This document shows, one piece after another, positions 1 to 64,000 of a stretch of 64,000 bases of DNA (position 1 is the first letter of the stretch; each line of letters opens with the position of its first letter). The notes beneath the pieces are model-generated. The model was given only the letters and a program-made list of their open reading frames with translations, ran no database searches and had not been told where the DNA came from. Source of the DNA: Malacoraja senta (Eukaryota); the NCBI GenBank assembly GCA_038087875.1, contig CM075994.1, forward strand, positions 496,001-560,000. The letters run 5' to 3'. Made by a program: the position numbers and the translations under genes.

Positions 1-571
1 CTCCGACTCCGAGACCGAGCATCCGCCATCTTGACATTGGTACAAAACAGGCACCAGGGACACAAGCAGCCTCAGCTCAAAAAGCGATCTCAGAGACAGT
101 CACAGTCCGAAAAAGCAACGGAAGCAATTCTCTCCAGCTGAGTAAGGAAATCCCCACGATTAAATCCACAGCCGCGAGCAGCTCTTGGGAGGCTTTTCAC
201 AGCCTTTCCGAGCCTCCGGAAACTACCGGAAGCGAAAAGTACCTTCTCTTCATTAAACCCAGGCAGCCTGCTCTGGGCAACATGGTATGGGAGCAGAGAT
301 CCGGTGTTAGAAACGACCAAAAACATCACACACTTTTCTACGCCATGTCTCCAGGCACTCTTGGCAATCCGCCAGCCATAGCCGCTCCCATGGTGCCCCA
401 GAAGAACGCAGGAATACCTCACTAAATGGAGAAATCCTTTTAACAATGGAAAGTTTCTGCAGTCCGACATCAACTTTGATATCCCACTGCCTCTGTCCCT
501 CTTCCTTTGACAAAAAACCTTGAAAGGTTGCTACGAAACTTTTCAGCTGTCGGATCAGAGAGAGTCACCAC

Positions 572-1545
572 CTCTCTCTCTCTCTCTCTTTTTTTCCATT
601 CTAAGGACTTTATTCAGCAATTGCATAATACAGCACACCAAACATACATAAACATTCAATGGTTACAATACATCAAACAGTCATTATAATACAATGGTGC
701 AATCAGTATTAACAATGCTATCGAACCCCTGTGGCGACCAGCGTTCACAGAAGGCCTCCAGAGTCCCCGTGGACACCGCGTGTTCCCTCTCCAGGGACGT
801 AGGCCTGGAAGACCTCTCTCTCCCTCTCTTTCTCTCTCTCTCTTTTTCCATTCCAAGGACTTTATTCAGCAATTGCATATTACAACTTACCAAACGTACA
901 TAAACGTTCACTGTTTACAATAAATCAAGCAGTCATTATAATACAATAGTGCAATCTTTATTTACAATGCTCTTACAATTACGGTGCTGGCTCGAAGGGC
1001 CGAATGGCCTACTCCTGCACCTATTGTCTATTGTCTATTGTCTAATGCTCTTGAACCCCCGCGGCAACCTGCGTTCACGGAAGGCCTCCAGAGTCCCCGT
1101 GGACACCGCGTGTTCCCTCTCCAGGGACACGCGAGCACGGACACAGGCCCGGAAGAGGGGCAGGCAGCCGACTCTGTTGTGACCATCGACAGCCCGCTGC
1201 CTGGACCCGCGAACGGCCATCTTGGCCAGGCCCAGGAGCAAACCAACAGAGAGATCCCTCCCCCCGATCGGCTCTCCCCACTCCCTGCCTTGTGCCCAAA
1301 CACCAGGATCGTGGGACTGAAATGCAACCAGAACCTGAGGAGCAACCTCTTCAGATATTGGTACAGGGGCAGCAACCTCACACACTCCATATACACGTGG
1401 AACACGGTCTCTACCTCGCCACAGAAAATACAGGCCGGTGAGCCCGTGAACCGACTCAAACGTTTATTAAAACGCCACGGCTCTGTGCAACAATCTCCAC
1501 CCCAACACTCCCCACTCTTTGTTCTTACTGTCCTCTGAGCAATTT
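572..1545 (-). mobile_element. Two stacked 5'-truncated Tx1 3' ends (about 1545-815 and 812-572), each ending AATAAA..GGAAAAA(GA)n
   Basis: C-terminal zinc finger CIFCGEVETVFHVYMEC and LLLGLAKMAV typical of Tx1/L1 ORF2. The 3'UTR is repeated twice, each time followed by a GA tract. Confidence 0.8.
975..1043 (+). mobile_element. Very short CR1 3'-tail insertion in Tx1, 9-bp TSD
   Basis: CR1 terminal sequence GAAGGGCCGAATGGCCTACTCCTGCACC plus (TATTGTC)n, flanked by AATGCTCTT at 966-974 and 1044-1052. Confidence 0.75.
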
Positions 1546-4500
1546 GATCCTTGTTTTTTTGGGAAGTAGGTCAGTCCTTCTGTTCTGCTTCTTGTTTTGC
1601 AGTTCCTCATTTTGTTTCTTGCCTTCTGAACTATTTCTCACTGTCTCGCATGCTCGCAGACACACACGCGCACACACACACACACGGTTTACACCTTTGC
1701 CCTGTGTTTATATCGTCTAACCAGCAATTTCATCCATGAGTCAGTGGATATATTTAAGGTAGAGATAGGCAGATTCTTGATTTGTACGGGTGTCAGGGGT
1801 TATGGGGAAATAGGATCAGGAGGGAGAATTAGATCAGCCATGATTGAGTGGCGGAATGAACTTGATGGGCCGAATGGCCTCGTTCTACTCCTATCACATG
1901 AGCTTATGATCCCCGTTTTTTGGGGAAGTAGGGTTGATGGGTCAGTACTTACCAGTTCTGTTTCGTTGTGCTGTTCCTGATTTTCATTTAGTTTTTTGCA
2001 GACCAACTATTTCTTAAATAAGCCACTTAAGCTATTTCCTCAACTAATTGTGCAGTGTTCTGTCACATGCTCCTCTTGATTCAGTGACGTGCACAGTATT
2101 TATGGATTGTCAATGCCTTCTTTGTTCTCTATCTCGTAAACTGTGTTCTGGCCTTATGTTGCCAGTTCAGTTCAGTTACAAATACAGCATGGAGACAGGC
2201 CATTTGGCCCACTGAGACCAACCAAGGGTGAGTGGGCAGATGCACGGCAGATGCATGGCAGATGAGGTGTAATGTGGATGAATGTGAGGTTATCTACATT
2301 GGTGGCAAGAACAGGAAGGCAGATTATTATCTGAATGGTGTCAGATTAGGAAAAGGGGAGGTGCAATGAGACCTGGGTGTGCTTGTACATCAGTCACTGA
2401 AAGTAAGCAGGTAGACAAAAATGCTGGAGAAACTCAGCGGGTGCAGCAGCATCTATGGAGCGAAGGAAATAGGCAACGTTTCGGGCCGAAACCCTTCTTC
2501 AGACTGATGCATGCAGGTGGGGTGGGAGATTGCAACCTTCACGTGGTCCGCCCTGTTTCGACAAATGCAATCAACCTGGCGTGCACAATCAAATAAGATC
2601 AAATAGAACAAGTTGTCCTACAACTTTAGGCTGTGCACGCCATCCGCAACAAGAAGCATGCAGATGCAGCAGGCAGTGAAGTAAGCCAATGGCATGTGGG
2701 CCTTCATTGCGAGAGAATTTGAGTTTAGGAGCAAGGAAGTCCTACTGCAGTTGTACAGGGCCCTGGTGAGACCACACCTGGAGTATTATGTGCAATTTTG
2801 TTCTCCTAATTTGAGGAAAGACATTATTGCTATTGAGGGAGTGCAGTGTAGGTTCATCAGGTTAATTCCTGGGATGGCAGGACTGACATATGATGAAAGA
2901 ATGGGTCGATTGGGCTTGTATTCTCTGGAATTTAGAAGGATGAGAGGGCATCTTATAGAAACATATACAATTCTTAAAGGATTGGACAGGCGAGATGCAG
3001 GAAAAATGTTTAAGAAGCAACTGCAGATGCTGGAAAATCAAAGGTAGACAAAAATGCTGGAGAAACTCAGAGGATGAGGCAGCATCTATGGAGCGAAGGA
3101 AATAGGCAACGTTTCGGGTCGAAACCCTTCTTCAGACTGATGTGAGGGTGGGTGGGGGGGGGGGGGGGGGGGGTGAGGGTCGGGAAGAAGAAAGGAAGAA
3201 GTGGAGCCAGTGGCCTGAGGGAGAGCCGAGAAGGGGGGAGAAAAGTAGGGACTACCTGAAATTAGAGTAGTCAATGTTCATACCGCTGGGGTGAAAACTG
3301 TCCAAGCAAAATTTGAGGTGCTGCTCCTCCAATTATGGTGGTCCTCCCTCTGGCCATGGAGGAGGCCCAGGATGTTTCCCATGATGGGGGAGTCCAGAAC
3401 TAGTGGTCACAGTTTAAGATATGGGGCAGGTCATCTAGTACTGAGAGGAGGTAAATCTTTTTCACCCAGAGGATTGTGAATCTGTGGAATTCTCTGCCAC
3501 AGAAGGCTGTGAAGGCCAATTCACTGGATGTTTTCAAGAGAGAGTTGGATTTAGCACTTAGGGCTGAAGGAATCAAGGGATATGGGGAGAAAGCAGGAAC
3601 GGAGAACTGATTTTAAATGATTAACCATGATCATATTGAATGGCAGTGCTGGCTCGAAAGGCCAAATTACTTATTCCTGCACCTATTTTTCTATGTTTCT
3701 ATCCATCCATCACCCATTCACACACTAGTTCTGTGTTATTCCACCCTACACACCAGGGGCAATTTACAGAGGGCCAATTAACCTACAAACCCGCACGTCT
3801 TTGGGATGAGGGAGGAAACTGGAGCACCCGGAGGAAATCAACGGTCTCAGGTGGGACATGCTAACTCCACACAAACAGCACCCAGGGTCAGGATTGAACC
3901 CGGGTCTCTGGCGCTGTAAGGTAGCAGCTCTACCTGTCACAGCAAGAGATGCATAGCAAGGAAACCTGTGATGATAGACACAAAATGGCTGAAGTAACTC
4001 AGCGGGACAGGAATGTGTGATGTTTCGTTTTGAGACTCCTCTTCACACTGAGAGTCAGGGGAGAGGGAGACACAGGGATAAGGAAGGGTAAGGTGTGAAA
4101 ACGAGACAACAAAGTAGATGTGGATCAAGGAAAATGTTCAAGAGATCATTGTTAGCTGGGAGAAGGTGACAACAAAGCAGATAAAATGTAATCTGGGGTA
4201 CAGTCAGACTGGTCGGAGAACTGGGAAGGGGGAGGGATGGAGGGGGAGGGAAAGCAAGGGTTACTTGAAGTTAGTGAAGTTCATATTCATAATGGTGGGG
4301 TGTAAGCTGCCCAAGCAAAATATGAGTGAAAAACCTCTGGTGCAGTTCAGTTTAGTATATTGTCACATGTATCGAGGTACAGTGAAAAGCTTTATCGATC
4401 TTGCTGACCAAGGTGCCCCAACTGAGCACTTTACTTTCTCAGCATCTTCCTGGCAGATTTAATGCATTCTTTCTGTTTATTCCAGCCCAACCATCTGTAT

Positions 4501-5265
4501 TAAGACCCTTCCATTTTAACCATAATTCTACCCAGTGCATTGTGCATGGTTCTACCTCTTTTTTACAAACTATCTTTACAAACAATCATGCTTCGTTCTT
4601 CATCTTATATCATTTTATTAGGCATTCCATTTAAACAACTTTTAAACATGGCCCCTGTACAGGAACGATATTCAAACTAATACACATCAGAAACGCTTCA
4701 AAATAAGTTCATATATTTTAAGACATTCCACTGTTTCTTTAAGCTGTCTATTTGAACATTCTTTAATCGGATTTTTATCAGATTCCAATGTTATATGAAT
4801 GCTTTATTGTAACATGTGACAAGTCAGTGAAATTCTTTGCTTGCATACCCAAGGTATGCGAATAGTCGCCACATTAAGAGCGCTGACAAAGTATCCGCGC
4901 CAGGTTCACCTTTGTTCTCCCCCCCCTCCCTCCTCCCTCATGGCAGTCCCCCCCACGCCGGGTCCACTATGTACAGATTTGTACAAACATCTTTGTACAA
5001 AAGTTACATCCCTTATCTTTTACCTTGCACTGTGGGTAGCTTGATACATTCCAAGATGGCGCGCAACCCAGGCGACTTTGGCATGCTGGCCACAGAAGCA
5101 GTTCTATAATCACATATTATATGCACTAAAACGTATTCCATTATCATGTATCCATACTCTGTAATGGCTCGATTGTAATCATGTATTGTCTTTCTGCTGA
5201 CTGGATACCACACAACAAAGGGTTTTTACTCTATCATACTTAAGGTGACAGTAATAATGGTTAAT

Positions 5266-5925
5266 GTTAATGCTGGACTTTAGGAGGAGCCAAACACCCC
5301 TGTCCCCTGCCTCCATCAATGGTGTGGATGTGCAGTTTCCGAGGGAGTACAAATACCTTGGAGTTCACCTGGACAGTAAACTGGACTGGTCCAGGAACGC
5401 TGAGGCCCTGTACAAGAAGGGGCAGAGCCAGCTGTAGTTTTTGAGAAGGCTCCGCTCCTTCATCGTCTGCAGTAAGATGCTGCAGATGTTCTACCAATCG
5501 GTTGTGGCCAGTGCCATCTTCTTCGCTGCTGTGTGCTGGGGCAGCAGGGCGAAGGCCACGGACGCCAATAGGATCAACAAACTCATCAGGAAGGCTGGCT
5601 CCGTACTGAAAAGTATTCAAGGGAGGTTGGTCTTGGAGGGGAGGATGCTCCTCAAACTGCGGAGCATCCTGAACAATGCAGCTCACCCCCTCCATGACAC
5701 ACTGGTCAACCTGAGGAGCACCTTCACCACCAGACTGGTTCCACCAAGATGCAGCACAGAACGCCACAGGAGATCCTTCTTCCCCCTGGCTATCAAACTG
5801 TACAACTCCTCCCCTTTCTGTCCTGGGGTAGACTGACTCTCCTTTTATTTCTCTGTTTTTACGTCTGTTGGCAGATCAATTCCCCTTCTGGGATAAATAA
5901 ATTTGTATCGTATTGTAATGTAATA
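5266..5925 (+). mobile_element. Rex1/Babar-like LINE 3' fragment
   Basis: YKYLGVHLD, FYQSVVASAIFF, HPLH, RSFFPLAIKLYN. Confidence 0.75.
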
Positions 5926-6328
5926 GACTAAACTAAACTTTCATCGGGCACTGCAGACAACAAGGATCTTGTCACCAGCCACATCGGCTGCAACTAATTG
6001 ATCAAACCATTTCTGCTTGGGGGTTGCATCACAGTTCACTGGAGTGTGTACTGACCAGAGGCCCTTTCTCAGAATTGGAAAGAGGTTCTGATCATTCTAG
6101 TTGCCACATCCTCCTCTGCGAATGGGGAAGTGTTCCTGTCACTAGATCCATTACACCAAAGTTTCTCAAACAAAATATGCCATGCTGTTCCTTCAATTTG
6201 CGTTTGGCCTCGCTCTGACAATGGATTTCTCAAATTTCATGTAACCCCAGCATTCCCTCTCTCTCTATCCCTCCCCCAGCCAAGTCGCACTAGCTTCCTG
6301 TTGTCACCAAGCAAACACCAAACAATGG

Positions 6329-6528
6329 NNNNNNNNNNNNNNNNNNNNNNNNNNNNNNNNNNNNNNNNNNNNNNNNNNNNNNNNNNNNNNNNNNNNNNNN
6401 NNNNNNNNNNNNNNNNNNNNNNNNNNNNNNNNNNNNNNNNNNNNNNNNNNNNNNNNNNNNNNNNNNNNNNNNNNNNNNNNNNNNNNNNNNNNNNNNNNNN
6501 NNNNNNNNNNNNNNNNNNNNNNNNNNNN
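6329..6528. other. Assembly gap (200 N)
   Basis: Run of exactly 200 N. Confidence 1.
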
Positions 6529-9500
6529 AACATCAAGCAGCAGGTTCCTCAAGGCTTCCTTCCTCTCCTGATACTCTCCCCACTCACAGGAGTCCTCACC
6601 AATCTGACCCAGGCGAGACTCTGCGTCGAGTACCTCCCTCTCGAGCCTCTCGACCGCCGAGTCCCGCCTTCCGGTCGATCCCCATGTGTATTCCTGACAA
6701 AAGAGACGGATGTAAACCTTTCCACATCCAGCACTGCCTAAGGGAAGGGAAGCTCCTCTGCCTCTCTCTCCACTTCACCCAAAACCGACTGAATGACTCC
6801 CGAAAACGACGATTCTCCAGCAGCCTGTTGTTAAAGTGCCAGTACACGGACCCAGCCCGTGCGCGCGTTGGAATAAAGTCCACTCGCACCAGACAGTGGT
6901 CCGAGCATGGCACCAGCTGCATTGAGGCCGCCCAGACAAGGGAGACATATGCACCAGAGATGTACATGCGATCGATATGGGATCACCCCCCTCAGACCTC
7001 CGCGAAAAAGCATTGGAATCAGGGTGGAGATTCCGCCACACATCAACCAACTCAAAGGAATCAATCAAACCTCACAACTTCTTCGCTGCAGCAGGGGCAC
7101 ACTGAGTACCAGAGCGATCTCGCACCTCAAGTGTGTAATTGAAATCCCCCCCAAGGAAGACACACTCTCCGCTATCAATAGTGTTCAACAGAGCAGTCAC
7201 CTCCTGAAGTAGGCACACCTGAATCGTGCCGGTGCTGGGGCCGTGCACGTTAATGCAATGTAACGGGCCTGCTATCCAGGCTCACGGCCAGATAGAACAA
7301 ACGACCTGGCACAACTTCCTGCACCTTCAGGATCTCTGGCTGAAAAGTCGGGGCCAACAGGAAAGCCACCCAACTCGAATTCGTGCTGAGGTGGCTCATG
7401 TAGACTCCCCCTTCCCACTCCAGTCGCCTGGTGGGTTCATCACTGACAACGGTATGCGTCTCTTGCAGAAAACTCACTGCATATTTCCCCTCTCTGAGGA
7501 CTGATAGATGATGAAATTTACAAAAGTCCCCCCTTCACCACTTATGTTGAGGCTGGCAACTGCGAATGTTGAAAACACACAAGAGTTTTTTCCTCACACT
7601 CCTCGTGGGAGCGGGACCCTCTCTCTTAGGAACTTCAAAAAGTACCCAAACTGACGCTTCTCAGACTCGGAAGACCACTATCTTTACTGCCAAGGATAAT
7701 ATCAAGTGTCTTAATAAATCCCGGTAGATCCGTCCAACTTCTCACAGCTGACTCGATTTTTATCTTGGGGCACTTATATATTTTCAGAAAGTCCCGAATC
7801 TCGCAAATAACGGCCCCTGGAGACATAGCACCGGAATCCGGACAATTTATCAAACCGCTGACACCTGGAGCACCATCCTGACCTGTACTGCGCTCTAGGT
7901 CATCGTCTGAGTTCGGATGACTGCAGCTAGCTGTCAGCTCGCCCACCCCACTGCACAAGTTGGCTGCATCACTCTCCCCCTCCTCCGACATGAAAACACC
8001 CCCGAGATGAATGTCGAGGAGGGTCCCGATACCCCAGACAGCAATGAGCTGTCCGGTGAAAGGCCAGGCTCCTGCACTCTCCCACCACCTCCTACGTCTG
8101 GGCCTGGGGAAGAAAAAACAAGGGACGTCCCCAGGGCCTGCGGTACGTAGGCACCCCCGGAATCCGAATGAGGGTCACGACCCGAAACAGCCCCGACCCC
8201 CACCGCACCCAGAGTACCCGCTCCACCGGCAACACCCAGAGAGTCGCTACCTCCACCACCAGGGGAGTAACCTCACTCGGGCGCACTGAAAGAGCCGGTG
8301 TTTCTGAAGGCTCCCCTACTACTCAGCCGGTGGGGCAGCAGACCCCACAGCAACCCTAGTCTAGGCTCTAATAAGGAGCACTGACTGGAAAACCGCCCCA
8401 ACTCCCGAGACTCCTCTTCAAGTTGTCTCTGCTCATCCTCCATCCCAGGGGACACATTTCCAGGGGAGCCAACCCCAATAACCAGTGAGATAACACCCTC
8501 AGATGGTCGCTCAGATGAGGGGACAACCTCCAGCCCAGAGGACACACTCCCAGGGGAGCTAACCCCAATAACTAGTACGGTAACACCCTCAGAATGTCCC
8601 TGAAACAAAGGGCCAACCACCGGCCCAGAGGACACTAGTCCTCAAGAGGGGTGGAAGGTCTCGATGTAGGCTGCCCCCTTACTTTGGGCCCACGACCTTC
8701 CTCTCCCTCACCAGGCCCATGCCTTCTTTTAGTCCCGCTGGCATGCGACGGTACGGTGACCTCCATAAAGGAAGGGTCCTCCATTTCCACACTACCAGCT
8801 ACCTCTTTTCGGCCCCCTCGTTCAGCATCCCCTGCCCCCTTCTGAACCTCATCAGCTCCTCGCTGAGTCTCACCAGGTACCTCTTGGAACTCTCTGGGGC
8901 CAACAGGCACCCCTTGGGTGGACTCAGGTCTGGGTAAGGGCCCATCCACTTGCGATTGACTCGGTAGGAGATGCTTTTTCTTCCTCTTGGACTTCTTCTT
9001 CCTCTGCACCATCCATTCCCTCTCCCCCCCTCACCATTCCCATGCGCCTTGCCGTCAGCCACCGCCAGAGGTTCAGCACATATGGGGCGGATGCAGTAAT
9101 GCTCTGGGCCGCCGAGGTGGAGCTGGAAGCCCCAATGGGTCAGCAGTGCATTCCTGGGTTGCTTTGTTGGGATTTCTCGCGGCAGCCCGACCATTGGGAC
9201 AATCCCTGCGGAAGTGTCAAAACTCCTTGCACGCATGACACCGTGCCTCTCCCCAACTCCAACGCACGCGGAAGGGGGCACATTAATGCTCCACGACGAA
9301 GCTCCCTTCCTCACCCGACCCCATTCCCACCTTCATGAACACCCGCCACTTGAAACTCAGAATCCCTTTAAGACACAGGTCACTCCAGGGCTGCAGAAGC
9401 TTAGTCAACCTAGACCGCACCACCCCAATCTTTGCCAGGTGTGGATGAAGGAGCGCATCCCGGATGAAAGTGGGAATGCCGCGCAAGAGAACCGGTCTCA

Positions 9501-10352
9501 CGGTGGACACAAACGGTTCCACTGGTACAAAGATCCCCCCCACTATGAGCCCCTTCTCTGGAGCTTAGGCCACTTCATCCTGAGACTTTAATATAATCAC
9601 ACACTTTCCCCCTGCAACCTCGGCAGAAGCAACCACATCCTTCTTGAAAAGATCATGCAGACCCTTTGTTATTGCATCCGTGATCCACCGGTACCCGGTT
9701 TGGACCGAGATCCCATGTTCGGCCCAATCCAAGTCAACATAAGGCTCATCCTCGATTGATCTCGAAGCCGCAGCTGTGTAACTCCGACTCCGAGACCGAG
9801 CATCCGCCATCTTGACATTGGTACAAAACAGGCACCAGGGACACAAGCAGCCTCAGCTCAAAAAGCGATCTCAGAGACAGTCACAGTCCGAAAAAGCAAC
9901 GGAAGCAATTATCTCCAGCTGAGTAAGGAAAATCCCCACGATTAAATCCACAGCCGCGAGCAGCTCTTGGGAGGCTTTTCACAGCCTTTCCGAGCCTCCG
10001 GAAACTACCGGAAGCGAAAAGTACCTTCTCTTCATTAAACCCAGGCAGCCTGCTCTGGGCAACATGGTATGGGAGCAGAGATCCGGTGTTAGAAACGACC
10101 AAAAACATCGCACACTTTTCTACGCCATGTCTCCAGGCACTCTTGGCAATCTGCCAGCCATAGCCGCTCCCATGGTGCCCCAGAAGAACGCAGGAATACC
10201 TCACTAAATGGAGAAATCCTTTAACAATAGAAGGTTTCTGCAGTCCGACATCAACTTTGATATCCCACTGCCTCTGTCCCTCTTCCTTTGACAAAAAACC
10301 TTGAAAGGTTGCTACGAAACTTCTCAGCTGTCGGATCAGAGAGAGTCACCAC
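6529..10352 (-). mobile_element. Degenerate Tx1-clade non-LTR retrotransposon, 5' part: 5'UTR, ORF1 (ATG 9810) and ORF2 APE endonuclease running into the gap
   Basis: ORF1 begins MADARSRSRSY and contains a CCHC knuckle CHACKEF*HFRRDC (9240-9199). ORF2 fragments show FLQETH, a GDFN-type motif, SDH and WHFNNRLL. Multiple stops and frameshifts. Confidence 0.85.
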
Positions 10353-11315
10353 CTCTCTCTCTTTTTTTCCATTCTAAGGACTTTATTCAGCAATTGCATA
10401 ATACAGCACACCAACATACGTAAACATTCAATGGTTACAATACATCAAACAGTCATTATAATACAATGGTGCAATCAGTATTATCGAACCCCTGTGGCGA
10501 CCAGCGTTCACAGAAGGCCTCCAGAGTCCCCGTGGACACCGCGTGTTCCCTCTCCAGGGACGTAGGCCTGGAAGACCTCTCTCTCCCTCTCTTTCTCTCT
10601 CTTTTTCCATTCCAAGGACTTTATTCAGCAATTGCATATTACAACTTACCAAACGTACATAAACGTTCACTGTTTACAATACATCAAGCAGTCATTATAA
10701 TACAATGGTGCAATCTTTATTTACAATGCTCTTACAATTACGGTGCTGGCTTGAAGGGCCGAATGGCCTACTCCTGCACCTGTTGTCTATTGTCTAATGT
10801 CTAATGCTCTTGAACCCCCGCGGCAACCTGCGTACACGGAAGGCCTCCAGAGTCCCCGTGGACACCGCGTGTTCCCTCTCCAGGGACACGCGAGCATGGA
10901 CACAGGCCCGGAAGAGGGGCAGGCAGCCGACTCTGTTGTGACCATCGACAGCCCGCTGCCTGGACCCGCGAACGGCCATCTTGGCCAGGCCCAGGAGCAA
11001 ACCAACAGAGAGATCCCTCCCCCCCGATCGGCCCTCCCCACTCCCCGCCTTGTGCCCAAACACCAGGATCGTGGGACTAAAATGCAACCAGAACCTGAGG
11101 AGCAACCTCTTCAGATATTGGTACAGGGGCAGCAACCTCACACACTCCATATACACGTGGAACACGGTCTCTACCTCGCCGCAGAAAATACAGGCGGCCG
11201 GTGAGCCCGTGAACCGACTCAAACGTTTATTAAACGCCACGGCTCTGTGCAACAATCTCCACCCCAACACTCCCCACTCTTTGTTCTTACTGTCCTCTGA
11301 GCAATTTGATCCTTG
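10353..11315 (-). mobile_element. Two stacked Tx1 3' ends (duplicate of 572-1545)
   Basis: ORF 10794-11444 contains WRLLHRAVAFNKRL..CIFCGEVETVFHVYMEC. Confidence 0.8.
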
Positions 11316-13339
11316 TTTTTTTGGGAAGTAGGTCAGTCCTTCTGTTCTGCTTCTTGTTTTGCAGTTCCTCATTTGTTTCTTGCCTTCTGAACTATTTCTC
11401 ACTGTCTCACACGCTCGCAGACACACACGCGCATACACACACACGGTTTACACTTTTGCCCTTTGTTTATATCGTCTAACTAGCAATTTCATCCATGAGT
11501 CAGTGGATATATTTAAGGTAGAGATAGGCAGATTCTTGATTTGTACGGGTGTCAGGGTTATGGGGAAATAGGATCAGGAGGGAGAAATAGATCAGCCATG
11601 ATTGAGTGGCGGAATGAACTTGATGGCCGAATGGCCTCGTTCTACTCCTATCACATGAGCTTATGATCCCGTTTTTTGGGGAAGTAGGGTTGATGGGTCA
11701 GTACTTACCAGTTCTGTTTCGTTGTGCTGTTCCTGATTTTCATTTAGTTTTTTGCAGACCAACTATTCTTAAATAAGCCACTTAAGCTATTTCCTCAACT
11801 AATTGTGCAGTGTTCTGTCACATGCTCCTCTTGATTCAGTGACGTGCACAGTATTTATGGATTGTCAATGCCTTCTTTGTTCTCTATCTCGTAAACTGTG
11901 TTCTGGCCTTATGTTGCCAGTTCAGTTCAGTTACAAATACAGCATGGAGACAGGCCATTTGGCCCACTGAGACCAACCAAGGGTGAGTGGGCAGATGCAC
12001 GGCAGATGCATGGCAGATGAGGTGTAATGTGGATGAATGTGAGGTTATCTACATTGGTGGCAAGAACAGGAAGGCAGATTATTATCTGAATGGTGTCAGA
12101 TTAGGAAAAGGGGAGGTGCAACGAGACCTGGGTGTGCTTGTACATCAGTCACTGAAAGTAAGCAGGTACACAAAAATGCTGGAGAAACTCAGCGGGTGCA
12201 GCAGCATCTATGGAGCGAAGGAAATAGGCAACGTTTCGGGCTGAAACCCTTCTTCAGACTGATGTATGCATGCAGGTGGGGTGGGAGATTGCAACCTTCA
12301 CCCTGTTTCGACAAATGCAATCAACCTGGTGTGCACAATCAAATAAGATCAAATAGAACAAGTTTTCCTACCACTTTAGGCTGTGTACGCCGTCCGCAAG
12401 AAGAAGCATGCAGATGTAGCAGGCAGTGAAGTAAGCCAATGGCATGTGGGCCTTCATTGCGAGAGAATTTGAGTTTAGGAGCAAGGAAGTCCTACTGCAG
12501 ATGAGGCAGCATCTACGGAGCGAAGGAAATAGCAACGTTTCGGGTCGAAACCCTTCTTCAGACTGATGTGAGGGTGGGTGGGGGGGGGGGGGGTGGGGAG
12601 GTTCGGGAAGAAGAAAGGAAGAAGTGGAGCCAGTGGCCTGAGGGAGAGCCGAGAAGGGGGGGAGAAAGTAGGGACTACCTGAAATTAGAGTAGTCAATGT
12701 TCATACCGCTGGGTTGCAAACTGTCCAAGCGAAATTTGAGGTGCTGCTCCTCCAATTTATGGTGGTCCTCCCTCTGGCCATGGAGGAGGCCCAGGATGTT
12801 TCCCATGTTGGGGGAGTCCAGAACTAGTGGTCACAGTTTAAGAATATGGGGCAGGTCATTTAGTACTGAGAGGAGGTAAATCTTTTTCACCCAGAGGATT
12901 GTGAATCTGTGGAATTCTCTGCCACAGAAGGCTGTGAAGGCCAATTCACTGGATGTTTTCAAGAGAGAGTTGGATTTAGCACTTAGGGCTAAAGGAATCA
13001 AGGATATGGGGAGAAAGCAGAAACTGATTTTAGATGATTAACCATGATCATATTGAATGGCGGTGCTGGCTTGAAAGGCCAAATGACTTATTCCTGCACC
13101 TATTTTTCTATGTTTCTATCCATCTATCACCCATTCACACACTAGTTCTATGTTATTCTACCCTACACACCAGGGGCAATTTACAGAGGGCCAATTAACC
13201 TACAAACCCGCAGATCTTCTGGATGAGGAGGAAACTGGAGCACCCCGGAGGAAATCAACGCGGTCTCAGGTGGGACGTGCTAACTCCACACAAACAGCAC
13301 CCAGGGTCAGGATTGAACCCGGGTCTCTGGCGCTGTAAG

Positions 13340-15237
13340 ATACATAGATACATAGAAAATAGGTGCAGGAGTAGGCCATTCGGCCCTTCGAGCCTGCACC
13401 GCCATTCAATACGATCATGGCTGATCATCCAACTCAGTATCCCGTACCTGCCTTCTCTCCATACCCCCTGATCCCTTTAGCCACAAGGGCCACATCTAAT
13501 TCCCTCTTAAATATAGCCAATGAACTGGCCTCAACTACCCTCTGTGGCTGAGAGTTCCCAGAGATTCACCACTCTCTGTGTGAAAAAGTTTTTCCTCATC
13601 TCGGTCTTAAAGGATTTCCCCCTTATCCTTAAGCTGTGACCCCTTGTCCTGGACTTCCCCAACATCGGGAACAATCTTCCTGCATCTAGCCTGTCCAACC
13701 CCATAAGAATTTTGTACGTTTCTATAAGATCCCCTCTCAATCTCCTAAATTCTAGCGAGTATAAGCCAAGTCTATCCAGTCTTTCTTCATATGAAAGTCC
13801 TGACATCCCAGGAATCAGTCTGGTGAACCTTCTCTGCACTCCCTCTATGGCTATAATGTCCTTCCTCAGATTTGGAGACCAAAACTGTACGCAATACTCC
13901 AGGTGTGGTCTCACCAAGACCCTGTACAACTGCAGTAGAACCTCGCTGCTCCTATACTCAAATCCTCTTGCTATGAAGGCCAACATACCATTCGCTTTCT
14001 TCACTGCCTGCTGCACCTGCATGCCTACTTTCAATGACTGGTGTACCATGACACCCAGGTCTCGCTGCATCTCCCCATTTCCTAATCGGCCACCATTTAG
14101 ATAATAGTCTGCCTTCCCGTTTTTGCTACCAAAGTGGATACCTCACATTATCCACATTATACTGCATCTGCCAAACATTTGCCACTCACCCAGCCTATCC
14201 AAGTCACCTTGCAGTCTCCTAGCATCCTCCTCACAGCTAACACTGCCCCCCAGCTTAGTGTCATCCGCAAACTTGGAGATGTTGCTTTCAATTCCCTCGT
14301 CCAGATCATTAATATAAATTGTAAATAGCTGGGGTCCCAGCACTGAGCCTTGCGGTACCCCACTAGTCACTGCCTGCCATTGTGAAAAGGACCCGTTTAC
14401 TCCTACTCTTTGCTTCCTGTTTGCCAGCCAGTTCTCTATCCACATCAATACTGATCCCCCAATACCGTGTGATTTAAGTTTGTATCCTAATCTCTATGTG
14501 GTACCTTGTCGAAAGCCTTCTGAAAGTCCAGATACAACACATCCACTGGTTCTCCCCTATCCACTCTACTAGTTACATCCTCGAAAAATTCTATAAGATT
14601 CGTCAGACACGATTTACCTTTCGTAAATCCATGCTGACTTTGTCCAATGATTTCACCACTTTCCAAATGTGCTGCTATCCCATCTTTAATAACTGACTCT
14701 AGCAGTTTCCCCACTACCGATGTTAGACTAACTGGTCTGTAATTCCCCATTTTCTCTCTCCCTCCTTCTTAAAAAGTGGGGTTACGTTTGCTACCCTCCA
14801 ATCCTCAGGAACTACTCCAGAATCTAAAGAGTTTTGAAAAATTATCACTAATGCATCCACTATTTCTGGAGCTACTTCCTTAAGTACTCTGGGATGCAGC
14901 CTGTCTGGCCCTGGTGATTTATCGGCCTTTAATCCATTCAATTTACCCAACACCACTTCCCGACTAACCTGGATTTCACTCAGTTCCTCCATCTCCTTTG
15001 ACCCGCGGCCCCCTGCTATTTCCGGCAGATTATTTATGTCTTCCTTAGTGAAGACGGAACCAAAGTAGTTATTCAATTGGTCTGCCATATCCTTGTTCCC
15101 CATGATCAATTCACCTGTTTCTGACTGCAAGGACCTACATTTGATTTAACTAATCTCTTTCTCTTCACATATCTATAAAAACTTTTGCAGTCAGTTTTTA
15201 TGTTCCCTGCCAGTTTCCTTTCATAATCTATTTTCCC
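13340..15237 (-). mobile_element. Young 5'-truncated CR1 LINE (RT domain + 3'UTR) inserted in a SINE; absent from duplicate copy A
   Basis: RT motifs [23 protein letters not shown] and FADD; (CTATGTAT)n tail; TAAG duplicated at 13336-13339 and 15238-15241; empty site at ~3917. Confidence 0.92.
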
Positions 15238-15612
15238 TAAGGTAGCAGCTCTACCTGTCACAGCAAGAGACGCATAGCAAGGAAACCCGTGATGATAGAC
15301 ACAAAATGGCTGAAGTAACTCAGCGGGACAGGAATGTGTGATGTTTCGTTTGAGACTCCTCTTCACACTGAGAGTCAGGGGAGAGGGAGACACAGGGATA
15401 AGGAAGGGTAAGGTGTGAAAAGGAGACATCAAAGTAGGTGGATCAAGGAAAATGTTCAAGAGATCATTGTTAGCTGGGAGAAGGTGACAACAAAGCAGAT
15501 AAAATGTAATCTGGGGGACAGTCAGACTGGTCGGAGAACTGGGAAGGGGGAGGGATGGAGGGGGAGGGAAAGCAAGGGTTACTTGATGTTAGCGAAGTTC
15601 ATATTCATAATG

Positions 15613-15851
15613 TTGTATTAAAGAAGGAACTGCAGATGCTGGAAAATCGAAGGTACACAAAAATGCTGGAGAAACTCAGCGGGTGCAGCAGCATCTATGG
15701 AGCGAAGGAAATAGGTAACGTTTCGGGCCGAAACCCTTCTTCAGAACCCTTCTTGAGTCTGAAGAAGGGTTTCGGCCCGAAACGTTACCTATTTCCTTCG
15801 CTCCATAGATGCTGCTGCACCCGCTGAGTTTCTCCAGCATTTTTGTGTACC
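15613..15851. mobile_element. Penelope-derived inverted-repeat insertion carrying hammerhead motifs; 15-bp TSD
   Basis: Two ~90-bp inverted arms; TSD TTCATATTCATAATG at 15598-15612 and 15852-15866; empty site at ~4280. Confidence 0.85.
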
Positions 15852-16842
15852 TTCATATTCATAATGGTGGGGTGTAAGCTGCCAAGCAAAATATGAGTGA
15901 AAAACCTCTGGTGCAGTTCAGTTTAGTATATTGTCACATGTATCGAGGTACAGTGAAAAGCTTTATCGGTCTTGCTGACCAAGGTGCCCCAACTGAGCAC
16001 TTTACTTTCTCAGCATCTTCCTGGCAGATTTAATGCATTCATTCTGTTTATTCCAGCCCGACCATCTATATTAATACCCTTTCATTTTAACCATAATTCT
16101 ACCCTGTGCATTGTGCATGGTTCTACCTCTTCTTTACAAACTATCTTTACAAACAATCATGCTTCGTTCTTCATCTTATATCATTTTATTAGGCATTCCA
16201 TTTAAACAACTTTTAAAACATGGCCCCTGTACAGGAACGATATTCAAACTAATACACATCAGAAACGCTTCAAAATAAGTTCATATATTTTAAGACATTC
16301 CACTGTTTCTTTAAGCTGTCTATTTGAACATTCTTTAATCGGATTTTTATCAGATTCCAATGTTATATGAATGCTTTATTGTAACATGTGACAAGTCACA
16401 GTGAAATTCTTTGCTTGCATACCCAAGGTATGCGAATAGTCGCCACATTAAGAGCGCTGACAAAGTATCTGCGCCAGGTTCACCTTTGTTCTCCCCCCCG
16501 TCCCTCCTCCCTCATGGCAGTCCCCCCCACGCCGGGTCCACTATGTACAGATTTGTACAAACAATCTTTGTACAAAAGTTACATCCCTTATCTTTTACCT
16601 TGCACTGTGGGTAGCTTGATACATTCCAAGATGGCGCCCAACCCAGGCGACTTTGGCATGCTGGCCACAGAAGCAGCATTCTATAATCACATATTATATG
16701 CACTAAAACTTATTCCATTATCATGTATCCATACTCTGTAATGGCTCGATTGTAATCATGTATTGTCTTTCTGCTGACTGGATACCACACAACAAAGGGT
16801 GTTTACTCTATCATACTTAAGGTGACAGTAATAATGGTTAAT

Positions 16843-17502
16843 GTTAATGCTGGACTTCAGGAGGAGCCGAACACCCCTGTCCCCTGCCTCCATCAATGGT
16901 GTGGATGTGCAGTTTCCGAGGGAGTACAAATACCTTGGATTTCACCTGGACAGTAAACTGGACTGGTCCAGGAACGCTGAGGCCCTGTACAAGAAGGGGC
17001 AGAGCCAGCTGTAGTTTTTGAGAAGGCTCCGCTCCTTCAGCGTCTGCAGTAAGATGCTGCAGATGTTCTACCAATCGGTTGTGGCCAGTGCCATCCTTCT
17101 TCGCTGCCGTGTGCTGGGGCAGCAGGCGAAGGCCACGGACGCCAATAGGATCAACAAACTCATCAGGAAGGCTGGCTCCGTACTGAAAAGTATTCAAGGG
17201 AGGTTGGTCTTGGAGGGGAGGATGCTCCTCAAACTGCGGAGCATCCTGAACAATGCAGCTCACCCCCTCCATGACACACTGGTCAACCTGAGGAGCACCT
17301 TCAGCAACAGACTGGTTCCACCAAGATGCAGCATACAACGCCACAGGAGATCCTTCTTCCCCCTGGCTATCAAACTGTACAACTCCTCCCCCTTCTGTCC
17401 TGGGGTAGACTGACTCCCCTTTTATTTCTCTGTTTTTACGTCTGTTGGCAGATCAATTCCCCTTCTGGAATAAATAAATTTGTATCGTATTGTAACGTAA
17501 TA
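16843..17502 (+). mobile_element. Rex1/Babar-like LINE 3' fragment (duplicate of 5266-5925)
   Basis: Same motifs as 5266-5925. Confidence 0.75.
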
Positions 17503-18035
17503 GACTAAACTAAACTTTCATCGGGGCACTGCAGACACAAGGATCTTGTCACCAGCCACATCGGCTGCAGCTAATTGATCAAACCACTTCTGCTTTGGGT
17601 TGCATCACAGTTCACTGGAGAGTGTGTACTGACCAGAGGCCCTTTCTCAGAATTGGAAAGAGGTTCTGATCATTCTAGTTGCCACATCCTCCTCTGCGAA
17701 GGGGAAGTGTTCCTGTCACTAGATCCATTACACCAACGTTTCTCAAACTAAATATGCCATGCTGTTCCTTCAATTTGCGTTTGGCCTCGCTCTGACAATG
17801 GATTTCTCAAATTTCCTGTAACCCCAGCATTCCCTCTCTCTCTATCCCTCCCCCAGCCAAGTCGCACTAGCTTCCTGTTGTCACCGAGCAAACACCAAAC
17901 AATGGCCTGTTTCCTTTATCATTGTGACTTTTTTTGCACGTCTTTCATCCATTTGTTCACTATCTCTACATCATTGTCTATATCTCACATTTCCCCTTCC
18001 CCTGAGTCTGTCTGAAGAAGGACTCGACCCGAAAC

Positions 18036-18068
18036 CAAAGATCCTAGAGCTCCACTCTAGGATCTTTG
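18036..18068. mobile_element. 33-bp palindromic mini-MITE (TIR CAAAGATCCTAGAG), 7-bp TSD
   Basis: CCGAAAC duplicated at 18029-18035 and 18069-18075; perfect 14-bp inverted ends. Confidence 0.8.
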
Positions 18069-18249
18069 CCGAAACGTCACCCATTCCTTCTCTCCAGAGA
18101 TGCTGCTTGTCCCGCTGTTTCTCCAGCATTTTGTGTCTATCTTCGGTTTAAACCAGCGTCTGCAATTTCTTCCTACACTCAACCATATTCCTCGGCTGTT
18201 ATAGCTTACAGAACTAAAGCTGGATATGTTTGATCCGTCTCTAGACCGG

Positions 18250-18780
18250 ACTCTCTCTAACTTCTACAGGTGCACAGTAGAGAGCATGCTGACCGGTTTG
18301 CATCGTGGCTTGGTTCATCAACTTGAGCGCCCTGGAGAGGAAAAGACTACAAAAAGTAGTAAACACTGCCCAGTCCATCATCAGCTCTGACCTCCCTTCC
18401 ATCGAGGGGATCTATCACAGTCGCTGCCTCAAAAAGGCTGGCAGTATCATCAAGGACCCACACCATCCTGGCCACACACTCATCTCCCTACTACCTTCAG
18501 GTAGAAGGTACAGGAGCCTGAAGACTGCAACGACCAGATTCAGGAACAGCTACTTCCCCACAGCCATCAGGCTATTAAACCTGGCTCGAACATAACACTG
18601 AACTTTATTAGCCAATACTGTTATTTGCACTTTATCAGTATATTGATTCATGTGTGTATATATTTATAGAATGCCTTGTAGTCAATGCCTACTATGTTCT
18701 GTTGTGCTGAAGCAAAGCAAGAATTTCATTGTCCTATCAGGGACACATGACAATAAACTCACTTGACTTGACTTGACTTG
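18250..18780 (+). mobile_element. Rex1/Babar-like LINE 3' fragment with (CTTGA)n tail
   Basis: IIKDPHHPGHTLISLLPSGRRYRS..SYFPTAIRLLN; AATAAA followed by CTTGA repeats. Confidence 0.75.
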
Positions 18781-19838
18781 GACACCTTTGTTACACCCCC
18801 CACAGATGTTGCCTGACCAGCCAAGCAGTTGCTGCCCTTTCGAGCTTTGTCCACAGCCTCCTTCGAGAGTTCCTCTGTCATATTCCACTTGGGTAGTCTA
18901 CAACCCAACGGTATGAGCATTGAAGATAGGCACAAAATTCTGGAGTAACTCAACGGGAGAGTCAGCATCTCTGGAGAGAAGGAAAGGGTGCCGTTTCAGG
19001 TCGAGACCATCTTTTACTCAAGGTATTGAATTAGTTTAGTCTAGTTTAAAGATACAGTGCGGAAACAGGCCCTTCAGGTCACCGAGACCGCACTGACCAG
19101 TGATCCCCTCACACGAACACTATCCTACACACACTAGGGACAATTTACAATTTTACTCAAGCTAATTAACCTGCAAACCTGCATGTCTTTGGAGTGTGGG
19201 AGGAAACCGGAGCACCCGGAGGAAACCCACGCGGCCACGGGGAGAACATACAAACTGCACACAGAAGTGTAGGGAGCACCTGTGGTCAGGATCGAACCTG
19301 GGTCTCTGGCGCTATAAGGCAGCAATTCTACCGTTGCACCATGTGAAGAATTGAATTATTTACTGAAGATAGACACAAAAGGCTGCTGTAACTCAGCTGG
19401 TCAGGCAGCATCTCTGGATGCTCATCAGGCAGCGTCCTGACCCGAAACGTCACCTAATCCTTTTCTCCAGAGATGCTGCCTGACCAACTGAGTTACTCCA
19501 GCTTTTTGTGTCTATCTTCGGTCTAAATCAGCATCTGCAGTTCCTTCCCATACATGGAATTCTTCAATTCTCCTTTGTTCTCTCCCTCCCCCTTTACATT
19601 GTACCCCATCTGCACTCACCCATTTCTCCCTTCCCATTTACATTTTGTCCTCTAGCATCACAATTTGAAACTCTCCTATTCTTATCTCAAACCTTTTGTC
19701 TTTTCATCTCTGGACGTTGTCCAACCATCTGCCTACCAAACCCCTCCCGCCTCCCTGACCTGTATCCACCTATCACTCGTTAATATTTGTCCTGCCTCTA
19801 GTCTCTTCCAGCTTTCTTCCCCCACCTCCCCCACCACA

Positions 19839-19874
19839 TAGTCTGAAGAAGGGTCCCGACCCGAAACGTCACTT
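19839..19874 (+). ncRNA. Minimal type I hammerhead ribozyme motif
   Basis: agt-CTGAAGA-A-GGGTC(CC)GACCC-GAAAC-GTC-act; stem I agt/act. Confidence 0.7.
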
Positions 19875-20036
19875 ATCCATGTTCTCCAGAGATGCGGCCT
19901 GGCCTGCTGAGTTACTCCAGCACTTCGCATCTTTTTCTGAAAGGCCTGTGTTGTGACATTTCTCCTTTGTCCATCTTCCCCTGTTGGCGCTGTTAGCTAA
20001 TCCAATTTCCCAACAAAATGCTGCTGTTTCGGCCCT

Positions 20037-20171
20037 TCACCTGCATTTCACTTTCTGTGGAACAGCGTAGACAATGCCTGCGTCCTGATCATCTGTTGTT
20101 GCTGGGCTGTTGGCCTTAGGAAGCTGGAGAAGGCAGTATGTGGTCTCAACCCGTGAATTTAATTCCGGGGC
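20037..20171 (-). CDS. Ig-superfamily receptor gene, exon 5: cytoplasmic tail with tyrosine motifs (APELNSRVETTYCLLQLPKANSPATTDDQDAGIVYAVPQKVKCR*)
   Basis: Strong acceptor cctctctctgttcttcacag|GCC in phase 0. Contains TTYCLL and IVYAVP. TGA at 20039-20037. Confidence 0.82.
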   Translation of the reverse strand, partial: APELNSRVETTYCLLQLPKANSPATTDDQDAGIVYAVPQKVKCR

Positions 20172-20546
20172 CTGTGAAGAACAGAGAGAGGACAATTTAC
20201 TGGATGCAATATTCGAGTTGATGCGAGAAAGTATGTAGCAGGGCAACAAGTGGTTAAAGGAGGAAGACTAAGTTTTCAGATTCTTTGAGAGGAAAGTTGT
20301 AATGTGGAACATGGAAAAGTACAACCCAGGAACAGGCTCTTCAGCCCACAGTGTCTACGCTGAACATGAAGCCAAAATAAACTACTGTAACTTCAACTGC
20401 CTGCACATGGAGTCATAGAGTCATAGTGTGAAAACGGTCCCTTCAGCCTAACTAGCCCATGCCGACCAGCATGCCCCATCTACACTTGTCCCATCTGCCT
20501 CATTTGGCCCCAATCTTTCTAAACCTATCCTATCGAAGTAACTTTG

Positions 20547-20868
20547 GGGCAGCACGGTGGCGCAGCGGTAGAGTTGCTGCCTTACAGCACCAGAGACCCG
20601 AGTTCGATCCTGACTATGGGTGCTGTCTGTACGGAGTTCATACATTCTCCCCGTGACCTGCGTGGGTTTTCTCCGAGATCTTCGGTTTTCTCCCACACTC
20701 CAAAGACTTACAAGTTTCTAGGATAATTGGCTTGTTATTATAGATATAAAATTGGCCCTGGTGTGTGTAGGATAGTATTAATATGTGGGGATTGCTGGTC
20801 GGTGAGGACTCGTTGGACCGAAGGGCCTGTTTCTGCACTGCATCTCTAAACTAAAAACAAAACTAAAC
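20547..20868 (+). mobile_element. HE1-type tRNA-derived SINE (representative; other copies at about 19032-19340(-), 24901-25212, 25403-25690, 28760-29060, 42388-42683(-), 49010-49270, 55793-56090(-), 57670-57878(-))
   Basis: Pol III A box TGGCGCAGCGG and B box GTTCGATCC, conserved core, CR1-like 3' end GAAGGGCCTGTTTC, and (CTAAA)n tail. Confidence 0.8.
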
Positions 20869-23800
20869 TATCCAAATGCTTTTTAAATGCTGTGATAGTA
20901 CCTGAATCATTTACCTTTGGCAGCTCATTCCGTATACCTACCACCCTTTGTGTGAAAGTTGTCCCTCAGTTTCCTATTAAATCTTTCCCCCCTCATCTTT
21001 AACCTGTGTCTGGCTCTTGATATCGCAACTCCGGGTAGAAGACTGTGCATTTATATCTTCATGATCTGATGCACTTCTATAACATCATCTCTCATCCTGC
21101 TGCAATCCAAGGAATAAAGTCCTAGCCTGCTCAACCTCTCCCCATAGCTCAGGCCTATGAGTCCTGGCAACATTCATGTAAATCTTCTCTTTTGGCGAGA
21201 CAGGCAGGATGAGTAAAACAATTGTTATAGTTGAACAACAAACAAAGTTAACCGCCAATGACCGCAGATTCGTGAGACAGGCCTTTTAGGGTACTCAGAA
21301 AACCGCGTGCTGTTGTCAGCCAACTGTATAATAGCTTCTGCTTCCGGGAGGAGCGCTTTCGAGTGAGGAGAAAAAGCCCGTGAACACACACCCGCGGTGA
21401 CGTGATGGCGCTGACCAATAACGATGGTTCGCACTTCCCCAAGCCACCACTAGGTGCCGCTACACTCTACCCATTTCTGCTGATTCATAATCATAATCGT
21501 AATTTATTAGCCAAGTATGTTTTGCAACATACGAGGGATTTGGTTTGCCATACAGTCATACCCAAAAAAGCAACAAGACACACAACTGCATAAAAATTTG
21601 ACATAAACATCCACCACAGCGGCTCCACCACATTCCCCACTGTGATGGAAGGCAATAAAGTCTTATTTTCTTTCCACCTTTTCTCCTGAGTTCGGGGAAG
21701 TCGAATCATTCGCAGTCGGGAATGGTTGTTAAAGTCCGCAAGCCCCCGTGGCTGGAGCTCCCGAGGTCGATCCCTGGCAAGGGGATCGCCAGCTCACGAT
21801 ATTAAGTCCGCCGACTCCCGCGGTTTGAGCTCCGAGGTCCCAGCAAGAGGCCGACAGCTCCAGTGTTTGGCCGCAGCGCGGACGGAGACACGACACGGAA
21901 AAAGTCGCATCTCGTTCAAGGAAAGAGATTTTAAAAAGTCCCCCCCCTCCCCCACATAATACAAAACTAAAGATAAACTAAAACATACATTTTACAACAA
22001 ACTAAAAACACAAAGAGGGACAAAAGACGAGACAGACCATGTGGCGCCCCCTGGTGGGGATCAACCCCAATAACAGGTCGGCCAAAACTGAACACAACAC
22101 TCCAAATGTGTCCTCAGCAATGTCTTGTAATGCTGTAACATAACCTTCCAACTTCAACGTGTAGGAAGGAACTGCAGATGCTGGTTTGAACCAAAGATAG
22201 ACACAAAAAGCTGGAGTAACTCAGCGGGACAGGCAGCATCTCTGGAGAGAAGGAATGAGTGGAAGAAATTTATTCCTGTGAAATATCAGGTGCTGCATCT
22301 CAGTAACTCACAGCTCGACAACTCCCTGAAAATGGCAACACAGGTAGACAAATTAGTAAAGGAGGCGTATGGTACGCTTGCCTTCGTTGCACGAGCCATT
22401 ACATATAAGAGTTGGGTAGTGCAGATTTGCATAATGCAGCTTTATTGGACATTGGTTCATCTGCATTTGGAGTATTGCGTGCAGTTCTGGTCGCCCCCTT
22501 ACAGAAAGAATGTGGAGGCTTTGGAGAGGGCGCAGAAGAGGTTTACCAGAACCAGCCTGAATCAGTGGGTATTGGCTATAAGGAGTGTGTCATCCGTCTG
22601 AAGAAGAGTCTCGACCCGAAACATCACCCATTCCTTCTCTCCAGAGATGCTGCCTGTCCCGCTGAGTTACTCCAGCTTTTTGTGTCTATCTTCCAACTTC
22701 TATACTCAGTACTCTGACTGATGAAGGCCAATCAGACTGTCCCAGAGCCGCTGTCGGAAAAAAGCTCAGAGAATTGCTAAGGATAAACTGCACCCCCTCC
22801 ACATACACCTGGATCTCCTGCCATCAGGCAAAACATCTTCCTGCCATATGCTGTGAGGCTGCTAAACAGCCACTCTGTACTCACAGTCACCTGATTCTGC
22901 GGCTTGGCACGGACACTTTAATAACTGGCACTGGCCACTCAAATCAGCTGCCCCGGACATGTTTATGATTAGTTTTACTGTATTTTAATGTTGTTTTTAC
23001 CTACTTTTAACTATTTATACTGTTCCATCAGGGACTGGATTGTTTTTAGTGTTATTATGTGTGAAATGTTTTAAATTTCATGTGCGATGCTCCGGTATTC
23101 CCTGGGAAACGTCTTTTCATTTTGCAATGTACAACTGTTGCTTGCAAGATGACAATAAAGGTTGATTTGATTTGATTTGATGTGCCAAAAGCCTTGTTGA
23201 TCACCTTATTGAGCTGTGAAGCCTCTTTCAAAGAACTTTGTACCTGCACTCCTAGATCCCTCTGCTCTAAAACAGGACAGACCACTCCCCATCCCATGAA
23301 GCACCTCTGTTCCTTTATCCACCCTATCATTCATACATACTCTTCTTTCCCACAACTTTACGCCCCCCCCCCTACTCATAATTCATAAATCATAGCAGAA
23401 TTAGATCATTCAGCCCATCACGTCTACTCCGCTGTTCAATCATGGTTGATCTATTTTACCCTCTCTACCCCATTCTCCTGACTTCTCCCCATAACCCGTG
23501 ACACCCACTCTATCTATCTCTGCCTTAAAAATATCTACTGACTTACCTCCACAGCCTTCTGTGGCAATGAATTCCACAGATTCATCACCCTCTGACTAAA
23601 GAACTTCCTCCTCATCTCCTTCCTCAAGGAAAGTCATTTTATTCAGAGGCTGTGACCTCCGGTCCTAGACTCTCGCATGAGTGGAAACATCCTCTCCACA
23701 TCCACTCTATCCAGGCCTTTCCCTATTTTGGTAAGTTTCAATGAGGTCCCCCCTCGTCCATGATCCTTGACACACTTACTAATCACGTATCTGTCGATCG

Positions 23801-24732
23801 CTTCTTTAAAAATACCCAATGACTTGGCCTCCACATCGTCTGTGGCAATGAGATCCACAGATTCACCGCCCTGACTAAATGAATTAAGCAGTTTCTTCCT
23901 CAACCATCTCATCTTCCCATCACCCACACTCTCCTCCCATCAGGTTCTCCACCGCCCCTCTCCTCATTGCCATCTTCCCACTCAACTTCTCTCCTTTGGT
24001 GAGAGGAATGGGTGATGATTTGGGACGAGACCCTTCTTCAGACCCCCATTCCTTCTATCCAGAGATGCTGCCTGTCCCGCTGAGTTACTCCAGCGTTTTG
24101 TGTCTATCTTCGGTTTAAACCAGCATCTGCAGTTCCTTCCGGCATATTTCTCTTCTTTGGTCCCAGACACCACCACCCCTTCCCATCTGATCCCATCATC
24201 TGCAACCCCTGGTCACCTCCATCATTCACATCCCAGCCACCGTTGCTATCACCATCCCTCTTTAACCCAGTTTAACTACATCCAGCAAACCATCCCCTTC
24301 TCAACCTGGATTCACTGACCAGGTGCCACCTCTTTCCTCCCCCCCACTCCCTCCTGGTTTTCCCCTCCCCACCCTGTTAGTTCAGTGGGAAGGTCCCAAC
24401 CCGAAATGTCAGCTGTCCATTTCCTTCTCCTGATACTGCCTGACATGCTGAGTTCCTGCAGCTTCGGCACCAAATGCTGGAGCAACTCAGCGGGTCAGGC
24501 AGCATCTCTGGAGAAAAGGAAGAGGTGACTATGTTACGGGTCGAGACCCTTCTTCAGACCCTCCAGCAGTTGACCTTTTGCTCAAATGTATACAACCAGA
24601 ATCGCACTCACAACATTTGCCTTCCAGATGCTAACATTTTTGGCCAAGGAAGAGGGGTTATTTGACACAATTGATGAAGCAGATTTTAGTTTGCGAATGA
24701 CTTCTCCTCCCTCTAACCCACTGCCCACTTAC

Positions 24733-24812
24733 CTTGTTCAAGTCTTGCCGTGAAACTCTGTTAAACGCAACAAATCCTTCCGTGGCGTCCGATTTTCTCC
24801 TTCGATAATAAT
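24733..24812 (-). CDS. Ig-superfamily receptor gene, exon 4: juxtamembrane cytoplasmic (DYYRRRKSDATEGFVAFNRVSRQDLNK)
   Basis: Acceptor ttgttttatgtcag| and donor AAG|GTAAGT; 80 nt, phase 1 in and phase 0 out; open frame in non-repetitive sequence. Confidence 0.8.
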
Positions 24813-26307
24813 CTGACATAAAACAATGAGATAGCAACAGAATTTCTAATTATACATTATCCAGAGTCTTACCAATTTGTAGCCATTAAATGATGGAAGC
24901 AGGGCGACACGGTGGTGCAGCAGTAGAGCTGCTGCCCTGCAGCGCCAGAGACCTGGGTTCGATCCTGACTGCGGGTACTGTCTGTACGGAATTTGTATGT
25001 TTGCCCCATGACCTGCATGGGGTTTCTCCGTGATCTTTGGTTTCCTCCAACACTCCAAAGATGGACAGGCTTGTAGGTTAATTGGCTTGGTATAAATGTA
25101 AATTGTCCCTAGTGTGTGTAGGATTGTGGTAACATGTGGGGATCGCTGATCGGTGCGGACTCGGTGGGCCGAAGGACCTGTTTCCGTGCTGTATCTCTAA
25201 CTAAACTAAAACAAAACACAATACATTGATACTGGATTAATATGTTGCACATATAGAGCTTCTTTACTCTAGGTTTATAGTGGATATTGGTCACTAATTT
25301 AGCCGCAGGGGTGGATAAAGAAATGAAGGGGCCAGAGATGGATGAAGTGAAAGTGTGAGCCATGTGGCAATTGGCAGCCAAAACGTGGTGAAATTCTCCA
25401 GATGCGGCACGGTGACGGAGCGGTAGAGTTGCTGCCTCACAGCACCAGAGACGCAGGTTCGATCCTGACTACGGGTGCTGTCTGTACTTTCTCCCCGTAA
25501 CCTGCGTGGGTTTTCTCCGAGATCTTCGGTTTCCTTCCACACTCCAAAGACGTACAGGTTTGTAGGCTAGTTCGCTTGGTAAACTTCTAAAATTGGCACT
25601 CGTGTGTGTAGGATAGTGTTAGTGTGCGGGGATCGCTGGTCAGAGCGGGTTCGGTGTGCCGAAGGGCTTATCTCTAAGCTAAACTAAGCACAGACCAGTC
25701 CAGTATAGTCATCAAATATCTTGTGATAATGGTGAGGTTTTTTTTGTGGGTTTGAAAGAAGCAACATTTCACACAAAGTGCTGGAGTAACTCTGCAGGTC
25801 AGGCAGCATCTCTGGCGAATATAGACAGGTGACATTTTGGGTTACGATACTTATTCAGACTGTTCAGATGACATGTCGGGTCAAGACCCTTCGTCAGACT
25901 TCAGTCTCGACGCAAAACGCCCTATCCATGTTCTCCAGAGACACCGCCTGAGCTACTGAGTTGCTCCAGCATTTCATGCCCTTTTGTGTATTAACCAGCA
26001 TCTGCAGTTCCTTGTTTCAAAGTTCCACACATCCTCTCTGTGAGCACCTTGGTCCCATAGTGACACCGTTCATGTGGAGGCAGTGAATGGAGTTAAAGGA
26101 GAAGTTGTTTAAATGAGCACAAGTTCATTTAGGTAGGGGAAGGGTGGTGGAGGGGAGGGGGCTGGTTTGGTTTCTGTTCAAGGAAGAAGTGAGAGGGCGG
26201 AGGCACAGTGGCACAGCTGGTAAAGTTGCTGCCTCACAGCTCCAGAGATCCAGGTTCGATCCTGACTACAGGTGCTATATTCATGGAATTTGCATGTTTT
26301 CCCTGTG

Positions 26308-26776
26308 AATTAATGCCCGGGATGGCGGGACTGTCATATGCTGAGAGAATGGAGCGGTTCGGCATGTATATTCTGGAATTTAGAAGGATGAGAGGATATC
26401 TTATTGAAACATATAAGGTTATTAAGGGTCTAGACACGCTAGAGGCAGGAAACATGTTACCGATGTTGGGGGAATCCAGAACCAGGGGCCACAGTTTAAG
26501 TATAAGGGGAAAGCCATTTAGAACAGAGATGAGGAAACACTTTTTCACACAGAGAGTGGTGAGTCTATGGAATTCTCTGCCTCATAGGGCGGTGGAGGCC
26601 GGTTCTCTGGATACTTTCAAGAGAGAGTTAGATAGGGCTCTTCAAGATAGGGGATATGGGGAGAAGGCAGGAACGGGGTACTGATTGTGGATGATCAGCC
26701 ATGATCACATTGAATGGCGGTGCTGGCTCGAAGGGCCAAATGGCCTACTCCTGCACCTATTGCCCATTGTCTATTG
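26308..26776 (+). mobile_element. CR1 3' fragment nested in a SINE
   Basis: LEFRRMRG..ESRTRGHSL..FFTQRVV..WNSLP plus CR1 3'UTR; SINE halves on both sides. Confidence 0.8.
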
Positions 26777-27717
26777 TCTGCATGGGTTTCCTTCCCAAAC
26801 ACGTGCAGGTTTTAGGTTAATTGGCTTCTGTCAATTGTCCCTAATGTATGGTAAGTGGATGGAACATGGGATAACATAAGAGTGCGTGTCAAGAGGTTTA
26901 GGGAGGAACTGCAGATGCTGGTTTAAACCACAGACAGACACAAAAATGTGGAGTAACTCAGCGGGTTAGGCTGCATCTGCATTTCCTTGCTTCCACCCCT
27001 AAGTTAGATTCCAGTCTATAAATCACTCCCATGTATCCACTATTATAAACAATATTTGAGAAACACAAAGTTCTGGAGTGACTCAGTGGGTCAGGTAACA
27101 TCCCTGGAGAACATGGACACAAAAAAAGCTGGAGTAACTGGTGACGTTTCGGGTCGAGCCCCTTCTTCAGATGTCGACTCGAAACGTCACCTATTCTTTT
27201 TCTCCGGAGATGCTATCTGACCCGTTGAGTTACTCCAGCTTTTTGTGTCTATCTTCGGTGTAAACCAGTATCTGCAGTTCCATCCTACACGTCCCCAAAG
27301 AACATCTGCAGATGCTGGTTTACACCGAAGATAATCACGAAATGCTGGAATAATTTAGCGGGTTAACTTAACATCTCATCTCTGAAGAAAAGGAATATGC
27401 GACGTTTCGAGGGTCTCAACGCGAAATGTCATCTACTGCTTCTCTCCAGAGATGCTGCCTGGCCCGCTGAGTTACTCCAGCTTTTTGTGTCTATCTAATA
27501 TGAAGAGGTGAGCAATGGTCGACATGGACGCTCTTGGCCGAAGGGTCTGTTTCCATGCTGTATCGCTAAACTAAACTAAAATGAAAAACTTTGCGGCCAC
27601 TTCGGGGAGTGATGAGAGATGAGATGTACAAGCATTTAGGAGCCACGATATTTTGCTTTGGAATTTATGCTGAGTTTTCCCTGTCTATTGGGTCTTTCCT
27701 TTCAACTAAAATTGTTT

Positions 27718-28352
27718 ATGCACAAAATCTGGAGTAACTCTGCGGGACAGGCAGCATCTCTGGAGAAAAGGAATAGACCTTTTGGGTCGAGACCCTTCTT
27801 CAGACTGAAAGTCACAGGAAAGGGACATGAGAGATATCGAACAAATGAATGAAAAATATACATAAAAATAATGTAACAATGAAAAAGGAAATAGGTAATT
27901 GTTAGGTGTAACAAGGTGAGAATGAAAAGCTGGTGCGACTTGGGTGGGGGAGGGATGGAGAGAGAGGGAATGTCGGGGTTACTTGGTCAGAGAAATCAAT
28001 ATTCATACCCCTGGGGTGTAAGCTGCACAGGTGAAATATGAGATGTTGTTCCTCCAATTTGCATTTAGCCTCACTCGAACAATGGAGGAGACCCAAGACA
28101 GAAAGGGCATTGTGGGAATTGGAAGAGGAATTAAAGTGTTTAGCAACCGGGAGATCAGGTAAGTTTTACACGACTTTGAATTTAAACACCATTGAAAATA
28201 AATTCTTTGCACCAGACTCTCTGTCTGAAGAAGGGTCTCGACCCGAAACGTCACAAATTCCTTCTCTCCAGAGATGCTGCCTGTCCCACTGAGTTACTCC
28301 CGCTTTTTGTGTCTATCTTTGGTCTAAACCAGCATCTGCAGTTCCTTCCTGC
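27718..28352 (-). mobile_element. Penelope-like element 3' fragment (GIY-YIG C-terminus + 3'UTR/hammerhead) with inverted pLTR copy at about 28220-28352
   Basis: KLEEQHLIFHLCSLHPRGMNIDF resembles the C-terminal E..I..L.T..P.GLN motif of PLE GIY-YIG endonucleases. Related pieces at 41763-42140(+) and 3045-3372(-). Confidence 0.7.
28221..28256 (+). ncRNA. Minimal type I hammerhead ribozyme motif
   Basis: tgt-CTGAAGA-A-GGGTC(TC)GACCC-GAAAC-GTC-aca: conserved core, stem II, and 3-bp stem I (tgt/aca). Confidence 0.7.
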
Positions 28353-28468
28353 ACAGTCCTGGTGCAACCTGCCCTTCTCTCTCGGTATGTGAGGCCATGA
28401 CGTCAATAAACTTGTGACCTACCACTAGATGCTGACTGCCATTCACTGAGTCAGGAAGGGTCACTTAC

Positions 28469-28609
28469 CCCTGCGGGCTTTGGTCAGCAGTATGGACAAG
28501 CCAATGGTGATTAGGATAAGGAAAAGGGCCGCAGGTATAGCTATATCCATCAGCCTGTTCCTGTTCCGCCCAGATCCTGTTGGAGTCGCGGAAGTGGAGG
28601 TCACACTTT
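28469..28609 (-). CDS. Ig-superfamily receptor gene, exon 3: S/T-rich stalk + transmembrane helix (ESVTSTSATPTGSGRNRNRLMDIAIPAALFLILITIGLSILLTKARR)
   Basis: Acceptor tgttttattacag| and donor G|GTAAGT; 141 nt, phase 1-1. About 20 hydrophobic residues followed by the basic stop-transfer KARR. Confidence 0.88.
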
Positions 28610-31575
28610 CTGTAATAAAACAGATGGGTTATTGCAATGAACTAGACCGGAAGGGACCACTGCCTCAATGAAGCAGCCAATATCACCAAAGACCCACGCC
28701 ACCCTGGCCACGCTGCCATCCCGCAGCGTGAGAACTGTGACCATCAGCTTCAAGAACGGCGACATGGTGGCTCAGCGGTAGAGTTGTTGCCTTAGAGTGC
28801 TTGCAGCGCCGTGCACACGGCTTGAATCACGACTTCGAGTGCTGCCTGTACGGAGTTTGTACGCTCTCCTCGTGACCCGCGTGGGTTTTCTCCGAGATCT
28901 TTGGTTTCCTCCCACACTCCAAAGACGTACAGGTACGTAGGTAAATTGGCTTGGTATAAATGTAAAAATGTGTAGGATAGTGTTAATATGCGGGGATTGC
29001 TGGTCAGAGTGGACCCGGTGTGCCGAAGGGCCTGTTTCCACGCTGTATCTCTAAACTAAACAGATTCTTCCCAACAGCCATCAGGCTCTTGAGCACTGCA
29101 CAACACTAACCACAGCATACGCGATCTCCCATGGACCAGGTCTTTGTTTCCACTACAGATTAAACTGTACAACCTCTCCCCCTTCTGTCATAGGGTAGAC
29201 TGAGACTGACTCCCTTCCCTCCCCATCCCAATCTTTGCACATCCTCAATCCTTTCCACTCGTCATTTTAATCTCATGTTTCATGTATTTTGTGTTTTTAT
29301 GACTGTTGGCAGATCAATCTCCCTACTATCGTTCAATCATATCATATCAGATGGTATTCGGATTTTGCACTATTATGGTTAGCTAGTTTAATTTAGTTTA
29401 TTACTGCCACATGTACGGAGGTACTTGTTTGTTACCTGCTATCCAGTCAAAGAAAAGAGTAAACTTGATTACAATCAATCCGTCCACAGTATACAGATAA
29501 AGGACAAAGGATACTACATTTAGTGCAAGATAGGGTTTAATTAAAGATAGACACAAAATACTGGGGTAACTCAGCGGATCAGGCAGCATCTCTGGGAGAA
29601 GGAATAGATGACATTTCCGGTCGTAACCCTTCTTCAGTCTCAACCGAAACATCACCTATTCCTTTTCTCCAAAGTAGCTGCCTGACCCACTGAGTTTCTC
29701 CAGCATTTTCACAAGTTCACAAGCTGTAGGGGTAGAATTAGGCCATTCGGCCCATCGAGTCTACTCCGCCATTTAGTCATGGCTGATCTCTGCCTCCTAA
29801 TCCCATTTTCCTGCCTTCTCCCCATAAACCTTGACAACCGTTCTAATCAAGAATTTGTCTATCTCTGGCTTAAAAATATCCAATGACTTGGCCTCCACAG
29901 CCCTCCGTGGCAATGAGTTCCACAGATTAACTACCCTCTGAGTAAAGAAGTGCATCCTCACCTCCTTTCTAACAGAGCGCCCTTTAATTTTGACGCTATG
30001 TGCTCTGGTCCTAGACTCTCCCACCAGTGGAAACATCCTTTCCACATCCACTCTTTCTATGCCTTTCATTATTCTGCAATTTTCAATGAGGTCCCCCCCC
30101 TCAACCTTCTAAACTCCACCAAGTAGAGAGCCAGTGCTGTCAAACGCTCATCATATGCAAACCCACTCATTCCTGGAATCATTCTTAGAGTCATAGAGTG
30201 ATACAGTGTGGAAACAGGCCCTTCAGCCCAACTTACCCACACCGGCCAACATGTCCCAGCTACACTAGTCTCACCTGCCTGCGCTTGGTCCATATCCCTC
30301 CAAACGTGTCCTATCCATATACCTGTCTTACTGTTTCTTAAACGTTGGGATAGTCCCAGCCTCAACTACCTCCTCTGGCAGTTTGTTCCATACACCCACC
30401 ACCCTCAGATTCCTATTAACTCTTTTCCCCTTCACCTTGAACCTATGTCCTCTGGTCCTCGATTCAGCTACTCTGTAAATCTACCCGATCCATTCCTCTC
30501 ATGATCTTAGACACCTCTATAAGATCACCCCTCATCCTCCTGCGCTCAAAGGAATAGAGACCCAGCCTACTCGACCTCTCCCGATAGCTCAGACCCTCTA
30601 GTCCTGGCAACATCCTCGTAAATCTTCTCTGAACCTTTTCAAGCTTGACAATATCTTTCCTATAACATGGTGCCAGATCTGAACACAACTCTTGCAAACA
30701 TTTTGTGTCTATCTTCGGTGTTGCTCTGCATCTGAAGTTCCTTCCTACACAATCCCATGAAAGATCATTCATTTGATTATATATTTATTTGTTGTCATTG
30801 TTTTTACAGGGCTGTTGGGCCATAGCAAGTCAGAATTTCACGTTCCCAGCAGATGCTGATTTAAAACGAAGATAAGACACAAAATGCTGGAATATAGGGC
30901 CTGTCCCACTTGAGCGTCATTTGCGCGTCATTTACTAAGCAAATCTCCCTGGTACCTGCACGGTTGTCTGATGCGGTTCAGTTAACGGTGTTAAATGAAA
31001 TTCGGCATAGAAACCCCCAACGCGGTGAAACATGAACATCTTCAAAGATACAATGCTCGCGGTTCAATATCGGGCTGGTCATAGAACCTACACCGGGGGT
31101 AGAGGGGAGGGAGGACGCCGGGGAGAGGGAGGAAGACACGACGGGGTAAAAGGGGGTGAGACGCCGGGAGGAGGGGGGGGGGAGAGGGGGAGGGAGGTGG
31201 GAGGAGAGGGGAGAGAAGGGGATAGGGGAAGGTACGCCAGGGGTAGCATGGGTGGGGGGGAGAGGGGAGGCCAGGGATAATTTAGTTTAGTTCAGATACA
31301 GCACGGAAAGGGGCCCTTCAGCCCACCGATTCCGCCTCGACTACTTGCACTATCCCACACACACCAGGGACAATTCCCAATTATACCGAAGCCAATTAAC
31401 CTACAAACCTTGTACGTCTTTGAAGTGTGGGAGGAAACCGGAGCTCCTGGAGAAAACCCACGCAGGTCATGGGGAGAACGTACAAACTCCGGACAGACAG
31501 CGCCCTTAGTCAGGATCGAACCCGGGTCATGCTTTAATTGCCCCCTCTGTGTGTGAACGCTCCGCCGGTTCCTAC

Positions 31576-31756
31576 CTGTCCCAGTGTGGTTATTGTAGAC
31601 CGTTAATGTCATGTTGTCTTTCACGCTGTTGTTTCCGCCGCTGTAAACAGATATCTCGTACACTCCGCTGTCATTGCGCCGTAAATCCCACAGTAACAGG
31701 GACCCATTCTCGGGGTAGAGGTGGACTCGCCCCGTGTGGGAAGGACCGGTCACCCA
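31576..31756 (-). pseudogene. Duplicated 3' half of the V exon (copy 1) with intact splice donor
   Basis: WVTGPSHTGRVHLYPENGSLLLWDLRRNDSGVYEISVYSGGNNSVKDNMTLTVYNNHTGT followed by G|GTAGGA; aligns without gaps to 39596-39776. Confidence 0.9.
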
Positions 31757-34249
31757 TGGATCAGGCTCTTGAGCACTGCACAACACTAACCACAGCATAC
31801 GCGATCTCCCATGGACCAGGTCTTTGTTTCCACTACAGATTAAACTGTACAACCTCTCCCCCTTCTGTCATAGGGTAGACTGAGACTGACTCCCTTCCCT
31901 CCCCATCCCAATCTTTGCACATCCTCAATCCTTTCCACTCGTCATTTTAATCTCATGTTTCATGTATTTTGTGTTTTTATGACTGTTGGCAGATCAATCT
32001 CCCTCCCAGTTCAATCATATCGTATCAGATGGTATTCGGTTTTTGCACTATTATGGTTAGCTAGTTTAATTTAGTTTATTACTGCCACATGTACGGAGGT
32101 ACTTGTTTGTTACCTGCTATCCAGTCAAAGAAAAGAGTAAACTTGATTACAATCAATCCGTCCACAGTATACAGATAAAGGACAAAGGATACTACATTTA
32201 GTGCAAGATAGGGTTTAATTAAAGATAGACACTAAATACTGGGGTAACTCAGCGGATCAGGCAGCATCTCTGGGAGAAGGAATAGATGACATTTCCGGTC
32301 GTAACCCTTCTTCAGTCTCAACCGAAACATCACCTATTCCTTTTCTCCAAAGTAGCTGCCTGACCCACTGAGTTTCTCCAGCATTTTCACAAGTTCACAA
32401 GCTGTAGGGGTAGAATTAGGCCATTCGGCCCATCGAGTCTACTCCGCCATTTAGTCATGGCTGATCTCTGCCTCCTAATCCCATTTTCCTGCCTTCTCCC
32501 CATAAACCTTGACAACCGTTCTAATCAAGAATTTGTCTATCTCTGGCTTAAAAATATCCAATGACTTGGCCTCCACAGCCCTCCGTGGCAATGAGTTCCA
32601 CAGATTAACTACCCTCTGAGTAAAGAAGTGCATCCTCACCTCCTTTCTAACAGAGCGCCCTTTAATTTGACGCTATGTGCTCTGGTCCTAGACTCTCCCA
32701 CCAGTGGAAACATCCTTTCCACATCCACTCTTTCTATGCCTTTCATTATTCTGCAATTTCAATGAGGTCCCCCCCTCAACCTTCTAAACTCCACCAAGTA
32801 GAGAGCCAGTGCTGTCAAACGCTCATCATATGCAAACCCACTCATTCCTGGAATCATTCTTAGAGTCATAGAGTGATACAGTGTGGAAACAGGCCCTTCA
32901 GCCCAACTTACCCACACCGGCCAACATGTCCCAGCTACACTAGTCTCACCTGCCTGCGCTTGGTCCATATCCCTCCAAACGTGTCCTATCCATATACCTG
33001 TCTTACTGTTTCTTAAACGTTGGGATAGTCCCAGCCTCAACTACCTCCTCTGGCAGTTTGTTCCATACACCCACCACCCTCAGATTCCTATTAACTCTTT
33101 TCCCCTTCACCTTGAACCTATGTCCTCTGGTCCTCGATTCAGCTACTCTGTAAATCTACCCGATCCATTCCTCTCATGATCTTAGACACCTCTATAAGAT
33201 CACCCCTCATCCTCCTGCGCTCAAAGGAATAGAGACCCAGCCTACTCGACCTCTCCCGATAGCTCAGACCCTCTAGTCCTGGCAACATCCTCGTAAATCT
33301 TCTCTGAACCTTTTCAAGCTTGACAATATCTTTCCTATAACATGGTGCCAGATCTGAACACAACTCTTGCAAACATTTTGTGTCTATCTTCGGTGTTGCT
33401 CTGCATCTGAAGTTCCTTCCTACACAATCCCATGAAAGATCATTCATTTGATTATATATTTATTTGTTGTCATTGTTTTTACAGGGCTGTTGGGCCATAG
33501 CAAGTCAGAATTTCACGTTCCCAGCAGATGCTGATTTAAAACGAAGATAAGACACAAAATGCTGGAATATAGGGCCTGTCCCACTTGAGCGTCATTTGCG
33601 CGTCATTTACTAAGCAAATCTCCCTGGTACCTGCACGGTTGTCTGATGCGGTTCAGTTAACGGTGTTAAATGAAATTCGGCATAGAAAACCCCCAACGCG
33701 GTGAAACATGAACATCTTCAAAGATACAATGCTCGCGGTTCAATATCGGGCTGGTCATAGAACCTACACCGGGGGTAGAGGGGAGGGAGGACGCCGGGGA
33801 GAGGGAGGAAGACACGACGGGGTAAAAGGGGGTGAGACGCCGGGAGGAGGGGGGGGGAGATGGGGAGGGAGGTGGGAGGAGAGGGGAGAGAAGGGGATAG
33901 GGGAAGGTACGCCAGGGGTAGCATGGGTGGGGGGGAGAGGGGAGGCCAGGGATAATTTAGTTTAGTTCAGATACAGCACGGAAAGGGGCCCTTCAGCCCA
34001 CCGATTCCGCCTCGACTACTCGCACTATCCCACACACACCAGGGACAATTCCCAATTATACCGAAGCCAATTAACCTACAAACCTTGTACGTCTTTGAAG
34101 TGTGGGAGGAAACCGGAGCTCCCGGAGAAACCCACGCAGGTCACGGGGAGAACGTACAAACTCCGGACAGACAGCACCCTTAGTCAGGATCGAACCCGGG
34201 TCATGCTTTAATTGCCCCCTCTGTGTGTGAACGCTCCGCCGGTTCCTAC

Positions 34250-34430
34250 CTGTCCCAGTGTGGTTATTGTAGACCGTTAATGTCACGTTGTCTTTCACGC
34301 TGTTGTTTCCGCCGCTGTAAACAGATATCTCGTACACTCCGCTGTCATTGCGCCGTAAATCCCACAGTAACAGGGACCCATTCTCGGGGTAGAGGTGGAC
34401 TCGCCCCGTGTGGGAAGGACCGGTCACCCA
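34250..34430 (-). pseudogene. Duplicated 3' half of the V exon (copy 2)
   Basis: Same 181-nt fragment (DNVTLTVY variant) with the donor retained. Confidence 0.9.
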
Positions 34431-36930
34431 TGGATCAGGCTCTTGAGCACTGCACAACACTAACCACAGCATACGCGATCTCCCATGGACCAGGTCTTTG
34501 TTTCCACTACAGATTAAACTGTACAACCTCTCCCCCTTCTGTCATAGGGTAGACTGAGACTGACTCCCTTCCCTCCCCATCCCAATCTTTGCACATCCTC
34601 AATCCTTTCCACTCGTCATTTTAATCTCATGTTTCATGTATTTTGTGTTTTTATGACTGTTGGCAGATCAATCTCCCTACTATCGTTCAATCATATCGTA
34701 TCAGATGGTATTCGGTTTTTGCACTATTATGGTTAGCTAGTTTAATTTAGTTTATTACTGCCACATGTACGGAGGTACTTGTTTGTTACCTGCTATCCAG
34801 TCAAAGAAAAGAGTAAACTTGATTACAATCAATCCGTCCACAGTATACAGATAAAGGACAAAGGATACTACATTTAGTGCAAGATAGGGTTTAATTAAAG
34901 ATAGACACAAAATACTGGGGTAACTCAGCGGATCAGGCAGCATCTCTGGGAGAAGGAATAGATGACATTTCCGGTCGTAACCCTTCTTCAGTCTCAACCG
35001 AAACATCACCTATTCCTTTTCTCCAAAGTAGCTGCCTGACCCACTGAGTTTCTCCAGCATTTTCACAAGTTCACAAGCTGTAGGGGTAGAATTAGGCCAT
35101 TCGGCCCATCGAGTCTACTCCGCCATTTAGTCATGGCTGATCTCTGCCTCCTAATCCCATTTTCCTGCCTTCTCCCCATAAACCTTGACAACCGTTCTAA
35201 TCAAGAATTTGTCTATCTCTGGCTTAAAAATATCCAATGACTTGGCCTCCACAGCCCTCCGTGGCAATGAGTTCCACAGATTAACTACCCTCTGAGTAAA
35301 GAAGTGCATCCTCACCTCCTTTCTAACAGAGCGCCCTTTAATTTTGACGCTATGTGCTCTGGTCCTAGACTCTCCCACCAGTGGAAACATCCTTTCCACA
35401 TCCACTCTTTCTATGCCTTTCATTATTCTGCAATTTTCAATGAGGTCCCCCCCCTCAACCTTCTAAACTCCACCAAGTAGAGAGCCAGTGCTGTCAAACG
35501 CTCATCATATGCAAACCCACTCATTCCTGGAATCATTCTTAGAGTCATAGAGTGATACAGTGTGGAAACAGGCCCTTCAGCCCAACTTACCCACACCGGC
35601 CAACATGTCCCAGCTACACTAGTCTCACCTGCCTGCGCTTGGTCCATATCCCTCCAAACGTGTCCTATCCATATACCTGTCTTACTGTTTCTTAAACGTT
35701 GGGATAGTCCCAGCCTCAACTACCTCCTCTGGCAGTTTGTTCCATACACCCACCACCCTCAGATTCCTATTAACTCTTTTCCCCTTCACCTTGAACCTAT
35801 GTCCTCTGGTCCTCGATTCAGCTACTCTGTAAATCTACCCGATCCATTCCTCTCATGATCTTAGACACCTCTATAAGATCACCCCTCATCCTCCTGCGCT
35901 CAAAGGAATAGAGACCCAGCCTACTCGACCTCTCCCGATAGCTCAGACCCTCTAGTCCTGGCAACATCCTCGTAAATCTTCTCTGAACCTTTTCAAGCTT
36001 GACAATATCTTTCCTATAACATGGTGCCAGATCTGAACACAACTCTTGCAAACATTTTGTGTCTATCTTCGGTGTTGCTCTGCATCTGAAGTTCCTTCCT
36101 ACACAATCCCATGAAAGATCATTCATTTGATTATATATTTATTTGTTGTCATTGTTTTTACAGGGCTGTTGGGCCATAGCAAGTCAGAATTTCACGTTCC
36201 CAGCAGATGCTGATTTAAAACGAAGATAAGACACAAAATGCTGGAATATAGGGCCTGTCTCACTTGAGCGTCATTTGCGCGTCATTTACTAAGCAAATCT
36301 CCCTGGTACCTGCACGGTTGTCTGATGCGGTTCAGTTAACGGTGTTAAATGAAATTCGGCATAGAAACCCCCAACGCGGTGAAACATGAACATCTTCAAA
36401 GATACAATGCTCGCGGTTCAATATCGGGCTGGTCATAGAACCTACACCGGGGGTAGAGGGGAGAGAGGACGCCGGGGAGAGGGAGGAAGACACGACGGGG
36501 TAAAAGGGGGTGAGACGCCGGGAGGAGGGGGGGGGGGAGAGGGGGAGGGAGGTGGGAGGAGAGGGGAGAGAAGGGGATAGGGGAAGGTACGCCAGGGGTA
36601 GCATGGGTGGGGGGGAGAGGGGAGGCCAGGGATAATTTAGTTTAGTTCAGATACAGCACGGAAAGGGGCCCTTCAGCCCACCGATTCCGCCTCGACTACT
36701 CGCACTATCCCACACACACCAGGGACAATTCCCAATTATACCGAAGCCAATTAACCTACAAACCTTGTACGTCTTTGAAGTGTGGGAGGAAACCGGAGCT
36801 CCCGGAGAAAACCCACGCAGGTCACGGGGAGAACGTACAAACTCCGGACAGACAGCGCCCTTAGTCAGGATCGAACCCGGGTCATGCTTTAATTGCCCCC
36901 TCTGTGTGTGAACGCTCCGCCGGTTCCTAC

Positions 36931-37111
36931 CTGTCCCAGTGTGGTTATTGTAGACCGTTAATGTCACGTTGTCTTTCACGCTGTTGTTTCCGCCGCTGTA
37001 AACAGATATCTCGTACACTCCGCTGTCATTGCGCCGTAAATCCCACAGTAACAGGGACCCATTCTCGGGGTAGAGGTGGACTCGCCCCGTGTGGGAAGGA
37101 CCGGTCACCCA
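36931..37111 (-). pseudogene. Duplicated 3' half of the V exon (copy 3)
   Basis: Same 181-nt fragment with the donor retained. Confidence 0.9.
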
Positions 37112-39595
37112 TGGATCAGGCTCTTGAGCACTGCACAACACTAACCACAGCATACGCGATCTCCCATGGACCAGGTCTTTGTTTCCACTACAGATTAAAC
37201 TGTACAACCTCTCCCCCTTCTGTCATAGGGTAGACTGAGACTGACTCCCTTCCCTCCCCATCCCAATCTTTGCACATCCTCAATCCTTTCCACTCGTCAT
37301 TTTAATCTCATGTTTCATGTATTTTGTGTTTTTATGACTGTTGGCAGATCAATCTCCCTACTATCGTTCAATCATATCGTATCAGATGGTATTCGGTTTT
37401 TGCACTATTATGGTTAGCTAGTTTAATTTAGTTTATTACTGCCACATGTACGGAGGTACTTGTTTGTTACCTGCTATCCAGTCAAAGAAAAGAGTAAACT
37501 TGATTACAATCAATCCATCCACAGTATACAGATAAAGGACAAAGGATACTACATTTAGTGCAAGATAGGGTTTAATTAAAGATAGACACAAAATACTGGG
37601 GTAACTCAGCGGATCAGGCAGCATCTCTGGGAGAAGGAATAGATGACATTTCCGGTCGTAACCCTTCTTCAGTCTCAACCGAAACATCACCTATTCCTTT
37701 TCTCCAAAGTAGCTGCCTGACCCACTGAGTTTCTCCAGCATTTTCACAAGTTCACAAGCTGTAGGGGTAGAATTAGGCCATTCGGCCCATCGAGTCTACT
37801 CCGCCATTTAGTCATGGCTGATCTCTGCCTCCTAATCCCATTTTCCTGCCTTCTCCCCATAAACCTTGACAACCGTTCTAATCAAGAATTTGTCTATCTC
37901 TGGCTTAAAAATATCCAATGACTTGGCCTCCACAGCCCTCCGTGGCAATGAGTTCCACAGATTAACTACCCTCTGAGTAAAGAAGTGCATCCTCACCCCC
38001 TTTCTAACAGAGCGCCCTTTAATTTTGACGCTATGTGCTCTGGTCCTAGACTCTCCCACCAGTGGAAACATCCTTTCCACATCCACTCTTTCTATGCCTT
38101 TCATTATTCTGCAATTTTCAATGAGGTCCCCCCCCTCAACCTTCTAAACTCCACCAAGTAGAGAGCCAGTGCTGTCAAACGCTCATCATATGCAAACCCA
38201 CTCATTCCTGGAATCATTCTTAGAGTCATAGAGTGATACAGTGTGGAAACAGGCCCTTCAGCCCAACTTACCCACACCGGCCAACATGTCCCAGCTACAC
38301 TAGTCTCACCTGCCTGCGCTTGGTCCATATCCCTCCAAACGTGTCCTATCCATATACCTGTCTTACTGTTTCTTAAACGTTGGGATAGTCCCAGCCTCAA
38401 CTACCTCCTCTGGCAGTTTGTTCCATACACCCACCACCCTCAGATTCCTATTAACTCTTTTCCCCTTCACCTTGAACCTATGTCCTCTGGTCCTCGATTC
38501 AGCTACTCTGTAAATCTACCCAATCCATTCCTCTCATGATCTTAGACACCTCTATAAGATCACCCCTCATCCTCCTGCGCTCAAAGGAATAGAGACCCAG
38601 CCTACTCGACCTCTCCCGATAGCTCAGACCCTCTAGTCCTGGCAACATCCTCGTAAATCTTCTCTGAACCTTTTCAAGCTTGACAATATCTTTCCTATAA
38701 CATGGTGCCAGATCTGAACACAACTCTTGCAAACATTTTGTGTCTATCTTCGGTGTTGCTCTGCATCTGAAGTTCCTTCCTACACAATCCCATGAAAGAT
38801 CATTCATTTGATTATATATTTATTTGTTGTCATTGTTTTTACAGGGCTGTTGGGCCATTGCAAGTCAGAATTTCACGTTCCCAGCAGATGCTGATTTAAA
38901 ACGAAGATAAGACACAAAATGCTGGAATATAGGGCCTGTCCCACTTGAGCGTCATTTGCGCGTCATTTACTAAGCAAATCTCCCTGGTACCTGCACGGTT
39001 GTCTGATGCGGTTCAGTTAACGGTGTTAAATGAAATTCGGCATAGAAACCCCCAACGCGGTGAAACATGAACATCTTCAAAGATACAATGCTCGCGGTTC
39101 AATATCGGGCTGGTCATAGAACCTACACCGGGGGTAGAGGGGAGGGAGGACGCCGGGGAGAGGGAGGAAGACACGACGGGGTAAAAGGGGATGAGACGCC
39201 GGGAGGGGGGGGGAGAGGGGGATGGAGGAGAGGGGAGAGAAGGGGATGGGGGAAGGCACGCCGGGGGTAGCATGGGGGGGGAGGGGAGGCCAGGGATAAT
39301 TTAGTTTAGTTCAGATAAAGCACGGAAAGGGGCCCTTCGGCCCACCGATTCCGCGTCGACCACTCGCACTATCCCACACACACCAGGGACAATTCCCAAT
39401 TATACCGAAGCCAATTAACCTACAAACCTTGTACGTCTTTGAAGTGTGGGAGGAAATTCTGAGCTCCCGGAGAAAACCCACGCAGGTCACGGGGAGAACG
39501 TACAAACTCCGGACAGACAGCGCCCTTAGTCAGGATCGAACCCGGGTCATGCTTTAATTGCCCCCTCTGTGTTTGAACGCTCCGCCGGTTCCTAC

Positions 39596-39994
39596 CTGTC
39601 TTAGTGTGGTAATTGTAGACCGTTAATGTCACGTTGTCTTTCACGCTGTTGTTTCCGCCGCTGTAAATCAATATCTCGTACACTCCGCTGTCACTGCGCC
39701 GTAAATCCCGCAGTAACAGGGACCCATTTTCGGGGTAGAGTTGGACTCGCCCCGTGTGGGAAGGACTGGCCATCCAGCGAACTGAACAGTTACAACCGGG
39801 TCGGTCAGGGTGTAGAGGGCAGTCAGATCGGCTCAGTCTCACAAGCGGAGTTGTGGTGTTGTGCAAACGCCACACTAATGTTAGCTGGGAGCAGGGACCG
39901 AGTGTGGAGTAGCAGCTGGCGAGAAGGGCCGAGCGGCCGACGGTCCCGTTCACTTCTCTCTCACGGACGCTCACGGAGACTCTGCTTCCCGAGG
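39596..39994 (-). CDS. Ig-superfamily receptor gene, exon 2: V-set Ig domain (HEPACAM/CEACAM/CD2-like N-domain)
   Basis: Acceptor ctgttgtgtgttgcag|CC and donor ACAG|GTAGGA; 399 nt, phase 1-1, open frame. V-set motifs: VNGTVGRSALL, W in VWRL, RVQLYPENGSLLLRDLRRSDSGVY, VTLTVY. Six N-glycosylation sequons. Confidence 0.9.
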
Positions 39995-40299
39995 CTGCAA
40001 CACAACAGGTAAAGGATCAACGGGTCCCGGTTACAATCCCAGCCCCGGGACACGATCGTCCCCGTATGACCGTGAGGTCAGGCAGCATGTGAGGAGGGGG
40101 AGGGGGGGGGAGCTGCCGGCGACTCAACAAGGCGATACTGACCCAGGCTGCGGCGAAGGTGTGGGGTGGGAGTGGCAGGGAGGGGAGGGGGGAGAGGGAG
40201 GGTAGGGGAAGGGGAGTGGGCGGGATGGTGGGGGAAGAGTAAGTGGGTGAAGGGTGGGGGTGGGGAGAAAATAAACTCGGAGCGGAAGGAGGGTGATGC

Positions 40300-41230
40300 G
40301 AGTGGGAGGTGAGGGTGGGGGTGGGGGAGGTGAGGGAGTGGGAGTTGAGGGTGGGGGGAGTGGGAGTTGAGGGTGGGGGGGGTGGGAGGTGAGGGTGGGG
40401 GGAGTGGGAGGTGAGGGTGGGGGGAGTGGGAGGTGAGGGTGGGGGGAGTGGGAGGTGAGGGTGGGTGGAGTGGGAGGTGAGGGTGGGGGGAGTGGGATGT
40501 GAGGGTGGGGGGTGGGAGTTCAGATTGGGAGGTGAGGGTGGGGTGGGGGGTGGGAGGTGAGGGTGGGGGGAGTGGGAGGTGAGGATGGGGGGAGTGAGAT
40601 GTGAAGGTGGGGGTGGGAGTTGAGGGTGGGTGATGAGGGTGGGGTGGGGGTGGGAGGTGAGGGTGGGGGGTGGGAGGTGAGTGTGGGGGTAGGACGTGAA
40701 TGTGGGGGGGGGTGAGGGTGGGAGTAGTGGGAAGTAAGGGTGGGGGGTGAGGGTGGGGGGTGAGAGGGGGGGGTGGGGGGTGGGACGTGAGGGCGGGTGG
40801 AGTGGTGAGAGTGGGGGGAGTGGGACGTGAGGGTGGGGTGGGGGGTGGGAGGTGAGGATGGGGGGAGTGGGAGGTGAGGGTGGGGGGTGGGACGTGAGGG
40901 CGGGTGGAGTGGTGAGAGTGGGGGGAGTGGGAGGTGAGGGTGGGGTGGGGGGTGGGAGGTGAGGATGGGGGGAGTGGGAGGTGAGGGTGGGAGGTGGGGT
41001 GGGAGGTGGGAGGTGAGTGTGGGGGGGACGTGAATGTGGGGGGGGGGGTGAGGGTGGGAGTAGTGGGAGGTGAGGGTGGGAGTAGTGGGAGGTAAGGGTG
41101 GGGGTGTGGGAGTTGAGGGCGGGTGGAGTGGTGAGAGTGGGGGGGAGTGGGCGGTGGGGGTGGGGGCAATGGTGAGGGTGGGGGGGAGTGGGAGGTGAGG
41201 GTGGGGGTTGTTGGAGGTAAGGGTGGGGGG
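40300..41230 (+). repeat. G-rich minisatellite, ~22-bp unit GGGAGGTGAGGGTGGGGGGAGT with variants
   Basis: Directly visible tandem units, e.g. 40384-40470; extreme G skew on the + strand. Confidence 0.9.
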
Positions 41231-41618
41231 AGTGGAGTAGAAGGGAGTGGGTGGATGTGGAGAGGGTATGGGCGGGAATGTGGGGAGAGGGAGGGTGTGA
41301 GAGCGGAGAGTGGAGGGTGTTAGAAGAGGGCTGGGGGATGGGGAAGGAGGGAGAGGAGTGGGAAGGGTGGGGAAGATGAGGGTGAGAGTAGGAAAAGAGG
41401 GGTTTGGAGGGACTACCGGGTTGGGACGGTGTATATATGTTGGGGGCGGGGAATGCTAAGTGTGAATACTCGCTGCGACAACACACTCGGGGAATAGGCT
41501 TTAACTCAATATACCCGGCCCCCTACTAGAGCTTTACCGGCTGTGAAATGTTCCCCGGGGTCACGAAGACGCTCTTCGGATCACAGTGCTTTTGAAGAGC
41601 AGAACCGATACACAAAAG

Positions 41619-41658
41619 CAAAGATCCTATAGCAATAGCAATAGCTATATGATCTTTG
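41619..41658. mobile_element. 40-bp mini-MITE (TIR CAAAGATCCTATAGC, one mismatch), 8-bp TSD
   Basis: CACAAAAG duplicated at 41611-41618 and 41659-41666. Confidence 0.8.
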
Positions 41659-43548
41659 CACAAAAGGGCTGGGACAAACTGGCCTTCTTCGGCTCACGGG
41701 GATAGACTTCGGCTTTGTTTAAGACAGGGGCCAGTCTGAATTAGATTTCACAGAGTGAGGCTAAACGCAACGGAGGAACGGCATCTCATATTTCGCTTGG
41801 GCAGCTTACAGCCCAGTGGTATGAATATTGATTTCTCTCACTTCAGGTAGCCCGGGCATTCCCTCTCTCCCCATTCCTCCCCCACCCAAGTCGCACTAGC
41901 TTCTCATTTTCAACTTACAAACAGCTAACAATGGCCTGTTTCCGTTATCATCGTTACTTTTTTGCGTATCTTTCATTCATTGTTCTTTGTCTCTCCACAT
42001 CACCATTTATATCAAAGATCCTATAGCTCCCCCCTAACCAGTCTCAAGAAGAAATCTCAACCCGAAACGTCACCCATTCCTTCTCTCCAGTGATGCTGCC
42101 TGTCCCGCCGAGTTACTCCAGCTCTTTGTGTCTATCTTAGATTTCCACTGATCCTTTATTTCCGCCAAAAGTCACATATATTTGAGAGTCCGCTCTCCCT
42201 ACGCTGCCCCAACCATCACTCCTTCTAATCTACACCATCCCTCTCCCACCGCTCCTTCTACACCGTCCCAACCCCTAGTCCCTCCAAACCCCTATTTTCT
42301 CTACAGCGTCCCACAAAGCCAGAGCTACTCATTTCAAGCGGCAGTTGCCCGCTGCGGTTGGCATCTCCACATTACAATACATGTTCATTTAGTTTAGTTC
42401 AGAGACACAGCACGGGAAACAGGACCTTCGGCCCACCGAGTCCGCGCCGACCAGCGATCCCCACACACTATCCTACACACACTTGGGACAATTTGTATTT
42501 ATACCAAGCCAATTGACCTTCAAACCTGCACGTCTTGGGAGTGTGGGAGGAAACTGAAGATCTCGGAGAAAACCCACGCAGGTCACCGAACAAACTCCGT
42601 GACAGACAGCACCCGATGTCAGTATCGAACCCTGGTCTCCGGCGCTGCAAGCGCTGTTAGGTAGCAACTCTACCGCAGCGCCATTCAAAACTAAATCACA
42701 GTAAAAAAAATCCAGAGGAAAATACTACACCTACCTCAAACACAGGCGTGTTTTTGTGTAGGAAGGAACTGCAGGTGCTGGTTTAAACCGAAGATAGACA
42801 CAAAATGCTGGAGTAACTCGGCGGGTCAGGCAGCGTCTCTGGAGAGAAGGAATGGGTGACGTTTCGGGTCGAGACCCTTCTTCAGAGTCAAACGTCACAA
42901 TTCCAAACCCAAACGTCACCCATTCCTTGTCTCCGAATATGCAGCCTGTCCCGCTGAGTTACTCCAGCATTTTGTCTTTACATGTTCACTGTTCATTGCA
43001 GTCGCATTATGAAAGTTTTGTTTAATTTCCGAGGATAACACAGCTGCCCTGTCCGTTCCTATACTGAGGGGGGGGGGAGGGGGGGGAGGGGGGGGGGGAT
43101 GATGTGGTCCATCGCACAGTAACCTCTCCTCTTTCCACCAGAAACACAAGTTGGAGTGTCCAGGCCAGCGACGAGAGGTGGCGGGGATCTCATCTGATGA
43201 AAACTGGAAAAAAGTGCTGCGATAATTTGCGAGAATGTTGCCGGGACCCAAGGTCTGGGCTATAGGGAGAGGTTGAACAGGCTAGGACTATTTCCTTGGA
43301 GCGCAAGAGGATGAGTCGTGAGTGTTTTACTTATGTCCCAGATAGAACAGTGGAATTGTTACTTGCAGCAGCACAATAGAATATGTAAACATTGTACACT
43401 GTAAAGAATATAATTCACGACAGAGGGAAAACAAGTTCAGTGTGTGTATATATGCACATACAAACACACATCTATATGTAGATCAAAGATACACTCAAAA
43501 GGCTGGAGTAACTCTGCGGGACAGGCAGCGTCTCTGGAGAGAAGGAAT

Positions 43549-43584
43549 GGGTGACGTTTCGGGTCGAGACCCTTCTTCAGACTG
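43549..43584 (-). ncRNA. Minimal type I hammerhead ribozyme motif
   Basis: Reverse complement reads cagt-CTGAAGA-A-GGGTCTCGACCC-GAAAC-GTC-accc. Confidence 0.65.
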
Positions 43585-45186
43585 GTTAGGGATAAGGGAA
43601 GCAAGAGATATAGACGTTGATGTAGAAAAACAAAGAACAATGAATGAAAGATATTCAAAAAAGTAAGGACGATAAAGGAAACAGGCCATTGTATATATAT
43701 GCGTGTTTGTGAGTATGTGCATGTATACATACATTGAACAATAATACCAACAATAATAGTGCAATAATAATCTATGTAGTTCAGAGCTAATGGTGGTGAT
43801 GAGAGAGAGGGAGAGAGCGAGCGAGGGGCAGAAGAGAGAGGGAGGGAGAGGGAAAGGGATAGAGAGAGGGAGAGAGAGAGAGAGACCAAACAAGACCACA
43901 CTTCAAAGTTAACACCGGCTCAGCGAACTACTGTACACTTTGCTAATTGGGGGATTGTGCTATGGTATGGCCATACTTTACTGAACTATATTACAGATGA
44001 CAATAAAGCACCATTGAACCATTGAAGAGGCCACGCACCCAACCAACTGGTTGATAAATTTTAAGTTTCAAGAAAATCTTGCATTTGAAGAAAATTTGAA
44101 GAAATAGCACAATTCACAACAATATGAACTTTGAAATGAGTTGCCCAATAATATCGAATGTAGAGTGAAAGTAGCACAGAAGACCATTCAGCCTTCCATT
44201 TCATGCTGGCTCTTTACAGAATAACTCGCTGGTTCCACACAGAATTCTCCATAGTTTTGTAATTATTTTAATGGGCATATTTCTCCACTTCCCTCTTAGG
44301 AACCACAATGGAACCTAGCCCCACAACCCCAGACAACAGTGTGTTCCAGATCTCAACTTAATGCTTTATTAAACAAAAACATTCTTCTACCCAGAGATTC
44401 TGCCTGTCTCGCTGAGATACTCCAGCATTTTGTGTCTGTCTTTGGTGCAGACCGGTGGTACCTGCAGTTCCTTCCGACAAGTTTCATCTCATGTTGCTCT
44501 AAATAGACGGGAAAGGTTTGGAGGGACATCAAGCAAGTGGGAATAAGTAGTGAGGCAACATGGTTAGTATAGACAAGTTGAGCCGAAGGGTCTGATTCCA
44601 TGCTATATAACTATGACCATCACACTACCCCTTTATTTCACTCCCATGACTTCCAATCCTCGATCGCTCCTTGAAGAAAACAGCCTCCTACATCTAGACC
44701 TTTCATTATTCTATATATTTATCATCAAATCAACCTCTCTTGCATAATAAAAGCTGCACAGCCCCTCTAATCCCTCGACATAACCATTCACTCATACTCT
44801 TCCATATTCTCCAAGTGTTAGTATAGTTTATTGGCAGTATGCCGAGGTACAATGAAAAGCTTTTGTTGCGTGCTAACTAGTCAGTGGAAAGACAATACAT
44901 GGTTAAAATCAAGCCATCCATGGCGTACCGACACCAGATAAAGGAAATACATTTAGTGCAAGATAAGGTCCAGTCAAGTCTGATCAAAGATAGTTCGAGG
45001 GTCTCCAATGAGGTAGATATTATCTCATGTGGGCTTGTAGGTTATTTGGTCTCCGTACATTGCTATTAATGTGTAGGGAGTGGATGACAAGTGGATGTTT
45101 TCAAGAGAGAGTTAGATTTCGCCATCAGGACTGACGGAATCACGGGTTATCTGGAGAAAGCAGGAACAGGGTACTGATTCTGCATG

Positions 45187-45400
45187 TTAAAGAAGGAACT
45201 GCAGATGCTGGAAAATCGAAGGTACACAAAAATGCTGGAGAATCTCAGCGGGTGCAGCAGCATCTATGGAGCGAAGGAAATAGGCAACGTTTCGGGCTGA
45301 AACAGGTCTGAAGAAGGGTTTCGGCCTGAAACGTTGCCTATTTCCTTCGCTCCATAGATGCTGCTGCACCCGCTGAGTTTCTCCAGCATTTTTGTGTACC
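45187..45400. mobile_element. Penelope-derived inverted-repeat insertion; 15-bp TSD
   Basis: TSD TACTGATTCTGCATG at 45172-45186 and 45401-45415; same arms as 15613-15851. Confidence 0.85.
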
Positions 45401-46346
45401 TACTGATTCTGCATGATTGGCAGTGATCACATTGAATGGCGGTGCTGGCTCAAAGGGCCAAATGGCCTACTCCTACACCTATTTTCTATGTTTCTATGAA
45501 TAGCACAGAACTAGTGTGCATTGGTGATCAATGGTCTGCGTGGACTTGGTGGGTTGAAAGGCCAGTTTCCATTCTGTACGGAGTCATAGAGTCATGCAGG
45601 ATGGAAACTGGCCCCTCAGCCAAACCTGCCCTTGCCGACCAAAATGCCCCATCTACACTAGTCTTAGTGTATATTACAGATGACAATAAAGCACCATTGA
45701 ACCATTGAAGAGGCCACGCACCCAACCAACTGGTTGATAAATTTTAAGTTTGAAGAAAATCTTGCACACAGTATGTTGTCCCATATCCCTCTAAACCTTT
45801 CTTATCCATCCTGTATCTGTAAATGTTTCTGGGTCCTCTCTATCACGTTCACACCCTTTCTAAAATGGTTGATCAGAATTGAATATATCACTCCAGTTTG
45901 AGGTTGAACCAGTGTTTCACAAATAGTTCTGTGTGACTTCTCTGCTTCTAACCTCTAGCGTTCTATGAATCAAACTCATGTTTGCGTGTACCTTATTAAC
46001 TGCTTTCTCAATACGCCTTGTCACGTACCATGACTTGTACACACGTAAAGAGTAAAGCAGCCACTTTGCACAGATGAGGTTCCCACAAGGAGAAAGCCGG
46101 TGTGATTCAACCATTTGTATCAGTGACATGAAGAGCTGTTTAGTTTAATTTAGAGATTCAATGCAGAAACAAACCCTTCAGCCCATCGAGTATGCGCCGA
46201 CCAGAGATCCCTGTACAACTAGCTCTCTCCTACACACTGGCGACAATTTACCATTTACAGAAGCCAATTAACTGACAACCCTGTACGTCTTTGGAGAGTG
46301 GGAGGAAACCGGAGCACCTAGTTTCTATATACACATACTCACAAGT

Positions 46347-46385
<39 letters not shown>

Positions 46386-46841
46386 AATACACATACACAC
46401 ATACTTAAACAACAATGTTGGTCAATAAATATAATGGGAAGTGAGAAATGTTGAACAAACAAACAGCAGATGCTGGAATCTGGAGGGAAAAAAATAAAGT
46501 GCGGGAGGAACTGAGTGGTTTGGGCAGATCTATGGGGGGAAATGGCGTCCCTTTTAGCAGTTAGTATTTTGGAGCATAAAACATAACAGTAGAGGAGACA
46601 CATGAAATTGCAGGTGCTGGAAACAATCAAACAAGCAAAGTGCAGGAGGAATTCTGTGGGTCTGGCAGTATCAGCCGGAAGAACAGTCTCGACCTGAAAC
46701 GTTGTCTCTCCACAGATGCCGACTGACCATTTGAGTTTCACCAGCACTTGGTGATTTTCTCACATAACAGTGCAGAGCAGGAATAGTCCCATTGACCCAC
46801 CCGCCATGGACCGAGGATCTGCGCCACTGACCGGGAATGAA

Positions 46842-47326
46842 ACGATACGATAGAGCTTTATTTATCCCAGGAGGTAAATTGATCTGCCAATAGTCATAAA
46901 ACACAAAATACATGAAACATGAAATTAAAATGACGAGTGGAAAGGATTGGAGATGTGCAAAGATTCGGGAGGAGCGGATGGTGGGGGAGATGGGGAAGGG
47001 GAGTCCGTCTACCCCACGACAGTAGGGGTAGGATTTATGCAGTTTGATAGCCATTGGTAAAACGATCTCATGTGGCGTTCTGTGCTGCATCTTAGTGGAA
47101 CCAGTCTTTTGCTGAAGGTGCTCCTCAGGTTGACCAGTGTGTCATGGAGGGGGTGAGCTGTATTGTCCAAGATGCTCTGCAGTTTGAAGAGCATTCTCCC
47201 CTCTAGATCACCACCCATGAACCCAATTCCTTCCCCAGGATGGAGCCAGCCTTTTTGATGATTTTGTTGATTCTGTTGGGGTCCGTGGCCTTCACTCTGC
47301 TGCCCAGCACACGACAGCGAAGAAGC
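46842..47326 (-). mobile_element. Rex1/Babar-like LINE 3' fragment
   Basis: HPLHDTLVNLRSTFSKRLVP; same family as 5266-5925. Confidence 0.7.
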
Positions 47327-48854
47327 TCCTGCCCAGAGTGGAGGGAGTGGGCCGGAGGGCCGGTGAGCAGACCGACTGTGGGAGGGGGAGCACAGCCTCG
47401 ATGGGGGAGTGGGCCGCTGGAGGCCCTGCAGCAACCTGGGGCTCGGCTGGACCGGGCGCCGCTCCAAGAGGCCGAGCACGTGGACCGCACGTGGCCTACA
47501 GCGGTGGAGCAGTGATGGAGAACACCACGGCTCTGCTTGGCCAGGCCGACCCTGCAACTTGACCAGGACAACAGACCTTCATGATCAGGTCAAGATCACT
47601 GCACTCACAACAACTGGGACTTGGAACTGTCGCCAAACTGGGAACTCTGTACTTTGTCTCAGTGTACTACTGTGATACACTTGTACTGTAGCTGAGATGC
47701 TGATCTAAGATGCATCTCTGTGCTTATGTATAGTGATACTTGTACTGAACTGTACACAAAAATGAATTTCACTGTACCTCGAGTGTCTGGAGTTGTGGAG
47801 AGAAAGCAGGGGAATGGGGTTGAGAGGGAGAGATAGATCAGCCATGATTGAATGGTGGAGTAGACTTGATGGGCCACAAGGTCTAATTCTGCTCCTATCA
47901 CTTGTGTGCTTAAGTGAGATATAAAGACCATTGAACTATTGAACGTTCGGCCCACAATGTCCATGAAGAACGCAATGCCTATCTTAACTAATCTCCAGTG
48001 AATTGGCCTCTACTGCCTTCTGTGGCAGAGAATTCCACAGATTCACAACTCTCTGGATGAAAATGTTTTTCCTTATCTCAGTCCTAAATGGTCTACCCCT
48101 TATTCTTAAACTGTGACCGCTGGATCTGGATTCCCCCAACAGCCCCTTCAGCCCAACTTGCCCACACCGGCCAACATTGCTCAGCTACACTAACAGGCGC
48201 ATCGCATGGTGGCATAGGTGGGCCGAGGAATGACCACTGTTATATATAATTTTGTATGAAACACAAAGTGCCGAAGTGACTCAGCGGGTCAGGCATAATC
48301 CAGAGAAGCATGGAGTCACAGAGTGATACAACGTGGAAACAGGCCCTTCGGCCAACCGAGTCCACGCCAACCAGCCTACACACACTCGGGATAATTTTAC
48401 AATTTACTGCAGACTTGAATTAGTAAACAATTGATCTTGAATTAATCTCCACCAGACGTTCTTCTAACACAAACCCGACCTGCTGGTAATCCCTTTGTGC
48501 AGTAACAATTTAGAGTCATAGAGTGATACAGTGTGGAAACAGGCACTTCAGCCCAACTTGCCCACATGGCCAACTTTCCCCAGCTGCACTAGTCCCTCCA
48601 AACCTGTCCTATCCATGTTCCTGGCTAACTTTCTTAAACGTTGGATATAGTCCCAGCCTCAACTACCTCCTCTGGCAGATTGTTCCATTCTCCTACTAAA
48701 TCTTTTCCCCGTCACCTTAAATCTATGTCCCCTGGTCCTCGATACCCCTACTCCCCGATCTATTCCTCTCGTGATTTTATACACTGTGGAGGATTCCGAT
48801 GTGGAGGGAACTCGCATCACAACAAAGGAAAATAAAACAATCTCACCCACTTAC

Positions 48855-48948
48855 CCGAGAGACAAGCCCAAGTGGCAACGAGGATGAAAATGCTGAAGAA
48901 ATCATTTTCCCTGCGAGCCCTTCGCCGCGGTGTACGACGCTCGGACAT
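48855..48948 (-). CDS. Ig-superfamily receptor gene, exon 1 (start codon + signal peptide): MSERRTPRRRARRENDFFSIFILVATWACLS
   Basis: ATG at 48948. Basic N-region followed by a hydrophobic FFSIFILVATWACL core. Ends in a consensus donor G|GTAAGT in phase 1, matching the phase-1 acceptor of the V exon (junction codon GCC). Confidence 0.8.
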
Positions 48949-49877
48949 CACCCGTTCGAAGGTGTCTTGCGGCGCTTCAGCGAAAGCGGGTACTAGTCAC
49001 AAAAACACAGCGGCGGAGCGGTGGAGTAACTGCCTTACAGCGCTTGCAGCGCCAGAGCCCTGGGTTCGATCCCGACCTCGGGTGCTGTCTGTACGGAGTT
49101 TGTACCTTCTCCCCGTGACCCGCGCGGGTTTTCTCCGAGATCTTCGGTTTAAAATTGGTATAAATGTAAAATTGTCTCTAGTGTGTGTATGATAGTGTTA
49201 GTGTGCTGGGCATCGCTGCTCGGTGCGGATTAGTTGTTTCCGCGCTGTACCACTAAACTACAAACTAAATGAAACAGAACTGCATCGGGGCCAACAATCG
49301 CAGAGGTAAAGCGAAACGTCTCCTCTGTCAGGTTTCAAGTCGAAATTGCAGGAGGCGACAGTTCTTGTCGAGAAGCGGGTCTGGGAGGGGGAGGTGTTTA
49401 ATTTCGTTCGGCTCTCCATCTGAACAACTCGCGGGTGCAAACACTTTCCACAGCAATCTGTGTACAGTAACATTTTGTGTCGATCTTCGGTGTAAACTGG
49501 CTTCCGTAGTTCCTTCTTGTATAAAATCATGAGGGGAATAGATCGGCGAGATGCACAAAGTCTCTTGCCCAGAGTAGGTGAAGCGAGCACCAGAGGGCAT
49601 GGCTTTCCGGTGAAGGGGAAAAGATTTAATTGGCCAGCTTACAACCCAGCAGTATGAACGCCAATGTCTCTAATTTCCAGTAACTCCTCCATTCCTATCC
49701 TTCCCCTATCTCCCCCATCCCCCACCCTAGTCAGCCTTCTAGATCCACTGTTCGCATCCTTGTACCCCTGTCAAGTATGCACATTTTCCCTGTGACCGTG
49801 TGGGTTTCCTCCAGGTGCTCCGGCTTTCTCCCACATCCTGAAGTTTGCGGGTTTGTGGGTTAACTGGCTTCTCCAAA

Positions 49878-50327
49878 GGGCCTGTCCCACTTGGGCGACC
49901 TAATCCCCGAGTTCTGGCTAGTTTGCCCTCGACTCATACTCGCAGCATGGTCGACACAAGGTCGTAGGAGGTCTTCGTAACTCTCCTTCATGCTCGAGAG
50001 TGGTCTCCGCGTACTCGAGGCCTCAGCTAGGTCGCGGTGTTTTTTTCAATATGTTAAAAAAATGCCCGCGAGTAAAAAAAGGTTGCCATGGAAAAAATCT
50101 ATACTTTTTTTACTCGTTAGTCGTAGTAGGTCCTAGTAGGTCGGCATGTTAGTCATAGGTAATCGAGGGTAGTCGAAGGTAGTCGAGGGTAGTCATAGAT
50201 AGTCTTCATCATAGTCGAAGGGAGGTCGAAGGGACGTCAAAGAAGATAGTCGAAGGAGGTCTTCAACATGTCATTTTTTCAAACTCTTCCAAACTCTTCC
50301 AAACTCACCAATTAGGTCGCCCAAGTG
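49878..50327. mobile_element. Non-autonomous DNA transposon (TIR GGGCCTGTCCCACTTGGGCGACCTAAT; right TIR truncated), possibly PIF/Harbinger-like
   Basis: CACTTGGGCGACCTAAT (49888-49904) is the reverse complement of ATTAGGTCGCCCAAGTG (50311-50327). Internal TAGTCG repeats; nested in a SINE. Confidence 0.6.
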
Positions 50328-52399
50328 TTGTGTAGGGAGTGGATGAGAATGTGAGATAACATTGAACTAATGTGAATAGGTGATCAATGGTCTGCATGGA
50401 CTTGCTGACAGAATGGCCTGTTTCCATGCTGTATCTTTCAATAATCAATCGTTCTTTTATCCTCATTTTCCTTTATTGATGTGCGTGAGAATTCCAGGGC
50501 ATTGGAAAAACCAGAGCGGGAATTTTGGAAACCTACAAACAGAAAATAGGTGCAGGAGTAGGCCATTTAGTCCTTAGTTTGAGCCAACACCGCCATTCAA
50601 TATGATCATGGCTGATCATCCTAAATCCGTACCCTGTTCCTGCTTGATTAGCACTGAGCTAAATATCTCTCGTGAAAACATCCAGTGAATTGGCCTCCAC
50701 TGCCTCCTGTGGCATAAAATTCCACAGATTCACAACTCTCTGGGTGATAAAGTTTTTCCTCATCTCTGTCCTAAATGGCCTACCCTTTATTCCTAAATTA
50801 TAGGGCATTTGAAAAAAACCAGAGAGGGTTTTTTGGCTTGAGATAATTTTGAAATGATGGTCCAACAGGAGGAGGTGCAGGAGATGTGAGGTCCATCTGC
50901 CTTGCCCCATGGTGAATGCTCTGCCCATAATTACCCTCAATGAATATGCTGCACGACATTTCCAGGAACAGCTCCATGTAAACCAATACAGTTCAGTGGT
51001 CCCAGCATTTCATGTCTCTTTTCGGTTTAAACCATCATCAGTTCCTTCCTACACAGGTATGCATGTTAATTGGCTTTGGTAAAATTGTACATTGCCCCCA
51101 GTGTGTAGGATAGTCAACAATCAATCGTGCTTTATTTAGTGCTAGCGTATGCGGTGACTGCTGGTCGGCATGTACTCGGTGGGCCAAAGGGCCTGTTTCA
51201 GTGATGTATCTCTAAACTAAACTAATCCTAACTATAAAACACACTGTGACCCGAGCAGCTCAACCAAACAGCTGAAAGGTTATTTTTTACATGCAGACTG
51301 CTCGTGAAGTTGGACACACAATGCTGGAGTTACTCAGTGGGACAGGCAGCATCTCTGGAGAGAAGGAATCGGTGACGTTTCGGGTCGAATCCCTTCTTCA
51401 GAACCAATATGTCACGCACATTATTACACATCTTGCATTTTACCAAGGTCATCATTAGAAGGGAAACCCTCTCCCCTGACTCTCAGTCTGAGTAAGGGTC
51501 TCGACTTGACACGTCACCCATTCCTTCTCTCCAGAGATACTTCCTATCCCGCTGAGTTACTCCAGCATTCTGTGTCTATCTTTGGTGTAAAGCAAAATCT
51601 GCAGTTCCTTGCTACACTGCTCTTGAAGCTGTTCAATGTGCTGCACCACAAACCACCAGCACCTCTCTATTCTGCATTGCGTGACCTACACTCGATGTGT
51701 GAAACCCCCACTTACCTCACTGCCATTGCATCACGTGCAGGACAACTCGGTCAGCATGGAGCAGAACATTAGAGTCATAGAGTGATAATGTGGAAACAGG
51801 CCCTTCAGCCCAACTTGCCCACACCGGCTAACACATCCCATTTACATTAGTCCCACCTGCCTGCGCTTGGTCCTTATCCCTCCAAACCTGTCCTATCCAT
51901 GTACCTGTCTAACTGTTTCTTAAATGTTGCGATAGTCCCAGCCTCCACTGGCAGCTTGTTCGGGGATATTCGGGGATACGTGAGTGTATGTGCCTTATTT
52001 GGTAGTGTAATAAATTACTGAGTGAATCAAACTCTGGTGTCTGAATCCGGTGATTTTTTCAAACACAATACCCCAACAACGCCAGCTCCACTCCCCTACC
52101 CCCGCAGTAATGTCATCAACACATCTCAGTCAGTCGCCCATTGCATTGAAGTTTGGAGAAACAAGCTTTGCTCTGGGTTGGCTGCACGTTTCCTGCACGA
52201 CTTTGCAACTTCCTGTCATCATAAAAACACTGACTAAATGTTCCACCTCTGAATCAAATCACCCTCCCACATCAACTGTTTAAGGACGGGCGAGATAACA
52301 GTTATTTTCACTGAGGCTGGAAACTATAATCTATCTTGAACTAGTTCTAAGTAGAAGACAAGGCCAGGTCTGAGTGAGATCACCACAGGCGATATAAAA

Positions 52400-52756
52400 C
52401 CATGAGAGGAATAGATTGGGTAGATGCAGAGAATCTCTTGCCCAGAGTAGGGGAATCGACGACCAGAGGACATATGTTCAAGGTGAAGGGGAAAAGATTT
52501 AATAGGAATCCGAGGGGTAACCTTTTCACACAAAGAATGGTGGCTATATGGAACAAGCTGCCAGAGGAGGTAGTTGAGGCAGAGACCATTCCAATGTATA
52601 AGAAACAGTTAGACAGGTACATGGATAGAGCAAGTTTGGAGGGATATGGGCCAAACGCAGGCAGGTGGGACCAATGTAGATGGGATATGTCAGCCAGTGT
52701 GGGTAAGTTGGGCCTGAGGGCCTGTTTCCACACTGTATCACTCTATGACTCTATGA
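52400..52756 (+). mobile_element. CR1-family 3' fragment with (CTATGACT)n tail (second subfamily)
   Basis: ESTTRGHMFKVKG..FTQRMVAIWNKLP; tail CTCTATGACTCTATGA. Confidence 0.75.
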
Positions 52757-53269
52757 CATCACCACACTTCATACTGGTGCTGTAGATTGAACATAGAACA
52801 ATACATATAGACACAAAACGCTGGAGTAACTCAGTGGGACAGGCAACATTGCTGGAGAGAAAGAATAGGTGATGTTTCAGGTCGAGTCCCTTCGTCAGAC
52901 AAGTTAGGGATAAGGGAAACGAGAGATATAGATGGTGATGTGGAGAGATAAGGAATAGGAAGATATGCAAAAATGTAACGATGATAAAGGAAAAAGGACA
53001 TTGTCACTGTGTCAGCTGTTTGTTGGGTGAAAATGAGAAGCTACTGCGACTTGGGTGGGGGAGGGATAGAGAGAGAGGGGGAATGCCGGGGTTACTTGAA
53101 GTTAGAGAAATCATTATCATACCACTGGGTTGTAAACTGCCCAAGCAAAATATGAAGGTAGATAAAAATGCTGGAGAAACTCAGCGGGTGAGGCAGAATC
53201 TATGGAGCGAAGGAATAGGTTACATTTCTGGCAAGGAGTAACCTATCCCGGGGGATCAGGGAAGCGAAG

Positions 53270-55395
53270 AGGCTGTATGGACAAAAACATAATAGCCACT
53301 TCGCAAATGACAAAGACACATGTCGCTTTTGCCAGGGATTTCATACCATCACTGACTACAAGCCCCCCCCCCCCCCCCCCCCGCTGCGGATATGCCAAAA
53401 TGACCCCTCTCTACCAGATGAACTGAACGAGTTCTACGCATGGTTTGAGGTTGAATACACCACCCAGACACGTGCACTACTGCCATCTCCCAGTGACCAG
53501 TCGCTCAGGCTGTCCGCAGCCGCAGTTAAAAAGGCCTTTGCCAGCATCAACCCACGCAAAGCTGCAGGGCTGGACAACATTCCTGGATGCATTTTAAGAG
53601 ACTGCGCCGAGCAACTGAAAGATGTCTTCACAGACATTTTTAACATCTCACTCAGTCAGGCAGTAGTGCCCAACTGTCTTAAGTGAGGTGAAATGGTGGT
53701 AGAGAGAAGTGACAGCTGAAGGGATAACAACAGCTAAAGTGGTTGGCGAACATTGGCCGTGCAGATATCAAGATTGAAAATATTGGGAATTATCACGTTT
53801 GCTCATTGCATTTCATCAAAAGTAAGGCATTATTTGTGTTTTTTCTTGATTCCTTTGGTATCTAAAAAGTTTCAGAAGTAATAAATCTGGCTGTAAAATT
53901 TTTAAATCGCCCATGATTCTCGTGGGTTTTTACATGCAAAGAAAAAACGCTTCTGAAGCTAAATTTATCGTTAAAAACATTGCAAACCATATGTGGGTTT
54001 TGAATTACATTTTACTCAGAAGCATTCCAAGGAATGGCATAATTGTTATCTGTTAATTGGGTCTAGTCTACCTGCCGACCTAGACCCACTGCAGTTCGCC
54101 TACAGAGCCAACCGATCCACAGAGGACGCAGTCTCAACAACACTGAACCTCGTACTGTCACACCTTGATCGGAAAAATACTTATGCCAGGATCCTCTTCA
54201 TAGACTTCAGCTCTGCTTTTAATACAATCATTCCGCAGCAGCTGGTGGAGAAGTTGGAGCTATTGGGGGTTGATGCTGGCACATGTAACTGGGTCCTGAA
54301 CTTTCTATCGCAACGGCAGCAGACAGTCAGGGTGGGCAGTAGGACATCAAAAACCATAGCCGTGAGCACTGGCTCGCCCCAAGGCTGTGTCCTAAGCCCC
54401 CTGCTGTTTAGTCTGCTAACACACGACTGTACTGCTAGACTCAACAATAACTTCATCAACAAGTTCGCTGAAGACACAACAGTGGTGGGTCTCATCAGTG
54501 ACAATGATGAGTCGGCGTACAGGATGGAGGTGGAGCTGCTCACAGGATGGTGCAAATCCCACAACCTCATTCTCAACGTGGGAAAAACTAAGGAGATGGT
54601 GGTTGACTTCAGGAGGGCGGGAAAACAACACCATACACCTCTGCACATCGATGGAGCTGATGTGGAAAGGGTCAACAGCGTGAAGTTCCTTGGACTCCAC
54701 CTGTCAGATGACCTGACGTCCACGACCAACACCACAGCACTGGCCAAGAGAGCCCAGCAGCGACTCTCCGAAGACTACGTAAAGCAGGTCTCCCCACTTC
54801 ACACCTACGAACTTTTTATAGGGGGACAATCGAGAGCACATTAACCTACGGCATCACTTCCTGGTTCGGGAGCTGCAAGGCGTACGAACGGCACCAACTA
54901 GACAGGATTGTGAAGACCGCCAGCAGGATTATTGGTGCTCCACTCCCTTTCCTGCTGAACATATACAGGAAGAGATGTATCAGCAGAGCCATCTCCATCA
55001 TCAAAGACCCCTACCACCCATCGCATCACATATTCTCCATCCTGCCATCTGGGAAGAGGTACCGGAGCATTAGGTGCAAAACCAGCAGGATGCTCCTCAG
55101 CTTCTTCCCGCAGGTTATAAGACTGATAAACGGACTTTGCCCCCTGCCAAAGTATCGTGCACCAACCACCAACCTGGACACACTGCAGCAGAGCCACTGT
55201 CGTGCCGCTGCCGATCGGAACGCCTGTTGATGTTTAGTAGAGAGTAGAGTGTTAATTAATTTGTTCATGATATATGTATTTTTACTTCTATTTATTTTTT
55301 ACTGCACATTGAAATGGACACTGGTTGAGCAACGTTTTTTTGTTTCCTCTGGGTATGTGAATACTCAGGAAATGACAATAAAGATATACAATACG
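53270..55395 (+). mobile_element. Rex1/Babar-type LINE fragment (RT to 3' end), interrupted by an unrelated AT-rich insert at about 53683-54060
   Basis: [50 protein letters not shown]; ends ACAATAAA plus a (TACAA)-like tail. Confidence 0.85.
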
Positions 55396-56509
55396 ATACA
55401 ATTTCGGGTCAAGACCCTTCTTCAGACATGAGATACCGTTCCTGCAATTTGCATTCAGCCTCATTTTGACAATGGGCCGTTAAGTGCTTGAGAACAGGTT
55501 TACCAAACACAGTGACAAAGAGCAGCTGCTGAGCTCAAAGGTTGCAACTGATAACGACCCAGCATTCCTTCATGATGCTCGTGGTGCTTGGTACATTCTA
55601 ATCGCCCTATATAGATAAGCAACCCCGGCTTAGCTGTGTGTTCTGTGTGAAAGTTGTTCATTAAATGCCCGGTGTCTTTGTCTGATAGCTTTGTTCTGTC
55701 CTTAGTCTTTTAGTTGCAGCTCCATAGCTTCTTTCATCATGTTCCTTCAACACACAGTAATACCGGATGTTCCGTTTATTGACTCATTGATGTTTAGTTT
55801 AGTTTAGTTTAGTTTAGAGATACAGCGTGGAAGCAGGCACTTCGTCTCACTAAGACTGCACCGACCAGCGATCTCCACACATAAACACTATCCTCCACAC
55901 ACTAGGGACAATTTCTCATTGATACCAAGCCTCTTAACCTACAAAGCTGTACGTCTTTGGAGTGTGGGAGGAAACCGATGTTCTCGCAGAAAACACAAGC
56001 AGGTTACGGGGAGAAGGTACAAGCTCCATGCAGACAGCACCCGTGGTCTGCATGGCGCTGTAAGCTCTGTACGGCAGCAACTCTACCGCTGTTTGTGGTA
56101 GTTGTAATTTCTGTATAACAAAGTTACGTAAGAGAGAGAGTTAAGAGTCAAGAAAGTGTAGAAAGGAACTGCAGATGCTGGTTTACATCGAAGATAGACA
56201 GAATACTGGAATAACTCTGCGGGTCAGGCAGCATCTCTGGAGAAAAGGAATAGGTGACTTTTGGGGTCGAGACCCTTCAGACTGAGAGTCAGGGGAGAGG
56301 GACCTTGGTAAAATGTGAGGTGTGTGTTAACAAGCAGAGATGAGTTTTCCTTTTGGATAGTGTTGAATACATGACCTTAGTGTAGTCAGTGAAACGTTGA
56401 ACTGTGCTGCTATTATTTTTCAGGACTCTGCTCCCATGTGTTCTGCTTTGAGCAGCTTGTTGTTTTGACCATGTATCCAGGTCGATTGTAAAAACAAGAA
56501 CTGCAGATG

Positions 56510-56952
56510 CCATTCGGCCCTTCGAGCCAGCACCTCCATTCCATATGATCATGGCTGATCATGCGGAATCAATACCCAATTCCTGGTTTTTCTCCATATC
56601 CCCTGATTCCGTTAGTCCTAAGAGCCACATCCAACTCTCTCTTGAATACATCCAGTGAATTGGCCTCCACTGCCTTCTGTGGCAGAGAATTCCACGGATT
56701 CACAACTCTCTGGGTGAAAAAGCTTTTCCTCATCTCAGTCTCAAATGACCAACCCCTTATTCTTAAACTGTGGCCCCTGGTTCTGGACTCCCCCAACATC
56801 AGGAACATTTTTCCTGCCTCTAGCCTGTCCAATCCCTTAATAATTTTATATGTTTCCAGAAGATTCCCTCTCATCCTTTTAAATTCCAGTGAATATAAGC
56901 CCAGTCGACCCATTCTTTCATCATATGTCAGTCCCACCATCCCGGGAATTAG
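56510..56952 (-). mobile_element. CR1 3' fragment
   Basis: ORF 56569-57012 matches the CR1 ORF2 C-terminus. Confidence 0.8.
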
Positions 56953-58290
56953 CTTGTTTAAAAAAAGAAGACGCAAGGTTCGAGAGTATCTCAGCAGGTC
57001 GGGCAGCATCACTGTAGATCGTGAATAGGTGACCTTTTGGGTTGGGATCCTTTTACAAGCTTTTCATTTTCAACTGACATCAACCATCTTGACTTCTACT
57101 CACCTCACCCACTCCAATCTCACCCACACTGTACGAATAGCCCAAGGCTCACTCTACAAACTCATCAGGAAGGCTGGCTCCTCAAACTGCGGAGAATCTT
57201 GGACAATACAGCTCACCCCCTCCATGACACGCTGGTCAACATGAGGAGTACCTTCAGCAATGGACCGGTCCCACCAATATGAAGGACAGAACGCCACAGG
57301 AGATTCTTCCCTGTAGCTATCAAACTGTACACCTCCTCCCCATTCTGTCGTGGGGTAGACTGACTCCCCTCCCCACCTCCCCAAACGTTGCACATCACCA
57401 ATCCTTTCCACTTGTCACTTTAATTTCATGTTTCATGTATTTTGTGTTTTATGACTGAAGATAGACACAAAAAGCTGGAGTAACTCAGCGGGACAGGCAG
57501 CATCTCTGGAGAGAAAGAATGGGTGACGTTTTGGATCGAGACCATTCTTCAGACCCGAAACATCACCCATTCCTTCTCTACAGAGATGCTGCCTGTCCTG
57601 CTGAGTTATTCCAGCTTTTTGTGTCTAGCTTCGGTTTAAGCCGGTTAAACAAGCATCTGCAGTTGCGGAAAAATTTACAATTTTACTGAAGCCAATTAAC
57701 CTTCAATCCTGCACGCCTTTGGAGTGTGGGAGGAAACCGGAGCACCCGGAGAAAACCCACGCGTTCACGGGGAGAATGTACAAACTGCATACAGAACTGT
57801 AGGGAGCACCTGTGGTCAGGATTGAACCTGGGTCTCTGGCGCTGTAAGGCAGCAATTCTACCGTTGCCCCACCGTGCCATGTGAAGAATTGAATTCTCTA
57901 CTGAAGATAGACACAAAAGGCTGGCATAACTCAGCAGGTCAGGCAGCATCTCTGGATGCTCATCAGGCAGCGTCCTGACCCAAAACGTCACCTATTCCTT
58001 TTCTCCAGAGATGCTGCCTGACCCACTGAGTTACTCCAGCTTTTTGTGTCTATCTTTGGTCTAAACCAGCTTCTGCAGTTCTTTCCTACACATGGAATTC
58101 TTCAATGCCAGGTAACCAACAACTCCCCTCTACTTTGTTTCCCCCCACTCCCACCCCCTTTACCTTGTACCCCATCTGCACTCACCCATTTCTCCCTTCC
58201 CAGTTTACATTAAGACTACGTCATAATGGCCCACGCAGTGCTTCTGACCAAAGTTCTCAGCCTGCTCACCCACATACTTTTAAAATAATA

Positions 58291-58692
58291 CTAGACTAAG
58301 TGGGACCCGTTGGGTCCCAGCTTCACACAGGAGGGCTGGTCCCCCAACACAATATTCCACCTCTCCATCAATTCCAATATTGCTGGCCAGTGGGGTGGGG
58401 TCGGGGGGGGGGGTGCTCTCTGGAGCGCTAGCATGGTGTTGTGGGCTGAAGGGACTGGTTTCCAGAGGACTAGTGTGGATTCTTGGGCTGGCCGAATGGA
58501 TTCTTGGGCTGGCAGCTCGGTTATTGAGGCCACTCACTCACTCACTCACTCACTCACTCTCACACACACACACACACACTCACACACACTCCAACTCACA
58601 CACATACATACACACATACACGTACACACACACACACTCACACACACACACACAAACACACATACACTCTCACACACATACACATACACTCA

Positions 58693-58743
<51 letters not shown>

Positions 58744-58758
58744 AGACACTCACACACA

Positions 58759-58789
<31 letters not shown>

Positions 58790-59530
58790 GCGCGCGCGTG
58801 CGCACACACACACACACACACTCACTGACTCACACACCATATATATGGCAGTAAACTTTCTTGAATGCTCACACGGCTGAGTGCGGCCTCTCCACTTTGG
58901 GGCTTCCGCAGTCAGCGGCACTTCCGCAATCAGCGCGACCTCTGCACTCACCAGAAATCACGCAATCAGCGCGACATGTCCACTAAACGGGAGTCACGAA
59001 ATGAACGAGACTTTTGAACCAAACACAGTCGGACCTGATAAAGTATTTATTCCTTCCAAACACAGTCGGACCTAATAAAGCATTGCAGCTTCAAACACAG
59101 GCAGGGCAGCAGGCCAAATAACTCATGGCATTGTCATTAAGGGCTAACAAATAATTTATTGCAATACGTTGCAGACTCACAGTTCAGTTGATTCACAGCT
59201 TAGAATGAGAGTCGTGGCCTCTCCCTCACGATCTTGCAGAATGACTGAGTCACGTGCAGGCAGCCGGGATTTTATAGTCCTGCCCTCCCCTCCCCCGGAA
59301 GGGGCATTACCTTCATCGCTGATTGACAGGCGAGAGGATCTCAAGGTTTTTTAAACACTCATAACTTTTTTATTTTTCATCTATGGGAAAAGCCCTCAGG
59401 GCCTGCTCAGCGGAGGAGGACTGTGAGTAAGGTGGCCCAATCTCATAGCGATATATGGTAGCATTTTTTTTCTAAAATCAATATACAGCGCAGACAGGAA
59501 GTGGTCAACATGAGACTTTAAATTACATAG
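58291..59530 (-). mobile_element. Non-autonomous Helitron-like element containing a (CA)n tract
   Basis: On the - strand it ends with the hairpin TGGGACCC-AAC-GGGTCCCA, 6 nt, then CTAG|T, the canonical Helitron 3' end. The 5' boundary near 59530 is degenerate and approximate. Confidence 0.6.
58531..58836. repeat. (CACT)n/(CA)n compound microsatellite
   Basis: Directly visible. Confidence 0.97.
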
Positions 59531-60072
59531 CTGCCAACATCACCACACTCAAGAAGTGCACCCAAGATTTCAAGCACGCTCTGAATGAAAACAACCATTG
59601 ACTCTTGACTCTTGAATGGAACATTGCTTATTCTTTTGACTTGGGATTCCTAGCTAATGCTTTGATGAGGCTGCTGGTTAGGTTCAAGCCGAGATCCTGA
59701 CAATGTTGCTGAGTCAACAGATTTCTGGTTAATAAACCAACTGTGGTGCCGATTAAGATTCTGGGTAACTAGTGAACATTCTGGCCAGGTCCCAAGATAA
59801 GTTTCAAACGGAGGTCCCAGTTAAAGCTATGAGCAAGTTTCTGATCACAATTCTGTTTAGTTTAGTTTAGTAATACAGCGAGGAAATGCGTCCTTCAGCC
59901 CGCTGAGACCAGCGATCGCTTGTCCACTAGTTCTATTCTACCAACATCGGGACAGCTTTTTACAGAAGCCAGTTGACCTGCACGTCTTTGGAGTGTGGGA
60001 GGAAACTGGAGCACCTGGAGAAAACCCACGCGGTCACAGGGAGAATATGCAAACTCCATACAGACAGCACCC

Positions 60073-63000
60073 AACACCACAGGAGGCAGGCAAGTGGATC
60101 ACGGTTGGGAGAGGCAAGGGGCACAGGCAGGGACTAGAGAGTACCCCGGTGGCTGTACACCTTGACAATAAGTACTCCTGTTTGAGCACTGTTGGGGTGG
60201 ACAGCCTACCTGGGGGTAGCGACAGCGGCCGGGCCTCCGGTATAGAGACCGGTCCTGTTGCTCAGAAGGGTAAGGAAAAGAAGAGGAGGGCAATATTAAT
60301 AGGGGACTCTATAGTTAGGGGGTCAGACAGGCGATTCTGTGGACGCAGTCGGGAGACCCGGATTGTAGTTTGCCTCCCTGGTGCCAGGGTCTGTGATGTG
60401 TCTCAACGTGTCCAAGACATCCTGAAAGGGCAGGGAGAGGAGCCCGAGGTCGTGATACATATAGGTACCAATGACATAGGTAAAAAAAGAGAAGAGGTCC
60501 TGAAAGGAGAATTTAGGGAGTTAGGAGGGGAGTTAAAGAGAAGGACAGCAAAGGTAACAATCTCGGGATTACTGCCTGTGCCACGCGACAGTGAGAGTAG
60601 GAATGGAGCGAAGTGGAGGATAAATGCGTGGCTGAAGGACTGGTGCATAAGGCAGGGATTCAAATTTCTGGATCATTGGGACCTCTTTTGTGGAAGCTTC
60701 GACCTGTACAAAAAGGATGGGTTGCACTTGAACCTGAGAGGGACCGATATCCTGGCGGGGAGATCTGCAAAGGCTACTGGGGAGACTTTAAACTAGAATG
60801 GTTGGGGGGAGGGACTCAAATAGAGAATGCTATTAGACAGTGTGTGAGGCAGGAGGCAGAGAAGGAAAGCACTCAGACCCAACATGTAGGGGGGAAAGAA
60901 GAAAACAATAAGAAACAGAGAATAAGAGGTGGTGGGGTTCTTAAATGGGTGAGCAGAGAAACAGAGGGGTGTAAAATGCGGGCGGAAGCAATAGGTAGCA
61001 AGGTGAAAAGTAAAAGTGGCAGCCAGACAAATCCAGGGCAAAAATCAAAAAGAGCCACTTTTCAACATAATTGTATAAGAGGTAAGAGCGTTGTAAAAAC
61101 AAGCCTGAAGGCTTTGTGTCTCAATGCAAGGAGCATTCGTAATAAGGTCGATGAGTTGAACGTGCAGATAGCAATTAATGATTATGATATAGTTGGGATC
61201 ACGGAGACATGGCTCCAGGGTGACCAAGGCTGGGAGCTGAACATCCAGGGATATTCGTTATTCAGGAGGGATAGAGAGAAAGGAAAAGAAGGTGGGGTAG
61301 CGTTGTTGGTTAGAGAGGAGATTAACGCAGTGGAAAGGAAGGACATTAGCTTGGAGGATGTGGAATCGGTATGGGTAGAGCCACGAAACACTAAGGGGCA
61401 GAAAACGCTGGTGGGTGTTGTGTACAGGCCACCTAGCAGTAGTAGTGAAGTTGGGGATGGCATCAAAAAGGAAATTAGAAATGCGTGTAACAAAGGCAAA
61501 ACAGTGATAATGGGTGACTTCAATCTACATATAGATTGGGTGAATCAAATTGGCAGGGGTGCTGAGGAAGAGGATTTCTTGGAATGTATGAGGGATAGTT
61601 ATCTAAACCAACATGTAGAGGAACCAACGAGAGAGCAGGCTATTCTAGACTGGGTATTGAGTAATGAGGAAGGGTTAGTTAGCAGACTTGTTGTGCGTGC
61701 CCCCTTGGGCAAGAGTGACCATAATATGGTTGAGTTCTTCATTAGGATGGAGAGTGACATTGTTAATTCAGAAACAACGGTTCTGAACTTAAAGAAAGGT
61801 AACTTTGAGGGTATGACTGGCAATTAGTTCTAAAAGGGTTGACGGTGGATATGCAATGGAAGGCATTTAAAGACTGCATGGATGAACTACAAAAATTGTT
61901 CATCCCAGTTTGGCAAAAGAATAAATCAGGGAAGGTAGTGCATCCGTGGATAACAAGGGAAATCAGGGATAGTATCAAAGCAAAAGATGATGCGTACAAA
62001 TTAGCCAGAAAAAGCAGCATACCAGAGGACCGGGAGAAATTCAGAGACAAGCAGAGGAGGACAAAGGGCTTAATTAGGAAAGGGAAAATGGATTATGAAA
62101 GGAAACTGGCAGGGAACATAAAAACTGACTGCAAAAGTTTTTATAGATATGTGAAGAGAAAGAGATTAGTTAAAACAAATGTAGGTCCCTTGCAGTCAGA
62201 AACAGGTGAATTGATCATGGGGAACAAGGATATGGCGGACCAATTGAATAACTACTTTGGTTCCGTCTTCACTAAGGAAGACATAAATAATCTGCCGGAA
62301 ATACCAGGGGGCCGCGGGTCAAAGGAGATGGAGGAACTGAGTGAAATCCAGGTTAGTCGGGAAGTGGTGTTGGGTAAATTGAATGGATTAAAGGCCGATA
62401 AATCACCAGGGCCAGATAGGCTGCATCCCAGAGTACTTATGGAAGTAGCTCCAGAAATAGTGGATGCATTAATGATAATTTTTCAAAACTCTTTAGATTC
62501 TGGAGTAGTTCCTGAGGATTGGAGGGTAGCAAACGTAACCCCACTTTTTAAGAAGGGAGGGAGAGAGCAAAAGGGGAATTACAGACCAGTTAGTCTAACA
62601 TCGGTAGTGGGGAAACTGCTAGAGTCAGTTATTAAAGATGGGATAGCAGCACATTTGGAAAGTGGTGAAATCATTGGACAAAGTCAGCATGGATTTACGA
62701 AAGGTAAATCGTGTCTGACGAATCTTATAGAATTTTTCGAGGATGTAACTAGTAGAGTGGATAGGGGAGAACCAGTGGATGTGTTGTATCTGGACTTTCA
62801 GAAGGCTTTCGACAAGGTACCACATAAGAGATTAGGATACAAACTTAAATCACACGGTATTGGGGGTTCAGTAATGATGTGGATAGAGAACTGGCTGGCA
62901 AACAGGAAGCAAAGAGTAGGAGTAAACGGGTCCTTTTCACAATGGCAGGCAGTGACTAGTGGGGTACCGCAAGGCTCAGTGCTGGGACCCCAGCTATTTA

Positions 63001-63960
63001 CAATTTATATTAATGATCTGGACGAGGGAATTGAAAGCAACATCTCCAAGTTTGCGGATGACACTAAGCTGGGGGGCAGTGTTAGCTGTGAGGAGGATGC
63101 TGGGAGACTGCAAGGTGACTTGGATAGGCTGGCTGAGTGGGCAAATGTTTGGCAGATGCAGTATAATGTGGATAAATGTGAGGTTATCCATTTTGGTGGC
63201 AAAAACGGGAAGGCAGACTATTATCTAAATGGTGGCCGATTAGGAAATGGGGAGATGCAGCGAGACCTGGGTGTCATGGTACACCAGTCATTGAAAGTAG
63301 GCATGCAGGTGCAGCAGGCAGTGACGAAAGCGAATGGTATGTTGGCCTTCATAGCAAGAGGATTTGAGTATAGGAGCAGGGAGGTTCTACTGCAGTTGTA
63401 CAGGAACTTGGTGAGACCACACCTGGAGTATTGCGTACAGTTTTGGTCTCCAAATCTGAGGAAGGACATTATAGCCACAGAGGGAGTGCAGAGAAGGTTC
63501 ACCAGACTGATTCCTGGGATGTCAGGACTTTCATATGAAGAAAGACTGGATAGACTTGGCTTATACTCGCTAGAATTTAGGAGATTGAGAGGGGATCTTA
63601 TAGAAACATACAAAATTCTTATGGGGTTGGACAGGCTAGATGCAGGAAGATTGTTCCCGATGTTGGGGAAGTCCAGGACAAGGGGTCACAGCTTAAGGAT
63701 AAGATGAGGAAAAACTTTTTCACACAGAGAGTGGTGAATCTCTGGAACTCTCTGCCACAGAGGGTAGTTGAGGCCAGTTCATTGGCTATATTTAAGAGGG
63801 AGTTAGATGTGGCCCTTGTGGCTAAAGGGATCAGGGGGTATGGAGAGAAGGCAGGTACGGGATACTGAGTTGGATGATCAGCCATGATCATATTGAATGG
63901 CGGTGCAGGCTCGAAGGGCCGAATGGCCTACTCCTGCACCTATTTTCTATGTATCTATGT
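60073..63960 (+). mobile_element. Near-full-length CR1 LINE: ORF1 (SGNH esterase) and ORF2 (APE + RT), inserted in a SINE
   Basis: ORF1 has GDSIVRG, HIGTND and DGLHL. APE has LNARS, ITETW, GDFN and SDH. RT ORF of 622 aa. Frame break near 61815 and a ~22-bp deletion near 63703 relative to the 13340-15237 copy. ACCC TSD at 60069-60072 and 63961-63964. Confidence 0.95.
61839..63707 (+). pseudogene. CR1 ORF2 reverse transcriptase region (frame-disrupted at both ends)
   Basis: KSPGPD, NYRPVSLTS, QHGF, LDFQKAFDKV, QGSVLGP, FADD. Confidence 0.9.
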
Positions 63961-64000
63961 ACCCGTAGTCAGGATCGAACCCGGGTCTCTGGCGCTGCAA

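Follow-up and report, generated by a model that had tools for sequence, protein, structure and literature searches.

Intron 2 of a skate receptor gene is occupied, up to and into its V exon, by an array of four head-to-tail units of 2.66–2.68 kb each. We read this array as a tandem duplication that broke inside the V exon and was brought to four copies, its three half-exons being probably silent passengers from a second V lineage (probability roughly 0.6). The array is likely a copy-number duplication of the ordinary intragenic kind, arisen in a receptor family prone to duplication, and two V lineages have probably recombined to form the present gene. A second lineage, either a paralogue or an old allele, is suggested because at least 11 of the 13 nucleotides by which the half-exons depart from the intact exon recur in contigs of other public sequencing runs, and because the last unit switches sharply from near-identity to divergence. 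Coordinates refer to the window, i.e. the whole 64-kb stretch of DNA that was analysed, and are outlined in Table 1.

Table 1. Positions of the exons of the host gene, the array units, the half-V-exons and the divergence step in the window.
Feature	Position	Strand	Details
Exon 1, leader peptide	48855..48948	-	tblastn with Rhinoraja homologue; GT donor
Exon 2, intact IgV exon	39596..39994	-	399 nt, phase 1-1, CAG acceptor, G|GTAGGA donor
Exon 3, stalk and transmembrane segment	28469..28609	-	tblastn, splice-site check
Exon 4, cytoplasmic	24733..24812	-	tblastn, splice-site check
Exon 5, cytoplasmic tail	20037..20171	-	TTYCLL (ITIM/ITSM-like) and IVYAVP tyrosine motifs, stop codon
Unit U1	29080..31759		2680 nt; unit alignment
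Unit U2	31760..34433		2674 nt; unit alignment
Unit U3	34434..37114		2681 nt; unit alignment
Unit U4	37115..39776		2662 nt, ends in the 3' 181 nt of the intact V exon; self-BLAST, unit alignment
Half-V-exon in U1	31576..31756	-	181 nt, frame open; carries an additional CpG transition at 31612 (Val>Met)
Half-V-exon in U2	34250..34430	-	181 nt, frame open; identical to U3 half-exon
Half-V-exon in U3	36931..37111	-	181 nt, frame open, donor intact, without natural acceptor
Duplication junction	37112..37117	+	half-exon, TGG, then ATC as unit start within repeat fragment; repeated at 31757-31762 and 34431-34436
Switch interval, near-identical to diverged	38860..39190		best point 39190, GA/G-rich tract
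Diverged block of U4	39191..39776		5.1% diverged from U1-U3 (31 private substitutions, 603 columns)

The host receptor gene

Joining of the five exons gives an open frame of 849 nt and 282 amino acids with zero internal stops, and the leader encoded by exon 1 is identical at 27 of 30 positions to the leader of the Amblyraja protein P0022. For exon 2 a V-set fold was predicted (model, pLDDT 88.6). As judged from its sequence, the gene would encode a CEACAM/HEPACAM-like skate receptor with a single IgV domain and a tyrosine tail, and it is not an antigen receptor.

The F strand of the V domain reads DSGVYEI and is thus without Cys; R82 and D101 are invariant in 23 of 23 aligned rows, and the F-strand Cys is absent. 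The N-domain of CEACAM is described, in an excerpt of PMC4079198, as an IgV domain without the B–F disulfide that is held by an Arg–Asp salt bridge. The skate domain appears to share this feature of a CEACAM-type IgV N-domain, the Arg82–Asp101 bridge itself being putative. With the single sequence the best PDB matches were CEACAM1/6/7 (E 4e-7) and with a profile the best match was JAML (E 2e-10), while the Atlas ranking placed an uncharacterised cluster first and CEACAM19 second. The homologues are named 'uncharacterized' or '-like' only. Like receptors of the CEACAM-N, CEACAM19, HEPACAM or JAML type, the skate gene combines a V-set fold lacking the F-strand Cys with the invariant Arg82/Asp101 pair and an NGSLLL motif, and a single V domain with a transmembrane segment and a tyrosine tail. 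Unlike these, it has a conserved Cys58/Cys69 pair, and its neighbours in the fold search are generic IgV domains only, at 15–20% identity (PD-L1, TIGIT, VCBP3).

Structure of the tandem array

A first-pass annotation, made from the letters alone, had proposed a tandem array, in units of 2.68 kb, of three variant half-V-exons directly downstream of the intact V exon. The array is confirmed by self-BLAST, in which 29080–37111 matches 31760–39776 with 98.9% over 8042 nt, and by the unit coordinates. One single junction type is common to all of its joints, with the same orientation throughout, and each unit starts within a repeat fragment which we take to be a LINE-like 3' end. Outside the diverged block of U4 the private substitutions amount to 6, 4, 2 and 4 for U1, U2, U3 and U4, respectively, and five of the six in U1 are of the CpG type, as expected of real copies. 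U1–U3 differ from each other by 0.19–0.24% in the first part of the unit and by 0.33–1.0% in the last part. At the mutation rate of the epaulette shark (7e-10 per generation, excerpt of PMC10587355) a unit difference of 0.24–0.3% corresponds to ~2 million generations; since this rate is borrowed and the value is CpG-inflated, we restrict its use to the statement that the array is not brand new.

The half-exons themselves are as described earlier in frame, donor and acceptor: all three are open, carry the same G|GTAGGA donor as the intact exon (at 31576, 34250 and 36931, compared to 39596) and miss the natural acceptor. They are three copies, as claimed, but not three separate variants, as the half-exons of U2 and U3 are identical and that of U1 differs only at 31612. 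Compared to the intact exon, 13 nt and 10 amino acids are changed in U2 and U3, and 14 nt and 11 amino acids in U1, so that the half-exon stands 7% apart from the exon it now sits behind. It starts at residue 73 of 132 and, according to the fold model, is without four to five N-terminal strands including the Trp41 strand; no further copy of the 5' half of the V exon was found within the 64-kb window. The mRNA probably splices from 39596 to 28609 and skips every half-exon.

The head-to-tail copies, the one junction and the private mutations favour an ordinary copy-number variant, which the first-pass annotation had named as the neutral alternative. The array shares with intragenic tandem duplications containing a partial exon the head-to-tail order, the one junction type, the near-identical copies with private mutations and an untouched host reading frame. 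It departs from them in the 7% mismatch between the exon piece and the exon in front; this mismatch suggests that two V lineages went through an additional exchange.

Divergence step and origin of the half-exons

The analysis unveiled a step in divergence within U4 that is new here and absent from the earlier annotation. In U4 the first 2077 columns contain 4 private substitutions and the remaining 603 contain 31, i.e. its divergence from U1–U3 rises from 0.19% over 2.08 kb to 5.1%, with the changepoint at 39190 (likelihood ratio 69.6, reached in 0 of 2000 permutations). The non-GA intron shows 2.3% divergence. Between half-exon and intact exon the nonsynonymous changes (12/139 sites) exceed the synonymous and non-GA intron changes taken together (8/351 sites, p = 0.004), which fits divergence while both exons were coding. 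This value depends on leaving the GA tract out of the neutral set, a choice made after seeing the data, and p becomes 0.052 with the GA tract counted as neutral and 0.30 on synonymous sites alone.

In the order of events that we infer, the locus would have held two V lineages ~2–5% apart, either tandem paralogues or old alleles. In lineage 2 a non-homologous tandem duplication would have fused the V exon, broken in its middle, with a repeat fragment lying 2.5 kb further along the intron, and unequal crossing-over in the near-identical DNA would then have raised the copy number. Finally, an exchange in or near the GA-rich tract (38860–39190) may have set a lineage-1 V exon before the lineage-2 array, transmembrane segment and tail. 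Hybrid-gene formation and copy-number variation in germline immune receptors are known from the KIR clusters (excerpt of PMC2816608), and conversion limited to the N exon from Xenopus ceacam paralogues (excerpt of PMC5112662). The skate locus resembles both in the sharp identity switch near non-B-prone sequence, in belonging to a duplication-prone family and, presumably, in carrying the ligand-binding exon of one lineage before the transmembrane segment and tyrosine tail of the other. It differs from them in that the parent paralogues are absent from the window, the family is uncharacterised and a half-exon array is retained.

The half-exon letters were compared with the contigs of other public sequencing runs, none of which contained at least half of the sequence words of this DNA. 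No RNA run was among those listed as containing it, which says nothing about expression. At sites 39741 and 39773 the half-exon letter was not among the matches listed. In run X1 a 160-nt contig with a depth of 75.8 equals 36916–37075 with 0 differences and covers 9 of the 13 diagnostic sites; an intact-exon and a half-exon source are both possible for it, the 37114/37115 junction being swamped by repeat contigs. Furthermore, half-type letters were found in contigs which extend past the cut point and reach into the exon's 5' half, namely at 39729, 39767 and 39770 in X3 record 29 (39657–39847) and at 39767 and 39770 in X17 record 16 (39730–40011). A second X1 contig (depth 86.6, ~39710–39810 from its end values) also crosses the cut point and overlaps the 160-nt contig by ~31 nt; overlap and depth, and only these, suggest that the two belong together. 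Mismatches at 39750, 39767 and 39772 show that this contig is not the exact parent of the half-exon. The summed contig depth in X1 suggests several V copies and was set aside, since depth is no copy number.

In Amblyraja, by comparison, the V domain appears in two gene models whose protein accessions are consecutive, one comprising leader and V domain (P0022) and one comprising V domain, transmembrane segment and tail (P0002). The half-exon is identical to P0002 at 54 of 60 positions and the intact exon at 52 of 60, the latter being identical to P0022 at 49 of 60. A one-to-one orthology of the intact and half exons with the two Amblyraja V exons was considered and rejected: two of three informative sites agree, others conflict. 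Lineage-2 sequence was seen only in the contigs of the other runs and in the two Amblyraja models; no lineage-2 parent gene was found within the 64-kb window.

Alternative explanations

It is unlikely that the half-exon stems from this same gene by one old duplication and diverged in place, with the other 2.08 kb homogenised later. Conversion or unequal crossing-over would also have multiplied the unit in this case, and the result would still be an ordinary silent copy-number variant. The escape of terminal units from homogenisation is expected from the concerted evolution of tandem arrays, derived residues are found on both sides (L36, Y56 and K59 in the intact exon, N56, G59 and W23 in the half-exon), and a close relative might share this half-exon and so account for the 160-nt X1 contig. 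However, U1 shows no divergence at its left edge, with 2 private substitutions over its first 2.2 kb, so that only one end of the array would have escaped, and the half-type letters in contigs crossing the cut point argue against an origin in place. A shared array should moreover give a near-identical and deeper contig, whereas the sole contig over 39003–39027 in X1 and X2 (in X1 also over 39042) differs from the array, holes among the contigs being weak evidence.

We regard it as improbable that the assembly produced this picture, whether by switching haplotypes or mis-joining paralogues at the GA-rich tract or by miscounting the units. The switch does lie in low-complexity G/GA sequence, and several of the differences between the units are homopolymer indels. 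Nearby, 1–6328, which stops at a 200-N gap, repeats 9782–17905 with a divergence of 1.9%; it resembles an uncollapsed haplotype, so that haplotypes could differ about as much as the non-GA intron. On the other hand, private substitutions are present in all four units, with the CpG bias in U1, and are left unexplained by two haplotypes assembled as one or two copies. The array contains no N letters, and long-read assemblers rarely join sequences of 95% identity.

According to the first-pass annotation the half-exons could act as donors, loosely like pseudo-V arrays. Kept as templates, they would pass residues to the expressed exon by gene conversion or unequal crossover, in the germline or in somatic cells. 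We consider this very unlikely, and we give just as little credence to the array as an archive of a displaced V lineage whose three in-frame 3' halves feed residues back by conversion or crossover. The proposed crossover geometry is sound, as an exchange inside the 181-nt homology would yield an in-frame chimera; the half-exons lie in the same orientation, in frame, with an intact donor and within 8 kb of the exon, and their variants derive from a lineage of coding quality. Conversion may also occur below the minimal efficient length (excerpt of PMC3924818), exon-limited conversion is documented for the Xenopus ceacam paralogues (excerpt of PMC5112662), and the longest difference-free stretch is 113 nt, located in the intron and borderline at p = 0.05. 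Against templates stand the one distinct variant and a recipient which is no antigen receptor. The longest perfect match within the exon is 56 nt, versus ~200 nt for efficient recombination in yeast (excerpt of PMC3924818) and 336–523 nt in the adjoining DNA, and a crossover in the latter leaves the exon unchanged. Among the genomic copies there were 0 mosaic tracts at 31 diagnostic sites, each of the 31 substitutions private to U4 in the diverged block being fixed versus U1–U3. AID hotspots were not enriched, with 2 of the 13 sites at WRC/GYW hotspots and 19 hotspots in 181 nt. The intact V exon splices straight to the transmembrane exon and no RSS adjoins it; the only RSS-like site in the scan (23-spacer, at 41582, 1.6 kb away) is at chance level, as a site of equal quality turned up in 10 of 40 simulated windows. 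The pseudo-V analogy hence fails on every feature tested (variant number, recipient, RSS, AID hotspots, mosaics and match length). In the chicken light chain 49 pseudogenes serve AID-dependent somatic gene conversion (excerpt of PMC10917233). The skate array resembles the chicken arrays in that truncated V-like segments lie close to an expressed V exon and share its orientation. It differs in having 1 distinct variant versus 49, in the position of the segments (downstream in intron 2 versus upstream of the functional V), and in a recipient that is no rearranging Ig/TCR V and bears no sign of AID targeting or mosaics.

Inclusion of the half-exons through a cryptic acceptor, leading to a longer stalk or a decay-targeted isoform, is likewise scarcely to be expected: the acceptor gtgctcaag|AGCCTG at 37122, pointed out earlier, is indeed in frame and open, as are the AGs at 37140 and 37176 upstream of the half-exon, and the donors are intact, but none of the three is CAG (37122 is AAG, flanked by two out-of-frame AGs) and they have 11, 9 and 9 pyrimidines of 20, whereas the real acceptors are CAG in four of four cases with 13–17 of 20, use of the CAG at 37130 or of the AG at 37120 would shift the frame and run into stops, and the included piece would lack the N-terminal strands named above.

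Implications for the receptor family

The duplication with its probable second lineage provides a clear example of a duplication-prone receptor family turning over its ligand-binding exon. If half-exon tracts occurred in alleles or transcripts, this would amount to templated diversification outside Ig, TCR and VLR in cartilaginous fish, which nothing here shows; were the archive reading true, a non-rearranging inhibitory-type receptor would have a built-in source of new alleles in the germline and, in the extreme case, somatically. No title or abstract on the host gene or the array was found in a literature search that covered few subscription journals. The locus furthermore points to an uncharacterised family of single-IgV tyrosine-tail receptors in skates, rays, sharks, a frog and birds with repeated V-exon amplification. 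V-exon repetition recurs within this family in a stingray, ducks, a cormorant and a frog, the homologues having three V domains in Hypanus, six in Anas and two each in Phalacrocorax, Ascaphus and Oxyura.

Array structure and divergence among its units

As outlined in the table, self-comparison of the window resolved a head-to-tail array of four units (U1–U4), and 65% of U4 has a dispersed-repeat match elsewhere in the window. The 3'-terminal 181 nt of the V exon recur in each of U1–U3 as a half-exon on the minus strand, with an open frame and a G|GTAGGA donor identical to that of the intact exon; the U4 counterpart is the same part of the intact exon itself. Self-comparison together with unit and frame checks bore out the coordinates and counts of the first-pass annotation. 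Its three variant half-exons do exist as three copies but represent only one variant: relative to the intact exon, 13 nt (the diagnostic sites) and 10 residues are changed in those of U2 and U3, and that of U1 has just one further CpG change. With Asn28, the half-exon has an N-D-S glycosylation sequon in place of the S-D-S of the intact exon.

Pairwise, U1–U3 are separated by 7–11 substitutions and every unit carries private changes, 5 of 6 in U1 being of CpG type, and this speaks for real copies. Over its first 2077 columns (4 private substitutions) U4 is no more distant than the other units; it then carries 31 private substitutions in the subsequent 603, the best changepoint lying at 39190 within a GA/G-rich tract (fit reached by 0 of 2000 permutations). 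All 31 sites of the diverged block are fixed against U1–U3, thus no tract was transferred from the intact exon to a half-exon. At most, transfer from the half-exon side to the intact side is hinted at by the longest run without differences, which is intronic and measures 113 nt (uniform model, p = 0.05). Furthermore, exon divergence (13/181) exceeds that of the adjoining non-GA intron (7/310), with p = 0.004 for the nonsynonymous excess without the GA tract, 0.052 with it and 0.30 on synonymous sites alone.

Table. Features of the array, the host gene and the neighbouring segments
Feature	Position	Strand	Remark
Host gene, five exons	48948-48855, 39994-39596, 28609-28469, 24812-24733, 20171-20037	-	tblastn and splice-site checks
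Array	29080-39776		self-comparison
U1	29080-31759		2680 nt
U2	31760-34433		2674 nt
U3	34434-37114		2681 nt
U4	37115-39776		2662 nt
Half-exon of U3	36931-37111	-	sequon at Asn28
Minisatellite	40289-41235		22 bp, G-rich, ~45 copies
RSS-like site, intron 1	41582-41620	+	perfect heptamer, 23-nt spacer, nonamer 7/9
Duplicate segments	1-6328, 9782-17905		1.9% divergence (111/5945 columns)
Gap	6329-6528		200 N
LINE-like frames	6600-11450	-	broken
Retroelement piece	13341-15238		1.9 kb; 97% like 62081-63961, opposite orientation

Origin of the half-exon sequence

Contigs of 4 of the 24 listed public runs, which show presence only, were aligned to 36700-40300. A 160-nt contig of run X1 matched the half-exon at 36916-37075 with 0 differences, spanning 9 of the 13 diagnostic sites; a second X1 contig of similar depth adjoins it, crosses the cut point at which the V exon was truncated and differs from the half-exon at 3 sites. 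Contigs crossing the cut point into the 5' exon half carried half-type letters at 39729, 39767 and 39770 in run X3, and at 39767 and 39770 in run X17. Among the rows listed, at least 11 of the 13 half-type letters were found in other runs, and the residues from the remaining two (His, Val) occur in the homologues Amblyraja P0002 and Leucoraja P0003. Contig letters and homologue residues together indicate that the half-exon differences are for the most part standing variation among skate V exons, and neither decay nor a designed set. The X1 contigs could stem from a different species or from a divergent conspecific; the duplication junction itself is not visible in any of the contigs. Wherever a contig carries the half-type letter at 39767, its letter at 39781 specifies Asp; with this Asp codon in the parent exon, the junction would have 3-nt microhomology with the repeat flank. 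The alternative would be an insertion templated by a 12-of-13 look-alike ~50 nt away.

Proposed mechanism and alternatives

In the most likely course of events (probability about 0.6), two V lineages would have been present and the lineage 2 exon would have been cut by a tandem duplication; the unit would have multiplied via unequal crossing-over, an exchange near the GA tract would have brought a lineage 1 exon in front, and the leftover half-exons would be bypassed in splicing. A reading in which intact exon and half-exon diverged in place and homogenisation followed, likewise an ordinary CNV, is considerably less probable. The earlier interpretation is supported in part, namely in its neutral branch, an ordinary CNV. 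An assembly switch is rather unlikely and keeps some weight because a duplicate with 1.9% divergence terminates at a gap 23 kb off.

The half-exons had also been read as conversion donors for the intact exon. This is geometrically possible but highly improbable, with one variant, no transferred tract and perfect matches of ≤56 nt in the exon versus 336–523 nt in the adjoining DNA, where a crossover alters copy number only. The usual standard for efficient recombination is ~200 nt, although shorter conversion does occur (PMC3924818). An archive of the displaced V lineage supplying alleles by conversion appears just as improbable. Cassette inclusion, no likelier, would depend on an AAG or TAG acceptor that is weak and faces out-of-frame competitors, and its product would gain half a domain only.

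Chicken pseudo-V arrays place many diverse donors upstream of an Ig recipient in an AID-dependent system (PMC10917233), and the present array departs from them in 4 of 4 testable features. Closer analogues are germline CNV with hybrid genes in KIR (PMC2816608) and exon exchange between Xenopus ceacam paralogues (PMC5112662). The literature search, which covered titles and abstracts, returned no paper on the host gene or the array.

Host gene and neighbouring segments

The open frame of the host gene encodes 282 residues (leader, single V domain, stalk and TM, tail), and its closest homologues (Amblyraja 85%, Rhinoraja 78%, Leucoraja 77%) point to a skate. The V domain is predicted as a V-set sandwich (pLDDT 88.6) with generic IgV domains as fold neighbours; it lacks the F-strand Cys, keeps the Cys58/Cys69 pair and has invariant Arg82 and Asp101. 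Its nearest named relatives, all weak matches, are CEACAM N-domains, JAML, CD48 and CEACAM19-like clusters. An assignment as Ig or TCR V gene was rejected, and the RSS-like site is at chance level. The tail contains TTYCLL and IVYAVP; judged by its motif alone, the receptor may be inhibitory. The minisatellite, possibly a recombination-prone tract, begins 300 nt upstream of the V-exon acceptor.

Two Amblyraja models bear consecutive protein accessions: P0022 (leader and V), which continues past V into the same intron, and P0002 (V, TM and tail). Repeated-V homologues were found in Hypanus (3 near-identical V domains, of which the model holds two only in part), Anas (6), Phalacrocorax (2), Ascaphus (2) and Oxyura (2). 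V-exon duplication is habitual in the host family, and the present case has its breakpoint within the exon. An 11-residue internal V-domain duplication is common to P0022 and P0003 and absent from the window exon; P0003 differs in its TM exon and lacks the tyrosine tail, features hinting at a second receptor type. Since the last tyrosine-motif segment is doubled in Rhinoraja and Mobula homologues (P0004, P0006, P0021), tail duplication, too, is a repeated event among family members.

The duplicate segments, the left copy of which stops at the gap, represent an uncollapsed haplotype or else a tandem segmental duplication. Between them lie the LINE-like frames, which we take to be Tx1-like. The retroelement piece, presumably CR1-like, occurs in the right-hand duplicate only and is a young or polymorphic insertion.
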